Assembly: GCA_965230295.1 (NCBI GenBank)
Contig: OZ246001.1
Coordinates: 3,424,001-3,488,000, forward strand
Direction of reading: 5' to 3'
Length of the DNA: 64,000 nucleotides
Source: Marinicella sp.
Lineage (GTDB): Bacteria > Pseudomonadota > Gammaproteobacteria > Xanthomonadales > Marinicellaceae
Shown here: piece after piece, positions 1-64,000 of the stretch
How the letters are laid out: the number at the start of each line of letters is the position of its first letter
How positions within the stretch are numbered: the first letter of the stretch is position 1
The notes under the pieces: generated by a model
What the model saw: only the letters and a program-made list of their open reading frames with translations
Databases searched by the model: none
What the model was told of the DNA's origin: nothing
Translations under genes and position numbers: made by a program

Positions 1-291
1 TTGTAATTGATGTTTCTTGGCTGCCGTGGCTATTTCGTGGTTGAATTTGTCTACAATCAAAGGGGTGGTATTCCAGTTGATTGAATTTCTCCAGGCAGCA
101 CATTCAGGACATCTGACATTCAGAATGGAATAAGATTTTCCAGCAGGCTTTTTTGATGAATAGTGTATAATTCCCTGTTTATCAACATGCTTGTAAACTT
201 TCAGGTTTTTACTGGCAACCGCCAGATGAGAAAACAGCAACAGTATGACTGTCAAAGTAAAGCATGTAGTTTGAGATCGATCAAATAACAT
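1..291 (-). CDS. Partial (runs off window start) DUF4124-domain / SLT-type lytic transglycosylase
   Basis: Hand translation from ATG at 291: MLFDRSQTTCFTLTVILLLFSHLAVASKNLKVYKHVDKQGIIHYSSKKP...CPECAAWRNSINWNTTPLIVDKFNHEIATAAKKHQLQ. It has a signal peptide, the DUF4124 'YK.VD..G..HYS..P' motif and the start of an SLT-like domain. Not in the ORF track. Confidence 0.7.
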   Translation of the reverse strand, partial: MLFDRSQTTCFTLTVILLLFSHLAVASKNLKVYKHVDKQGIIHYSSKKPAGKSYSILNVRCPECAAWRNSINWNTTPLIVDKFNHEIATAAKKHQLQ

Positions 292-381
292 ATATGAGTA
301 AAAAACAGGTTTATGAAACATCAAATTATAAATAAATCAAAGGCTTTAAACAAACTGATGAAGCCATTTATTAGCCTTGAA

Positions 382-765
382 ATGAAGAAAAAAGCACTAT
401 TTACGCTTATTTTGGCTGTTTTGACTGTTTTATCAGGCTGTGGTTCACCAGGTGCGACAAAAATTGACGACAACACTTTTTACCAACTAGAAGCTGATGT
501 GGAGACAGTGGTTAATTCATCGGTGGCAGATGCTGCACCGCTAGAGATCAAAGGCATACAACAAAAACTCCAAATGGCTAAAAAAGCCAAAGCAGATCGT
601 GACCGCCGGTCAGAAGCACAGTTCACAGAACAAATATATGCAGATATCAAAGTGGCTAAACTTCGGGCAGAGCTCAACATGAAAAACAACACGTTGTTAG
701 ACAAACGAGACCAGGTTTCATCTGCACAAGTTTATTTATTAGAGTTAGAGGAGCGATTGAAATGA
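382..765 (+). CDS. DUF4398-like lipoprotein
   Basis: Lipobox LSGC after MKKKALF (ATG at 382 preferred over 313); helical; overlaps the following OmpA gene, the usual pairing. Confidence 0.7.
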   Translation: MKKKALFTLILAVLTVLSGCGSPGATKIDDNTFYQLEADVETVVNSSVADAAPLEIKGIQQKLQMAKKAKADRDRRSEAQFTEQIYADIKVAKLRAELNMKNNTLLDKRDQVSSAQVYLLELEERLK

Positions 766-1730
766 AAAAGTTAATCCTCTTACTGGTTATATGTGGTGTT
801 ACACCATTGAGTTGGGCAGCTAAAAAGAACTTAGAGTTAGAAGCCTTGCGCATCGAATTTGATAATTTCATCACTGAAACCAAGTATAAACCTTATGCCA
901 AAGCAGAGAAATCTGCGGCCAAAACAGCCATTGAAGCATTGTATAACCAGCGCGGCAAAGTCAAAGAGCATGCTGTTTATATGGCCAGACACCACCTGAC
1001 CATTGCTAAAATGGTGGCGGAATCTCAGTATTTGGATGGCCAAATTCAAACTGAAGATGACCTGATGGATCAGCTCAATATTGAAATTTTGAAGACAGAA
1101 GCCACAGTTGCCAGATTAGAGGCGGATCGAGCCCAATTGTTACTGAGCTTACAGGCAGAGGAAGTCGAAAGAGAGCGCTTAGAAAAACAAAAAGCTTTGG
1201 AGTTGGCTTCGCAAATTGCCAATGAAAAAGAAATGACACAAGCTGAACTGGCAGCGGCCAAAGAATATGCCAAAGCGCAGGAAAAAGTAGCTGAGTTAGC
1301 CAAACAGGAAGCTGACTTGGCCTTTGAAGAAATTGATGCACTGCGCAGACAATTGGAATCCTTGGCTTCACGTGAGACAGCCGATGGATTGGTGATGACT
1401 TTGGGTGATTTTGTGTTTGATTCAGCTTCAGCCAACATCAAGCAAGCGGCAGTTAATAATTTCACCAAAGTACTTGATTTCATTGATGGCTATCCAGACC
1501 GTAACATACGCATAGAAGGGCATACAGATTCATCTGGCAGTGATTCTTTCAACTTGAATTTATCTCAAAAAAGGGCAGATGCCGTGAAAGAACTGCTGGT
1601 TGATTATGGCATCATCTCTTCCAGAATTGAAGCCATTGGAATGGGAGAATCCTTACCAGTAGCCGATAACAATACGGAAGCAGGTAAAGCCAAAAATCGC
1701 CGCGTGGACATCATCATACTGAATAAATAA
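762..1730 (+). CDS. OmpA-family peptidoglycan-binding protein with coiled-coil N-terminus
   Basis: C-terminal IEGHTDSSGSDSFNLNLSQKRADAV...NRRVDI OmpA_C motifs; signal peptide. Confidence 0.92.
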   Translation: MKKLILLLVICGVTPLSWAAKKNLELEALRIEFDNFITETKYKPYAKAEKSAAKTAIEALYNQRGKVKEHAVYMARHHLTIAKMVAESQYLDGQIQTEDDLMDQLNIEILKTEATVARLEADRAQLLLSLQAEEVERERLEKQKALELASQIANEKEMTQAELAAAKEYAKAQEKVAELAKQEADLAFEEIDALRRQLESLASRETADGLVMTLGDFVFDSASANIKQAAVNNFTKVLDFIDGYPDRNIRIEGHTDSSGSDSFNLNLSQKRADAVKELLVDYGIISSRIEAIGMGESLPVADNNTEAGKAKNRRVDIIILNK

Positions 1731-1754
1731 TAAAACTTACATTTAGGGGCACAC

Positions 1755-3131
1755 ATGCAAGTAGTTAACTCCGTGTTAGACCTGATCGGTCGCACGCCTA
1801 TGGTTAAAGTCAACCACTTAGACACCGGTCTATGTAATCTATATCTGAAATTGGAGAACATGAATCCTGGCGGCTCGATCAAAGACCGCATCGGCATGTC
1901 TATGATCGAAGAAGCAGAGAAAGCGGGCCAAATAAAACCAGGTGATACCTTGGTAGAAGGCACAGCTGGTAATACCGGCATTGGACTGGCTTTGGTTGCT
2001 GCACAAAAAGGCTACAAACTTATTCTGGTCATTCCGGACAAAATGAGTAAGGAAAAAATCTTCAACCTCAAAGCCATGGGTGCTGAGATTGTTTTGACTC
2101 GTTCTGATGTGGCCAAAGGACATCCACAATATTATCAGGACCTGGCAGCAACCATTGCGGAAGATACGCCAGGTGCTTATTTCATCAATCAGTTTGCTAA
2201 CCCCAACAATCCCAAAGCGCATTATCAAACCACAGCACCTGAGATCTTTGAGCAATTGAATGATCAAGTGGATGCCATTGTTTTTGGTGTTGGATCCAGC
2301 GGTACAGTGACCGGACTCAGCCAGTATGTCAAAGAGCACCACCCCAGCACTGAATTGATTTTGGCTGACCCGGTGGGCAGTATTTTGGCTCAGTACATCA
2401 ACGAAGGCGTACTCAGTGAGGACAGTGGCAGCTGGAAAGTAGAAGGTATTGGTGAGGACTTTCTGCCCAGTATCAGTGATTTTACCCATGTCACCAAAGC
2501 TTATGCTGTCAGTGACCAGGAAAGTTTTGCTGCTGGTCGTGAATTGCTTTGTAAGGAGGGCATTTTAGGTGGCTCTTCAACCGGTACCTTGATGCAAGCA
2601 GCTTTGAATTACTGTCAGGAAGCCACCGAGCCTAAGAATGTGGTGGTCTTTGTTTGTGACACCGGAAATAAATACCTGTCCAAAATGTACAACGACTATT
2701 GGATGATGGACAACGGTTACATTGAAACCAAACAGTATGGTGATTTACGTGATCTTATTTCCAGACCTTATCAGTCAAACGACACCATTGTGATGCGCCC
2801 CAATGAAACGTTGGCAACCGTATATCAACGCATGAAGCTCTATGATGTATCACAAATGCCAGTGATGGAAGGTGATCAAATTGTCGGTATCATTGATGAA
2901 TCTGATGTGTTGATGAAAGTATTCGAAAATGCCCAGGCTTTTGATGACACGGTGGCGACAGCCATGACCAGTAACCTGGAGTTTCTGAGCATCAAAACCC
3001 CATTAGACCAGTTGATGCCTATTTTTGATGAAGGCAAAGTGGCCATTGTGAAAGAAAATGATCAATTCCTGGGTCTGATAACGCGCATTGATTTACTCAA
3101 TTACCTCAGAAGGGTTGATATCAACCAATGA
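1755..3131 (+). CDS. cbs: Cystathionine beta-synthase (PLP-dependent, C-terminal CBS domains)
   Basis: NPGGSIKDR PLP-lysine motif, TAGNTG, GSSGT, C-terminal CBS pair; next to a cystathionine lyase. Confidence 0.9.
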   Translation: MQVVNSVLDLIGRTPMVKVNHLDTGLCNLYLKLENMNPGGSIKDRIGMSMIEEAEKAGQIKPGDTLVEGTAGNTGIGLALVAAQKGYKLILVIPDKMSKEKIFNLKAMGAEIVLTRSDVAKGHPQYYQDLAATIAEDTPGAYFINQFANPNNPKAHYQTTAPEIFEQLNDQVDAIVFGVGSSGTVTGLSQYVKEHHPSTELILADPVGSILAQYINEGVLSEDSGSWKVEGIGEDFLPSISDFTHVTKAYAVSDQESFAAGRELLCKEGILGGSSTGTLMQAALNYCQEATEPKNVVVFVCDTGNKYLSKMYNDYWMMDNGYIETKQYGDLRDLISRPYQSNDTIVMRPNETLATVYQRMKLYDVSQMPVMEGDQIVGIIDESDVLMKVFENAQAFDDTVATAMTSNLEFLSIKTPLDQLMPIFDEGKVAIVKENDQFLGLITRIDLLNYLRRVDINQ

Positions 3132-3179
3132 AACCAAATATCTGGTCCACAAAATAAAATCTTGAGCCACTGAATTGAC

Positions 3180-4358
3180 ATGAAAAACAACGAATACAAA
3201 AAAGACAAAGCCTATAAAGGCTTGCAAACCAAAGCCATCCATGCAGGACAATTTGTGGATGAAACCACTGGGGCAGTGATGCCACCCATTTACACCACGT
3301 CTACCTACGTACAGAGCAGCCCTGGTAAACACCAGGGTTTTGAGTATTCGCGGTCGCACAATCCGACACGCTTTGCATATGAACGTGCTGTGGCAGCCAT
3401 GGAAAATGGTACCCATGGGTTTGCTTTTGCTTCAGGAATGGCGGCCACTTCAACGATCATTGAATTGTTAGACTCAGGCGATCATGTGATCGCCATGGAT
3501 GATTTGTATGGCGGGACCAACCGCTTGTTTCGCATGGTGAGAAAGCGCACTGCGAATTTGGACTTTGATTATGTGGATTTGACTCAAGAAATTGATAATC
3601 TGGATCAATTCCTCAAAGCCAACAGCAAAATGATTTGGGTGGAAACCCCAACCAATCCGATGCTGAAAGTGGTAGATATCGAAAAGATTGTGGCCTTTGC
3701 TCAACAGCATGGCTTGTTGACAGTGGTGGACAACACTTTTGCGTCTCCATACCTGCAAAACCCTTTGGACATGGGCGTGGATTTGGTGATGCATTCGGCC
3801 ACCAAATTCATCAATGGCCATTCTGATATGGTCGGTGGATTTGTGGCGGTGAATGACCACGAACTGGCAGAACAGGTGGGCTTTTTACAAAATGCCATTG
3901 GTGGAGTGGCTGGACCTTTTGATGCCTATCAAGCACTGCGCGGATTCAAGACATTGCCTTTGCGCATGGAAAAACACTGTCAAAATGCCCAAACCATTGC
4001 CGAGTGGTTAGAAAATGACCCTCGAGTGGAAAAAGTGATTTACCCGGGCTTACCTTCTCACCCGCAACATGAGCTGGCTAAAAAACAAATGCGTGGTTTT
4101 GGTGGCATCATCACAGTACTGATCAAAGGTGGTGTAGAAGAAACCGCTGCCATGATGGAAAAATGTCACCTATTCGCTTTGGCTGAGTCCTTGGGCGGTA
4201 TCGAGTCATTGATCAACCACCCCGCCATCATGACCCATGCATCAGTCCCAGCTGAGCAACGCGCGCAAATTGGTATCACCGATAATTTGGTGCGGTTGTC
4301 CGTCGGCATCGAAGATGTCGAAGACCTGATAGAAGAATTGGATCACGCATTGGGCTGA
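3180..4358 (+). CDS. Cystathionine gamma-lyase/gamma-synthase (Cys/Met metabolism PLP enzyme)
   Basis: YSRSHNPTR, FASGMAA, ETPTNP, DNTF, HSATKFINGHSD and AESLGG motifs. Confidence 0.92.
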   Translation: MKNNEYKKDKAYKGLQTKAIHAGQFVDETTGAVMPPIYTTSTYVQSSPGKHQGFEYSRSHNPTRFAYERAVAAMENGTHGFAFASGMAATSTIIELLDSGDHVIAMDDLYGGTNRLFRMVRKRTANLDFDYVDLTQEIDNLDQFLKANSKMIWVETPTNPMLKVVDIEKIVAFAQQHGLLTVVDNTFASPYLQNPLDMGVDLVMHSATKFINGHSDMVGGFVAVNDHELAEQVGFLQNAIGGVAGPFDAYQALRGFKTLPLRMEKHCQNAQTIAEWLENDPRVEKVIYPGLPSHPQHELAKKQMRGFGGIITVLIKGGVEETAAMMEKCHLFALAESLGGIESLINHPAIMTHASVPAEQRAQIGITDNLVRLSVGIEDVEDLIEELDHALG

Positions 4359-4396
4359 TTCAATCCTGTTATTCCGACTAGAGAAAAACAGAAACA

Positions 4397-4432
4397 GTCA
4401 TTCCGACCGAGCAGTGCGAGTGGAGGAATCTC
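4397..4432 (+). repeat. REP-like palindrome (GTCATTCCGAC...GAGTGGAGGAATCTC)
   Basis: Imperfect palindrome; a near-identical reverse-complement copy lies at 33845-33878. Confidence 0.75.
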
Positions 4433-4460
4433 CTAACGGATTGAACAAACATAATCTGCC

Positions 4461-4489
4461 GTCATCCTCGGGCTTGACCCGGGGATCCA
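4461..4489 (+). repeat. REP-like palindrome GTCATCCTCGGGCTTGACCCGGGGATCCA
   Basis: Hairpin ATCCTCGGG-CTTGA-CCCGGGGAT; a degenerate inverted partner lies at 5051-5101. Confidence 0.7.
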
Positions 4490-4563
4490 TTTTTTAATGC
4501 TTAAGATTAAATATGAGGCTATTAATTAAAGCATGATATTTTAATTAGGATAAGCTTAATGAA

Positions 4564-5010
4564 ATGATTAAATATACCTTAATATTTATATTCTATTTGA
4601 TTGAGATTGATGCTTGCGAGATTGATCAATACATTGCTCCAATGACTACAACTGAACTGATACTTAAAGAAAAGAAAGGTCTCAGTGGTACAACCGGTGC
4701 TGTGATGATTCAATGGAGATTTGATGCATGCGAGATTCTTACTTCTGGCTATAACCTCTTAAATGATACAGAAAAAGCACTAGAAGATGAATGTCAAAAC
4801 GTTACTTTGATAACCTCTAACACTGAAACACACTATTTATCACAGGCCGATTCGTCAATAAAAGGAAGTTTACACCCTGATTTAGTAACAATGGCATGGA
4901 TGAGAAATGAAAAAACTAACCTTTACGTTAATGATGGATTAACAAGTGGTAAATTGATATATGACGGTTATGGAAATAAAGGCAAAACTTTAACTGAGTG
5001 TATGGATTAA
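4564..5010 (+). CDS. Hypothetical exported protein (AT-rich orphan)
   Basis: 148-aa ORF with hydrophobic N-terminus and 4 Cys; AGGA upstream; no family recognised. Confidence 0.55.
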   Translation: MIKYTLIFIFYLIEIDACEIDQYIAPMTTTELILKEKKGLSGTTGAVMIQWRFDACEILTSGYNLLNDTEKALEDECQNVTLITSNTETHYLSQADSSIKGSLHPDLVTMAWMRNEKTNLYVNDGLTSGKLIYDGYGNKGKTLTECMD

Positions 5011-5050
5011 TCTATCTTTTAACACAAGTACTTGTGGTGATTTAATGCAA

Positions 5051-5101
5051 TGGATTCCCGGTTCACCAAAAGTAGGTTCTTTAATGGAGAACGAGGATAA
5101 C
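5051..5101 (-). repeat. Degenerate REP-like palindrome, inverted partner of 4461-4489
   Basis: TGGATTCCCGG...CGAGGATAAC resembles the reverse complement of the 4461 element, with an enlarged loop. Confidence 0.45.
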
Positions 5102-5138
5102 TAAATTCAGGGATTACTTTTAAACGAATGTCCAAATA

Positions 5139-5690
5139 TTACTCAGTATATTCTTCGATCAACTCGATATTTAAATGATAAGCAGCTGTGGCTAAATCAT
5201 GGGATTTAATTGAGGTGGTGAGCAGTCCTGAAAAATCAAATGGTTCGTAAATTTTCTCCAAGCTGAAACCATTCTTATAGACCCCGAAAAGCGTTTGATT
5301 GGGTGGTGGGGGCGGGTAATGTATACAAGCCCCAAAGTAAGGAACGATAAAAAACTCTGTTGTTTTATCGCCTTCAATGGAGACAGGTACAATAAACCCT
5401 GGTATTTTGATGTTTTTATTGTTCAGAGACTCTACGATGTTGGTTGATGTAAGTGCTCTCTGATATTCATCGTCTGCAGCCAGCATCAATGAATTGAATA
5501 CCTGATTTGAAATGTCATCCTGAGCGCTACCTTCAGGAATATTGAATAATTCTTCTGGCGGGTTGTACAAAGCATTCATGTCATCATGGGGCATTAAATC
5601 AACCCACTGAATTCTTTTAAATTTTTCTGTTTCAGCCATGATGGCGTTTGTGAATATCAGCGTGAACAAGATAAATTTTATTTTATTCAT
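5139..5690 (-). CDS. DUF3299 family protein (ZrgD-like)
   Basis: W.DL.P, KIPGFIVP, EFFIVPYFGACIHYPPPPPNQ motif; in a zinc-uptake context. Confidence 0.88.
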   Translation of the reverse strand: MNKIKFILFTLIFTNAIMAETEKFKRIQWVDLMPHDDMNALYNPPEELFNIPEGSAQDDISNQVFNSLMLAADDEYQRALTSTNIVESLNNKNIKIPGFIVPVSIEGDKTTEFFIVPYFGACIHYPPPPPNQTLFGVYKNGFSLEKIYEPFDFSGLLTTSIKSHDLATAAYHLNIELIEEYTE

Positions 5691-5711
5691 GGTACGTGGG
5701 CTTTGAAATGT

Positions 5712-5728
5712 GTGATATATTGTATCAC
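5712..5728. promoter_or_regulatory. Putative Zur box 1 (GTGATATATTGTATCAC) in the divergent DUF3299/ABC promoter
   Basis: Palindrome; the same core recurs four more times upstream of genes in this cluster; resembles the gammaproteobacterial Zur consensus TGTTATA-N-TATAACA. Confidence 0.75.
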
Positions 5729-5810
5729 TTTTTTATGGGCCTGAATCAAAGCTTGTTTTAAATATATAGAGCCTTCGAATGCCATCAAGTTAAACAGTCA
5801 TCATTCAGTC

Positions 5811-6470
5811 ATGATAAAAATAGATAATTTAAAGTTTCGTTACAACAATCAGGAAACTGATACCATTAACATTCCATCTTGGCACATCAAACATGAAGAC
5901 ATTGTTTTTCTATCAGGTCATTCTGGTTCTGGGAAGTCTACCCTAATTAACATTTTGGCTGGACTGCTCAATCCTGACCATGGAACAGTTGGTATTGATG
6001 GCACTTCTATTGAGCGATTAAAGCCAAAACTAAAAAACAGGTTCAGGGCCAACCACATTGGCCTGATCAGTCAACAATTCAACTTAATTCCGTACTTGAG
6101 CGTGTTTGAAAACATCAACTTAGCCCATTCATTTCAAAATGGGAAGAATGCTGATTTAACCAATGATGTGAAAGTTTTGATGGATAAGTTAAAGTTACAG
6201 CCTTCTTTGTTGTACAACAGGGCCAGTGAACTCAGTATAGGTCAACAACAGCGAGTGGCGATTATCCGAGCCATGATTAACAAGCCCAAATTGCTGTTGG
6301 CAGATGAACCCACTTCGGCACTTGACCACCAAGCTAAATTCAGTTTCATTGAATTGCTCAACAGCACTGCAGTGAAACACCAAATGACACTCCTGTTCAT
6401 CAGTCATGATGTGACATTAAAAAGATACTTTCCTACTACTGTTGATATGGAGCAAATCAATGTTGTTTAA
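5811..6470 (+). CDS. ABC transporter ATP-binding protein (ZrgB/LolD-like)
   Basis: Walker A GHSGSGKST, signature LSIGQQQRV, Walker B LLLADEPT, H-loop SHD. Confidence 0.92.
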   Translation: MIKIDNLKFRYNNQETDTINIPSWHIKHEDIVFLSGHSGSGKSTLINILAGLLNPDHGTVGIDGTSIERLKPKLKNRFRANHIGLISQQFNLIPYLSVFENINLAHSFQNGKNADLTNDVKVLMDKLKLQPSLLYNRASELSIGQQQRVAIIRAMINKPKLLLADEPTSALDHQAKFSFIELLNSTAVKHQMTLLFISHDVTLKRYFPTTVDMEQINVV

Positions 6471-7707
6471 TTTGGCTTTTAAGAGCTTGCTCAACAGAAA
6501 GTCAGCAGTGATTTTGACTGTAGTCTCCATAACTGTGGGCATCTTGTTATTGATTTCATTTTCATTCATCAAAGATCAAGTCAGAACCAGTTTTTCAAAA
6601 ACCATCAATGGTATAGATTTGATCGTAGGGAGCAAAACCAGTGACATCAATTTATTGCTTTATTCAGTATTTCATGTAGGTTCTGCGACAAACAATATCA
6701 GTTGGGATGGTTATCAAAAACTCAAAAATGATCAATCAGTGTCTTGGGCCATACCAATTTCCTTGGGTGATTCACACGCCGGTTACCGCGTCATAGGAAC
6801 CAGTGATGCTTATCTGAAGCATTATCGATTTGGTAATAAGCAAGCCATGAACTTTGAGCAGGGGGAATGGTTCATTCACCCTTTTGATATTGTATTGGGT
6901 CAAGAAGTGGCTGAAAAATTGAATTACCAGGTCGGTGATTTGATTTCACTTTCTCACGGAGTCAGCAAAACCAGTTTTAAAAAACATGATCAAATCGGGT
7001 TTAAAGTTACGGGTATACTGAATAACACCGGCACCCCCATTGATCAATCTCTGTTCGTTTCTTTAACAGGTTTAGAAGCCGTCCACTTGAATTGGCCAAA
7101 AACTGAACCCGAGCAACAGCACTTGATTCAATATATTGAAGAAAACGGATTGCAACCTAAATCAATTACAGCAACGTTTCTGGCCCTTAAAAACAAGTCA
7201 TCCACTTTTGTAGTACAAAGAAAAATTAATCAAAACAGTGATGAACCCTTACAAGCCGTTTTACCAGGGGTTGCGTTAGCCCAACTGTGGAACTTGTCTA
7301 AAATGTTTGAACAATCACTTTGGTTGGTAGGCGTCTTGGTATTTGTTACCACCATTATCGGTATGATCAATATGCTGATTGTTTCTTTGCAATCGCGAAA
7401 AAAAGAATTGGCTCTTCTCAGAATCATTGGAGCCAGTCCAATGTATTGTTTTCTGCTGGTGCAAATTGAATCTTTTTTGGTCGTATTAACAGCCATCTTA
7501 ATGGCCTTGGCATTTGGCTATCTTATCTTTTGGCTTTTGGGCGACTGGTTCGGTACTCAATATGGCATTTACGTTGATTTACAGTCATACTTAAGTATCG
7601 ATTTACTGATCATATTTGCTGTTTTATCCTTGGCATCAATCATCTTGGTTTGTATTCCTGCCACTATGTTTTATCGGCAATCTATTGTAAAAAACATCAA
7701 TCACTGA
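6460..7707 (+). CDS. ABC transporter permease, MacB/FtsX type (ZrgC-like)
   Basis: LAFKSLLNR, DLIVG...LLLYSVF, W..PISLGDSH.G.RV.GT motifs; four TM segments; ATG at 6460. Confidence 0.88.
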   Translation: MLFNLAFKSLLNRKSAVILTVVSITVGILLLISFSFIKDQVRTSFSKTINGIDLIVGSKTSDINLLLYSVFHVGSATNNISWDGYQKLKNDQSVSWAIPISLGDSHAGYRVIGTSDAYLKHYRFGNKQAMNFEQGEWFIHPFDIVLGQEVAEKLNYQVGDLISLSHGVSKTSFKKHDQIGFKVTGILNNTGTPIDQSLFVSLTGLEAVHLNWPKTEPEQQHLIQYIEENGLQPKSITATFLALKNKSSTFVVQRKINQNSDEPLQAVLPGVALAQLWNLSKMFEQSLWLVGVLVFVTTIIGMINMLIVSLQSRKKELALLRIIGASPMYCFLLVQIESFLVVLTAILMALAFGYLIFWLLGDWFGTQYGIYVDLQSYLSIDLLIIFAVLSLASIILVCIPATMFYRQSIVKNINH

Positions 7708-7724
7708 TTTAATTTATGTTTTTG

Positions 7725-7743
7725 AATGATATAATGTATCATT
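7725..7743. promoter_or_regulatory. Putative Zur box 2 (AATGATATAATGTATCATT)
   Basis: Palindrome ending 16 nt upstream of the merC-like/DUF2796/zur/cobW unit. Confidence 0.8.
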
Positions 7744-7759
7744 TTAAAGATGGTTTTAT

Positions 7760-8131
7760 ATGACATTAGATAAAGATTATTTGGGTGTCTTTGTGTCTGG
7801 TCTTTGCCTGATTCACTGCATTGCAGGCCCCTTGTTACTGGCTTTTGGGGCCACATCAATTGGATTGACCTTGTTTGAAGATGAACGGATTCACCTGTTT
7901 TTAGTCGTCCCGATTTTTTTCTTGGCCGTTTGGAGCATACCAAAAGGGACCAAAGCCCATCACCATCCCTTACCTGCGATTGCAGGTACAGCAGGCATCA
8001 TCTGTCTATTTGCGGGACTCATGCTGGAAGAATTGGAATTGATACTGACCGTTACAGCCACAGTCCTGTTGATATTTGCCCACTTGTCCAACAAATGGTT
8101 GTTAACGCAAGCAGTGGGTTATGACCAGTAA
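7760..8131 (+). CDS. MerC-domain membrane protein (paralog 1)
   Basis: D.LG...SGLCLIHC motif, H-rich loop, four TM segments ending in AH..N. Confidence 0.85.
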   Translation: MTLDKDYLGVFVSGLCLIHCIAGPLLLAFGATSIGLTLFEDERIHLFLVVPIFFLAVWSIPKGTKAHHHPLPAIAGTAGIICLFAGLMLEELELILTVTATVLLIFAHLSNKWLLTQAVGYDQ

Positions 8132-8141
8132 TTGAATAACA

Positions 8142-8687
8142 ATGAAGTCAAGAATAGTCATCATTATTTTGTTGTTGGTGTTTGTAAAGAATTTACAAGC
8201 CGGTGGCGCTCATGTTCACGGACATGCCCGCATGACCATAGTTTTGGACGGTGAAACCTTACAGGTAACAATCATTTTTGCAGCCCATGATTTGCTGGGG
8301 TTTGAACATGCACCCAATACGCCAGAAGAGCAGCAATTGATTGATGCCGCTGTGGCGGAATTAGAAAACAATCAATCATGGTTGGTCTTAAGTGGCGGGG
8401 CATGTAACACACAGTCAGTACAAATTGTGAACCCTTTTCATCATCTAGGTCATGAACATCATGGTGCCAATGAACATGACCACAATCATGCGTCTCAAAC
8501 CTTTCATTACGATTTTGAACTCGCCATTAAATATGAATGTGAAAAACCAGCTGAATTAGACAGTTTAACGGTTAAAATACATCAAAAGTACGATGCCATC
8601 AGAGAGTTAGAGGTTCAATGGTTGGTTGATGATAAACAAGGTTTGACCCATGTAACCCCAGATCAAGCCACGGTGAAGTTTAAATGA
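8142..8687 (+). CDS. DUF2796 His-rich periplasmic zinc-binding protein (ZrgA-like)
   Basis: Signal peptide, then AHVHG, GFEH.P, a His-rich stretch and Y.C..P..L. Confidence 0.88.
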   Translation: MKSRIVIIILLLVFVKNLQAGGAHVHGHARMTIVLDGETLQVTIIFAAHDLLGFEHAPNTPEEQQLIDAAVAELENNQSWLVLSGGACNTQSVQIVNPFHHLGHEHHGANEHDHNHASQTFHYDFELAIKYECEKPAELDSLTVKIHQKYDAIRELEVQWLVDDKQGLTHVTPDQATVKFK

Positions 8688-9151
8688 ATACATCTGCAGT
8701 CAATAATATTTTGAGTAGAGCCGAAGTCAAGTGCAAGGAATCCGGTGCCAAGTTAACTGAAAAAAGAAAACTGGTTTTACGTCAATTGATCGAAACCAAC
8801 AAACTGTTGTCAGCATACGAAATTGTTGACCGGATGAAAACCCGATCGGAAAGAAGCATGCCTGCCATGTCTGTGTATCGCATACTCGATTTTCTAGAGT
8901 CAGCCAGCTTGGTCCACAAAATTGAATCTCAAAACAAATATGTAGCTTGTCGACATATCCAATGTGATCATCAACATCAATCGGCTCAATTCCTCATTTG
9001 TCAAAGCTGTGATTATGTGCGTGAAATTAATTTGAATCACATTGTGCTGGAAGACGTCCAAAGATTGGCTGAAATGGAAGATTTCAATCTTGAATTTTCA
9101 GTGATGGAGTTTAATGGTTTGTGTCACAACTGCCAACAAACGAACGCATAA
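8684..9151 (+). CDS. zur: Zinc uptake regulator (Fur family)
   Basis: LT.KR..V, SAYEI, P.SVYR.LDFL, VHKIES.N.YVAC.H..C.H.H, FLIC..C and GLC..C. Confidence 0.88.
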   Translation: MNTSAVNNILSRAEVKCKESGAKLTEKRKLVLRQLIETNKLLSAYEIVDRMKTRSERSMPAMSVYRILDFLESASLVHKIESQNKYVACRHIQCDHQHQSAQFLICQSCDYVREINLNHIVLEDVQRLAEMEDFNLEFSVMEFNGLCHNCQQTNA

Positions 9152-9179
9152 TATTCACTGATCATTCCAGGAGTCCTTT

Positions 9180-10214
9180 GTGCAGTCAAAAATAAGGCAT
9201 GTACCAACCAACATCATCACTGGATTTTTAGGCACAGGTAAGACATCCACAATACAGCATTTACTTTCATTTAAACCTGAAAATGAAAGGTGGGCTGTCT
9301 TGGTTAACGAGTTTGGTACAGTAGGTATCGATGCATCATTGTATCAAAACAGACACACTGAGTCCGGCGGCATATATGTACGAGAGGTCCCAGGGGGTTG
9401 TATGTGTTGTGTTTCGGGCTTACCCATGCAAATTGCACTGAATGTATTGTTGAAGCTCTCAAACCCCCATCGCCTGTTGATTGAGCCGAGTGGTTTGGGA
9501 CACCCCGTTGAAGTGGTTTCTATGTTGATGTCTGAACACTACCAAGAAGTTTTAGATATACAAAAAATCATTACATTGGTGGACCCACAACATTTCATAC
9601 AAGAAAAGTACTTTAGCCATGAAACATATCAACAACAGTTGTATATAGCTGACACCTGGGTCATCAATAAAACTGATAAGGCATCGGTACAGCAAATGGA
9701 GGCATTTGAACAAAAGCTGTTTCAAGTTTCGCCTAAACCGGAGAACCAGTTTCACACTAGGTTTGGCCAAATTAATCTTGATTCACTGAATGGCAAAACT
9801 GGCTTTCAAGCTAATGATAAAGTCAATGTTCATGGTAGGAAAGACGTGGTTGATGAAATTCCTGATCAGCCAAATATTCCACCAGACAAAGGGTTTTTAA
9901 AATCCAGTCGATTTGATGAGGGTTATCATGGAACCAGTTGGCGCTATCTAAAAAACATTAAATTCAGTAGATCCTTGTTGCTGGATTGGATTAAAAGTAT
10001 CGAGGCAGAAAGAATCAAAGGTGTTTTTAATACCAATGTGGGAGTGATTGGTTTAAATGTTTTACAAGGTCAAATGCAAATCATTGATTTTGCTGATTGT
10101 GCTGAATCAAAACTGGAAATCATTTCTAAAGACATTAACCCAAGCTGGGATGTAGAACTGGCTGCCTGTGTCATTAAAAATGAAACCAGAACTGTTGTAC
10201 AAGCCTGTAGTTGA
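9180..10214 (+). CDS. COG0523/CobW G3E GTPase (zinc metallochaperone)
   Basis: GFLGTGKT, NEFG, GGCMCC (CxCC), IEPSG and NKTD motifs; GTG start. Confidence 0.92.
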   Translation: MQSKIRHVPTNIITGFLGTGKTSTIQHLLSFKPENERWAVLVNEFGTVGIDASLYQNRHTESGGIYVREVPGGCMCCVSGLPMQIALNVLLKLSNPHRLLIEPSGLGHPVEVVSMLMSEHYQEVLDIQKIITLVDPQHFIQEKYFSHETYQQQLYIADTWVINKTDKASVQQMEAFEQKLFQVSPKPENQFHTRFGQINLDSLNGKTGFQANDKVNVHGRKDVVDEIPDQPNIPPDKGFLKSSRFDEGYHGTSWRYLKNIKFSRSLLLDWIKSIEAERIKGVFNTNVGVIGLNVLQGQMQIIDFADCAESKLEIISKDINPSWDVELAACVIKNETRTVVQACS

Positions 10215-10444
10215 TCTCTGAATTAAAGATGATCAACTCAACAATGAGTGGCCCAACAACCCAATCTGAAAGGTTGATGGTGTTGATACCCTAAGGAGAA
10301 TGGTATCGTCGGACTCTTTCAAGGCCTCAAAACGTAAATTGCTTTTGATTTCGATACATGCTTTACCATCGCTTGTTGAAGGGTTTTTCAATTAATCAAT
10401 TAAAACCAACACATAAAAACATATTTAGATTTATTAATTCACAG

Positions 10445-10467
10445 AAAATGATATAATGTATCATTTT
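10445..10467. promoter_or_regulatory. Putative Zur box 3 (AAAATGATATAATGTATCATTTT)
   Basis: 23-bp near-perfect palindrome 10 nt upstream of the second MerC-like gene. Confidence 0.8.
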
Positions 10468-10477
10468 GGGATTGTTC

Positions 10478-10837
10478 ATGGTTGTTGATAAAGATGTGGT
10501 AGGCGCATTTATTTCAGGCATTTGTTTGGTTCATTGTTTGTTAGGGCCCATTCTTATCTTGTTGGGTGTGGCTTCTTTGGGTCATGCACACACAGATGAA
10601 AAAGCCTTCCATTTTATATTGCTAGTTCCCATACTTATGGTGGCTGCCTGGAGTTTACCCAAAGGCTTGAAAAAACATCACCAACCAATACCTGCAATAT
10701 TGGCTGTTGCAGGAATTTTGCTCTTAATGATTGGATTGGTGTTCATTGAATTAAGCTTAATTTTTTCTGTTTTTGGTTCATTGTCTTTGTTGGTTGCACA
10801 TATATATAACCGTCAGTTGATGAACAAACAGCGATGA
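10478..10837 (+). CDS. MerC-domain membrane protein (paralog 2)
   Basis: DKD..G.F.SG.CL.HC; clearly similar to 7760-8131; ATG at 10478. Confidence 0.85.
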   Translation: MVVDKDVVGAFISGICLVHCLLGPILILLGVASLGHAHTDEKAFHFILLVPILMVAAWSLPKGLKKHHQPIPAILAVAGILLLMIGLVFIELSLIFSVFGSLSLLVAHIYNRQLMNKQR

Positions 10838-10861
10838 GTGCAGAAGTTTTTCAAAAAATTA

Positions 10862-10878
10862 ATGATATGTTGTATCAT
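10862..10878. promoter_or_regulatory. Putative Zur box 4 (ATGATATGTTGTATCAT)
   Basis: Same palindromic core, upstream of the M1 peptidase gene. Confidence 0.65.
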
Positions 10879-11065
10879 GTTGCAGCTGATATGAGCGTTA
10901 CATTGTGGGCTTTATTGGTTATTGATAATTATTAATGTATAGAGGGAAGCACTTGGCAGGCATGTCAGCAAGTGTTCCATTCTAAAAAAATCTTATTCAC
11001 AACACATGACATCAACTTGGTCCAAAAAAGTAAGACTGATACCCATGTTGATGAGGAGCATTGAA

Positions 11066-13507
11066 TTGAAAAACTCATTTATTTTATTGTTGCTGTTCAC
11101 ATTATCTGTTTTCGATACATCTGCAGCAGTTAAGCAGACCAAAGGCGACTTTGTTGACAAGTTCAGACAGTTAGACGAAATTCTTCCCACCCCAAATCGA
11201 TACAGAAATGCTGCGGGAGAACCTGGCATCGCTTATTGGCAACAACAAGTGGACTATGTGATTGATGTCAAGCTGAATGAGCAACAACGAAAAATCAACG
11301 CTGATCAAACAGTGACTTACCACAACAATTCACCCTATACATTGAAATACTTGTGGCTGCAACTGGATCAGAATCGATTCAAGCCTGATTCGATTGCGGA
11401 AAGAACCGCCGAATTTGGAGGCATTGGTCGGCGCGGACCCACCACCAAAAAAGTAACTGATGAAGCACCAGCAGCCATCAGCCTGGGAGAATTGCGCAGA
11501 CAACAATGGCTGTCTGATCATGAACCTGGCTATCAGTTTCAAACTGTTCAAGACACCAGTGGAAATGACTTGAATTACATAATTGTCGATTCGCAAATGC
11601 GAATTGATTTACCCGCAAGCCTTAAACCTGGTCAGCAGTTTCAGTTTAAGTTGGGTTACAGTTACCAAATTTTAGAAGAAAATGCTGTTTCGGCCCGTGC
11701 CGGTTACGAACATTTTCCTGATGACGAGCGCAAAGGCGGTAATGATATTTTCTTGCTGGCTCAATGGTTCCCTCGGTTGCAAGCCTACAGTGATTATGAA
11801 GCTTGGCACAACAAACCATTTTTGGGCCGAGGTGAATTCACCCTGGAATTTGGTGATTATGAAGTCAACATCACTGTACCTGCTGACCACATCGTTTCAT
11901 CTACAGGTACCTTGCAAAATGCAAATGATGTGTTGACCCAGAAGCAGTTGGATCGTTTAGAACAAGCCAAAACTGCCAAGAGACCTGTCTTTATCGTCAC
12001 TGCTGAAGAAGCTTTGAAAAATGAAAAAGCCGGAACCAAAGACAAAAAAACATGGCAATTCAAGGCTGATAACGTGAGGGATTTCGCATGGGCCTCCTCT
12101 AGAAAGTTCATGTGGGATGCCAAAGGTTATCAACAAGAAAGTGCTGAATACCCATTGGTGATGGCCATGTCCTTTTATCCCAAAGAAGGTGGAGATCTTT
12201 GGAAAAAATATTCGACCGAAGCAGTGATCCACACCATGGATGTGTATTCACGGTTTTCATTTGATTATCCTTATCCTGTGGCTCAAAGTGTAAACGGACC
12301 CGTGGGTGGCATGGAATACCCAATGATCACATTCAACGGTCCAAGAACCACGTGGCATGAAGATGGTTCAAGAACGTACACTTTGGCTGAAAAACGATTT
12401 TTGATTGGGGTCGTTATCCATGAAATCGGCCACATTTACTTTCCCATGATTGTCAATTCAGATGAACGTCAGTGGACTTGGATGGATGAAGGCATCAACA
12501 GCTTTTTAGATGGGGTAGCAGGGCGCGAATGGGATCCTGACATCCCTTGGGGTGTAGAACCCAGAGACATTGTAGATTACATGAAATCTGAGGTACAGGT
12601 CCCGATCATGACCCAGTCTGACAGTGTACTCAAATTGGGGCCCAATGCTTATACCAAGCCGGCTGCGGCATTGAACATATTGAGAGAAGTTGTACTAGGC
12701 AGGGAGTTGTTTGATTTTGCCTTGCGTGAATTCTCTCAAAGGTGGCAGTTCAAACGGCCTACACCAGCTGACTTTTTTAGAACCATGGAAGAAGCTTCAG
12801 GCGTTGACCTGGATTGGTTTTGGCACGGGTGGTTCTACACCACTGACCATGTAGATATTTCGATTGATAAAGTCTATCAGCTGCGCATCGATACCCAAAA
12901 CCCAGACATTGATTTTGATCGACAAAGACAACAAGAAGCAGACAAACCCACCTCGTTATTTGTGGAGCGTAATAGACAAGAGGGTAAACGTCTGTGGGTT
13001 GAGTTAAACCCTGATGTTAATGACTTTTACGACAAAAATGACCGATTTACTGTGACCAACAAAGAGCGCAATGAATACCGCCAGAAGATGGCAGATTTGG
13101 AGCTTAAAGAAAGGGAAACCCTGGCCAGGGCAGTCAAAGAAGACTTCAATTATTATGTGATTGATTTTTCCAACCAGGGCGGGTTGGTCATGCCTATTTT
13201 ATTGGAACTGACATATGCCGATGATACCAAGGAAATGATGTATATTCCTGCAGAGATTTGGCGGCGGTCGCCCCATGCTGTCAGTAAACTGATCATTACC
13301 CATCGTGAAGTGAAATCCCTAACGGTTGACCCCCAGTGGGAAACTGCAGATGTTGATATTGAAAACAACCATTATCCACGCAGAATCATCCCGTCAAGGA
13401 TTGAAGCGTTCAAGAAGGAAAAACAAACTGAACCTGAACACAGAGATATCATGCATGACATCAAAACCAAAGCCAAAGACCCCGAAACCAAAAAAAAGAA
13501 GAAGTGA
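11066..13507 (+). CDS. M1 family zinc aminopeptidase (exported)
   Basis: GGMEYP and HEIGH-x18-E (WMDEG) motifs; signal peptide. TTG at 11066 follows GAGGAG; the ORF is open from 11006, so the start is uncertain. Confidence 0.9.
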   Translation: MKNSFILLLLFTLSVFDTSAAVKQTKGDFVDKFRQLDEILPTPNRYRNAAGEPGIAYWQQQVDYVIDVKLNEQQRKINADQTVTYHNNSPYTLKYLWLQLDQNRFKPDSIAERTAEFGGIGRRGPTTKKVTDEAPAAISLGELRRQQWLSDHEPGYQFQTVQDTSGNDLNYIIVDSQMRIDLPASLKPGQQFQFKLGYSYQILEENAVSARAGYEHFPDDERKGGNDIFLLAQWFPRLQAYSDYEAWHNKPFLGRGEFTLEFGDYEVNITVPADHIVSSTGTLQNANDVLTQKQLDRLEQAKTAKRPVFIVTAEEALKNEKAGTKDKKTWQFKADNVRDFAWASSRKFMWDAKGYQQESAEYPLVMAMSFYPKEGGDLWKKYSTEAVIHTMDVYSRFSFDYPYPVAQSVNGPVGGMEYPMITFNGPRTTWHEDGSRTYTLAEKRFLIGVVIHEIGHIYFPMIVNSDERQWTWMDEGINSFLDGVAGREWDPDIPWGVEPRDIVDYMKSEVQVPIMTQSDSVLKLGPNAYTKPAAALNILREVVLGRELFDFALREFSQRWQFKRPTPADFFRTMEEASGVDLDWFWHGWFYTTDHVDISIDKVYQLRIDTQNPDIDFDRQRQQEADKPTSLFVERNRQEGKRLWVELNPDVNDFYDKNDRFTVTNKERNEYRQKMADLELKERETLARAVKEDFNYYVIDFSNQGGLVMPILLELTYADDTKEMMYIPAEIWRRSPHAVSKLIITHREVKSLTVDPQWETADVDIENNHYPRRIIPSRIEAFKKEKQTEPEHRDIMHDIKTKAKDPETKKKKK

Positions 13508-13511
13508 TTGA

Positions 13512-14030
13512 ATGAAAGTACAGTTAGTAAGGAATTTTATGGTAATGGTGTGTTCCTTGAGTGTTTCAACGCTTGCCATGTCACACCAAATGAAAGAATC
13601 CATTTCAGTGATGACTTTCAACCAGAATTCTGGGCTGGTTGAAATCGCCCACAGGATTTATGTGCATGATGCGGAAGTTGTGTTGAAGCACATATCCGAC
13701 CTCAACAGGGATTTGCTGACTGATCATCAGGCACAAAATGATTTTGTACAATACATCGTCAATCACTTTTCAGTGAAATTTGATTCGGTTCCATTGGCTT
13801 TGAAATTATTGGGGCTGGAGATAGAAGGGCAGCATATTTGGATTTACCAGGAATATCCATACTCGGTAAAACCCAATTTCATTTCGGTCAATTATAATGC
13901 CATGATGGATTTATGGCCTGACCAACGGCATGTGATCAACATTGAAGGCCTGGGTTCTGTCAGATCAATGCAGCTACTGAGCGATGATTTCAGTCAAGTT
14001 ATCGATTTAGGAACAGTAAATACTGAGTAA
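13512..14030 (+). CDS. DUF6702-like exported protein
   Basis: Signal peptide then H; 'EI.HR...HDAE' and 'G.E.EG...W.YQE'; commonly found next to this M1 peptidase type. Confidence 0.7.
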   Translation: MKVQLVRNFMVMVCSLSVSTLAMSHQMKESISVMTFNQNSGLVEIAHRIYVHDAEVVLKHISDLNRDLLTDHQAQNDFVQYIVNHFSVKFDSVPLALKLLGLEIEGQHIWIYQEYPYSVKPNFISVNYNAMMDLWPDQRHVINIEGLGSVRSMQLLSDDFSQVIDLGTVNTE

Positions 14031-14309
14031 ATGGCTGTTGTTGGTTTTTATTTTTCAGCCATCAAGGTTTTAGTCATGCTGGTGGTCAGCCCACAAAAAC
14101 GACTAACAACGCAGAGGGGGGGAAAATTGGAACCAGCCCATGGTTAAGTCTGAAATCCACACACGCGGAGTTATTCACCACATGTTTTGCGCCTTGATTG
14201 CGGTGATTTCAACCTTAACAGTGGTCATTCAGTCAGAATTTACAGGCCCCCAATAGGCCAATAGTCACGATTGTGTTGTATGCATTGGATAACCCTTCAC
14301 ACACACAGA

Positions 14310-14325
14310 AGATATGTTGTATCAT
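14310..14325. promoter_or_regulatory. Putative Zur box 5 (AGATATGTTGTATCAT)
   Basis: 14/15 match to the box 4 core, about 78 nt upstream of the M3 peptidase ATG. Confidence 0.5.
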
Positions 14326-14402
14326 CTATCAACTTTGAAAGTCTGTGTGGATATATACAGTCGTTTAATTGACAATTTATTCAACACCGTTATGAGGTTA
14401 AC

Positions 14403-16580
14403 ATGAAAAAAAATATACTGTGGGCACTTTTGATTGCCTTTCTATTCACCGCTTGTGCAGAACAAGAAGCTGTTGAAACACAACCAATTGTTGAAAATCA
14501 AGTAGAAGTACAAGAGGTCATTGCGGTTGCCAACCCGTTTGACCAAAAATGGGATACACCTTTCCAAATTCCTCCGTTTGATCAAATCAAAGATGAGCAT
14601 TACTTGCCAGCAGTTAACAAAGGCATAGACATCTTAAAGAAAGAAATCAACGCCATCACCATCAATGAAGAGGCGCCTTCTTTTGAAAACACCATTGTGG
14701 CATTAGAGCAGTCCGGTAAAGATGTCAGTCGTGTGATGCGTGTCTTTGGTAACATCACTGGTACCGATACCAATGATCAACTCAAAGCTTTACAGGTACA
14801 AATTTATCCCATGTTAACCAGAGAAACCGATGCCATTGTGTTGAATGATGCCTTATACCAACGTGTTGATGAAGTTTATCAAAATCGAGAGTCGCTGGGA
14901 TTGGATCAACAAGATGCCAGGTTGTTGGAATTGGTACACTTGGGCTTCATCCGAGCGGGTGCTTCTTTGGATGATGTATCCAAAGCACGATTGAAAGAAA
15001 TCAATGCTGAAATTTCTTCATTAACCACCAATTTTGCCCAAAATTTATTGGCTGAAACGAAATCTTTTGAAATGGTGGTTACCGATGAAGCGCAACTGAA
15101 AGGTTTGTCAGATCAGATGATCAGTGCCGCGAAAAGCAAAGCTGAAAGTAAAGACAAAGAAAACGCCTGGGTATTTGGTCTGGATAGGTCAACTTATGAA
15201 GGCTTCATGACATTTTCTGAAAACCGTGAGTTACGAAAAATCATGTTTGATGGTTACCGTGCCAGAGGTGCCAATGGCAATGATAATGACAACCGTGATT
15301 TGGTCATGAAAATCTCTAAGTTGAGGGCTGAAAGGGCTCGGTTATTAGGCTATGAAAGTCACGCCCATTATCAACTTGAAACTCGCATGGCCAAAACCCC
15401 TGAAAACACCGAAGCTTTCCTGATGGAAGTCTGGAAGCCCGGCTTAGCCAGAGCCAACCAGGAAAAAGCTGAAATGCAAGCCATCATCGATGAAGAAGGC
15501 CATGATTTTGAGTTGGCTGGACATGATTGGTGGCATTATGCCGAAAAATTACGCGGCAAAAAATATGCCTTTGATGAATCCCAGGTTAAACCTTATTTTG
15601 AATTGAATAATGTGATCAATGGCGCCTTCCATGTGGCCAATGAACTGTTTGGCTTGACATTCACTGAACTGAAAGACACACCCCGATGGCATCCCAACGT
15701 TAAAGTATATGATGTCAGAGGTGAAGATGGGCAACATCTGGGGGCGTTCATGGCAGATTTTTACAGCCGTGATTCAAAACGTGGTGGTGCCTGGATGAGC
15801 TCGTTCAGACTGGCATCATCGGTTGATGGCAAAGTTGTTCGACCTATCATCACCAATAACCTCAATGTGACTCCGCCTGCCGAGGGAGACCCCACCTTAT
15901 TGAGCTTCAATGAAGTCAATACTTTGTTCCATGAATTTGGTCATGGCTTACATGGTTTGATGACCGAAGCCCGCTATGAAAGGTATGCGGGCACCAGCGG
16001 CAGTCCCAGAGATTTCACTGAGTTTCCGGCTCAATTTCTTGAGCATTATGCAGCTGCACCTGAAGTGCTGCCTATTTATGCCAAACATTATCAAACTGGT
16101 GAAGTGATTCCTGCTGAATTACTGGAGAAACTACAGGCTTCAAGAACACATAATCAGGGGTTTAAGACCACTGAATTTATTGCTGCTTCTTTGCTAGATT
16201 TGGCTTGGCACAAAATGAATTTTGATGAATTGAAACAAATCACGGATGCCGATGTTTTTGAAAATGAGACATTGACAGAATATGGTTTGTTGGGCGAGAT
16301 TGGCCCTCGTTACAAGAGTACATATTTTGCGCACATCTTTTCATCGCCCAATGGTTATTCAGCTGGATACTACGCCTACTTGTGGTCTGAGATATTGGAC
16401 GCCGATGGGTTTACAGCTTTCCGTGAAGCTGGTGACATCTATGATGAAACCCTGGCCAATCGAATTGCAGATCACGTTTACAAAGCCGGCGGTAGAGAGC
16501 CAGCTGATGAACTATATAGAAAATTTAGATTGAAAGATCCCACCATCGAACCATTATTGAAGATTCGTGGTTTGGACTAA
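14403..16580 (+). CDS. dcp: M3 family metallopeptidase, peptidyl-dipeptidase Dcp-like lipoprotein
   Basis: Lipobox FTAC; PPFD.I, KRGGAWM, FHEFGHGLH and YSAGYYAYLW motifs. Confidence 0.9.
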   Translation: MKKNILWALLIAFLFTACAEQEAVETQPIVENQVEVQEVIAVANPFDQKWDTPFQIPPFDQIKDEHYLPAVNKGIDILKKEINAITINEEAPSFENTIVALEQSGKDVSRVMRVFGNITGTDTNDQLKALQVQIYPMLTRETDAIVLNDALYQRVDEVYQNRESLGLDQQDARLLELVHLGFIRAGASLDDVSKARLKEINAEISSLTTNFAQNLLAETKSFEMVVTDEAQLKGLSDQMISAAKSKAESKDKENAWVFGLDRSTYEGFMTFSENRELRKIMFDGYRARGANGNDNDNRDLVMKISKLRAERARLLGYESHAHYQLETRMAKTPENTEAFLMEVWKPGLARANQEKAEMQAIIDEEGHDFELAGHDWWHYAEKLRGKKYAFDESQVKPYFELNNVINGAFHVANELFGLTFTELKDTPRWHPNVKVYDVRGEDGQHLGAFMADFYSRDSKRGGAWMSSFRLASSVDGKVVRPIITNNLNVTPPAEGDPTLLSFNEVNTLFHEFGHGLHGLMTEARYERYAGTSGSPRDFTEFPAQFLEHYAAAPEVLPIYAKHYQTGEVIPAELLEKLQASRTHNQGFKTTEFIAASLLDLAWHKMNFDELKQITDADVFENETLTEYGLLGEIGPRYKSTYFAHIFSSPNGYSAGYYAYLWSEILDADGFTAFREAGDIYDETLANRIADHVYKAGGREPADELYRKFRLKDPTIEPLLKIRGLD

Positions 16581-16602
16581 AAACTAATCTTGCATCAAAA
16601 TC

Positions 16603-16635
16603 AAAAAACCACCTCACTGTGAGGTGGTTTTTTTT
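16603..16635. terminator. Bidirectional intrinsic terminator
   Basis: AAAAAACCACCTCA-CTG-TGAGGTGGTTTTTTTT between convergent genes. Confidence 0.9.
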
Positions 16636-16658
16636 ATGCATTGTTTTATGTTTTTGAT

Positions 16659-17402
16659 TTACATCATTCGCTCAATCACCCAATAACAACCCAAAGCGCC
16701 AATCATCAGGCTGCCTGGGACCACAACCAATGAACGGTACTTCGTTTTTTTCATGAATTTAAACAGCAATAAAAACACCACTGTGGCAAAACCCAATTGA
16801 CCAATTTCAACACCCAGGTTAAAACCGAGTAGGGCGCTGAAAAAATGCCCCCCCGGAATGCCCAAGTCGCTCAAAGCACCCGCAAATCCCAAGCCATGTA
16901 ACAAGCCAAAAGCGAACACCAATGCATAGCGCCTCATGCCAGCTGTTTGTTTCATGAAAATGTTCTCAAATGCCACAAAGGCTATAGAAAAGGCGATGGC
17001 CACTTCAATCCAGATACCTTGAAGCACAATAACCCCCATCACACTGAGAATCAACGTCACACTGTGCGCCAAGGTGAACAGTGAGATTTGTATGATCAAT
17101 TGCCTGAATGTGGCAGCTGATAACAGCAAAGCCAAAACAAAGGCCAAATGATCCAGACCCATGGGAATGATGTGTTCAACCCCTAATTGGGTATACAACA
17201 CGAAGGTACTGAATGGTGATCGATCCAATTCAATTTCTGGTAAACCTTCACCCTCAATCGTATTGCTTGCTCGATCCAATTCTGCCAATTGAGCGCACAG
17301 CATGGGATCCATTTCTGCTTCTTGGCAAAAGTCGTCTTCAGGATGACTCCAACCATCACATAACAATAGCATCATGATGATCAATGTTAAGTATTTAATC
17401 AT
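16659..17402 (-). CDS. HupE/UreJ family metal transporter
   Basis: LG.EHI..G.DHL.F, FTLAHSVTL, FGLLHGLGFA and FNLGVEIGQ motifs; ATG at 17402 preferred. Confidence 0.9.
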   Translation of the reverse strand: MIKYLTLIIMMLLLCDGWSHPEDDFCQEAEMDPMLCAQLAELDRASNTIEGEGLPEIELDRSPFSTFVLYTQLGVEHIIPMGLDHLAFVLALLLSAATFRQLIIQISLFTLAHSVTLILSVMGVIVLQGIWIEVAIAFSIAFVAFENIFMKQTAGMRRYALVFAFGLLHGLGFAGALSDLGIPGGHFFSALLGFNLGVEIGQLGFATVVFLLLFKFMKKTKYRSLVVVPGSLMIGALGCYWVIERMM

Positions 17403-17524
17403 TGCAAGTGATTTGGACCAGTCAGTCATAGGGCGGTTGTTCTACAGCACGGGAAGTTTGAGCCGATAGACTAGATGAAATTTCCTATGAAAGCAAGGGC
17501 TTAATGTCATTAAAAATTGAATTT

Positions 17525-17960
17525 GGAAAGCTGCTGAGCAGCTTGACCGGCCAAGCCGGTTAGGCAGTGAGTGGAATAAAGGTGGTTTTGCGAAGCAAAG
17601 AAACCTCATGTGAATGGCGTTATAGCACAGGCAATGAAAGTTGGGCGGTTTTATCGAAGATAAAGAAGCCCGATTTGAATGCCGTAGTGCGTGCGAGGTA
17701 GCAAGTCATGTTCGCCTCGGCAGCTACCGCATCGATCCCCAGGACGGGGTGAATGCAGAAAATTGTTGGGAACAATTCCTGCCTGCTATCGCTGCATACT
17801 TACATCCATGTAAGCAGCCATTTTCACTTTTGTCTGGAACAGGCATGCAGTGCGAAGCAACTGCTCAGACAATAGTCTGTAAAGGTCGGTTTATTTGCGC
17901 AGCAAATATGAAGACCTGTCAGACCATGAACCAGAATGAAGCCCCAAGAAAATTCCTTAA
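17525..17960 (+). repeat. Modular intergenic repeat (MITE/ERIC-like), copy 1, 436 bp
   Basis: Begins GGAAAGCTGCTGAGCAGCTTGACC, ends GAATGAAGCCCCAAGAAAATTCCTTAA; shares modules with four other copies. Confidence 0.9.
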
Positions 17961-18052
17961 ATCACGCATTGTATTTTTTTTAAATTTATTTTGAGCCGTT
18001 TCACGCCTCTTCTCCGAATCTGTAGTTAATCACTACAAAACGGGAGCAGGCA

Positions 18053-18697
18053 GTGCAATTCAAATCTAACTTATTATTCTTGGTATTCAGCTTGACGTTG
18101 GTTGCTTGTGGGGGAAGCAGCAACTACCGTCCGGTTGATAATGTGTCAGGTCGCCCCACCACTTATGTCGACCCGGGATCACGCGGCGTTGTCAGTGGTG
18201 TGGGGGTGGAGTCACAGGACATCTTGTCGATGACTGAACAAATGATGCGCAGCATCATCTCCAGCGGTATTCTTAACAATCGCACCAGGCCGCCTCGAAT
18301 CATCATGGACGCAGCCTTCTTTGAAAACCAAAGCGCCCAAGCCATCAATAAAAACCTGATAGTTGACCGTTTAAGAACTGGGTTGATCCGTGCTTCGCAA
18401 GGTCGAATGATGTTTGTTGCCAGACAAAACATCGCGATGGTTGAAAAAGAGCGCCAGTTAAAACGTGCAGGCACGGTTGACCAGGGATCTGCAGGGTTGA
18501 CCAAAGCCACAGCAGGAGGAGATTACCGTTTAACTGGCAGCATCAAGTCTTTAGATGCCAGAGATCGTTACACTGGAGCCATTCAACGCTATTCACAAAT
18601 CACCTTTGAATTGGTTGATTTGGAATACGGCACCATCGTTTGGGCCGATGATTTTGAATTTTCCAAATTCGCTCAAGACGACGCGATTTACCGCTAG
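18053..18697 (+). CDS. LpoB/CsgG-like outer-membrane lipoprotein
   Basis: GTG start after GGAG; lipobox LVAC; 'DY.LTG.I' and 'F.LVDLE.G.IVW.D' fold motifs. Confidence 0.75.
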   Translation: MQFKSNLLFLVFSLTLVACGGSSNYRPVDNVSGRPTTYVDPGSRGVVSGVGVESQDILSMTEQMMRSIISSGILNNRTRPPRIIMDAAFFENQSAQAINKNLIVDRLRTGLIRASQGRMMFVARQNIAMVEKERQLKRAGTVDQGSAGLTKATAGGDYRLTGSIKSLDARDRYTGAIQRYSQITFELVDLEYGTIVWADDFEFSKFAQDDAIYR

Positions 18698-18706
18698 GAG
18701 GTTGTG

Positions 18707-19966
18707 ATGAAAAGCAGTGTTGTGTTGTTGTTGATATTTGGGTTATTGGGATGCAGCTCAGCACCTAAGTATGCCTACGAACAGTCTGTCGCTGAAGACC
18801 AGTTGAATGTCTTTATGCAAGGAAAACCAGGGCATTATCGGCCCTATTTTGAGGTGTATCTCAGACAAGGTGCCCGCAACAGTGTTCTCAATGAAACGCG
18901 AATAGGCTTATTGGCTTTACAAAATGGTGATGAAGATTTGGCTGCTTGGTTGTTTGATCGAGCCATCAACAAAATTGAATCCATCTATGCCAACAACAAA
19001 ACCGCCAAAAAGGCCCGTTCAAAGTTTAAGAAAGAAGAACTCAAAGACTTTAAAGGTGAACCCTATGAACGTGCCATGGCCTATTTTTACCGAGGTCTGA
19101 TTTACTTAAAAAATGACGATTTCGAGAATGCCCGAGCCAGTATGTTGGGTGGCTTGCTGCACGATTCCATGGCTGAAGACCAAACTTACGAACAAGATTT
19201 TGCGAGTCATTTTTATCTGGCTGGTTGGGCCTCCTATTGCAACAATAACCCGTCTCAAGCAGATGATTACTTCAGCCAAGCACAAGAATTAAATGCCGCA
19301 TTACAGCCTCCTCAAACAGGACAAAACCTGCTTATTCTGGCCACCTCAGGTTTGGGTCCCAGTAAATTCAGAAAAGGTAAATACAATGAATTGATGGCAT
19401 TTGATACCAGCAGCATACAAAGCGCAGCAGGCATCAAACGCCCTGTGATCTATCAAAACAATCAAACCCTGTACTTTGCCACTGCGGAGAACATCCACTG
19501 GCAAGCCACAACTCGTGGTGGCCGCACCATTGATGTGATCAACCAAGGCAAAGCTGTTTTCAAGGACAACACCGATCAGATGGGTTCAGCCTTAACCAGT
19601 ACCGGCTCTACATTGATGAACACTGGATTGAGTCAAAACAACCGAAAACTGGGCAATGCCGGTGCGGTCATGGCCTTGTTTGGTTTGGTGTCAAAAGGAG
19701 TGTCAAAAGCAACCAAACCAACGGCAGACATCAGGTATTGGGATAATTTGCCGGCATTCGTCTATACCAGCGTGACCAACAAACAAGCGTTGCGTTCAGC
19801 CAGCCCCCAATTACATTTTGTTGATGCCCTTAAACAAAATCAGCAAGACATGACACCCGAATTGCTGAAAGTCATGCAGCACAGTTTGGAAACAGATGAT
19901 AGCTGTGATGTGCTGTATGTTCACAGTGACCCAGGCTATCTGAGTTACCGCCACATTAACCAATAA
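18707..19966 (+). CDS. TPR-like lipoprotein (COG3014-like)
   Basis: AGGAGG RBS; lipobox LLGC; 'F.GE.YE..M...Y..L.YL...D.ENARA' and 'ADIRYW..LP' motifs. Confidence 0.7.
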   Translation: MKSSVVLLLIFGLLGCSSAPKYAYEQSVAEDQLNVFMQGKPGHYRPYFEVYLRQGARNSVLNETRIGLLALQNGDEDLAAWLFDRAINKIESIYANNKTAKKARSKFKKEELKDFKGEPYERAMAYFYRGLIYLKNDDFENARASMLGGLLHDSMAEDQTYEQDFASHFYLAGWASYCNNNPSQADDYFSQAQELNAALQPPQTGQNLLILATSGLGPSKFRKGKYNELMAFDTSSIQSAAGIKRPVIYQNNQTLYFATAENIHWQATTRGGRTIDVINQGKAVFKDNTDQMGSALTSTGSTLMNTGLSQNNRKLGNAGAVMALFGLVSKGVSKATKPTADIRYWDNLPAFVYTSVTNKQALRSASPQLHFVDALKQNQQDMTPELLKVMQHSLETDDSCDVLYVHSDPGYLSYRHINQ

Positions 19967-19977
19967 AGAGGTGCCTT

Positions 19978-20460
19978 ATGAGATTATTCATTGCTATCAC
20001 GATTTTAGTATTATTAAGTGGTTGTGCGTCTAAACCGAGACAAGCCCCGCCAGTGACATTTCCAACCTGTGATTTTACCCATGCACCACACGGCTCTGCA
20101 CCCAGAGGTTATGGAGCTTTGGTACCAGCCATCAAAGGCACCATGCACCCAATTGCCTTATCAACGGTCAGTATCACCGATACAGCCTTGTTGCGACGCA
20201 TCGTGGTACAGGACGTCAAAGCCATGCGCAGTCAATCTGAACAACTCAATGTTTTCGCTCGCATTGTGAACTGTACTGACTATCCAATCATCTTAGAAGC
20301 AAGAACCCAATACTTGGATGCCAACCAAGTCATCGCTGAACCTGTGACACAGTGGAAGCGGATTTACTTACCAGCCAGGACCATAGGTAACTATCAAGAA
20401 GCATCGATCAGGCAGCCCATGCCAGACACTTTCTTGATTGAACTGCGAGAACAATTATGA
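19978..20460 (+). CDS. DUF1425/YcfL-like lipoprotein
   Basis: Lipobox LSGC; Ig-like pattern 'N.T..P..LE.R..Y.D......E..T.W....L.A'. Confidence 0.65.
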   Translation: MRLFIAITILVLLSGCASKPRQAPPVTFPTCDFTHAPHGSAPRGYGALVPAIKGTMHPIALSTVSITDTALLRRIVVQDVKAMRSQSEQLNVFARIVNCTDYPIILEARTQYLDANQVIAEPVTQWKRIYLPARTIGNYQEASIRQPMPDTFLIELREQL

Positions 20461-21365
20461 AAACACCATTTCTTTTAATGATTTGCTGGTCAGCTTTGAG
20501 TTTTGCGCAACACCGCAATGACTTACCACCGGTGTTGTCCCAACAAGACAATCAGTCTGCTCATTTACAGTACGCCAACGAACCCTACCGAATCACAGTT
20601 AGCCCAGCAATGGGACAACAATACCGTGCTATGGGAAGTCCAAAAATACTGTTATTACTGGGCAGAAAGCTTGGCAGTGAATTATCAGAGTGGCAGGCCG
20701 ACACCCGTGACACCATAACCACCATGAATCGGGCTTATCAAGGCACTCATCAAGCCAAAGACAGCCGAGACACTCATCGGATGACGGAAAAACGCAAAGT
20801 CATCAGCGTCAATGTGACGCCAGGCATGCAGGCATTTTACAAGGGCTTTACTGACTACATGCAAGCTGCCAACATCGGTATGGTCAGTTATGATTCAATT
20901 GTCAGACAAACACAGAGAAAGAATGAATTAACTGGTACCATTGATCGCAGCACTGACTTTCGGGAAGTGGAAGCCGATGCCATCCTCAATCAGGTTGATG
21001 TTTTGGTTGAAATCATGGATGCGGGATCCGTAACCGTACTGGGTCAACGAATAGATAGGGTACAAGTCAATGTCACACGCATGGATACCTTTGAGACTTT
21101 GTCACAACATGTCGGGCAAGGACCTGAATATTATGAAGTCAAAGAACAATGGGTGGCTGGTGATGCAGGCTATGAACAATTGAAAACAGTGGTATTACAT
21201 CATGCAGATGTGGGTTTTCAGTTGGCAGAAACAATGCTCTCGAAAGCCTTATTGCGGCCCTACAAACCACGCACTCAGAACACGACTGTTATCAATCAAT
21301 CCAAAACACCTATCAAGAAGAAAAAGCGGGTGTTGCCACCCAAAGGCAATGTCCCAAGAGAGTGA
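20457..21365 (+). CDS. Hypothetical exported protein (possible CsgG/HfaB-like fold)
   Basis: Signal peptide; ATGA overlap with the upstream gene; basic C-terminal tail. Confidence 0.6.
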   Translation: MKTPFLLMICWSALSFAQHRNDLPPVLSQQDNQSAHLQYANEPYRITVSPAMGQQYRAMGSPKILLLLGRKLGSELSEWQADTRDTITTMNRAYQGTHQAKDSRDTHRMTEKRKVISVNVTPGMQAFYKGFTDYMQAANIGMVSYDSIVRQTQRKNELTGTIDRSTDFREVEADAILNQVDVLVEIMDAGSVTVLGQRIDRVQVNVTRMDTFETLSQHVGQGPEYYEVKEQWVAGDAGYEQLKTVVLHHADVGFQLAETMLSKALLRPYKPRTQNTTVINQSKTPIKKKKRVLPPKGNVPRE

Positions 21366-24300
21366 ACATGATCAACAGAACCTGTCTTTGTTTGTTGTTA
21401 CTACTTGGTCTGACATTGAACTGTCAAGTTCAAGCCAGCAGCGAAAGAGAACAAGAAATCGATGCGATCAAAACACAATTGAAAAAAAATCGCAGCGATT
21501 GGTGGAAACTTTCCGGTAAGATTCAACACCATTTAGACAATAAGGTCACCAATGTGGCTGATCGAAAACTGATCGGATTGGCAAAAATATTGGGTCGTCA
21601 ACAACAATTGAATGAAGATTTGGCGGCTTTGGAAGCAGAGCGAGCAGACGCATTCAAACGCTGGCAAAAGGAACATCCCACCAAAACCCGTGAAGATTGG
21701 CGCACAAGTGGTGCTGAATGGGCAGCCAATACCCGCATCAATGAGCGCGTGAATCAGATCTGGAGCCAATACATCAGAGATCAAGAAAATTACCGCCATC
21801 GGGTGCTGCCAGGTAAAGACGGAGAGTTGGCTGATCTGCAGTGGCAACAAGATGTTTTGTTGGACCAAAGGCGCCGGTTGATAGAACAGTTGAAACGTTT
21901 AGAAGCCATGACCGACGATGCTTATTTGCGACAAAAAGCCCCGATAATTGGCGCCAAGCCACTGCAGCTAGAATTGTTGGGCAACAGTGTCAGACATGTT
22001 AAAGGGGGGAAGCCTGAAGCCGTTAAATTTGTCATCAGTGGTGGAAAACTACCCATGGTTATGGCGTACCGCAATGCCAAGGGGACACTCAGTTACTTCA
22101 ATGTTGATCGGCGGGGCCAACATGAAGTGGTCATGAATTTTACCGGTGCAGACCAAAGTGGTATGCGCATTTTCCGGCTTGAGGACAATGATTTTCCCAG
22201 GAGCTTTCAATCATTCACCGTTTCCTTCATGGTGCTTGATGAGGGCAAGAAAGCTCCAGATAAAGCCACTCCAAGTGGAAAACCAGGCCCCACACCGACA
22301 CCAGTCGGCATATCTGGTACCAGCACATCGGTTGCTGATCGTGATGGTGACGGGGTTCCCGATGATCAGGACAACTGTCCAGATGTTTACAACCCATCCC
22401 AGGCAGACAGCGATCATGATGGTGAAGGTGATGCCTGCGAGCCACAACCTAAAAAGCCGGCAGATCCGATTCCGCCGCTGTCAGTTGAGTTCACCTGTGG
22501 CAAAGCATTTGAGTTGTCGCCCAATGATGTGTTGTACCCCAAAACCTGTTATGTGGTCGTTCGCAACGCACCCACAACCCATGAAAAGGTCCAACTGAAA
22601 GCCATCTATGATGAAAAACTGCTTGATGTGATTTTTGATGAACAAGCCGAACAAGCCAAATACCCAGAAAACAAATTCTTATTGATCATCAGAACTTTGG
22701 TCACAGCACCACCTACCTTAACGACCTTAACTTTAGTGGTCAGGCAAGGGGGGCAAGAAGTGGTTAAATACATAGATGTGTTGATTTTGTTACCTGAGCA
22801 GGAACCCAGTTCTGGTTCGGGTATCCGACCAGCTGCGGATGTGGCGGCAGGTTCTGGGGGTGCATTTTGTGTTTGGCGTTATAAATCATTTGGCGATCTG
22901 CCAAAATGTTTCAACATTGTTACTGCACAATGTGACAACACCAAATATGCCGGAAAGACCCGGTTTGAATTGGTGGGCAATAACATGACAGCAGAAGAGG
23001 CGGCATTCCGTGCGTTTCAACTCAGTCCATACAAAGGAGATGCCTATGGGTGTCACGCCCAGCAGACTCAGCCTCCGGTGATCAAAGACCGTGATCATGA
23101 TGGTGTATCAGATGACGAAGACAATTGTCCGGATCACCCCAATCCGTATCAACAAAACAGCGACCAAAATCCTGCCGGAGATGTGTGTCAACCCCCACAA
23201 CCAGAACCAGTACCTGACCCCGAACCAACCACAGACAAGCCAACCCAGGATCCTGTAACAGAGGCAGATTGTTCGGCATACCCGGGAACTGTTTCTGTCT
23301 GGCATGAAGCCACTCAATCGGCCGGGTGTGTATGCCCAGGCAATGATGATTGGTCAGATGCCCTACAACGTTGTGCTTCGGATACAGAGGATCAAATAGC
23401 CAACACTGACTGTCGTGGTTATGGGCCACAATCCATAGCTCAATGGGATCAGGCCAGTCAACAAGTGATGTGCGCATGTATGGCAGGTTATGAATTTGAT
23501 GTGACAGATCAGTGTGTGCCAGTCAGTCAAACAGGTCCTTGTGAAGCGTATCCAGGCACAGAATGGGCCAATGGGCAATGCCAATGTCCAGGCCTGTTGG
23601 AATGGTCAGACAGTCAAGGTCAATGCTTACCTTTGGCTGATCTGGCCAGTCATGACATCAATTGCACCGCGTACCCCGGAACGGCTGCGATGTGGGATTC
23701 AGCGCAAGGACAATGGCGCTGTCAATGTGTTGGCACCAAAAAATGGTCTGCAACTTTAGGAACATGTGCTTATCCTGAAGATGAACAAGTGGCAGCCACC
23801 GATTGTTCAAACTATCCAGACACGACGGCTGAATATGATGCCTTCACAGGAGGGGTGTTGTGCCGTTGTAACCAAGCGGGTCTGGTCTTGTCTAAGAGTC
23901 AAGGAAAATGTATGGCACCTGTGGCCGCTGCGGTGGCCGATCATGATTGCAGTGCCTTTGGGATCGGGGCCCAAGCCATGATCAGTTCAACCAACAGAAC
24001 ACCACATTGTGAGTGTGTCAGTGGCTATCACATGAATGCAGCAGGAACTTCATGCTTGGCCGATTCTGGTGCAGGCACAGTGGTCGGACAAGAACCCACC
24101 AGTCCCCCTGATGTGGTCAAGGATGGTACATGTGATGCATTAACACGTGCTGGCAGCAATGCAGCTGAACGGCATCGATTTAACATGGTGGGCAAGACCC
24201 AGTTGAGTCTGACCTATGAAACATTCACCGCCGAAGATAATGTGCGGGTTTTGAATGCAGCAGAGCAATTGCTGTGGCAATCTGGATGTGTAGGCACCGA

Positions 24301-24421
24301 TGGCAATGCCATAAAAGTGATCAATTTATCTCCAGGAACCACAGAAATATTCATCGATATCCATCCCAATTGTGCCGGTGACACCAGCACCAAATGGAAT
24401 TTTACGGCATCCTGTCAGTGA
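21362..24421 (+). CDS. Large secreted protein with thrombospondin type-3 repeats and six 4-Cys EGF-like repeats
   Basis: Signal peptide; coiled coil; two TSP3-type blocks (DxDxDGVxDDxDNCP...GDxC); six C-x2-[YF]...CxC...C repeats; Cys-containing beta-rich C-terminal domain. Confidence 0.85.
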   Translation: MNMINRTCLCLLLLLGLTLNCQVQASSEREQEIDAIKTQLKKNRSDWWKLSGKIQHHLDNKVTNVADRKLIGLAKILGRQQQLNEDLAALEAERADAFKRWQKEHPTKTREDWRTSGAEWAANTRINERVNQIWSQYIRDQENYRHRVLPGKDGELADLQWQQDVLLDQRRRLIEQLKRLEAMTDDAYLRQKAPIIGAKPLQLELLGNSVRHVKGGKPEAVKFVISGGKLPMVMAYRNAKGTLSYFNVDRRGQHEVVMNFTGADQSGMRIFRLEDNDFPRSFQSFTVSFMVLDEGKKAPDKATPSGKPGPTPTPVGISGTSTSVADRDGDGVPDDQDNCPDVYNPSQADSDHDGEGDACEPQPKKPADPIPPLSVEFTCGKAFELSPNDVLYPKTCYVVVRNAPTTHEKVQLKAIYDEKLLDVIFDEQAEQAKYPENKFLLIIRTLVTAPPTLTTLTLVVRQGGQEVVKYIDVLILLPEQEPSSGSGIRPAADVAAGSGGAFCVWRYKSFGDLPKCFNIVTAQCDNTKYAGKTRFELVGNNMTAEEAAFRAFQLSPYKGDAYGCHAQQTQPPVIKDRDHDGVSDDEDNCPDHPNPYQQNSDQNPAGDVCQPPQPEPVPDPEPTTDKPTQDPVTEADCSAYPGTVSVWHEATQSAGCVCPGNDDWSDALQRCASDTEDQIANTDCRGYGPQSIAQWDQASQQVMCACMAGYEFDVTDQCVPVSQTGPCEAYPGTEWANGQCQCPGLLEWSDSQGQCLPLADLASHDINCTAYPGTAAMWDSAQGQWRCQCVGTKKWSATLGTCAYPEDEQVAATDCSNYPDTTAEYDAFTGGVLCRCNQAGLVLSKSQGKCMAPVAAAVADHDCSAFGIGAQAMISSTNRTPHCECVSGYHMNAAGTSCLADSGAGTVVGQEPTSPPDVVKDGTCDALTRAGSNAAERHRFNMVGKTQLSLTYETFTAEDNVRVLNAAEQLLWQSGCVGTDGNAIKVINLSPGTTEIFIDIHPNCAGDTSTKWNFTASCQ

Positions 24422-27113
24422 TTTTTTGCAGCAGGGTCATGCATTTTTTGGTGAGGAAATTGGCTGACCCTTTTTTGTTATGCAAGGTGTCACAGGCTTG
24501 GCGGGTCAATGGTTCATCAGGTTGATTTTGAATGAACTTGACCATCGACAAGGCATAGTTGGTTTCGCCCAACAGCCAATGATCTGGTGGTAGTTTTTGT
24601 TGTCTGATGTCCAATGCCTGTTGGATCAATTGGCGTCCTGCTTCCAAATCTCCCAATGCCACCTTGGCTCGACCCAGGCCCAAATAACTGTAAGACAGGT
24701 AAAGGTGATCTGCAGGTAAGGTTTTTTGACGTATTTCTAATGATTTTTGTAACATGTCATGGGCTTGTTGAAATTCATTCAACTCTAACAAGGTATTGGC
24801 CATGTTGGTGTACACCGAAGCCGTTTGAGGATGATCGACACCACGGGCAGCAATGATGGGGTCACTGATGTCCTGATAAATGGTGATGGCTTTGGAAAAT
24901 TCTGCATTTTCATGGTAAACCATGGCCAAATTATTCCAGGCATCATTGATTCTCATGTGACCCGGTTCCAAAGTCAGCTGCCTGATTTCCAGAGCTTGTT
25001 GCAAATAGGGCAGTGCCTCATTGGGTCTACCTGCATCGTTGAGGAGTAATCCCATGTTAGTCAGCGACTGGGCTTGCTCTGGGTGTGCAGTGGTAAATAT
25101 TTGATCACGAAGATCAATGGCTTGTAGGAAAAATTGCTCACCCCTTTCCAGATTCCCTTGCATATAGTTAGCCAATCCCAGGTTGTTGATATTGGTTGCA
25201 TAGTCGGTATCTAAAATAGGTAAGGGTTTGTCGCCCCACAGACTTTCTCTGATTTGTTTGGTTTCCAGTAAGATTTCTTCGACTTGCTGGTATTTGCCTT
25301 GCCTGAAATAAACAGCAGTCAAATCATTCAAGCTTTGGGCATATAGCTTGTGGTTTCTGCCGTACAGTTGTTCGTGGAGTTCAGTGGCCTCTGTACCCAA
25401 TTGTTCAGCCTCGGCAAAGGCACCTTGCAGCATTTTGACCCGTCCCAATCGGCTTAACACAGATGCGATACCCTCTTGATTGTCTTCCGCATTGACTTGG
25501 TACATTTCGAGAGACTTCCTGAGCCAAGATTCCGCCACATCATGATGGGCCATCATGCGTTGATTCTCACCGAGCATCAACATGCCTTTGGCTAACGCAG
25601 ATGGAGTTTGATCAGGCAAGCTGGTTCTTATGGCATGGGCATCTTCGAGTACTTGTTGTGCCGTGTTGAAGTTGCCAAGATTTTGATAGGTGTGGGCAAT
25701 TTCTTCGAGCAATTCTGCTTCAACCTCGGTTGGCGTGGTGAAAGTATCCCTGACTTGCTGCAAGCCCATATCCAACACTTCAGTCGCGGTCAATTCTTGC
25801 CCGGGTTGTTTGTTTGGGTTAGCTACATTGAACACGTCAACCAACAAGTCTTTCACTGTTATGGCTTTGTCTCGCTCTGCAGACAGGGCTTGGTTATGTA
25901 AATCAGTCATGTACGCAAAGACACCAAGCATGATGGCAATAGACGCGGTGAAAAACATCAATAATTTATGTCGCCTGACATAAGAACTCACCCGATATGA
26001 CAGGGTTGATGGCCGAGCCTCGATACAATAACCGTTTTTATATTTGTGTAAATCATCTGCAAGGGCTTGAGCGGTTTGGTAACGATCCTCAGGTTTGACC
26101 TTCAACGCCTTGGCCACAATGAATTGTAAGTCAGAGCTGTAAACGCGATTTAATTGCCCATAACTGCTGTTTGTATGATGGATCAATTGCTCAATATGTG
26201 GTTTTTGACTGTTCAGAATGTGCCATTGTTGAGTCAACAATGGCCAATGGTGTTTTGCTTTCTCAATTTGATCAGGTGACAACTGAAACAGCAGCTCAAA
26301 CAACAATTGCCCCAACTGGTGAATGTCTGTGGAGGTGATGATTTTTTCACCTTGGTCGTGTTCAGGTGTTTTGTAATCAACTGAGTAACCTTTGATTTCA
26401 TCATGGTGTTGGTGCATCATTCTGGCGATACCAAAATCCAGCAACTTCACTTCCCCATCTTCATTGACCATGATGTTTGATGGCTTGATGTCACCATGAA
26501 TAACCAAATGCTGGTGTGCATATTGTATGGCATTGAGCACCTGACTGAATAATTTCAAGCGTGCAGATAAGGACAAGCGCTTGTTCTGGCAATAGCTCAC
26601 AATATCTGTACCTTTGACCAGTTCCATCACAAAATAGGGTTGACCGGCTGAGGTGGTGCCCGAATCATACAGTTGAACAATGTTGGGGTGAATCAAGCTG
26701 GCCAGAATTTCTTTTTCATGGGCGAATAGGGCTTGATTGTGATCAAAATTCAGATCAATGGGCATCATCTTGATGATCACTTCTCGCTCAAACTCACCAT
26801 CAGCTCGTTGGGCCAGGAAAATACTGCCCATACCACCTTGTTTTATGAGATTTTTGATTTGGTATGGGCCGATATGAAAACCTCTGAAGCAATGTTCTTC
26901 GATTTCATTCAATTGGGTTTGAGAGATGTCATTCTCAAGTGTGGCAAAAAAATCTTCAGAAGCCAGTTCATGGGCTAACAACTGATCCACTTGTTGCCGC
27001 AAAACCATATCTTCTCCACAGGCTTCAGCTAGGAATGTTTGCTGTTCTTCGCCAGATAACTCTGCTGCCTGCAGAAAAATTTCCATGACTTGTTCGGATG
27101 GGCCATGACTCAT
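24402..27113 (-). CDS. Membrane Ser/Thr protein kinase with C-terminal TPR repeats
   Basis: GGMG.IF, IIK, HPNIV.L.D.G, HGDIKPSN, DFGIA; one TM helix; multiple TPR_12-like repeats. Confidence 0.93.
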   Translation of the reverse strand: MSHGPSEQVMEIFLQAAELSGEEQQTFLAEACGEDMVLRQQVDQLLAHELASEDFFATLENDISQTQLNEIEEHCFRGFHIGPYQIKNLIKQGGMGSIFLAQRADGEFEREVIIKMMPIDLNFDHNQALFAHEKEILASLIHPNIVQLYDSGTTSAGQPYFVMELVKGTDIVSYCQNKRLSLSARLKLFSQVLNAIQYAHQHLVIHGDIKPSNIMVNEDGEVKLLDFGIARMMHQHHDEIKGYSVDYKTPEHDQGEKIITSTDIHQLGQLLFELLFQLSPDQIEKAKHHWPLLTQQWHILNSQKPHIEQLIHHTNSSYGQLNRVYSSDLQFIVAKALKVKPEDRYQTAQALADDLHKYKNGYCIEARPSTLSYRVSSYVRRHKLLMFFTASIAIMLGVFAYMTDLHNQALSAERDKAITVKDLLVDVFNVANPNKQPGQELTATEVLDMGLQQVRDTFTTPTEVEAELLEEIAHTYQNLGNFNTAQQVLEDAHAIRTSLPDQTPSALAKGMLMLGENQRMMAHHDVAESWLRKSLEMYQVNAEDNQEGIASVLSRLGRVKMLQGAFAEAEQLGTEATELHEQLYGRNHKLYAQSLNDLTAVYFRQGKYQQVEEILLETKQIRESLWGDKPLPILDTDYATNINNLGLANYMQGNLERGEQFFLQAIDLRDQIFTTAHPEQAQSLTNMGLLLNDAGRPNEALPYLQQALEIRQLTLEPGHMRINDAWNNLAMVYHENAEFSKAITIYQDISDPIIAARGVDHPQTASVYTNMANTLLELNEFQQAHDMLQKSLEIRQKTLPADHLYLSYSYLGLGRAKVALGDLEAGRQLIQQALDIRQQKLPPDHWLLGETNYALSMVKFIQNQPDEPLTRQACDTLHNKKGSANFLTKKCMTLLQKITDRMP

Positions 27114-27616
27114 GTCGATAGCCTTTGGAACAGCAGGGTTTTAGCCATTGTCCAGTCTCGTTTTACTGTTGCCAAAGAGATGCCCAATGCTTCTGCTGTT
27201 TCAGGTAAGGTTAAGCCGCCAAAGAATCGACAAGTAACCGTATCAGCCAGGCGTTTGTTTTCTTGTTCAAGATTCGATAACGCTTCTTCCAAAGCCAAAA
27301 TATCTTGGCTGCGGCTGGCAGACACCAAATCGACTTGATCAAGGGTTAATTCATTGCTGAATGCGCCTCGTTTTTTTGCACTCCAAATACGGGCATTGTC
27401 AATAATGATGTTCCTCATGGCGACAGATGTGAGGTAAAACAACTCATTTTTATTGGCAACTTCAGTGTTGTTTTTAATCAAATTTAGATAGGCTTCATGA
27501 ACGATGCTGCGCGTTCCAAGATTATTCTTACTGTACACACGACTGCGCTGAACACGAGCCAGGCGCTTAAGGTCGTCATAGATCTCAGGCAGTAGTTTAT
27601 CCAGTTCTTGTGCCAA
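27110..27616 (-). CDS. ECF sigma factor, kinase-associated type (ECF43/TIGR02999-like)
   Basis: LP.IY..L..LA, T...VHEAYL.L, AMR.I.ID.AR...A.KRG, RFFGGLT..E.AE.LG.S..TV.RDW..AK; coupled to the kinase gene; TTG start. Confidence 0.9.
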   Translation of the reverse strand: MAQELDKLLPEIYDDLKRLARVQRSRVYSKNNLGTRSIVHEAYLNLIKNNTEVANKNELFYLTSVAMRNIIIDNARIWSAKKRGAFSNELTLDQVDLVSASRSQDILALEEALSNLEQENKRLADTVTCRFFGGLTLPETAEALGISLATVKRDWTMAKTLLFQRLST

Positions 27617-27685
27617 TAAAAATTCCCCAATGATTGTTTATTTTTCTATTATTATAAAATCGAATGGGTGGTGCGTGTAAATTAT

Positions 27686-27923
27686 TTAAGGGATGTTCTT
27701 GGGGCTTCATTCTGGTTCATGGTCTGACAGGTCTTCATATTTGCTGCGCAAATAAACCGACCTTTACAGACTATTGTCTGAGCAGTTGCTTCGCACTGCA
27801 TGCCTGTTCCTGACAAAAGTGAAAGCGTCCACTGCGAACATAGCATACTACCTCGCGCTCTTCGCCTCTGATTCGCTACGCTCACCAACCGTCTCAGCGG
27901 GTCAAGCTGCTCAGCAGCTTTCC
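27686..27923 (-). repeat. Modular intergenic repeat, copy 2, 238 bp
   Basis: Reverse complement of the same element; colinear with copy 3. Confidence 0.92.
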
Positions 27924-27949
27924 CTTGTTGGTTTTACAACACCAGCTGC

Positions 27950-29779
27950 TTATTGATTGGCTTTGGGGTGCAGAAAATCATAGATGGTTTGTGCCATTTT
28001 ATTGCTGATCCCGGATACTTGACTGATGTCTTCAAGGCTGGCCTTGTTCAGGCCTTGAATACCCCCGAAATGCTTCAGGATCTGATTGCGACGTTTTTGA
28101 CCAACTCCTGGAATGTCTTCTAAAGTTGAAGTGGTGCGCGATTTTTTATAGGCCTTGCGATGGCTCTTGATGGCAAAGCGATGGGCTTCATCACGAATGA
28201 ATTGAATCATCAATGACAACAAACCATGACTTTCCGGTTTGATGAACTGCTTGGTTTCAGGTAAATAAATGCGTTCTTCTCCGGCCGTGCGGTGATCATC
28301 CTTGGTCACTCCTATGACCCTGATTTCAGTGATGTTGTGTTCGGCCAGAATGGCCAGTGCTTGGTTGACTTGTCCTTTGCCTCCATCAATGACAAAAGCA
28401 TCAGGAAACCCCAGTTTGCTTTTCTGAATGCTGGCCAGGCGTTTCTCAATCACTTGCCTCATGGCCGCATAATCATCAGCTGCAGTGATGTTTTCCATGA
28501 TGTATTGACGGTATTGCTTTTTAACGGCGCCTTGCTCATCAAACACCACACATGAAGCTCTTGTGTGTTCGCCCATCTGATGGCTGATGTCAAAGCACTC
28601 AACGCGTTTAGGCACTTCATCAAAACCCAATTCAGAGACCCACAAAGCCCATTTGTTTTGCCAGGTTTGGTATTTGTTGGCCTTGATGGTGAGGGCATTG
28701 TTCATGTTTTCTTCGGTTTGTTTCAGCAATTTCAAGCGATTGCCTCTGGGTTTGGAGGTGAGAAACACCTTCTTTCCCTTGATGGCGCTGAGGATGTCAG
28801 CCATTTCATTTTTGTCACTGGGGTCGATGTTACTCAGGATAGCGTCAGCAGTGATCTGATCGTCATAGTATAAACCCATGAATGCATATAAAAAATCTGG
28901 CAAAGGAGTCTCTTTAGGTGTGGCTGGATAGTGATTTCGGTAGCCCATGAATTGTCCATTTCGCACAGTGCCAACAGTGGCGATATACAAATTACCTTGC
29001 TGGTTAACGGTGATTAAATCAAAGTTATCTTCCGGCAACAGTTCTACCGATTGTTTTGACTGGATCATGCGAATGGCTTTGATTTGATCACGAATGCTGG
29101 CCGCTTGTTCATATTGTTGTGCTTCTGCCGCGGCTTCCATTTTGGTCATCAATGAGTCAACCACTTGATTGGATTTGCCTTCGATGAAGTCAAAGGTGTA
29201 TTGCAGTTGTTGTTGATAATCCTCCTGGCTCACATAGCCGACACATGGGGCCGTACAGCGATTGATTTGGTGTTGTAAACAAGGTCTGGATCGATTTTGA
29301 TAGGTACTGTTGTTACATTGTCTGACTTTGAATACTTTTTGTAAGAAATGCAACGAATTGCGGACATAGGCGGCACTGGGAAATGGTCCAAAGAATCGCC
29401 CTTTGGCTTGTTTTTTTCCTCGACGAAACTCTAACAAAGGAAATTCATCGACACCTTCTGAACAATAAATATAGGGATACGACTTGCCGTCTTTGAGCAG
29501 GACGTTATATCTAGGGTTGTGTTTTTTGATCAGTTGATTTTCCAGCAGCAAAGCTTCTGCTTCTGATCGTGTGATGTGAAAGGCCATGTGGTCAATGGCA
29601 GCGACCAGGGCCATGGTTTTGTTGTCTTTGGCCTTACCTGTAAAGTAACTGCCCACCCGGTTTTTCAGGACCCGTGCTTTGCCCACATAAATGACTTCAT
29701 CAGCGGCGTCAAACATTTGGTAAACACCAGGAGATTTGGGTAAGTTTTTAACAAACTTTTTGTGGTCAAATGCCGCCAT
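27950..29779 (-). CDS. uvrC: Excinuclease ABC subunit C
   Basis: GIY-YIG PGVY..YVGKA, UVR domain, ECFDISH, IDGGKGQ, RDEAHRFA, HhH. Confidence 0.97.
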   Translation of the reverse strand: MAAFDHKKFVKNLPKSPGVYQMFDAADEVIYVGKARVLKNRVGSYFTGKAKDNKTMALVAAIDHMAFHITRSEAEALLLENQLIKKHNPRYNVLLKDGKSYPYIYCSEGVDEFPLLEFRRGKKQAKGRFFGPFPSAAYVRNSLHFLQKVFKVRQCNNSTYQNRSRPCLQHQINRCTAPCVGYVSQEDYQQQLQYTFDFIEGKSNQVVDSLMTKMEAAAEAQQYEQAASIRDQIKAIRMIQSKQSVELLPEDNFDLITVNQQGNLYIATVGTVRNGQFMGYRNHYPATPKETPLPDFLYAFMGLYYDDQITADAILSNIDPSDKNEMADILSAIKGKKVFLTSKPRGNRLKLLKQTEENMNNALTIKANKYQTWQNKWALWVSELGFDEVPKRVECFDISHQMGEHTRASCVVFDEQGAVKKQYRQYIMENITAADDYAAMRQVIEKRLASIQKSKLGFPDAFVIDGGKGQVNQALAILAEHNITEIRVIGVTKDDHRTAGEERIYLPETKQFIKPESHGLLSLMIQFIRDEAHRFAIKSHRKAYKKSRTTSTLEDIPGVGQKRRNQILKHFGGIQGLNKASLEDISQVSGISNKMAQTIYDFLHPKANQ

Positions 29780-29784
29780 CCAGA

Positions 29785-30198
29785 TTACAAATTGGCTTCA
29801 ACCCAACCAGATTCTCCATTGCTGTATTGTTCGTTTTTCCAAATAGGTACTTCGGCTTTGGTTTGGTTCAAAATATACTCACAAGCTTCAAATGCGGCTT
29901 TGCGGTGGTTGGCAGAGACACCTACCCACACCGCCATATCTCCAACTTTCAATTCACCAACACGGTGGCAACAACAGGCCTCATTGATGTCAAATTTTTT
30001 CATCGCGTTGTTGATGATTTGTTGGCCTACTTTTACAGCCAGCTTTTCATGGGCTTCATAATGCAGTTCAACGACGTCTTTGTTTTCATTGTGGTTGCGA
30101 ACCCAGCCTTCAAAACAAACGAAACCGCCGCTTTTCGGGTTTGTGGTTTGGGCTTTAAGTGCTTCAGGGTCAATGGGTAGTTTGCTTAAAGTAAACAT
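29785..30198 (-). CDS. moaE: Molybdopterin synthase catalytic subunit
   Basis: F.G.VRNHN, L.YEA, HRVG.L.VG, HR..AF.AC, K..VPIWK.E. Confidence 0.95.
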   Translation of the reverse strand: MFTLSKLPIDPEALKAQTTNPKSGGFVCFEGWVRNHNENKDVVELHYEAHEKLAVKVGQQIINNAMKKFDINEACCCHRVGELKVGDMAVWVGVSANHRKAAFEACEYILNQTKAEVPIWKNEQYSNGESGWVEANL

Positions 30199-30438
30199 TC
30201 ATCCTCCTGCAGCTGGTGGGAACAGTCCAATCACATCATTGGCTGCAACTGTGACATGCCAATCACTGAATTCATCATTCAAAATCGGTTTGATGACAGC
30301 TTGGCTTGGTTCAACCTGATGCGATTGGCACAATTCAAGATAGATGCCCTCAATGGTCTTTTGTTCGGTGTCGAACTGGATGATGCTGTTATTAAATTGC
30401 GCTTTCAAACGCCCATAGAGTTCTATTTTTATTTGCAT
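30199..30438 (-). CDS. moaD: Molybdopterin synthase sulfur carrier
   Basis: 79 aa ending FPPAAGG. Confidence 0.92.
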   Translation of the reverse strand: MQIKIELYGRLKAQFNNSIIQFDTEQKTIEGIYLELCQSHQVEPSQAVIKPILNDEFSDWHVTVAANDVIGLFPPAAGG

Positions 30439-30920
30439 GGCAGTTCTGCAGTGTAGGTGGATTTACCACCCGTTTTACTGATCAATTTGGTTTCACAGAT
30501 GGTGATGTTGTGGCTCATGGCTTTACACATGTCATATATCGTCAATGCAGCCACTGAGGCTCCTGTCAAAGCTTCCATTTCAACACCAGTTTTTGAATTG
30601 ATTTTGCATTCACAACGGATGACAACATCCTGGTTATGATCAGATTGAATGTTGATTTTGCAGTTCTCAATGGCTATGGGATGACAGAAAGGGATCAGTT
30701 CATGGGTTTTTTTTGCGGCCATCACCCCGGCGATGATTGCGGTTTGAAACACCGGTCCTTTTTTGCTCTGAATATCACCGTTTTGAAACATCTTTTTGAT
30801 GTTCTCAGGTAGCTTGACCGTGGTTTCAGCCACGGCCAATCGGGTGGTCACATTTTTATCACTGACATCCACCATGGTGGGTTGGTTATTACTGTCCAAG
30901 TGAGTGAGTTCGTTTGCCAT
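30429..30920 (-). CDS. moaC: Cyclic pyranopterin monophosphate synthase
   Basis: LTH.D...MVDV..K, LIPFCHP, TGVEMEAL, YDMCK. Confidence 0.96.
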   Translation of the reverse strand: MANELTHLDSNNQPTMVDVSDKNVTTRLAVAETTVKLPENIKKMFQNGDIQSKKGPVFQTAIIAGVMAAKKTHELIPFCHPIAIENCKINIQSDHNQDVVIRCECKINSKTGVEMEALTGASVAALTIYDMCKAMSHNITICETKLISKTGGKSTYTAELPCK

Positions 30921-30922
30921 AA

Positions 30923-31930
30923 CTATCCCCCGATCACAAACATTTCGATTTTTGGCCTGGCATGCTTTTGCAGCTCAGTTCTTTTCATTGAATACTGATC
31001 TTTGCGTTGTTGCCAAATTTGTGCGACTTGATTTTGTAACGCCAGAGGTTGTTCTAAATAGGGCTTGATGTTGTGGCCCTGGTCGCTGAATAAACAGGTG
31101 TAAATGTGACCATTGGTACCGAGTCTGGCTCGATTGCAATCGCCACAAAACGGCTGGCTGATTGATGAGATTAACCCAAACTCTCCTGATCCATCATCGA
31201 AAGAATAGCGGTTGGCGACCTCGCCTGGAGCTGTGGGTTCCTCTGTTGAAAATTGCCATTTCTTTTCGATCAGGTTCAAGACCTGTTTGGATTCAAAAAC
31301 TTTTCCTGATTCCCATTGGTTGATGTTTCCTACATCCATGAATTCTATGAATCTGGGTACCACTCGAGACCCTCTGAAGTAATCAAGTATGGGGATGATT
31401 TGGTCTTCGTTGACATCTTTTTGTACCACACAATTCAGTTTGATTTTTTTAATGGCACTTTGTTCGCATAATTTAATGATGCGCAACAATTCCTTCACCT
31501 GGTAATTGGTGCCAGTGATTTGTTCAAACAATTTTTGTTCTATGGCATCCATACTGATGGTGATGCGGTCCAGACCAGCGGCAATCAGAGGCTCCAGGTG
31601 GGGTTCAAGTAAGGCAGCGTTGGTGGTTAAGGCCACGTCGTTGATGCCATCAATGGCTTTGAGTCTGCGAACCAAATCAGGCACTTTTTTGCGCAGCAGT
31701 GGTTCTCCACCGGTTAACCTGATTTTATTGACCCCGACTAAGGCAAAAGCTTCAACAGTGGTGATGATTTCATCAAAACTCAGGTGATTTTCAGGTCGGC
31801 TTTGTTGGCGCATGACATCCACATGTTCGGCGGGCAAGCAATAGCGACAACGGAATTGACAGCGGTCAGTCAAAGAGATACGCAAGTCTCTGACCGTTCT
31901 ACCCAGTTGATCTGTGGTGTTATGATTCAT
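30923..31930 (-). CDS. moaA: GTP 3',8-cyclase (radical SAM)
   Basis: LRISLTDRCQFRCRYC, LTGGEPLLR, FCGDCNR.RL, C-terminal IGG; start 31930 or 31939. Confidence 0.96.
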   Translation of the reverse strand: MNHNTTDQLGRTVRDLRISLTDRCQFRCRYCLPAEHVDVMRQQSRPENHLSFDEIITTVEAFALVGVNKIRLTGGEPLLRKKVPDLVRRLKAIDGINDVALTTNAALLEPHLEPLIAAGLDRITISMDAIEQKLFEQITGTNYQVKELLRIIKLCEQSAIKKIKLNCVVQKDVNEDQIIPILDYFRGSRVVPRFIEFMDVGNINQWESGKVFESKQVLNLIEKKWQFSTEEPTAPGEVANRYSFDDGSGEFGLISSISQPFCGDCNRARLGTNGHIYTCLFSDQGHNIKPYLEQPLALQNQVAQIWQQRKDQYSMKRTELQKHARPKIEMFVIGG

Positions 31931-32624
31931 GGTATGCATTCAATAATTGTTGCCAGTTTTCTTTCAAGTCATGATCACAGCTTTTACCTGATTCTTTTTC
32001 TATTGATCTTTTAAGTCGATTCAGATTGCTTTGTTGCCAAGCAGATCTGGGTGTTCTGATCTTGCCTTTATCAAAGTCAATCAAATAGACCTCATCTCCT
32101 GCCAATAAAATGTTGTTGGCATTCAAATCAGCATGGTAAATGCCTTGGTTGTGGAATTTCTTGATCACCGCACCAATTCTAACCCAAATGTTGTTGTCAT
32201 CATTGATTTCAGTCAAATATTGCGCAAAAGTCTGATCATGCTTGATGTGTTCCATGATGAGGTCATTGCGATAAAACAAACCTCTTTTTATGACTTTGGC
32301 AGCCACTGGTCTGGGGCTGGGTAAATCCAAGACCTGTAAATGGAGCAATAATTTAAACTCTTTCACGGCTCTGGTTTTGTTGATGCCCGTCCACAAATAA
32401 CTGTCTTTACTGATTTTGGCATACAGGCCACCTCTGAAGTAATGACGCAGCACCCACTTGCCCAATTCAGATTTGATGATCCATGCTGAACCGCGACCTG
32501 AGTTGGCCCCCAATAAACGGCCTTGGTTCAACCAAAATGCCTGCTCAAACCATGCTTTTTCTATCATGGGTTTGACGGCTTCTTGGCATAAAATCCACAG
32601 ATTGTTTTTTTTGATGGCTTGCAA
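31920..32624 (-). CDS. kdkA: 3-deoxy-D-manno-octulosonic acid kinase
   Basis: SGRG..W, LRHY.RGG, HADLNA.NIL, IDFDKG, NL.RL.RS. Confidence 0.92.
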   Translation of the reverse strand: MQAIKKNNLWILCQEAVKPMIEKAWFEQAFWLNQGRLLGANSGRGSAWIIKSELGKWVLRHYFRGGLYAKISKDSYLWTGINKTRAVKEFKLLLHLQVLDLPSPRPVAAKVIKRGLFYRNDLIMEHIKHDQTFAQYLTEINDDNNIWVRIGAVIKKFHNQGIYHADLNANNILLAGDEVYLIDFDKGKIRTPRSAWQQSNLNRLKRSIEKESGKSCDHDLKENWQQLLNAYHES

Positions 32625-32678
32625 AATAGATTTGTAAAACTATGGTGATAGAATGTGCTATTTTAGTTGATTTTATCA

Positions 32679-33743
32679 ATGACAACAATGCAAGTCGAAG
32701 TGCCCAAAACAATTTGTATTTTCCGCATATCTGCGATCGGGGATGTGACTCATGTGGTGCCAGTGGTCAAAACAATCCAAGCCAAATACCCGGGTGCAAA
32801 ACTGACCTGGATCATTGGGAAGCTTGAACATCGTTTGCTGAAAGGGTTACCTGGGGTTGAGTTCATTGAATTCAATAAATCTGCTGGGTGGGCTGGTCTT
32901 CAATCACTAAAAAGCCAACTCAAAGGCAGGCGTTTTGATGTCTTGTTACAAATGCAGTTGTCATTCAGGGCCAATCTGGTTTCGCGTTTCATCAAAGCCA
33001 AGCGCAGGATAGGCTTTGATAAAATCAGAAGCAAAGAATTACATGGTATAGCGATCAATGAGCGCATTCCATATCTACACCATTGCCACGTGTTAGATGG
33101 CTTGATGCAATTCGCTGAATACCTTGGTTGTGAAGCACTTTTGCATGACTGGCTTATCCCTGTGAGTATGACAGATCAACAGTGGGCTATAGCCCGGTTA
33201 AAGACAGGGCAACCCAATGTCATCATCAGCCCCTGTTCAAGTCATGAACTGAGAAATTGGTCCAACGAACAATATGCCCGGTTGGCTGATTATTTGGTGA
33301 CAGAATACCAGGCTCATGTGATCTTGACAGGCAGTCCGTCACCCAAGGAAAAAGCCACGGTCAATGCGATTGAACAATTGTGTCAGCATCCAGTGACCAA
33401 CCTGGCTGGACAAGACACCTTAAAGCAGCTGTTGAGTTTGATGCAACAGGCAGACTTGGTCATTTCACCAGATTCTGGTCCGTTGCACATGGCGGGCAGT
33501 GTGGGTACACCAGTGATTGGTTTATTGGCTGCCAGTAATTACCTGCGCTCGGGCTCTTATCAATACCCGGAACTCACAGTAGATGCTTATCCAGCGGCTT
33601 GTTTGAAATATCTGAACAAGCCAGTTGATGCGGTCAAGTGGGGGACCAAGACCGAATTTGAGGGCGCCATGGATTTGATCAGTCTTGATGCTGTGATGCG
33701 TAAGGTCGTATTGGCTGACGAAAAGTTTGGCTGGTCAGGTTGA
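32679..33743 (+). CDS. Glycosyltransferase family 9 (LPS heptosyltransferase-like)
   Basis: R.SAIGDV.H, DSGP.H.A...GTPVIGL; divergent from kdkA; start uncertain (32667-32688). Confidence 0.9.
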   Translation: MTTMQVEVPKTICIFRISAIGDVTHVVPVVKTIQAKYPGAKLTWIIGKLEHRLLKGLPGVEFIEFNKSAGWAGLQSLKSQLKGRRFDVLLQMQLSFRANLVSRFIKAKRRIGFDKIRSKELHGIAINERIPYLHHCHVLDGLMQFAEYLGCEALLHDWLIPVSMTDQQWAIARLKTGQPNVIISPCSSHELRNWSNEQYARLADYLVTEYQAHVILTGSPSPKEKATVNAIEQLCQHPVTNLAGQDTLKQLLSLMQQADLVISPDSGPLHMAGSVGTPVIGLLAASNYLRSGSYQYPELTVDAYPAACLKYLNKPVDAVKWGTKTEFEGAMDLISLDAVMRKVVLADEKFGWSG

Positions 33744-33760
33744 GCCTTTTGGTTTTGATT

Positions 33761-33878
33761 GTCATCCTGAGTGAAGCGCGAGCGGAATCGAAGGATCTGG
33801 TGATGATTTCGTGATTTTATGGCTAAAACGCTCTTTTGTGTGAAGAGATTCCTCCACTCGTACCTCAGTCGGAATGAC
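33761..33878. repeat. Inverted doublet of REP-like palindromes
   Basis: GTCATCCTGAG...GAAGGATCT (33761-33798) and GAGATTCCTCCACTCG...GTCGGAATGAC (33845-33878) between convergent genes. Confidence 0.75.
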
Positions 33879-33907
33879 TGAAAATCAGCAAATTTTAATT
33901 TTCAGGA

Positions 33908-34477
33908 TTAATTTCGAGTACCACAGCCATCAATGCGATCATCCGTCGTGGTATCGGCATGTAAATGCTCAACAAAATTACATGGCTTATGGGTACTGTC
34001 TAACTGTTCTTTGAGTATGCTTTCCCAAGCGGTTCGACAGGCATTGGTTGAACCTGGCATGCATGCAATGAGGGTACCATTGGCCATCCCGGCCAGTGCT
34101 CTGGACTGTACAGTTGAAGTGCCAATTTCACCGTAAGATATGTGCCTGAACAATTCTCCAAAACCAGGTACATCTGCCACAAATAATGGTTCAACGGCTT
34201 GTGGTGTGTTGTCTCTTTGGGTAAATCCGGTTCCACCGGTGATCAATACAACCTGAACATCAGCACGGTAAATCCAGTCTGAAACCACAGCCCTGATATG
34301 GAATAAGTCGTCTTTGATGATTTTCCTGTCTGCCAAATGGTGACCGGCTTCGATCAGTTTATCCTGTAACAGCTGTCCAGAAGTGTCGGTGTCTTCATTG
34401 CGGGTGTCACTGACTGTCAAAACGGCTATTTTCAGCGGTTTGAAAGTTGAATTGCTTAAGTGTGAGCTCATGGTCAT
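33908..34477 (-). CDS. moaB: Molybdenum cofactor biosynthesis protein B
   Basis: IAVLTVSDTR, D.SG, TGGTG...RD.TP, PGFGELFR..S, PGST.AC..AW..I...QLD....PCNF. Confidence 0.95.
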   Translation of the reverse strand: MTMSSHLSNSTFKPLKIAVLTVSDTRNEDTDTSGQLLQDKLIEAGHHLADRKIIKDDLFHIRAVVSDWIYRADVQVVLITGGTGFTQRDNTPQAVEPLFVADVPGFGELFRHISYGEIGTSTVQSRALAGMANGTLIACMPGSTNACRTAWESILKEQLDSTHKPCNFVEHLHADTTTDDRIDGCGTRN

Positions 34478-34529
34478 ATTATATTGATACTGTGTGACTA
34501 TTATAATTTAAGTTCGATGAAAGGGTTTT

Positions 34530-34565
34530 AAAAAAGGCCTTCAATTTGTGAGTTTCGAAGGCCTT
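34530..34565 (-). terminator. Intrinsic terminator after narI
   Basis: AAGGCCTTC...GAAGGCCTT stem followed by a T-run on the minus strand. Confidence 0.7.
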
Positions 34566-34591
34566 CATTCATTGTGGTTTAATGGTGAGTA

Positions 34592-35263
34592 TTATCCTCG
34601 TTTTCTGACCACTTGATACCCTTTGCGAAACAGGTACTTAGCCGGTGCACTCCAGACATGGACCAGACGGGTGAATGGAAACACCAAAAACATGGTCAAG
34701 CCCAAAAAGATGTGCAGCTTGAAAATCATCGCTTCATGCACAATGAAATCAGCAGCACCTGATCTGAAGGTAACGATGTGCTGGGCCCAATTGGCCAACG
34801 CAATCATAGAACTGCCATCAGGGTGTTGAGCAGAGGCGGGTATGGTTAACAGACCCAGAATCAATTGCACAAACAGCAACAACAAAATAAAAAGGTCAGA
34901 AAACTTGGTGGTGGCCTTGACCCTTGGATTGGTTAAGCGGCGGTGGATCAAGATGACCATGCCAACAAAACAAATGGTACCAAAGATACCACCGGCAACC
35001 ATCGCCATCATTTGTTTGGTCGCTGCTGACATGAAAATATGGTAGATGCTTTCAGGCATCAACAGCCCAACCAAATGGCCAAAAAACAACAATATGATCC
35101 CCACATGGAACAGGTTACTGCCCAAGCGCATGCCTTTGGATGAAAGCATTTGGCTGGAACTGGCTTTCCACGTGTATTGATCACGGTCATACCTGAAAAT
35201 ACTACCGAGTAAAAACACGGTAATGGCAATGTACGGATAGATTCCAAATAAAAATTCATTCAT
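34592..35263 (-). CDS. narI: Respiratory nitrate reductase gamma subunit (cytochrome b)
   Basis: RYD..QYTWK..SSQ, FH.GI..GH, H..LG...F..FPFTRLVH. Confidence 0.97.
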   Translation of the reverse strand: MNEFLFGIYPYIAITVFLLGSIFRYDRDQYTWKASSSQMLSSKGMRLGSNLFHVGIILLFFGHLVGLLMPESIYHIFMSAATKQMMAMVAGGIFGTICFVGMVILIHRRLTNPRVKATTKFSDLFILLLLFVQLILGLLTIPASAQHPDGSSMIALANWAQHIVTFRSGAADFIVHEAMIFKLHIFLGLTMFLVFPFTRLVHVWSAPAKYLFRKGYQVVRKRG

Positions 35264-35967
35264 GACATGGCTCCGGTTGAATTAAAGGGGTGACCTTTGG
35301 ACTCTTGAATGTTGACTTTGATTTTTTGGTTCAAGTAATTGCGTGACTTGAATGGGTTTTTACCAAAGGCTTCTGGTTCAACCCATTGTTTATCAATGTC
35401 TTCGAAACTGACATCGTCTTGTTCTTGGGCCACCATTTGTTTGATTTCTTTCCTGTTGACCTTGCCCTTACTGAGTTCGGTCAAGGCGGCAAAAGCATGT
35501 TTATAATCCAGTTTCTTCTTGGCCAGTCTTTCTTTGACCAGCATCAAAACCTTGGCCGTTTCGCCCAGGACTTGACTGGCCTCTGCAGGCGTTCCTGAAG
35601 ATAAAAACTCCAAAAACACCGGCAAATGGTCAGGCAGTTCCGAGGTGGCAATGCCATAACCATTGGCGCTGTACATTTCCATCAAATCAATCATGGCTTG
35701 TCCACGGTCTCTGGATTCTCCATGGATGTGTTCAAACAAATGCAACGAATGTGCAGGGCCACGATCAAAAGTGGCCACATAGTATTCCTGCAGCTCGATC
35801 AAATCATCTGCCTCTAAACGGTCCATCAATTGGCTCAAGCCTTTGATTTTGGCTTTGGATAACAGCTTCTCTTCTTCCAAGACCTGTCTGAATTCGCCCA
35901 AATGATCAAGCCATTCTTGTCTGGGGTAGCTGAGTAATAAACTGAGTACTTTATATGTTTTCATCAT
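35260..35967 (-). CDS. narJ: Nitrate reductase molybdenum cofactor assembly chaperone
   Basis: LL.YP, YV.TFD, LFEH.HGESRDRGQAM, ELPD.LP.FLEF. Confidence 0.95.
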   Translation of the reverse strand: MMKTYKVLSLLLSYPRQEWLDHLGEFRQVLEEEKLLSKAKIKGLSQLMDRLEADDLIELQEYYVATFDRGPAHSLHLFEHIHGESRDRGQAMIDLMEMYSANGYGIATSELPDHLPVFLEFLSSGTPAEASQVLGETAKVLMLVKERLAKKKLDYKHAFAALTELSKGKVNRKEIKQMVAQEQDDVSFEDIDKQWVEPEAFGKNPFKSRNYLNQKIKVNIQESKGHPFNSTGAMS

Positions 35968-37550
35968 GACTCCTTAGGCAATTCGTTGCTGTTTTGACCC
36001 CTGACCTTACCGTTCATGGTGTTCTTTTGTTTGGTCGAATCAAAAATGTTGAGTTTGAGTTTGCTGCCAGCACCACCATGACAGCCGTTACCGAAACTGA
36101 AACCACAAGAACCACGGTTTTCAAATGCCATTTCATTATCGAAAGGTGTTTCACCTGAGTATTCACGGTGATTGGTGGGGATTACAAAGCGATCTTCATA
36201 GTTAGCTAGTGCAATGGAGCGGTACATTTCATCCATCATTGGTTCATCGACACCATGGTCTTTCAATAACTCAAGGTCAGTGACACCATCAACCGTTTTA
36301 CGACGCATGAATTCCCTGAGCAACATGATGCGTTCCAGGCCCAATCTGATGGGCTCGGTCTGGCCGGCAGTTAACAAGTTGGCCAAGTATTTAACGGGTA
36401 TTCTGAGCTCATCCATTTTGGGGAATACCCCATCGGAGGAAATCAACCCTTTTTGCATGGCTGTTTTGATTGGTGACAAGGGAGGTACATACCAAACCAT
36501 CGGTAAAGTGCGGTATTCAGGATGTAATGGAAAAGCAATTTTCCATTCCATTGCCATTTTATAAACAGGCGATTTCTTGGCAGCTTCAATCCAAGCCATG
36601 GGCACACCGTCAGCCAAAGCTTGTTTTTGAACTTCCGGATCGTTGGGATCAAGAAAGATGTCCAATTGTGATTGGTACAGGTCTCCTTCATCTTCGATGC
36701 TGGCGGCTTCACCAATTTTATCGGCATCGTAAAGCATGACACCCAGGTACCGGATCCGACCCACGCAGGTTTCAGAGCATACTGTAGGTTCACCTGCTTC
36801 AATTCTGGGGTAACAGAAGGTGCATTTTTCAGATTTACCACTTTCCCAGTTGAAATAGATCTTTTTGTATGGACAACCACTGACACACATACGCCAGCCA
36901 CGACATTTATCCTGGTCGATCAGGACGATACCATCTTCTTCACGTTTATAAATCGCGCCTGAAGGACAGGTGGCCACACAGGACGGATTCAGACAATGCT
37001 CACACAAGCGTGGCAGGTACATCATGAAGGTCTCTTCAAACTGGCCGTAGATTTCCTTTTCTATCTCAGAAAAGTTGTAATCTTTGCTGCGCTTTGAAAA
37101 TTCACCACCCAATATTTCTTCCCAGTTGGGACCTTTATCGGGTTTTTCCATTTTTTCACCAGTCAAAGCAGAGTGAGCCCGTGCTGTGGGTGGTGTTTCT
37201 ACTTCCGGGGCATTTTGCAAGTGTGCATAATCGAAGGTAAAGGGTTCATAATAATCATCGATTTCAGGCAAGTCAGGATTGGCAAAGATTTTACTGAGCA
37301 ATTTCAATTTGCCGCCCATTTTGGGTCGGATTTTGCCATTCTTCAGCCGTTCCCAGCCGCCGTTCCATTTGGCCTGATTCTCCCAGTCATCCGGGTAACC
37401 AATACCAGGTTTGGTTTCAACGTTATTAAACCAGGCGTATTCAACCCCTTCACGAGAAGTCCAGACATTTTTACAAGTCACAGAACAAGTATGACAACCA
37501 ATACATTTGTCCAAGTTTAGGACTTTACCTATTTGTGCTCTTATTTTCAT
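35964..37550 (-). CDS. narH: Respiratory nitrate reductase beta subunit
   Basis: MKIRAQ..VLNLDKCIGCHTCSVTCKNVW; four Fe-S Cys groups. Confidence 0.98.
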   Translation of the reverse strand: MKIRAQIGKVLNLDKCIGCHTCSVTCKNVWTSREGVEYAWFNNVETKPGIGYPDDWENQAKWNGGWERLKNGKIRPKMGGKLKLLSKIFANPDLPEIDDYYEPFTFDYAHLQNAPEVETPPTARAHSALTGEKMEKPDKGPNWEEILGGEFSKRSKDYNFSEIEKEIYGQFEETFMMYLPRLCEHCLNPSCVATCPSGAIYKREEDGIVLIDQDKCRGWRMCVSGCPYKKIYFNWESGKSEKCTFCYPRIEAGEPTVCSETCVGRIRYLGVMLYDADKIGEAASIEDEGDLYQSQLDIFLDPNDPEVQKQALADGVPMAWIEAAKKSPVYKMAMEWKIAFPLHPEYRTLPMVWYVPPLSPIKTAMQKGLISSDGVFPKMDELRIPVKYLANLLTAGQTEPIRLGLERIMLLREFMRRKTVDGVTDLELLKDHGVDEPMMDEMYRSIALANYEDRFVIPTNHREYSGETPFDNEMAFENRGSCGFSFGNGCHGGAGSKLKLNIFDSTKQKNTMNGKVRGQNSNELPKES

Positions 37551-40500
37551 TGCTCACCTCCTTGGGCCAAGCCATTTTCTTTCCATTCGACGTTCTCCAT
37601 CTTGCGCACCACCACAAATTCATCCCGGTTGGAACCGACGGTGCCGTAATAGTTAAATCCATAGGACAGCTGGGCATAACCACCCACCATATGGGTGGGC
37701 TTAACCACCGCTCTGGTGACTGAGTTGTGGATACCACCCCGGTGGCCAGTGGCCTGGGAAATTGGGGTGTTGATGGTTTTCTCCTGGGCGTGGTACATCA
37801 TGCTCATGCCTTCAGGTACTCGCTGTGAAACCACAGCCCTGGCAGCAATGGCGCCGTTGACGTTATACAACTCGATCCAATCGTTGTCTTCGACACCAAT
37901 TTTTTCGGCATCAACTTCACTGATCCATACCACTGGACCACCACGATTCAGGGTCAACATCAACAAGTTTTCAGAATAGGTTGAATGAATGCCCCATTTT
38001 TGATGCGGGGTGATCCAGTTCAATACCACTTCTTTGTGACCGTTGGCTTTGGCCTGTTGAATCGGGGCCACGGTGCGGGTGTTGATGGGTGGTTTGTAGA
38101 CGCAGAATCCTTCTCCAAAATCTCGCAGCCACTTGTGATCTTGGTAGAAGTGCTGGCGTCCTGTTAAGGTTCGCCATGGAATCAATTCATGCACATTGGT
38201 GTAGCAAGCGTTGTAACTGACGTGCTCGTCTTCCAGGCCTGACCAAGTCGGAGAAGAGATGATTTTTCTGGGCTGCGCTTGGATATCGCGGAACCTGATT
38301 TTTTCATCTTCTTTGGGTTTGGCCAAATGGGTGTGATCACGTCCAGTGAATTTGCCCAGGGCTTCCCAGGCTTTGACAGCGACTTGTCCATTGGTTTCTG
38401 GCGCCAATGACAAGACCACTTCAGTGGCATCGATGTCAGATTCAATTTTTGGCATGCCTTTGGAAACACCTTCTTCGGTGACTTTCTGGTTCAAACGACC
38501 CAAGAATTCCACTTCATTTTTGGTGTCCCAGGCAATGCCTTTACCGCCATTGCCCAGTTTTTCCATCAACGGACCCACTGAAGTGAATTTCTTGTAGGTG
38601 TTGGGGTAATCCCGCTCTACCTCAACCAAATTGGGCATGGTTTTACCGGGAATCGGTTCGCATTCGCCTTTTTTCCATTCTTTAACATCCAGGGCTTGGG
38701 CCAATTCGCCCGGTGTGTCGTGTAATATGGGCACAGTCACCAGGTCTTTTTCGATACCCAAGTGACCCACACAAACTTGCGAGAATTTTTCAGCAAAGCC
38801 TTTGAAAATTTGCCAATCACTCTTAGACTCCCAAGCCGGATCAACCGCTTTGGATAAGGGGTGAATGAAAGGATGCATGTCAGAAGTGTTCAAATCGTTT
38901 TTTTCATACCAGGTGGCGGTTGGTAAAACGATGTCTGAATACAAGCAGGTGGTAGACATCCTGAAATCCAGTGTCACCACCAGGTCCAGTTTGCCCTCGG
39001 GTGCCTGTTCATGCCACCTCACTTCACTGGGTAAGGTTTTACCCATTTCGCCAATGTCTTGGCTCATCACGGCATTTTGGGTGCCCAACAAGTGTTTGAG
39101 CATGTATTCATGGCCTTTACCCGAAGAACCCAAGATGTTTGAACGCCAAATGAACATGTTGCGCGGGAAGTTGTCCGGGTTATCGGGGTCTTCACATGAG
39201 AAGGCCAAATCCCCTGATTTCAACTGCTCAACCGCAAATTCAGCGCAGGATTTTCCCGCGTTGGCAGCGTCTTTGGTCAGTTGTATGGGGTTTTGTTGTA
39301 ATTGTGGTGCTGAGGGTAACCAGCCCATGCGTTCAGAGCGCACATTACAATCAATCAATGAGGTGTTGCTCCATTCACTTTTATCTGCCAATGGCGATAA
39401 AATTTCATCGACTTCTAATTTTTCATAACGCCATTGGTTTGAATGGTTATAGAAAAATGAGGTGGAGTTCATTTGACGTGGTGGGCGGTGCCAATCAAGG
39501 CCAAAGGCCAGTGGCAGCCAACCGGTTTGTGGACGCAGTTTTTCCTGTCCGACATAATGGGCCCAACCACCACCGGATTTACCGACACAACCACACATCA
39601 TCAGCATGTTCATGATGCCTCGGTAGTTCATGTCCATGTTGTACCAATGGTTGATGGCGGCACCCAGGATGACCATGGAACGGCCGCGGGTTTTATCGGC
39701 ATTGTCGGCAAACTCTCTGGCAATCCTGATCACCACGTCTTTATCAACTCCGGTGATTTTTTCTTGCCAAGCTGGTGTGTAGGGCACATCATCATCAAAC
39801 GAGGTGGCACAGTTGTTATCATTCAGGCCTTGGTCAACACCATAATTGGCCATCATCAAATCAAACACAGTGGCAACCAATACTTCGCCATCTACGGTTT
39901 TCACTTTCCTGACAGGTACTTTGCGCTTGATGATTTCATCATGATCTGTGTGTTTGAAAATTTCCTGATCATGTTCTTCTGATGCAAAATAGGGGAATGA
40001 AACCTCAACCACATCATCATGGTTGTTGATCATTGATTTAAGTGGCCAAATTTCAGACCCGTCCTCGGTGTTCTTGGTTTCAAGGTTCCATTTTCCTTTG
40101 TCTTCACTCCAACGAGAACCGATGGTGCCATTGGGGGCGATGATCTGATTGCTCTTTTCATCAATCAACAAGGGTTTCCATTCAGCCTTATCAGCTTGAT
40201 TCAATTTGGCCACATCACTGGCCCTTAATGTCCGTCCAGCAGCATAGCCGGATTCATGTTGGTCCAATTTGATCAAAAACGGCATGTCGGTATAGGTACG
40301 ACAATAATCATCGAAATAATTACTGGGGTTGTCGCGGTGGAATTCAGTGAGGATGACATGTCCCATGGCCATGGCCAAAGCCGCATCGGTACCTTGTCTG
40401 GCTGGCATCCATTGGTCGCACAACTTGGCCACTTCTGAATAGTCAGGCGTTACAGCCACAGTTTTGGTACCTTTGTATCTGGCTTCAGTGAAGAAGTGCG

Positions 40501-41296
40501 CATCTGGTGTTCTGGTTTGAGGTACGTTAGAACCCCAAGCCATGATGTATGAAGAGTTGTACCAGTCAGCACTTTCAGGCACGTCTGTTTGTTCACCCCA
40601 AGTTTGAGGAGAAGAGGGTGGTAAATCACAATACCAATCATAGAAACTCATACAGGCGCCACCTATCAGTGACAAGTACCGACTGCCCGCAGCATATGAG
40701 ATCATACTCATGGCTGGAATCGGTGAGAAGCCTAAGATTCGATCGGGTCCATATTGTTTGATGGTGTGTACGTTGGATGCAGTGATGATTTCATTCACTT
40801 CATCCCATTCCGCACGAACAAATCCTCCTAAGCCCCTGATTGATTTATAAGATTGACAATCATCTTCATTGGCCATGATGGAGGCCCATGCATCCACCGG
40901 GTCAGAATGTTTGGCTTTGGCTTTGCGCCACAAGCGAATCAATCTCCCCCTGATCATGGGATACTTCAAACGTGTTGCACTGTATAAATACCAAGAATAA
41001 GATGCACCACGGGCACAACCACGTGGTTCATGATTGGGCAAATCTTCACGGGTTCTGGGATAGTCAGTTTGTTGGGTTTCCCAGGTGACCAAGCCCCGTT
41101 TCACATATATTTTCCAGCTACAAGATCCGGTACAGTTCACCCCATGGGTTGAACGGACAATTTTATCATGCGCCCAACGGTTGCGGTATGCACGTTCCCA
41201 ATCTCGGTTTTCATCGGTGGTGATGCCATGACCGTCAGAAAATTGTTCTGGTTTCTGTTTGGTTAAGTAAGTTAACCTGTCTAAAAATTGGCTCAT
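37547..41296 (-). CDS. narG: Respiratory nitrate reductase alpha subunit
   Basis: MS.FLDRL, RSTHGVNCTGSCSWK, FYDWYCDLP, TPHQKWGIHSTY. Confidence 0.98.
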   Translation of the reverse strand: MSQFLDRLTYLTKQKPEQFSDGHGITTDENRDWERAYRNRWAHDKIVRSTHGVNCTGSCSWKIYVKRGLVTWETQQTDYPRTREDLPNHEPRGCARGASYSWYLYSATRLKYPMIRGRLIRLWRKAKAKHSDPVDAWASIMANEDDCQSYKSIRGLGGFVRAEWDEVNEIITASNVHTIKQYGPDRILGFSPIPAMSMISYAAGSRYLSLIGGACMSFYDWYCDLPPSSPQTWGEQTDVPESADWYNSSYIMAWGSNVPQTRTPDAHFFTEARYKGTKTVAVTPDYSEVAKLCDQWMPARQGTDAALAMAMGHVILTEFHRDNPSNYFDDYCRTYTDMPFLIKLDQHESGYAAGRTLRASDVAKLNQADKAEWKPLLIDEKSNQIIAPNGTIGSRWSEDKGKWNLETKNTEDGSEIWPLKSMINNHDDVVEVSFPYFASEEHDQEIFKHTDHDEIIKRKVPVRKVKTVDGEVLVATVFDLMMANYGVDQGLNDNNCATSFDDDVPYTPAWQEKITGVDKDVVIRIAREFADNADKTRGRSMVILGAAINHWYNMDMNYRGIMNMLMMCGCVGKSGGGWAHYVGQEKLRPQTGWLPLAFGLDWHRPPRQMNSTSFFYNHSNQWRYEKLEVDEILSPLADKSEWSNTSLIDCNVRSERMGWLPSAPQLQQNPIQLTKDAANAGKSCAEFAVEQLKSGDLAFSCEDPDNPDNFPRNMFIWRSNILGSSGKGHEYMLKHLLGTQNAVMSQDIGEMGKTLPSEVRWHEQAPEGKLDLVVTLDFRMSTTCLYSDIVLPTATWYEKNDLNTSDMHPFIHPLSKAVDPAWESKSDWQIFKGFAEKFSQVCVGHLGIEKDLVTVPILHDTPGELAQALDVKEWKKGECEPIPGKTMPNLVEVERDYPNTYKKFTSVGPLMEKLGNGGKGIAWDTKNEVEFLGRLNQKVTEEGVSKGMPKIESDIDATEVVLSLAPETNGQVAVKAWEALGKFTGRDHTHLAKPKEDEKIRFRDIQAQPRKIISSPTWSGLEDEHVSYNACYTNVHELIPWRTLTGRQHFYQDHKWLRDFGEGFCVYKPPINTRTVAPIQQAKANGHKEVVLNWITPHQKWGIHSTYSENLLMLTLNRGGPVVWISEVDAEKIGVEDNDWIELYNVNGAIAARAVVSQRVPEGMSMMYHAQEKTINTPISQATGHRGGIHNSVTRAVVKPTHMVGGYAQLSYGFNYYGTVGSNRDEFVVVRKMENVEWKENGLAQGGEQ

Positions 41297-41345
41297 TTTA
41301 AAACCCTCAGTTTAATTAATTTCATAGTTAGTCGACCTCACTCAA

Positions 41346-42962
41346 TCATGGGTTGTGGAATTCTGCATTGCTGCGCATGTAGAACCACCAGTTCAATAAC
41401 AAACAAACTGCATAGAAAATAGCAAATCCATACAAGGCGTATTCTGGTGTGGTTAATTTAATTTGCTCTCCCAGGATTTTTGGAATCAGGAAGGCGCCGT
41501 AAGCCGCGACTGCTGAAGTCCAGCCTAAAACAGGCCCGGCTTGTTCTTTGTTGAAGATCACAGCAATGGTTTTAAAAGTTGAACCATTGCCGATGCCGGT
41601 GGCTGTGAATAACAACAAGAACAGCAAGAAAAATGGTAAAAAATATTCCTCAGGTGTGGCACTGACATAGGCTTGTTGCATGAAATAGGCGACCCCCAAA
41701 GCGCTACCGATCATCACAATGGAAACGTACTGTGTCACTTTCGCGCCACCAATTTTGTCAGCAATGATGCCGCCCACAGGCCTGATCAATGCACCAATGA
41801 AAGGGCCCATCCAGGCATACATCAAAGCGCTGGGACCATTGGCGTTGACGGTGTTGTGGGTCATCACACCATCAACCATGATGTGTTGGTAACCGAAAAT
41901 CACTTTGATGGCCAAGGCGAATCCGGCTGAGTAACCAATGAAAGACCCGAAAGTCATGGTGTAGATAACGGTCATGACCCAAGTGTGTTTGTTGCCAAAG
42001 ATTTGATACTGCCTGGTTAAGTTGCGACCGATAGGTCCAGGAATGATTTTCAATAGAACCACAGTCATCACAATGACAATCGGTAGGACGATGAACTTAT
42101 CTAATTCAATACCTGAACCACCCATTTTGGCAGGTAACATCAACCACAGCCCAAAAGCTGCAGTGGCCAAGCCAATGGCCAACATGAAAAGAATCTTGGC
42201 AAATGCAGGGAAGGGTGAGCCGATATCTGGAGACACGTGTTCATCTTTGATGTTGTTCATGCCCAACCAGGTGGCGAATGCCAATGGCACCAACAACAGA
42301 ACCCAAACAAATCCGGCATTTTGAATGTATGTTTCGGTACCTGCCGCAATTTTGCCAATCAAGGTACCACTGGTGTTTTGCAGCGTCATTGAATCGCCAC
42401 CTAAGGCGCCGAACAAAGCAAAAGTCATCACCAACGGGACCAAAATTTGCATGGTGGTCACACCGAAGTTGCCCAATCCAGCATTCATGCCCAAAGAATA
42501 TCCTTGGACCTTTTTGGGGTAAAAGTAACTGATGTTTGACATCGATGAGGCGAAGTTACCGCCACCAAAACCACTCAACAATGCCCATAATTGGAACTGC
42601 CAAAGTGGGGTGTCTGGGTTTTGTAAAGCAAAGCCAGCACCCAAAGCAGGAATGATCAATAAGGATGTGGTCAGGAAAATGGTATTCCGACCGCCAGCAA
42701 TCCTGATAAAGAAGGTACTGGGTATGCGTAAGGTGGCACCAGAAAGGCCAGCAATGGCAGCCAAAGTAAACAGTTCAGCTTTCTCGAAAGGAAAGCCCAA
42801 GTTCATCATTTGGACGGTGATGATGCCCCAATACAACCAAACGGCAAATCCGCACAACAGTGCGGGTATTGATATCCATAAATTTCTTGTGGCAGTTTTT
42901 TTGCCATAGGCTTCCCATTGTTGTTCGTCTTCGGGATTCCAGCCTGTTAAGTCTTTAGCCAT
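41346..42962 (-). CDS. narK: NarK2-type nitrate/nitrite transporter (MFS)
   Basis: W.PED...W, RNLWISIP, GGGNFASSM.NI, TFGSFIGYS, GIGNGSTF. Confidence 0.93.
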   Translation of the reverse strand: MAKDLTGWNPEDEQQWEAYGKKTATRNLWISIPALLCGFAVWLYWGIITVQMMNLGFPFEKAELFTLAAIAGLSGATLRIPSTFFIRIAGGRNTIFLTTSLLIIPALGAGFALQNPDTPLWQFQLWALLSGFGGGNFASSMSNISYFYPKKVQGYSLGMNAGLGNFGVTTMQILVPLVMTFALFGALGGDSMTLQNTSGTLIGKIAAGTETYIQNAGFVWVLLLVPLAFATWLGMNNIKDEHVSPDIGSPFPAFAKILFMLAIGLATAAFGLWLMLPAKMGGSGIELDKFIVLPIVIVMTVVLLKIIPGPIGRNLTRQYQIFGNKHTWVMTVIYTMTFGSFIGYSAGFALAIKVIFGYQHIMVDGVMTHNTVNANGPSALMYAWMGPFIGALIRPVGGIIADKIGGAKVTQYVSIVMIGSALGVAYFMQQAYVSATPEEYFLPFFLLFLLLFTATGIGNGSTFKTIAVIFNKEQAGPVLGWTSAVAAYGAFLIPKILGEQIKLTTPEYALYGFAIFYAVCLLLNWWFYMRSNAEFHNP

Positions 42963-42982
42963 TGCTATGCTCCAGTTAAATA

Positions 42983-43017
42983 AAAAGTCCTGAGCAGTTG
43001 ATTGCCAACTGCTCAGG
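42983..43017 (-). terminator. Strong stem-loop with T-tract between narK1 and narK2
   Basis: CCTGAGCAGTTG-N5-CAACTGCTCAGG (perfect 12-bp stem) followed by ACTTTTT on the minus strand. Confidence 0.6.
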
Positions 43018-43027
43018 GGTATTAAAG

Positions 43028-44329
43028 TCAGTGTTTGACGTTGCGTAATTCAGGTAAATATCCGGGTTTGTCCAGATCAGGATTGGCTTCTTTGTCGGCC
43101 CGCAGGATGGCAAAGTGCATCCAGATCAAGGCCACGCCAATGATCACGGTTAACAGCATGAAACAACTGGTCCAAACACCTATCATGTCATTCATCAAGC
43201 CGAACAGTATGGGCAGGATGAAACCGCCCAAACCTCCAATCAAACCCACGATGCCGCCGACTGAGCCAACATTGTTTGGGTAGTAATGTGGAATGTGTTT
43301 GTAAACCGCCGCTTTACCTAATGACATGAAAAATCCCAAGATGATGGTGATGGTTACAAACAACCACAGAGGAATGGTGATGTTGAACTGGATGGGGCCG
43401 TTGATGCCGGCTACGGTGTAGTCGGTTGCAGGGTAAGAGAGGAAGAAGGTGCAAATCACACAGGCAATGAAAGTCCAGTACATGACTTTTCTGGCCCCCA
43501 CTTTGTCTGACAGCCAGCCACCCAAAGCCCTGAAGATGGACCCTGGCAAGGCATAGCAAGCAGCTAAAAAGCCCGCAGTGGCGAGTTCTAAGCCATAGGC
43601 GCCTACATAGTACCTGGGCAACCACAGGGCCAGTGCCACATAGGCACCAAAGACAAAGAAGTAATACAGTGAAAAACGCCAAACCTGGATGTTTTTCAAA
43701 GGTTTAAGCTGTTCCATGAATGGTCTGGCTTTGGTTTTTTCACCTGAGTGTGCAGGGTCGGTTTTGGTGGTCAGGAAGAACAAAATGGCGGTCACTGCCA
43801 AGATGGCGGCGTAGACCAAGACCACATTTTGCCAAACACCGCCTAAGGCAACCAATAAGATAGGTGCTCCAAAGTTGGTGATGGCTGCACCGACATTACC
43901 CACACCAAAGATGCCCAATGCAGTGCCTTGCTTGTTGTCTGGGTACCAAGAAGAAACATAGGCGATGCCGACAGCAAATGATCCACCGGCCAGTCCCAAC
44001 CCCAATGCGCCAAGCAGGTACATTTCATAAGAGGTTGCTTTGGTCAAGAAAAATGCCGCCAAAGCAGTGGTCAACATTTGAATGGTGTAGACAATGCGGC
44101 CACCATATTGGTCGGTCCAAATCCCTAAAAACAAACGACTTAAAGAACCCGTTAATATGGGGGTGGCCACCAAGACACCGAATTGGGTATCTGTCAAGCC
44201 CAATTCGGCTTTGATTTTGATACCAATGATAGAAAAAATAGTCCACACAGCAAAACAAACAGTGAATGCCAGGGTACTGGTTATCAATGCTCTGTTTTGG
44301 TCACTTTGAGGAACTTGATCTAAGTTCAT
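43028..44329 (-). CDS. narK: NarK1-type nitrate transporter (MFS)
   Basis: STLAFTVCFAVW..FS..G, P.LTGSL.R, GLAGGSF..G, GTALGIFG.GN.G, YFFVFG; ATG at 44329 with GGAG RBS. Confidence 0.93.
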   Translation of the reverse strand: MNLDQVPQSDQNRALITSTLAFTVCFAVWTIFSIIGIKIKAELGLTDTQFGVLVATPILTGSLSRLFLGIWTDQYGGRIVYTIQMLTTALAAFFLTKATSYEMYLLGALGLGLAGGSFAVGIAYVSSWYPDNKQGTALGIFGVGNVGAAITNFGAPILLVALGGVWQNVVLVYAAILAVTAILFFLTTKTDPAHSGEKTKARPFMEQLKPLKNIQVWRFSLYYFFVFGAYVALALWLPRYYVGAYGLELATAGFLAACYALPGSIFRALGGWLSDKVGARKVMYWTFIACVICTFFLSYPATDYTVAGINGPIQFNITIPLWLFVTITIILGFFMSLGKAAVYKHIPHYYPNNVGSVGGIVGLIGGLGGFILPILFGLMNDMIGVWTSCFMLLTVIIGVALIWMHFAILRADKEANPDLDKPGYLPELRNVKH

Positions 44330-44395
44330 GTTTGTCACTCCTGGTTTAAAAATCTGGTTCGGGTGACATTTTTGTTGAAACTTGATGCTTTGTAC

Positions 44396-44409
44396 TTGAC
44401 GCAAGTCAA
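44396..44409. promoter_or_regulatory. FNR/Crp-family binding site TTGAC-GCAA-GTCAA
   Basis: Perfect 5-4-5 palindrome in the 140-bp divergent narK1/regulator interval. Confidence 0.75.
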
Positions 44410-44469
44410 TAATTTTAATTTAGTCACAGGCTATGATGAAACCATGAGGATTTTCTGTAAAATAAAAGA

Positions 44470-46053
44470 ATGAAAAGCGAAGCCAATCTCAACAGTTTGT
44501 TACATACATTGAGCCAAATCATTCATTGTTTCCAACTTGAGCGTGGTAGTTTATGTTTGTACTTATGCGCCCCCACAGATGAAAACCTAAAAAGATTAGA
44601 GTTAAGTGTAAATAACAGCGATAACCAACTGAATTTACTTAATAAATATTTAAGTTGTTCAAGTTCAAAGTTGAATGATAAGCAATTAAACAGCACACAA
44701 AAATTAGCCCATGCCATTGAGGCATTCCATGTTAAATCTTCTTTTCGCCAAGAGATATCAATGTGTGATCTTGATATTGCTGAGGTGGTACCTTTATATA
44801 CCTACAGTTTAATCATTCACCTCATTTACAAATTAATTGAGCTGGCCTTGTTTGAAGAATCCGTGGTGCCATCAGAAGTCAGTGCCTTATCGAATTACAT
44901 CAACTGGAAAGAACGGATAGGACGAGAAAGGGCTTTGGGTGTCATTGGTTTTACTACCGGAGAATTTGATTCTGATGTTTTTCTCAGAGATTTTAAAATA
45001 CTGCTGGATGAACAAGAAATCAATAAGTCATCATTTTTGGCCCTGGCCAGCCCATCTCAGAGTGCCATGTTTAACAACATGTATTCGACTCAGAAGGACA
45101 TCAAAGCCTTTCACCAACAAATGGATACAGGTGACCAACCCCAGCTTGATGCCGAATTTTGGTTTGGAGTTGTCAGCACCAAGATGGACATGATGCATGG
45201 CATAGAGTTGGCTTTGATTGATCAATTTTCTAAACAAGACAAAGAGAACATAGAACCGCAAAATCACCATTTGTTTGCAGTTGGAGATATTCAAATGGTG
45301 TCTGAATTTCCCATGTTCAGGAATCTGTCAGAAAACATCAAACAGACTTTATTCAAATCAAGCAATTTAAGAAATTATAAAAAGGGCAGTCTGTTGTTTT
45401 TAGAAGGCGAGCAAGCCACCCGTATCTTTGTGGTCGTCAGTGGCTGGGTGAAAATTTATAAAAGTGCCTTGGATGGTCAGGAAAGCATTGAATACATGCT
45501 TACCACAGGAGATGTGGTGATTGAATCGTCGATTTTTACCAGCAGCATATACAACAACAGTGCTCAAGTCAGTTCAGAAGCCAAGTTGCTTTCGTTTCCA
45601 GCCGCCATTTATCGTAATTTGATCAGTAAAGACCTGACTTTGGCATTGAATTCATTGAAATACCTGTCACAAAGTTCTGCCAAATACCAAAGTCAAATTG
45701 ACAGCAATCGATTGAAATCATCAAAAGAACGGGTGGGACAGTTTTTGTTGCGGGAATTTGTAAAACAAAAGAATCCAAATACCATTTTATTACCTTACGA
45801 AAAAACCATCATAGCGTCTGTGTTGGATATGAAGCCTGAAACGTTTTCTCGATCATTGAAATCACTGAAAAAAGAAGGGCTGACGTCTGAAAAACAACAG
45901 ATTCAAGTAAAGAACATCAAAACACTGTGTAGCTTCTGTGATAAAGAGATCGCAGCCAGTTGCCAATTCAAGGATAAACATGACTGCAGTTTCGAAAAAA
46001 ACACTCCTCGATTATCACAAAACGCTAGAGATCCTCTCAGAAGTCGCCCTTAA
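44470..46053 (+). CDS. NIT (nitrate/nitrite-sensing) domain fused to a Crp/Fnr-family transcriptional regulator
   Basis: N-half has IH..Q.ERG...YL, KE..GRERA.G and WF...S.K.D....IE (NIT). C-half has P.F..LS, KKG..LF.EG, V.SGWVK, IAS.L.M.PETFSR (cNMP-fold + Crp HTH). C-terminal Cx2Cx7Cx7C. Confidence 0.85.
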   Translation: MKSEANLNSLLHTLSQIIHCFQLERGSLCLYLCAPTDENLKRLELSVNNSDNQLNLLNKYLSCSSSKLNDKQLNSTQKLAHAIEAFHVKSSFRQEISMCDLDIAEVVPLYTYSLIIHLIYKLIELALFEESVVPSEVSALSNYINWKERIGRERALGVIGFTTGEFDSDVFLRDFKILLDEQEINKSSFLALASPSQSAMFNNMYSTQKDIKAFHQQMDTGDQPQLDAEFWFGVVSTKMDMMHGIELALIDQFSKQDKENIEPQNHHLFAVGDIQMVSEFPMFRNLSENIKQTLFKSSNLRNYKKGSLLFLEGEQATRIFVVVSGWVKIYKSALDGQESIEYMLTTGDVVIESSIFTSSIYNNSAQVSSEAKLLSFPAAIYRNLISKDLTLALNSLKYLSQSSAKYQSQIDSNRLKSSKERVGQFLLREFVKQKNPNTILLPYEKTIIASVLDMKPETFSRSLKSLKKEGLTSEKQQIQVKNIKTLCSFCDKEIAASCQFKDKHDCSFEKNTPRLSQNARDPLRSRP

Positions 46054-47269
46054 TCACACATCTTTTTGCACCAGTGAATCCATACAAGTGGTTGATGCGG
46101 TTGGTCGCATTGCAGCAGAGGAGGTTACTTCAGGCATTGATGTGCCTTCTTTCAATAATTCAGCCATGGATGGATTTGCGGTGGATGCAACCACAGTGAA
46201 TCAACAATTGCAAAATGCAACTGAGGCCAAGATTCATGTGGTTGGTCAAATTCAAGCCGGCGACAAAAGCGAAATTGACATCAGTGAAGAAGGAAAAAAT
46301 GCCTGGGAAATCATGACAGGGGCACCTGTTCCTGCCATGTTTGATGCTGTGATACCCATTGAACAGATGAAGGTTGAACAGCATGATGAAAGTACTGTGA
46401 TTATCATCAATCAATCCGTTCGTTCAGGTCAAAATGTTCGCATGTCCGGAACAGATTACCAACAAGGACAGAAGGTCATTAGCAAACACACAGTGATTCA
46501 CCCACAACATGTGATGGCATTGGCTACAGTAGGCGCCAAGCAAATTAATGTTCTTAAACAGATACCCGTGGCCATTTTTTCAACTGGGAATGAACTCTCA
46601 GAGCGTTCAAGTAATGAACTGGCTTCCGGTAAAATTTTCAACTCTAATCAACCGTTTCTACAATCCTACTTGCAAGACATCACCTGCCAGCCGGTGTTTG
46701 TCTCCAGTTGTCAGGACATCGAAGGGCAGTTTGAAGAACTGTTGGAAGATGCCAAGAGGCATGAGGTAAAAATTGTTTTTTCGACTGGGGCTGTGTCCAT
46801 GGGGCGGTATGACTTTATTCCGAAAGTCTTAGAGAAAAAAGGGGCTGTTATTCACTTTCACAAAGCCAAAGTACGTCCTGGTAAGCCCATTTTGTTTGCG
46901 GAACTGCCCGATGGCACATTGTATTTTGGCTTGCCAGGCAATCCCATCGCAGCCGCTTCAGGTGTCAGGTTCTTTGCCACACCCTTTATCCGGAAAATGC
47001 AAGGATTGCACGAAGAACCTTTGGTTAAGGCTGTATTGAGTCAAGATGTTGATAAAAAACAAGGGTTCAGAACTTTTGCCAAAGCCCGTGCATGGATATC
47101 TGAAAGTGGGCAACTGAAAGTAGATATGTTGGTTGGTCAGGGTTCATTTCAAACCCATTCTTTTGCGCAATCCAATTGTTGGTTGGTTCTGCCGGAAGAT
47201 GCAGAACACATCAAAGCAGGAGAGTTGGTTGACTTGCTCCCAATGGCGCCTGGTGCTTTGACAGTATGA
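45980..47269 (+). CDS. moeA: Molybdopterin molybdotransferase
   Basis: P.FNNSAMDGFA, IMTGAPVP, STGNEL, TGAVSMG.YD, RPGKP, GLPGNP; ATG at 45980 after AAGGA, overlapping the regulator's 3' end. Confidence 0.95.
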   Translation: MTAVSKKTLLDYHKTLEILSEVALNHTSFCTSESIQVVDAVGRIAAEEVTSGIDVPSFNNSAMDGFAVDATTVNQQLQNATEAKIHVVGQIQAGDKSEIDISEEGKNAWEIMTGAPVPAMFDAVIPIEQMKVEQHDESTVIIINQSVRSGQNVRMSGTDYQQGQKVISKHTVIHPQHVMALATVGAKQINVLKQIPVAIFSTGNELSERSSNELASGKIFNSNQPFLQSYLQDITCQPVFVSSCQDIEGQFEELLEDAKRHEVKIVFSTGAVSMGRYDFIPKVLEKKGAVIHFHKAKVRPGKPILFAELPDGTLYFGLPGNPIAAASGVRFFATPFIRKMQGLHEEPLVKAVLSQDVDKKQGFRTFAKARAWISESGQLKVDMLVGQGSFQTHSFAQSNCWLVLPEDAEHIKAGELVDLLPMAPGALTV

Positions 47270-47808
47270 ATACAGCGGGTGTGATCTTAAATGGTGGCCA
47301 GTCTAGCCGCATGGGCCAGGATAAATCATTGTTAACCATTCAAGGTATCAGTTTGCTTGAACACAGCAAAAACACACTCAAGGCTGCAGGATTGGATGAT
47401 GTCTTTGTCAGCGGATCGGGAGGAATCCCAGATCGGATCCAGAATGCAGGTCCGTTGTCCGGAATCCATGCAGCATTGTATAAACTTGAAGAATTCAATT
47501 CTTTGGTATTTATCCCAGTGGACATGCCATTATTGAAGCCGGCAATGTTGTCACAGTTAATGGCCCACACTGATCATGATATGGTGCATTATGAAGGGAA
47601 ACATTTTCCCATAATGATGAAAAACATACCTGCTGTCAGAGACCTCATCACTCAACAATTAAAGCAGAATAAATTGGCCATTCACCAATTGATCAAATCA
47701 GCCAGTTGCCAGTCTTTGCCTCACAATTGGTCAGAAGATTGCTTTGCCAACACCAACACCCAAGAGCAATGGCACAGCGTGTTAGCGCAGATAAAAAATC
47801 ACCAATGA
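47266..47808 (+). CDS. mobA: Molybdenum cofactor guanylyltransferase
   Basis: GVIL.GG.SSRMGQDK, GPLSGI, PVDMP, N.NT. Confidence 0.9.
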   Translation: MNTAGVILNGGQSSRMGQDKSLLTIQGISLLEHSKNTLKAAGLDDVFVSGSGGIPDRIQNAGPLSGIHAALYKLEEFNSLVFIPVDMPLLKPAMLSQLMAHTDHDMVHYEGKHFPIMMKNIPAVRDLITQQLKQNKLAIHQLIKSASCQSLPHNWSEDCFANTNTQEQWHSVLAQIKNHQ

Positions 47809-47823
47809 TTAAAAATGTAGACT

Positions 47824-48849
47824 TCAACCCATGCTGCGACTGAACAGCTGTTTGACCAAGCCAGACATCACCCATATCCACGCCAATACAGAAACCCATA
47901 ACATCCCAAGTGAAAAATAACTCAAGGGTGTGAATTCAGCGGATAAAGCTAAGTTGTGGGTGGCCACAGTAAACATGCCCAATGGAAAAACGATGCTCCA
48001 CTGCATGGGGTCATAACTCAATTTGACTTTTTTATACCCATGTTTCCATATGCCAAACACGACCAACAATGGTATCCACCAGGTGGCCCATGTCCAAAGC
48101 ATGATTGACATCATTTTAATCACGGCATGCAAGTCGATCAATGTAGGGAAGATGGGGTCAGTTAACAATAAATGAGTGCCGGCATTGGCACTGATGGCCG
48201 CAGCACCCATGATGACCCACATCAAGGGTGAATAATCATCCAGCTGCATTTCTTTGAAGAAGATCCGATAACAAAACAAAGTGACAAAAATGGCATAAAA
48301 CATCAGTCCCAAAGCCCAAAGCATGTGTATCTCCACCATCATGTAGCCAGCAAAATCACCCAACTCGCTGGCGATTTTGGATCCCAATAACACCAATGAC
48401 TGGGTGCCAACAATCAATATCAGCCAACCACCGTGCACCACATTGACGTTGCGGTTAGGGTTGGCAAAACTCAAAGCCGAAAAACTGAAATACATCAACA
48501 AAGACCACACCAAAAAAGCCAAAACCCAACATGATATGGCCAACAACGACAGGCCGTGCTGAAACAACAACAGCCCGCAGATGTTGGTGGCTGCAACAAA
48601 GGTAAAGAAAATGAAGGTGGTTTTGGGGTTCAATAAGTTTTCTAACACTTGTTTGGGAAATAACAACAGTCGCCAGGTATATAAAACAACCAAGACAACC
48701 CATGAGAAAAGAGTGATGAAATAAAACATTTCGGCCCACGACTGCATGGCCCACATGCTTAACCCAACAGAGAGGATACCGGTGGCCATGGTCAAAGAAA
48801 AATATCCAGGATACAAGACTTTCAGCCAGTTGTACTTAGTCGTGTTCAT
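47824..48849 (-). CDS. TDT family (tellurite-resistance/dicarboxylate/SLAC1-like) anion transporter
   Basis: L.PGYF...MATGI.S, FFTFVAAT, G.WL..VGTQS, P..W..MGA.AIS, Y.P..WS.VFPLGM; about 10 TM segments. Confidence 0.88.
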   Translation of the reverse strand: MNTTKYNWLKVLYPGYFSLTMATGILSVGLSMWAMQSWAEMFYFITLFSWVVLVVLYTWRLLLFPKQVLENLLNPKTTFIFFTFVAATNICGLLLFQHGLSLLAISCWVLAFLVWSLLMYFSFSALSFANPNRNVNVVHGGWLILIVGTQSLVLLGSKIASELGDFAGYMMVEIHMLWALGLMFYAIFVTLFCYRIFFKEMQLDDYSPLMWVIMGAAAISANAGTHLLLTDPIFPTLIDLHAVIKMMSIMLWTWATWWIPLLVVFGIWKHGYKKVKLSYDPMQWSIVFPLGMFTVATHNLALSAEFTPLSYFSLGMLWVSVLAWIWVMSGLVKQLFSRSMG

Positions 48850-49001
48850 TTTTGTTGATCATTTTCACAAGATTTATTATAGACGCATAATTGATTTCAA
48901 TGCTGCATGGTTATTCAATAAAACTGTCCACAACAAGCAATGAAAATTAGTAATGACTACTAACACATGCTAATCGTTATGGAAAAATATATACTGATTA
49001 A

Positions 49002-49313
49002 ATGGATACATCCATTGAAATAGCTCATTACACGCCTGAGCAATTAGTCGAGGCATTAATATCTGTTAATGATGAAGTCTATTTTGACAATGCCTTGATG
49101 ATTTATCAAACATTACTAGCTAAAAAAGGTTGGCATCACAATGACACCAATGCTGCTAGATTAGGTCGAGAAAATCATTGGTTGTTAGAACTTTTGCATG
49201 AAGTGGGGCTAGGTACATTCATACTCTCCGGCACCTTGGATGATATATATATGGAAAACCATCATTTGGAAGAAAAGGTACAACGCTTAAATGATTATCT
49301 GAATGCTAAATAA
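49002..49313 (+). CDS. Hypothetical protein
   Basis: 103-aa AT-rich ORF; no family recognised. Confidence 0.55.
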   Translation: MDTSIEIAHYTPEQLVEALISVNDEVYFDNALMIYQTLLAKKGWHHNDTNAARLGRENHWLLELLHEVGLGTFILSGTLDDIYMENHHLEEKVQRLNDYLNAK

Positions 49314-49329
49314 TATCAATCAAAACATG

Positions 49330-49567
49330 GGAAAGCTGCTGAGCAGCTTGACCCGCCGAGCCGGTTGGTGAGCTTTGCGAATCAGAGGCGAAGAGCGCTA
49401 GGTAGCATGTCATGTTCGCCGTGGTCGCTTTCACTTTTGTCAGGAACAGACATGCAGTGCGAAGCAACTGCTCAGACAATAGTCTGTAAAGGTCGGTTTA
49501 TTAGCGCAGCAAATATGAAGACCTGTCAGACCATGAACCAGAATGAAGCCCCAAGAACATTCCTTAG
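49330..49567 (+). repeat. Modular intergenic repeat, copy 3, 238 bp
   Basis: Same ends and modules as copy 2. Confidence 0.92.
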
Positions 49568-49588
49568 CTGTTAAGACTTGTTGAGTAT

Positions 49589-50002
49589 TCACCATACATA
49601 AATCACTTGAGCGTCTACCAATGGATGCGGGTAATCAAGCTCATCTATCTTCTTATTGACCATGCGCTTGACCACACCTGTTATGGTGACTGGTTTTTTC
49701 AGCATGCTGTTGGGTTCTAAGTAAGTGGGTTTACAAGCGATGAATCGGCCTTGGTCGACCCGAATTCTTTTTGATGGACGTGCGACTTTGTCAGGTACTT
49801 TGGCCACCACAGTCAGACAGCTGTGGTCTTCTTTGTTGTCAACGTTGACCACAAAGCCAGTCCACCGCACGTTGAGGTTTTCAATCGGGTTCTTTTGATA
49901 AGCCACAGGACTCACATCACTGTATTCACCCCGCAATGGCTTAGGCGGTTGAATGCATGCGGTTAATGTCAATACCAGCATGGTTGTTACTGTTGTTTTC
50001 AT
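49589..50002 (-). CDS. Slp family outer-membrane lipoprotein
   Basis: Lipobox LTAC; P.PL.G, VRW.G....V.N, GRFIAC....LEP, .TI.G, Y..P......Y.W; ATG at 50002. Confidence 0.82.
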   Translation of the reverse strand: MKTTVTTMLVLTLTACIQPPKPLRGEYSDVSPVAYQKNPIENLNVRWTGFVVNVDNKEDHSCLTVVAKVPDKVARPSKRIRVDQGRFIACKPTYLEPNSMLKKPVTITGVVKRMVNKKIDELDYPHPLVDAQVIYVW

Positions 50003-50103
50003 GTCCACTCTCATTCAATGAATTGATTCTATTATCACTCATATAGTTGAACACAAACTGAACATTGAAATTTGTTTTTTTACATGTGTGATATTTCATT
50101 GAT

Positions 50104-50361
50104 TCAAGAAAACAGCAAGCCATAGGTCGCAACCATGGTGCCTGTGAAACAACCAACCAAGAGACAAAAACCTAAGAATTCCATGACATAGGTTTTTATT
50201 TTTTTGACGAGCTGGGGGTGGTTGCAAGCCGATTGGATCGCCAGGGCAAGGCATACACTGAAAATGACTGTATAAGCCACCCAGTTGGGTACGGCGAGAA
50301 TGACAAAACAACCACTGATTAACAGTAAAGTGGTCAACACAGGTGTATTTGATTTGATCAT
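50104..50361 (-). CDS. Hypothetical small membrane protein
   Basis: 85 aa with three hydrophobic segments. Confidence 0.5.
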   Translation of the reverse strand: MIKSNTPVLTTLLLISGCFVILAVPNWVAYTVIFSVCLALAIQSACNHPQLVKKIKTYVMEFLGFCLLVGCFTGTMVATYGLLFS

Positions 50362-50429
50362 GATGAATCCGATTGGTGAAGAATGTTTAAATTAAATCAC
50401 GGCTTATTCGCAATTCTTGAGAACGCACA

Positions 50430-50638
50430 ATAAAGAATGTTCTTGGGCCTTCATGGCTTACTACTTCGAACGAGCTACGGTATTCAAGCAAGGCTCATTG
50501 ACTTCGTCAAATCGCCATGACTACATGTACGCGCTACGGCATTCTAGGTAGGCACCTTCATTTTCGATGAAATTGCCAACCTTTCATCACCTGCACTGCC
50601 TAACCGGCTCGGCGGGTCATGCTGCTCAGCAGCTTTCC
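50430..50638 (-). repeat. Modular intergenic repeat, copy 4, 209 bp
   Basis: Same ends; interior holds two tandem hairpin units related to copy 1. Confidence 0.85.
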
Positions 50639-50701
50639 ATACAAGGAAGAAAAAGTACATTTTGTTGAACTTCGGTTAATTCATGGTTTAAAATCAATAG
50701 G

Positions 50702-52816
50702 ATGTGTGCAGCTAAAAATATACTGAAGGAAGTTTTTGGGTACGATCAGTTTCGCAATCAACAAGAGGAAATTGTCAATGCCATAGTTGATGGGAAAGAT
50801 GCCTTGGTGCTGATGCCTACCGGAGGGGGCAAATCTTTGTGTTATCAGATTCCGGCCATTGCCAGGGCTGGAGTGGGCGTGGTGGTTTCGCCATTGATTG
50901 CCTTGATGCAGGACCAAGTCAATGCCTTGAAACAACTTGGAGTGAAGGCTGCTTATATCAATTCAACCTTGTCTGCTGCAGATGTAGATGAGGTACAAAA
51001 GCAAGCCATTGATGGTACCTTGGATTTGTTGTATTTATCACCTGAACGACTGTTGGGAGATGAAACCCAGGCCTTTCTTAAAAATGTCGATGTGGCCTTG
51101 TTTGCGATTGATGAGGCCCATTGTGTCTCTCAGTGGGGACACGACTTCAGAAAAGAGTACCAAAAATTATCCATCCTTCATGAGAACTTTCCAGCCGTAC
51201 CTCGAATCGCTTTGACGGCTACTGCTGATGAAAAGGTGAGGGCGGAAATTGTTAAAGAACTGCAGTTGGATGGGGCAGAAATATACGTTTCCAGTTTTGA
51301 CCGCCCTAACATCACTTATGCCATTGAGGAACAGGAAAATGGTAAACAACAATTGTGGCGATTTATCAATGAAAATCATCCAACAGATGCTGGTATTGTT
51401 TATTGTCTGTCTCGACGTAAGGTGGAAGCGGTGGCTGAATTTTTGGTGGGCAAAGGACGCAAAGCACTGCCATATCATGCAGGCTTGTCAAATAAGATTC
51501 GTGAGAAAAACCAAAGCCAATTTTTGATGGAAGACGGGGTGATTATAGTGGCCACCATTGCTTTCGGAATGGGTATAGATAAACCCGATGTGCGTTTTGT
51601 GGCGCACTTCAGTATGCCTAAAAATATTGAATCTTATTATCAGGAAACTGGACGGGCAGGACGTGATGGACAAGTTTCAAATGCCTGGATGGCCTATAAC
51701 TATAAAGATGTTGTGATGCAAAGACAGTTCATCCGTGATTCAGATGCGGCCGATGAGCATAAAAATGTGTTACATAACAAATTAGACTCATTGGTTGATT
51801 TGTGTGAACAATTGGATTGCCGAAGACAAACACTGTTGCGTTATTTCAATGAAACTTTGGAAGAACCCTGTGGTAATTGTGATAACTGTCTGAATCCACC
51901 AGAGAAAATTGATGCTTCAAAAGAAGCACAAATGGCCTTGTCTGCTATATACCGCACAGATCAACAGTTTGGCATCATGTATTTGATAGATGTTTTGTTG
52001 GGCAGTGATGCGGATGAACGAGTGGGCAAATTAAAACATGACCGACTCAATGTTTTTGGCTTGGGGAAAGACCATGTGAAGACCTGGTGGCGACGATTGT
52101 ATCGCCAATTGATCAGTCAGGGATTCATTGATGTAGAAGCCGAGTTTGGTTCTTTGAAATTAACAGAAAAATCCAAATCAATATTGTCGGGTGACAAATC
52201 TTTTTACCTTCGGGATGTGGTTAAGGCCAGCAATAAGTCGAAGAAAAGCGATGAAGTTGATTTGGGTCGGCATGACACCATTTTATGGAACGCCCTGAAA
52301 AAACTCAGAATGGACCTGGCTTCAGATCAAGGTGTACCGCCTTATGTGATTTTCAGTGATGCTTCGTTATTAGAAATGGTCAGGAAACGCCCTGTGGAAG
52401 GTGAGAAATTCATGTACATATCAGGGGTAGGGGAATATAAACTGGCCAAATATGGTGAAGACTTCATTCGAGTGATCAAAGACAACCCATTGCCTGATAA
52501 GTTAGACAACAGGCTTGAAGATGAAGTTAATGTCTCGTTAGATCATTTCTTGGAACACAAGTCTGTTGAAAAAGTGGCAGAGGTTCTTGATCTGAATATC
52601 AATACAGTGTTCATGCATTTATCCAAAGCCATTGCGGTCGGCCTGGTAGATAAAAAGGACGTCACAGGGCTGGAAGATGGCGACATTGATTACATCATAC
52701 AAATGGCAGAGATGACTGGTTACCTTGAAGAAAAGAAACTCAAACCGGTTTTTGATGCACTTGACGGTATGTATGACTATGGTACATTGCGATGTGTACT
52801 TGCCGAGCTCGAGTGA
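50702..52816 (+). CDS. recQ: ATP-dependent DNA helicase RecQ
   Basis: MPTGGGKSLCYQ, DEAHCVSQWGHDFR, QETGRAGRDG, Zn-binding C...CGNCDNC, RQC, HRDC and an extra C-terminal HTH. Confidence 0.97.
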   Translation: MCAAKNILKEVFGYDQFRNQQEEIVNAIVDGKDALVLMPTGGGKSLCYQIPAIARAGVGVVVSPLIALMQDQVNALKQLGVKAAYINSTLSAADVDEVQKQAIDGTLDLLYLSPERLLGDETQAFLKNVDVALFAIDEAHCVSQWGHDFRKEYQKLSILHENFPAVPRIALTATADEKVRAEIVKELQLDGAEIYVSSFDRPNITYAIEEQENGKQQLWRFINENHPTDAGIVYCLSRRKVEAVAEFLVGKGRKALPYHAGLSNKIREKNQSQFLMEDGVIIVATIAFGMGIDKPDVRFVAHFSMPKNIESYYQETGRAGRDGQVSNAWMAYNYKDVVMQRQFIRDSDAADEHKNVLHNKLDSLVDLCEQLDCRRQTLLRYFNETLEEPCGNCDNCLNPPEKIDASKEAQMALSAIYRTDQQFGIMYLIDVLLGSDADERVGKLKHDRLNVFGLGKDHVKTWWRRLYRQLISQGFIDVEAEFGSLKLTEKSKSILSGDKSFYLRDVVKASNKSKKSDEVDLGRHDTILWNALKKLRMDLASDQGVPPYVIFSDASLLEMVRKRPVEGEKFMYISGVGEYKLAKYGEDFIRVIKDNPLPDKLDNRLEDEVNVSLDHFLEHKSVEKVAEVLDLNINTVFMHLSKAIAVGLVDKKDVTGLEDGDIDYIIQMAEMTGYLEEKKLKPVFDALDGMYDYGTLRCVLAELE

Positions 52817-53778
52817 GTCAGCAAAAAACTTTATACATCACCAATGGTGACAGTGCAGTTGGCGGGCTAAAAGCTGCTGGTTTTTCTGGAGATTTTTTAC
52901 CCATTCGAGACCCTTTGCACGTTGGCCCCCTGTTGGCTGATGATGATTTTATTTCTGATCTTTCGCCACGGTGTCAATTCATCATAGATGAACAATGGGC
53001 AAGTTCTGAAAAAGTGCTTCAGTTTCAGAAGGAAAGGCGTGAAACCTTAAAGAATATCGACCAATACCAATCCATTCAATTGTGGTTTGAGCATGACCTC
53101 TATGATCAATTACAGTTGTTGTGGGTGTTGCAATTTTTAGCCCAATATGGCGTCAATCCAAAACGAGTAAAACTGGTGGTAACTGACCTTTATTTGGGCC
53201 ATGCTTATGACCATGATTTTTTTGAATTGTTGCGTTTTCAGGAAGCTGTAGAGCCAGAACATTACCAAATCGCGGTTAATTATTGGCAGCTATTGACGTC
53301 TTCAAACCCCAATGATTGGCTGGTGATGATCAAACAACCCCATGCCTTGTTTCCATTTGTAGCTCCTGCCATCAAAAGATTTTGTCAGGAATTTCCTGCT
53401 TGTAACAATGGTTTGGCCTTAACTGCTCAGAGGGTGTTGGAGTTATGTCGCCAGGAAATTTCTTCATTTGATCTGTTCAAAGCCACTCAAAAGCAAGAAC
53501 AAGCGGTTTTTATGGGAGACACCCAGTTTTTCGATGTGGTTGCAAAAATGGCAAACCAATCTGCAGCCTTGTTGGATTTACAATCAACAGATCTGCCGTT
53601 GATACACCCTGACCAATCCCTAAAAATCAACACATTAGGCCTACAGGTTTTGGAGCACAAGAAAGATTATTTAGAACTGGTGGAACCCAATTTTTGGCTG
53701 GGTGGTGTGCACCTAAAGCCAGGTAATATTTGGTGCTATAATGATGAAAAGAACAGCTTCAAACGGAGGGCTTCATGA
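52813..53778 (+). CDS. DUF1835 domain protein
   Basis: L.ITNGDSA, D.LH.GP, LWFEHDLYDQLQL, FMGD, WLGGV; GTG at 52813 overlapping the recQ stop. Confidence 0.8.
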   Translation: MSQQKTLYITNGDSAVGGLKAAGFSGDFLPIRDPLHVGPLLADDDFISDLSPRCQFIIDEQWASSEKVLQFQKERRETLKNIDQYQSIQLWFEHDLYDQLQLLWVLQFLAQYGVNPKRVKLVVTDLYLGHAYDHDFFELLRFQEAVEPEHYQIAVNYWQLLTSSNPNDWLVMIKQPHALFPFVAPAIKRFCQEFPACNNGLALTAQRVLELCRQEISSFDLFKATQKQEQAVFMGDTQFFDVVAKMANQSAALLDLQSTDLPLIHPDQSLKINTLGLQVLEHKKDYLELVEPNFWLGGVHLKPGNIWCYNDEKNSFKRRAS

Positions 53779-54209
53779 AATATCAAAATTCAATAACAGT
53801 TAATGTACCCCTGAAGCGGTTTATAGAGTTGTTGGACAACCCTGAAAACATGAAATACTGGCAAAAAGGGCTGCAGTCTTATGAGGTATTAGATGGCACT
53901 CCAGGTGCAGTGGGTTCAACCATGCGCATGAATTACCTGCATGGCAAGCGTGAAGTGTCTTTACTAGAAACCATCACTGCCAACAACCTCCCCAATGAGT
54001 TCTCGGCCACCTATGAATGTAAAGGAGTCTGGAACCTGGTGGAAAATCACTTCACAGAAACCCCCGAAGGACACACCCAATGGGTTTCGTACAGTGAGTT
54101 TAAATTCACTGGCATGATGAGAATCATGTCATGGTTCATGCCCACCTCGATGTTCAAAAAGCAATCTTTTCAAATGCTGGAAGATTTCAAAGCTTTTGCC
54201 GAAAGGTGA
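53775..54209 (+). CDS. SRPBCC (START-like) family protein
   Basis: I.VN.P.......LDNP.N...WQ.GL; E.IT....P.EF; F..Q....L..FK.FAE. Confidence 0.85.
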   Translation: MKYQNSITVNVPLKRFIELLDNPENMKYWQKGLQSYEVLDGTPGAVGSTMRMNYLHGKREVSLLETITANNLPNEFSATYECKGVWNLVENHFTETPEGHTQWVSYSEFKFTGMMRIMSWFMPTSMFKKQSFQMLEDFKAFAER

Positions 54210-54389
54210 ACACCGAACATTCATTAGCCAATATTTGGCACTTCATGGGTTTTGAATTTGGCCCAGGTCACATTTCTTATTAAATAAAGATAATTTTCAT
54301 GAAATTCAGTATATTATCTATGAAAGTTCAACTGAATCATGCCTTTATTGAGTACAGTAAAATGGTGTGTATTAAGAAAACCTGACTAG

Positions 54390-56561
54390 ATGAAGCAAAG
54401 TGAAATTTCAAAAGACTTGTTGTTAGCCGTACTTGGAGGGTTAATAGCGGCTGGTATCAATCTTTTCAGGTTGCCACTTTTTTTTGAAGCAGAGTTTCTT
54501 TTTGGTCCAGCCGTTGTTTTATTGGTGGCGATTTTTCGGGGCCCCCTGGCGGGTCTTATAGCCAGCATCATTGCCACAGTGCCGGTCATCATGGCTTGGG
54601 GTAGTTTTTGGGCGATGTTGACATTTGGATTAGAAGCCTTGTTTGTGGCGATCATATGCACTCGTTGGCACATCAATGTGATTTTAGTGGTCATGGCTTA
54701 TTGGCTGTTCATAGGCATGCCGGTTTCCTGGTATTCGATTTCTCAATACGAATTGTTTTTGGATTCTCACCGCACCTCAATTCTGATCAAACAATTAACC
54801 AACGCCATTTTGTATGCCCATGTCACTGCATTGGTTATGTTTTTGCCAGCAGTCAGGAATTATTTAACCAGAGTAGATGATCGCAAATCCATTTCAATCA
54901 AAGAGCAGTCATCTCACATCATTGCTTCACTACTGATCACTGTTGGTATCTTGTTTTTCTTTTTTAACTTGAATCAGAACATCAAAATTTCCAGTGAAAA
55001 GTTCAGCCAAATTCATGACACCAAGCATGATAAATTGACCGCTCACTTGAAGTTGATGGTAGACAGTAAATTAACTGCGATGAATGAGTTGAAATACAAC
55101 ATATCGCATGTTTGGAATGACAAGGATGTGCGTCAGAAAGTGTTGCTGGAATTCAATGACAGGCATCCGGAATTTCGCACCATGATCATTGCAAACGCCA
55201 ATGCAGATTTATTACATTCATCACCACCTGAGTTGGTGATTAATGTGCTTTCACAAAATGAAACCATCAATGTAAAAGACCGCGACTATTTTATCAATGC
55301 CATTGACTCCAATCAGGTATACGTATCTCCAGGGTTTGTTGGTAGGGGCTTTGGTAGTGATTTGATTTCAGCTGTCAGTGTTGGTATTCCGGATCCCACC
55401 AATTCGGAGGTCAATATCGGCATTGTCGAAGGCTCTTTTATCTTATCCTCAATGAAAGCCGTGAAAGAATTGATTGATAACATTGATGAATCAGTTGATG
55501 GTATTTTGTTTGACCAATATGGGCAAGCCATCATCGCGTCAAGACAGCTTTTTTTACAACCGTTAGAAACCATTGAATTCAGTAAAGGTGTTGATCAATT
55601 TTATGAGCATGACTTGGTCAATATGGTCAGATCAAACGGAACCAAAGAGCCGGGTATTTATTATTCTCTTGAATCGGATTTTGCATGGGGCTGGAAGTTG
55701 GTTACCTTACAAAATGAAGCCAAGTTTGCTGATGTGATAGAAACGGTGTTGATTACTTTTGCCGTATCAATTGTATTGGTGGTTTTGGTGGCTAAATTAC
55801 TGGCATGGGCCATCAGTAACTCTTGGTCTTATCACATGCAAAGATTGAATGAAATGATAGAACAAGGTGTTGACTTCAACAATGATTTGGTCGAGTTCGA
55901 AGAGAATGATCACTTGCCAGAAGAGGTCAGTAACTTATATCAAGAAATAAAAAGAAGTAAGCAAAAAATCATCACCATGAATCAGGAGTTGCAAAACACC
56001 GTTGCAGAAAGGACTGAAAAATTACAAGTTGCCAATGAAAAACTCAATGTCATGGCTCGAGAAGATGAGTTGACCAAACTTGATAACAGGCGGGTTTTCA
56101 ATGAAACATTGAATCAGTTGTATCAACAATGCCAAAAGGAGTTGTTGCCACTTTCAATGATGATCATTGACATTGATCATTTCAAGAAAGTCAATGATTC
56201 ATATGGGCATCCAGCAGGCGATGACGTTTTGATTTTTTTGGCCCAGGTGTTACAACAATATAAACACAAACCTGTACAGTCAGTTTCCAGGATTGGTGGT
56301 GAAGAGTTTTGTTTGTTATTGAAAGGCAGACAGCATGAACAAGCTTTCGATTTGGCTGAAGACATCAGAAAGCGGGTGGAAAGCATTGATTTCAAAGTGG
56401 GCGCAGATAAAACCATTCAATTAACCATTTCCATTGGTTTGGCATCCATCAATCCAACCAAGTTTACAGCTGCGAAATTGTATCAACTGGCTGATACTGC
56501 ACTGTATGAAGCCAAACATTCTGGCCGCAATCAAGTCAAAAATGCTGACTTCAGTGGTTGA
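54390..56561 (+). CDS. Membrane-bound diguanylate cyclase with a multi-TM N-terminus and a Cache-like periplasmic domain
   Basis: D.LT.L.NRR, DIDHFK.VND.YGH.AGD, RIGGEEF, AD.ALY.AK..GRN. Confidence 0.92.
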   Translation: MKQSEISKDLLLAVLGGLIAAGINLFRLPLFFEAEFLFGPAVVLLVAIFRGPLAGLIASIIATVPVIMAWGSFWAMLTFGLEALFVAIICTRWHINVILVVMAYWLFIGMPVSWYSISQYELFLDSHRTSILIKQLTNAILYAHVTALVMFLPAVRNYLTRVDDRKSISIKEQSSHIIASLLITVGILFFFFNLNQNIKISSEKFSQIHDTKHDKLTAHLKLMVDSKLTAMNELKYNISHVWNDKDVRQKVLLEFNDRHPEFRTMIIANANADLLHSSPPELVINVLSQNETINVKDRDYFINAIDSNQVYVSPGFVGRGFGSDLISAVSVGIPDPTNSEVNIGIVEGSFILSSMKAVKELIDNIDESVDGILFDQYGQAIIASRQLFLQPLETIEFSKGVDQFYEHDLVNMVRSNGTKEPGIYYSLESDFAWGWKLVTLQNEAKFADVIETVLITFAVSIVLVVLVAKLLAWAISNSWSYHMQRLNEMIEQGVDFNNDLVEFEENDHLPEEVSNLYQEIKRSKQKIITMNQELQNTVAERTEKLQVANEKLNVMAREDELTKLDNRRVFNETLNQLYQQCQKELLPLSMMIIDIDHFKKVNDSYGHPAGDDVLIFLAQVLQQYKHKPVQSVSRIGGEEFCLLLKGRQHEQAFDLAEDIRKRVESIDFKVGADKTIQLTISIGLASINPTKFTAAKLYQLADTALYEAKHSGRNQVKNADFSG

Positions 56562-56572
56562 ATGATTCTCTT

Positions 56573-57529
56573 TTACCAGTTTTTCAGCAGTGTTAAACCA
56601 GTAAAAGTCAGATCATCTGTGTAGAATTGGCCATATGGAGAATGTCCATCTTGATATTCCAGTAACAGTTGAAACGGTGAATCAGTCCATTGATGAATCT
56701 CTATACCCGCACGCATATTGACATTGATGGTCCAGTCATAGGCACCCCAAGATGTTAAGTCTACCGCCCATATTGGTTTGATGTTATGCCACATTCCGCC
56801 TTGATACTGCCAACCCAGTTGCCACATGCTTTGGTCTAAATTACCCGGCTCAGAACGTGTGATAAAGCCCAAGCCCGCATACAAATCCCAGTTGTTGATG
56901 TTTTTATGAGCAGTCCATTTAATGGTCTCATAGGATAAGTTGATCCTGTCTTGGAGAAAATTTTGGTTATCAATGATGAATTCATCACCCAAATGAGTGC
57001 TCTTGTGGGTGTAACTGAATCGCCAATTCCAGTTTTCTAATGATTGTACGATTTCACCACCAACAAAAAAGTCGGTATTAATCAATGCACCACCACGGTT
57101 GTTTCTGGTGTCTAACTCGTCCACGTCAAACTGAGAACGAATTTGTCCAAACACATTGAATGTCAGGCTGCGCCCATTTTGGAATTCAAAATCCCTGATT
57201 GAATGCCTGATCCCGGCGCCGAATAAAAAAGCATTGAAGTCATCACCAAGAAAATCAAGGGATCCATAACTGACATATAAATTGGGTTCGTTCAGATCTG
57301 CCAATAAAGGAGGGAATTCATTGTCAGTGACTGATGATTGCGTGGATGTTTCTTCTGAATCTTCATCCTGGTTTATTTGATCATAACAAAGCAATCGTTC
57401 TTGATCATCAGTAACTTGGCGGCATTGCGTTAATTGTGCATTGATCTCTGATGCGCTTATGTGGCAAGACATCATCAATAAAAACAACATTGAAGAAATA
57501 TTTGAAGACGTTTTCATGGTTTTTCTCAT
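56573..57529 (-). CDS. DUF1207 family outer-membrane protein
   Basis: F.PLLAD..EP, L.N.DF..G, H.S.HLGDE, G.SPYGQF; start uncertain (57544/57529/57517). Confidence 0.75.
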   Translation of the reverse strand: MRKTMKTSSNISSMLFLLMMSCHISASEINAQLTQCRQVTDDQERLLCYDQINQDEDSEETSTQSSVTDNEFPPLLADLNEPNLYVSYGSLDFLGDDFNAFLFGAGIRHSIRDFEFQNGRSLTFNVFGQIRSQFDVDELDTRNNRGGALINTDFFVGGEIVQSLENWNWRFSYTHKSTHLGDEFIIDNQNFLQDRINLSYETIKWTAHKNINNWDLYAGLGFITRSEPGNLDQSMWQLGWQYQGGMWHNIKPIWAVDLTSWGAYDWTINVNMRAGIEIHQWTDSPFQLLLEYQDGHSPYGQFYTDDLTFTGLTLLKNW

Positions 57530-57565
57530 TTCATGTGCTGACATAAATGGTTTTTACACCATGCC

Positions 57566-57603
57566 AATAAAAACAGGCAAGGATTTTTTAAACCACTTGC
57601 CTG
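57566..57603 (-). terminator. Intrinsic terminator after acnA
   Basis: CAGGCAAG...CTTGCCTG stem followed by TTTTTATT on the minus strand. Confidence 0.6.
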
Positions 57604-57647
57604 ATCAATACAGTTCAAATCTTTAAATACCAGTGATGAGTAATGGT

Positions 57648-60314
57648 TTAAGACGATGCCAGGTTTCTGAGCACATAGTGCAAAATCCCGCCGTGCCTGC
57701 AATACTCAACTTCTTTAGGGGTGTCGATTCTGACATCCACTTCAAAAGTTGTTGATGAACCGTCTTCTCGATGCACTGTCACCTGAGCCGTTTTGCTTTC
57801 GCCATTTTGCAAGCCAGAAACATCATAAGTTTCTTTACCCGTTAGGGCATAAGTGTCGGCATTTTCGCCGGCTTTGAATTGCAAAGGGATCACGCCCATT
57901 CCAACCAGGTTCGACCTGTGGATGCGTTCATAGCTACACACCAACACAGCCTTTACCCCCAGTAAATTGGTGCCTTTGGCAGCCCAATCTCGAGAAGACC
58001 CTGTGCCATATTCAGTGCCACCAATGACCATCAAGGGTACGCCACCTGCTTGGTACTTCATGGCGGCATCAAAAATACTCATTTCTTCGTCTGAAGGTTG
58101 GTGTCGTGTCCAGCCACCTTCGGTACCTGGTGCCAATTGATTGCGTAAGCGAATGTTGGCAAATGTGCCACGCATCATCACTTCATGGTTACCACGTCTT
58201 GAACCATAGGAGTTGAAATTGGCCTTGGCAACACCTTTCTCTTTAAGGTAGCTGCCTGCTGGTGAGTCTTCTGCAATGGCTCCTGCAGGTGAAATGTGGT
58301 CTGTGGTCACAGAATCACCCAGCTTGGCCAGAATACGTGCATTTGTGATGTTATCTATGGTACCCACATCTAAAGTCATACCGGCAAAGTATGGTGGGTT
58401 TTTGATATAGGTTGAGTCGGCTTGCCAATCAAATAATTCAGATTCAGTGGTCTTAACAGCTTCCCAGTTGGCATCCCCTTCAAAAATACCTTCGTAACCC
58501 GCAGCAAAACTTGATTTTGAAACATTGTTTTGGATGGTGTCTGCAATTTCATGATCACTGGGCCAAATGTCTTTCAAATAAACTGGGTTGCCATCTTGGT
58601 CATCACCTAATGACTCATTCTGTAAATCAAAATCCATGGTGCCTGCAATGGCATAGGCAACCACCAATGGTGGAGAAGCCAGGAAATTCATTTGGATGTC
58701 GGCATGGATACGACCTTCAAAGTTGCGGTTACCTGAAAGAACTGATGTGGCAATCAAATCATGATCATTGATGGCTTGTGACAGGGCAGGGTCCAATGGA
58801 CCTGAGTTACCAATACAGGTGGTGCAGCCAAAACCAACGACATTAAAGCCCAGGGCTTCTAAGTCATCCATCACACCAGCAGAATTTAAGTAATGTGACA
58901 CCACTTTCGAACCAGGTGCCAGTGAGGTTTTAACCCATGGTTTAACTTTCAATCCTTTGGCAGCGGCATTTCTGGCCAATAAGCCCGCTCCCAACATCAC
59001 GGCAGGATTTGAGGTGTTGGTACACGAAGTGATGGCGGCTACTGCAATGTTTCCATCGGTAAACTCGTAGGAACCACGTTCTGCAGACACAGGTACGGTT
59101 TTTGGAGGTCTGCCATTTTCAAATTCTTTAAAGTGCTGGTTATAAGTCTCTTTTGCCACATTCAACTCAATGCGATCTTGCGGCCGTTTAGGGCCTGAAA
59201 TACTTGGAACCACAGTGCTCATATCCAATTCAAGCACGGCCGTGTATTCAGCATCAATGCTGTTTTCATCATGGAACATGCCTTGGGCTTTGGCATAAGC
59301 CTCAACCAAGTTCACTTGTTCATCGGAGCGACCTGTCAGGCTTAAATAACGCAAGGATTCATTGTCAACAGGGAAGATACCGCAAGTGGCACCGTATTCT
59401 GGCGCCATATTGGCAATGGTTGCCCGATCTGCCAAAGGCAAATGTTTCAGTCCAGATCCAAAAAATTCAACGAATTTACCCACCACGCCATGTTCACGCA
59501 ACATATCAACCACGGTCAATACCAGGTCAGTGGCGGTGACGCCTTCTTGAAGTTTACCGGTTAATTTAAAACCCACCACTTGGGGAATTAACATGGAAAT
59601 GGCTTGTCCTAACATGGCCGCTTCGGCCTCAATGCCACCAACTCCCCAACCCAATACACCAATACCATTGATCATGGTGGTGTGTGAGTCGGTGCCAACC
59701 ACAGTGTCTGGATAGGCCATCAATTCGCCGTTTTGTTCTGCACCAAAAATCACCCTGGCTAAATATTCCAGGTTGACCTGATGAACAATACCATTTCCAG
59801 GCGGCACCACCTTAAATGAATCAAATGCAGTTTGTCCCCATTTTAAAAATCCATAGCGTTCCATATTGCGTTTAAATTCTATTTGGGTGTTCAAGTCTGC
59901 GGCATCATTGGTTCCATATTTATCTACCTGAACAGAGTGGTCTATCACCAACTCTGCCGGTGATAAGGGGTTGATTTTCTGTACATCACCACCCAGCGAT
60001 TTCATGGCATCACGCATGGCGGCTAAATCCACCACTGCGGGAACACCTGTGAAATCCTGCAGTACCACTCTTGAAGGTGTAAAGGCAATTTCAGTTGAAG
60101 GTTCTGCTTTGGGATCCCAATTACAAATGGCTTCAATGTCAGACACTGTGACATCAATGCCGTCTTCATTGCGCAGTAAGTTTTCTAGCAATATTTTTAA
60201 ACTGAAAGGCAGTTTGCTGATGTCATATTTTTCGGCAATTTTGGCCAAGCTGAAGTATTTGTAAGATTTGTTGTTGGATGCCAATTGCATGGCAGTTTTT
60301 AGCGTATCACTCAT
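57648..60314 (-). CDS. acnA: Aconitate hydratase A
   Basis: [60 protein letters not shown]. Confidence 0.98.
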
Positions 60315-60548
60315 TGATAAACCCCTGTTTGTGGATTCTGTAATAGAAAAGTTCTTTGAATAATTATTTTGATTATTATCGCACTTTTAATTCATAAAAT
60401 ACAACCATATGCAGCGCAGGGGAGGCTGGTTTATTTTGGTTGAATGCGCAGAGGTGTTAACAGGCCCTAGCATGGAATTCAGTTCATCCCATGCTTGTCT
60501 TACAGTTCATTGGCTTGATATCTTGATGGCATCAAGCCGGGTGTGGTT

Positions 60549-63344
<2,796 letters not shown>

Positions 63345-63462
63345 CAAATTCGCTACCATAAAAAAAGAACGGCGTATTATACCTTCATAGGTGTTAAAAG
63401 TTAACTCAAAGCGCGTCGCGAAGAGTCACTGAAATCATTCCTAATGGTTTGCGAACCCTTAA

Positions 63463-63613
63463 TTAAGGAATGTTCTTGGGGCTCCATTCACTTTTGTTCC
63501 AGACAAAAGTGAAAACGACCTCGGCGAACATGACTTGCTACCTCGCGCTCTTCGCCTCTGATTCGCTATGCTCACCAACCGGCTCGGCGAGTCAAGCTGC
63601 CCAGCAGCTTTCC
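63463..63613 (-). repeat. Modular intergenic repeat, copy 5, 151 bp (shortest form)
   Basis: Same ends; lacks the ~92-nt internal module of copies 1-3. Confidence 0.9.
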
Positions 63614-63948
63614 TTTACCCACATTTGAATTCAATGATAATGCACCCAAAATAATGTATGCACATAAAGTTTTGATTTTATAGGCAAAAAATCGATCGCA
63701 GGATTTTCTGATTCATTTTATAAAAATTTCATTGTTTAAAATAACTGCCACATCAAATTCAAACAAACGTTTGAAAATACATTAAATTTATGTTATTTTA
63801 AAATACGATTTGAATTTATAGACAACCTTACTTAAGAAATTCGTTTCTATAAAATAATTAAAAAAGAAGGTTGTGAATGTGGTGACACATTGCGTGGGGA
63901 CGTTTTTAATTCAAGTTGATTACTAATAAAAACTAGAGGGTTTAATCA

Positions 63949-64000
63949 ATGAATAAAATAAGACTTATGGGCGCGTCTGCGTCTATCTTTTTGGCTGCAT
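63949..64000 (+). CDS. Partial CDS (N-terminus of an exported protein; runs off window end)
   Basis: GAGGG RBS, then MNKIRLMGASASIFLAA, which looks like a signal peptide, after a long AT-rich upstream region. Confidence 0.5.
   Translation, partial: MNKIRLMGASASIFLAA

Follow-up and report, generated by a model that had tools for sequence, protein, structure and literature searches.

In Escherichia coli, FNR and NarX/NarL combine anoxia and nitrate signals, with an FNR-type promoter box and a membrane kinase that detects nitrate in the periplasm. In Paracoccus, the corresponding regulators are described as the trio FnrP/NNR/NarR (PMC3541799), and NarR is said to stand in for NarXL in alphaproteobacteria (PMC8139620). 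In the passages of these two papers that deal with NarR, it is presented as nitrate/nitrite-sensing and as lacking an Fe-S cluster, with no sensing mechanism given; NarR, DNR, and FNR are described as activators (PMC8139620; PMC3541799). DNR of Pseudomonas aeruginosa (3dkw) and NnrR/NNR are proteins of about 230 aa, for which NO sensing through haem is reported (PMC3541799). A nitrate-binding domain of known structure is found in NasR of Klebsiella oxytoca (4akk), an RNA-binding ANTAR antiterminator for assimilatory nas genes. NasR is described as autoinhibited until nitrate relieves the inhibition, with E175/R176 located in the ligand pocket (PMC7496416). In a NasR-based sensor, R50A and R176A abolish the nitrate response, and NasR is reported to respond to nitrite besides nitrate (PMC9581486). 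Finally, Fnr of Bacillus has C-terminal [4Fe-4S] ligands, namely C-x2-C-x4-C plus an Asp (PMC3520743).

The window analyzed here is a 64,000-nt stretch of Marinicella sp. (GCA_965230295.1, contig OZ246001.1, forward strand 3,424,001–3,488,000), and all coordinates below are window-based. It contains a gene for a NIT-Crp/Fnr fusion regulator that is divergent from narK1-narK2-narGHJI and runs into moeA-mobA. This arrangement was described in the initial annotation, and the identities of the neighbors were confirmed by Pfam:

34592–35263, minus strand: narI (Nitrate_red_gam, 268.9 bits)
35260–35967, minus strand: narJ (Nitrate_red_del)
35964–37550, minus strand: narH (Fer4_11, Nitr_red_bet_C)
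37547–41296, minus strand: narG (Nitr_red_alph_N, Molybdopterin, Molydop_binding)
41346–42962, minus strand: narK2, second MFS transporter (MFS_1)
43028–44329, minus strand: narK1, nitrate/nitrite transporter (MFS) at the head of the divergent operon (MFS_1, 172 bits)
44470–46053, plus strand: fusion regulator gene (ATG start, 527 aa; translation and three Pfam domains)
45980–47269, plus strand: moeA (MoeA_N, MoCF_biosynth, MoeA_C)
47266–47808, plus strand: mobA (NTP_transf_3, MobA-like)

The start of narK1 is most likely ATG 44329, which has AGGAG upstream, rather than TTG 44404, and the gap between narK1 and the regulator gene is therefore 140 nt. The most likely start of moeA is the in-frame ATG 45980, so that moeA overlaps the last 74 nt of the regulator gene. 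Judging from this layout, the two genes are probably co-transcribed.

The initial annotation had described a soluble 527-aa protein in which a NIT domain precedes a Crp/Fnr effector domain and an HTH. All three domains score above the Pfam cut-offs, and the motifs quoted in that description are present at residues 18, 146, 231, and 456. The features of the protein are as follows:

44518–45225, plus strand: NIT domain, residues 17–252 (PF08376, E 2e-22, 81.2 bits, cut-off 24.9)
45370–45633, plus strand: Crp/Fnr effector beta-barrel, residues 301–388 (cNMP_binding PF00027, E 9e-17, 61.2 bits, cut-off 27.5)
45727–45930, plus strand: Crp-type winged HTH, residues 420–487 (HTH_Crp_2 PF13545, E 2e-10, 41 bits, cut-off 27)
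45928–45987, plus strand: four-cysteine motif C487-x2-C490(D491)-x7-C498-x7-C506, invariant in 29/29 aligned sequences

The NIT match spans positions 2–237 of the 239 in the PF08376 profile. Mean Kyte-Doolittle hydropathy over 19 residues peaks at 1.45, which predicts no transmembrane segment, and the NIT domain, which opens at the N-terminus, is therefore expected to be cytoplasmic. The AF2 model (mean pLDDT 82.4, pTM 0.72) has the order helical NIT, barrel, long helix, and winged HTH, with the barrel strands at residues 299–377 and the helix at 389–415. The linker between the NIT and Crp parts varies in length in the 29-sequence alignment and has low model confidence at residues 257–265, with no coupling mechanism evident. 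A complex prediction between the NIT domain (residues 1–256) and the Crp half (residues 268–507) gave a score of 0.00 (mark, 0.32) and carries no weight either way. In a Foldseek search with the model, the top matches were Crp/Fnr structures (target-normalised TM 0.66–0.84); the best 50 matches listed were all of this type and did not include NasR. Structural support for the NIT domain is accordingly provided by the sequence-profile match and the helical model.

With a cNMP-type barrel, a dimer helix, and a C-terminal Crp-type winged HTH, the regulator belongs to the Crp/Fnr superfamily. It is neither FNR proper (29 bits against model NF008365, cut-off 228, with NIT at its N-terminus) nor CRP (26.5 against model NF008732, cut-off 266), and a true Crp is encoded elsewhere in the genome (305 bits). 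By profile, the Crp half matches 3fx3/3h3z (E 3e-50) and DNR 3dkw (E 1.5e-38), and the PETFSR recognition helix is common to DNR and the fusion regulator, whereas DNR/NNR have neither a NIT domain nor a Cys tail. The best NCBIfam match of the Crp half is NF006901 'FtrB' (112.7 bits, below the cut-off of 211). This is also the best model for an open reading frame of P. denitrificans that, from its position divergent from narK-narG, we take to be NarR, narR presumably being divergent from narK (344.6 bits, above the cut-off). NarR (P. pantotrophus/P. denitrificans) and the fusion regulator thus have in common a position divergent from narK-narGHJI and the best model. However, the narR-position protein has 247 aa, lacks both a NIT domain and a Cys tail, and is 22% identical to the Crp half.

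The regulatory setting is also comparable to that of Paracoccus. The initial annotation had reported no narX/narL in the window, and this holds; domain and model searches of the 4.0-Mb genome likewise found no NarX-type sensor. The sole PilJ/P-box domain protein in the genome is a chemoreceptor, and the best score against the NarX model is 49.7 bits (cut-off, 578). The locus shares an FNR-type promoter box with the E. coli scheme, and the two signals, anoxia and nitrate, would be the same. In contrast to the NarX/NarL system, a cytoplasmic NIT domain is here fused directly to a DNA-binding protein. Besides the fusion regulator, the genome has an FNR-like protein and, next to nirS, a DNR/FtrB-like gene. 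The three together mirror the FnrP/NNR/NarR trio, in which NarR is likewise the third Crp/Fnr paralogue beside FNR-type and DNR/NNR-type regulators (PMC3541799).

The N-terminal half resembles NasR, which likewise is a one-component regulator with a soluble cytoplasmic N-terminal NIT domain. The NIT domain matches NasR with E 3.6e-26 by profile and E 7e-13 pairwise, and the motifs QLER25G and GRER154ALG align with QCER(50)G and GQER(176)ALG of NasR. The two arginines on adjacent helices that NasR requires for its nitrate response both have counterparts here: R25 and R154 are invariant in the 29-sequence alignment and retained in 24 of the 26 sampled loci. Among the 120 listed homologues, QxERG is present in 113 and KExxGxERAxG in 114. 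These similarities suggest that the regulator binds nitrate or nitrite, either of which may be the ligand because NasR responds to both. The output differs, the C-terminal half being a Crp/Fnr module of the DNA-binding type, encoded next to respiratory nar genes. No Pfam match to ANTAR was found in the regulator, which places it outside the NIT+ANTAR family of NasR.

The fusion is not a one-off but defines a family. All three Pfam domains are present in 118 of the 120 listed homologues, each a single open reading frame, and a divergent nar cluster was found at 66 of 70 related loci (those with at least 3 kb upstream). Of the four loci without nar, two have a degraded NIT motif (R25Q in L065, loss of motif 2 in L087), in favor of the nar activator proposed below. 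Among 70 loci with a divergent MFS (NarK) match, its distance from the regulator match is 161–467 nt in 62. In most related loci, NarK2 is 69–85% identical across its entire length; in three, identity is about 47–50% and covers part of it. Among 24 species in a survey of the genus, the full-length fusion is present only in G000, G005, and G018, which are exactly the three with NarI. The initial annotation had called for a survey of this kind, and both the architecture and its linkage to nar are borne out by it. A tblastn scan of genome contigs gave 543 positive stretches. A search with the NIT profile alone returned 828 proteins at E <= 1e-30, a count that is no measure of family size because chemoreceptors with one to three NIT domains score as high. 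Recognisable among the best 150 of these 828 are 20 proteins that combine ETFSR with the four-Cys tail and another 12 (489–553 aa) in which the tail accompanies a variant recognition helix. P0216 (540 aa), also full-length, has ETFSR, but its last Cys spacing is shorter; a further 15 are short fragments from the N-terminus. A search aimed at short stand-alone relatives gave at least six matches, of which two are fusion fragments and two (P0125 and P0126) are stand-alone proteins. In a plasmid collection, a protein search with the Crp half returned 788 records; none is a NIT fusion, and identity is <60% throughout. The Gemmobacter plasmid match examined among them is NnrR-like and belongs to a nirK-nor cluster. 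Among marine Alpha- and Gammaproteobacteria that carry Nar, the family is common. It is also uncharacterised: in agreement with the initial annotation, which knew of no characterised example, our literature search found no publication on the architecture among the papers it covered.

The intergenic region between narK1 and the regulator gene contains two features of interest:

44396–44409, no strand assigned: perfect palindrome TTGAC-GCAA-GTCAA, an FNR/DNR/FixK-type box
44368–44373, minus strand: candidate -10-like hexamer AAAAAT for narK1, 22 nt from the box

TTGA-N6-TCAA is the generic FNR/DNR/FixK site. Of 68 homologous upstream regions, 59 have a perfect copy, compared with 0.5 expected from shuffles and 1 of 67 coding controls. 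In an alignment of the gamma clade, the box is the sole strongly conserved intergenic block, and its distance to narK1 is conserved, whereas that to the regulator is variable. On the narK strand, most of the remaining seven gamma-clade loci have, by our reading, an aligned block TAAAAT; in L010, the sole locus measured, it lies 21 nt from the box. By this reading, transcription of narK1 is predicted to start near 44361, and the box would be centered at about -41.5 relative to the narK1 promoter, which is the classical position of a class II activator. A sigma-70 scan of the intergenic region gave no more than two -35/-10 pairs, both weak and neither related to the box. Because class II promoters lack a -35 element, the -10 assignments given here are our own reading rather than output of that scan.

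The recognition helix (PE457TFS460R461) has the E--SR pattern that goes with such a box. E457, S460, and R461 are invariant in the 29-sequence alignment, and ETFSR is present in 118 of the 120 listed homologues. Helix and box together are those of FNR/DNR/FixK DNA specificity, and the regulator is predicted to bind DNA. However, the FNR-like protein encoded elsewhere in the genome, which has an N-terminal CxxCxxC cluster, has E--SR in its recognition helix likewise, so the box could be that of FNR or shared.

Taken together, these findings make it probable that the regulator is a NarR-like, nitrate-responsive cytoplasmic one-component activator of nar that carries its own nitrate sensor. The initial annotation had proposed such an activator of narK-narGHJI, and the proposal gains support in silico, each of the checks it called for that lends itself to computation having turned out in its favor, with nitrate binding, DNA binding, and activation as its predicted elements. 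In the mechanism that we infer, nitrate or nitrite imported by NarK1/NarK2 would bind in a NIT pocket formed by R25 and R154, and binding would alter the hold of the NIT domain on the Crp/Fnr module (barrel, dimer helix, and winged HTH). The dimer would then bind the TTGAY-N4-RTCAA box, whose center would lie about 41.5 bp upstream of the narK1 promoter, and activate narK1-narK2-narGHJI in class II fashion; both the DNA target and the sign of regulation are predictions from sequence. If the regulator is co-transcribed with moeA-mobA, the supply of molybdenum cofactor would be tied to the same locus.

A further element of the protein is the four-Cys tail directly behind the HTH, at the C-terminus, which did not figure in the initial annotation. 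It was found in 116 of the 120 listed homologues, 104 of them with spacing 2,7,7 and 11 with 2,7,8. As a candidate metal or Fe-S site, it would make a second, redox input possible. Fnr of Bacillus subtilis and B. cereus similarly has a Cys-rich extension after the HTH that includes CxxC. The spacing differs, with C-x2-C-x4-C plus an Asp ligand in Bacillus and C-x2-C-x7-C-x7/8-C in the fusion regulator; a structural zinc site is therefore equally possible. By analogy, the tail could perhaps hold an O2/NO-labile Fe-S cluster that makes DNA binding dependent on anoxia too, but we regard this role of the cysteines as somewhat doubtful. More tentative still is a two-input AND gate, with nitrate read by the NIT domain and anoxia by an O2-labile Fe-S cluster on the tail. 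If it is true, one protein at one FNR-type box would do the work for which E. coli has two systems, FNR+NarXL, and Paracoccus likewise two, FnrP+NarR, and it would give the first mechanistic picture of nitrate perception by a NarR-position regulator.

The tail also bears on whether nitrate is the main signal. The protein might mainly sense redox state, O2, or NO through the C-terminal Cys cluster, or through a haem carried by the DNR-like barrel, with the NIT domain as a dimerisation element, a scaffold, or a nitrite sensor. Consistent with this, the tail is about as conserved as the NIT motifs (116/120 vs. 113–114/120 listed), P0125 and P0126, the stand-alone relatives, have CxxC-x5-C at their end, which resembles the C-terminal [4Fe-4S] ligands of Bacillus Fnr (PMC3520743), DNR is the nearest relative of the barrel among solved proteins that have been characterised, and NIT of the NasR type is described as binding nitrite too (PMC9581486). 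However, the conservation of the two NIT arginines noted above is hard to square with a pure scaffold, and the genome already has an FNR-like O2 sensor as well as the DNR-like gene beside nirS. We therefore consider a mainly redox-sensing protein rather unlikely.

Compared with a nar activator, a regulator of its own operon would have the molybdenum cofactor (Moco) genes as chief target (moeA-mobA here; moaA and others in alphaproteobacteria), with the narK box served by global FNR. The overlap with moeA is in line with this, as are Moco genes on the same strand after the regulator in 44 of 69 loci (those with at least 3 kb downstream), and in the window we read a TATGAT 22 nt from the box on its regulator side as well. 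Among the four of 70 loci without nar, L009 and L065 have Moco genes downstream, L068 has a MobA-like gene divergent upstream, and L087 has neither arrangement. Nevertheless, no Moco gene was detected downstream in 25 of 69 loci, in comparison with nar linkage in 66 of 70, and the box spacing of the gamma clade is conserved towards narK1 rather than towards the regulator. These patterns make Moco genes as the chief target quite unlikely. Finally, the protein might instead act negatively, as a repressor or anti-activator that sits on the FNR box until nitrate binding releases it. This would fit the relief of NasR autoinhibition by nitrate as described (PMC7496416) and a box shared in competition with FNR, but it is very unlikely given our reading of the box center near -41.5, a class II activator position, and the description of the relatives NarR, DNR, and FNR as activators (PMC8139620; PMC3541799).

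For the nitrate-sensing activator that we favor, the main implication is that a NarR-position regulator here has an explicit and structurally understood nitrate-binding domain with known pocket residues, and the question of how nitrate is perceived by such regulators thus becomes directly testable. Fusions of this size can be overlooked by design in surveys of the Crp/Fnr family; a recent network analysis retained only proteins of 190–280 residues (PMC9603854). A soluble single chain that couples nitrate binding to DNA binding would be a compact part for nitrate biosensors, with built-in oxygen gating possible through the invariant cysteine tail. Given how common the family is among marine Nar-carrying Alpha- and Gammaproteobacteria, many bacteria of oceans and sediments probably have the first step of denitrification under its control.

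A NIT domain at the very N-terminus of the regulator is followed by a Crp/Fnr effector domain and an HTH domain, as the initial annotation had described. All three Pfam domains exceed their gathering scores, and the motifs quoted at that time are located at residues 18, 146, 231, and 456. The protein is predicted to be soluble because its most hydrophobic 19-residue window averages only 1.45. The divergent nar genes were also recovered, with the minus strand carrying two NarK-type MFS genes, narG, narH, narJ, and narI, and both moeA and mobA follow the regulator on the plus strand, with moeA probably overlapping it. The main features are as follows.

44470-46053, plus strand: regulator ORF, ATG start, 527 residues
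Regulator residues 17-252: NIT domain (Pfam E 2e-22; 81.2 bits, gathering cut-off 24.9)
Regulator residues 301-388: cNMP_binding domain (61.2 bits, gathering cut-off 27.5)
Regulator residues 420-487: HTH_Crp_2 domain (41 bits, gathering cut-off 27)
44396-44409: perfect palindrome TTGAC-GCAA-GTCAA, within the 140 nt that separate narK1 from the regulator
33908-34477, minus strand: mog/MoaB-like gene, immediately downstream of narI
30923-31939 and 30429-30920, minus strand: moaA and moaC, a few kb past the mog/MoaB-like gene

The most likely start of narK1 is the ATG at 44329, which has AGGAG upstream, and that of moeA is the ATG at 45980, which would give a 74-nt overlap with the regulator. Because the mog/MoaB-like gene, moaA, and moaC lie beyond narI, the nar cluster is flanked by Moco genes on both sides; LPS-core genes (heptosyltransferase, Kdo kinase) separate the mog/MoaB-like gene from moaA and moaC. 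Directly beyond the regulator operon and convergent with mobA is a SLAC1/TehA-type gene (47824-48849, minus strand), which could encode an anion (nitrite?) channel tied to the nar locus. Elsewhere in the window, an ECF sigma factor gene followed by a gene for a 903-aa Ser/Thr protein kinase with a long TPR region (24402-27616, minus strand) is a possible sigma/kinase signaling pair. Two plus-strand ORFs encode a 420-aa protein that lacks a Pfam match and adjoins an LpoB-like gene (18704-19966) and a 1019-aa protein with thrombospondin type 3 repeats as its sole Pfam match (21362-24421).

The NIT half, which is the sole NIT domain of the 4.0-Mb genome, resembles that of NasR (4akk), both for the family profile (E 3.6e-26, positions 12-265) and for the NIT domain of the window protein alone (E 7e-13). 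In this alignment, HCFQLER25G of the regulator lies opposite HMLQCERG of NasR and KERIGRER154ALG opposite KELAGQERALG. The NasR pocket is reported to contain E175/R176 (PMC7496416), and R50A and R176A each abolish the nitrate response of a NasR-based sensor (PMC9581486). R25 and R154 are invariant in an alignment of 29 sequences, and among the 120 homologues listed, QxERG is found in 113 and KExxGxERAxG in 114.

The survey of this architecture indicated that it represents a family. A word-indexed search found 123 homologues, and 118 of the 120 listed have all three Pfam domains; the other two are shorter (460 and 368 aa). Among the organisms named are Marinicella rhabdoformis (52% identity), Kordiimonas, Emcibacter, Robiginitomaculum, and Henriciella. 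When one genome per species was scanned, 543 tblastn-positive stretches were found, and the best 80 loci were taken as the locus set. These loci all match near full length and come from Gammaproteobacteria (MAGs labeled Alcanivoracaceae or Lysobacterales) and many Alphaproteobacteria. With E limits of 1e-3, 1e-10, and 1e-30, an exhaustive search with a profile of the NIT domain alone matched 5953, 4153, and 828 proteins, respectively; since chemoreceptors bearing one to three NIT domains are among them, the counts do not measure the size of the fusion family. Of the 150 best matches, 20 proteins were recognized to have both ETFSR and a cysteine tail, 12 further proteins (489-553 aa) combine the tail with a variant helix (E-x-[FL]-SR), one further full-length protein (P0216, 540 aa) has ETFSR and a shorter spacing to the last cysteine, and 15 are short N-terminal fragments. 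The top-scoring matches, P0129 (1202 aa) and P0130 (1385 aa), are chemoreceptors with three tandem NIT domains followed by HAMP and MCPsignal.

Linkage to nar is widespread among these loci. Of the 70 whose upstream sequence extends 3 kb or more, 66 carry nar genes upstream on the opposite strand, a count that includes one locus (L080) where the only nar signal is a 48-residue NarK fragment at a contig edge. A divergent MFS (NarK) match is present at 70 loci, and at 62 of them it lies 161-467 nt from the regulator match. Moco genes (moeA, mobA, moaA, moaC, mog) are located downstream on the same strand at 44 of the 69 loci whose downstream sequence extends 3 kb or more. Adjacent nar genes are missing at four loci, namely L009 and L065, which still have Moco genes downstream, L068, where a MobA-like gene is divergent, and L087. 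Among 26 sampled loci, the only deviants in the NIT motifs are L065 (R25 to Q) and L087 (second ER motif lost), both of which belong to these four. This coincidence is an anecdote, although it points in the expected direction. Both genes (L065:10001-11536 and L087:10001-11521) are family members that keep the Crp half and may have been repurposed or be decaying. Within the genus, the full-length fusion was found in only three of 24 species (G005, G018, and G000, which is the genome of the window), and NarI is present in exactly the same three; this co-occurrence is descriptive rather than a test because related genomes are not independent samples. In G036, a genome of the same order, NarI is present and the fusion is absent.

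The palindrome between narK1 and the regulator is of the FNR/DNR/FixK type. The window contains five perfect matches to TTGAY-N4-RTCAA (1.0 expected by chance), and this palindrome is the sole intergenic one when compared with the ORF coordinates. The other four lie within ORFs.

35534-35547: in narJ
32203-32216: in the Kdo kinase gene
26733-26746: in the kinase-TPR gene
3919-3932: in a PLP enzyme gene

Across the loci, a perfect TTGA-N6-TCAA with the consensus TTGA[C/T]-N4-[A/G]TCAA was found in 59 of 68 upstream 300-nt regions (12 loci with no start codon found or with less than 200 nt upstream being omitted), compared with a mean of 0.5 in composition-matched shuffles and 1 of 67 coding controls of 300 nt. 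When eight gamma-clade intergenic regions are aligned, no block other than the box and the gene starts is strongly conserved; the spacing between the box and narK1 is maintained, and that between the box and the regulator is variable. On the narK strand, a -10-like hexamer is AAAAAT in the window (44368-44373) and TAAAAT in most other aligned loci. The spacing between the box and this hexamer was measured at two loci (22 nt for the window, 21 nt for L010), and by our reading the center of the box is therefore near a predicted -41.5, the class II position for narK1. Because the window also has TATGAT (44432-44437) at a distance of 22 nt on the opposite side of the box, the box could also serve a predicted promoter of the regulator itself.

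For the Crp/Fnr half, the solved structure that the family profile matches best is that of an uncharacterized Ruegeria pomeroyi protein (3fx3/3h3z; E about 3e-50), followed by that of DNR from P. aeruginosa (3dkw; E 1.5e-38); FNR, GlxR, CRP, and others are more distant than these two. An AF2 model (mean pLDDT 82.4, pTM 0.72) had Crp/Fnr structures among the Foldseek matches listed, with target-normalized TM of 0.66-0.84. The recognition helix has E457, S460, and R461 conserved in all 29 aligned sequences. The best NCBIfam model, NF006901 ("FtrB"), scored 112.7 bits, below its cut-off of 211. The meaning of this model was probed with the P. denitrificans nar cluster, found on a record of the plasmid collection. 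The 247-aa ORF divergent from narK-narG, which occupies the position of narR, scored 344.6 bits and shares only 22% identity with the Crp half (E 2e-23). Given the score below the cut-off and this low identity, the Crp half is, by sequence comparison, a distant relative of the NarR/FtrB group that falls outside it by the curated threshold.

The absence of narX and narL from the window noted in the initial annotation was borne out, as no two-component genes were found among the window ORFs examined. The genome search likewise found no NarX-type sensor: the best match to the NarX model scored 49.7 bits (cut-off 578), and the PilJ/P-box domain occurs in a single protein, a chemoreceptor. NapA was also not found in the genome. 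Six cNMP-domain proteins are encoded. Apart from the regulator, they comprise a true Crp (305 bits), an FNR-like protein that scores 156 bits (below the cut-off of 228) and has CxxCxxC near its N-terminus as well as an E--SR helix, EAL and rhodanese fusions, and a DNR/FtrB-like protein that lacks cysteines.

L006 992-1837 (region G000:C1:3062991-3065156): DNR/FtrB-like Crp/Fnr gene, 281 aa, convergent with nirS

Since this gene adjoins nirS (cytochrome cd1 nitrite reductase, 490 bits), the source organism is apparently a denitrifier that has a dedicated regulator of the NO type. The FnrP, NNR, and NarR of Paracoccus are paralleled by the FNR-like protein, the DNR-like protein beside nirS, and the regulator beside nar.

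Directly after the HTH wing is a cysteine tail that the initial annotation did not mention, LC487-SF-C490-D-x7-C498-x7-C506, in which the four cysteines and D491 are invariant in the 29 sequences. The tail is present in 116 of the 120 listed homologues (spacing 2,7,7 in 104 and 2,7,8 in 11), and three of the four without it are shorter than 500 aa. AF2 confidence is moderate until about residue 500 and low from residue 508. In Bacillus Fnr, the last three cysteines of a C-terminal extension (C-x2-C-x4-C) and an Asp bind an O2-labile [4Fe-4S] cluster (PMC3520743). By analogy with this precedent, an Fe-S redox input is plausible for the regulator; alternatively, the tail may be a structural zinc site. 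P0125 (248 aa) and P0126 (239 aa), which are related to the C-terminal half but are stand-alone Crp/Fnr proteins from a proteobacterial or metagenomic group, end in CxxC-x5-C and resemble the Bacillus-type Fnr with a C-terminal cluster.

In the mechanism that we propose, imported nitrate or nitrite would bind the cytoplasmic NIT domain at R25/R154, and binding would free or reorient the attached Crp/Fnr dimer, which would then bind the box at about -41.5 and activate narK1K2GHJI. Co-transcription would couple the Moco genes to the regulator, and the cysteine tail would contribute a metal-dependent, possibly O2-sensitive, condition. The linker between the two halves (residues about 253-285) varies in length in the alignment and is of low AF2 confidence at 257-265; coupling through domain contacts or dimer geometry is therefore more likely than through a rigid helix. 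NasR, in which nitrate relieves autoinhibition, provides a precedent (PMC7496416). A role as a nitrate-responsive nar activator is the reading that we somewhat favor, and a full two-input AND gate seems rather doubtful.

Neither of the domains is new, nor is the logic of one-component sensors, and the architecture is present in databases under generic names only ("nitrate- and nitrite sensing domain-containing protein" and "CRP-like cAMP-binding protein"). A full-text search of the main texts of non-subscription literature found no paper describing or testing it; the papers returned treat NIT and Crp/FNR only apart from each other. In a recent network analysis of Crp/Fnr proteins, only those of 190-280 residues were retained (PMC9603854), a filter that would exclude this family. 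The regulator is of interest because it offers a testable mechanism of nitrate sensing for a regulator in the NarR position, and because nitrate and oxygen signals may possibly be integrated in a single protein.
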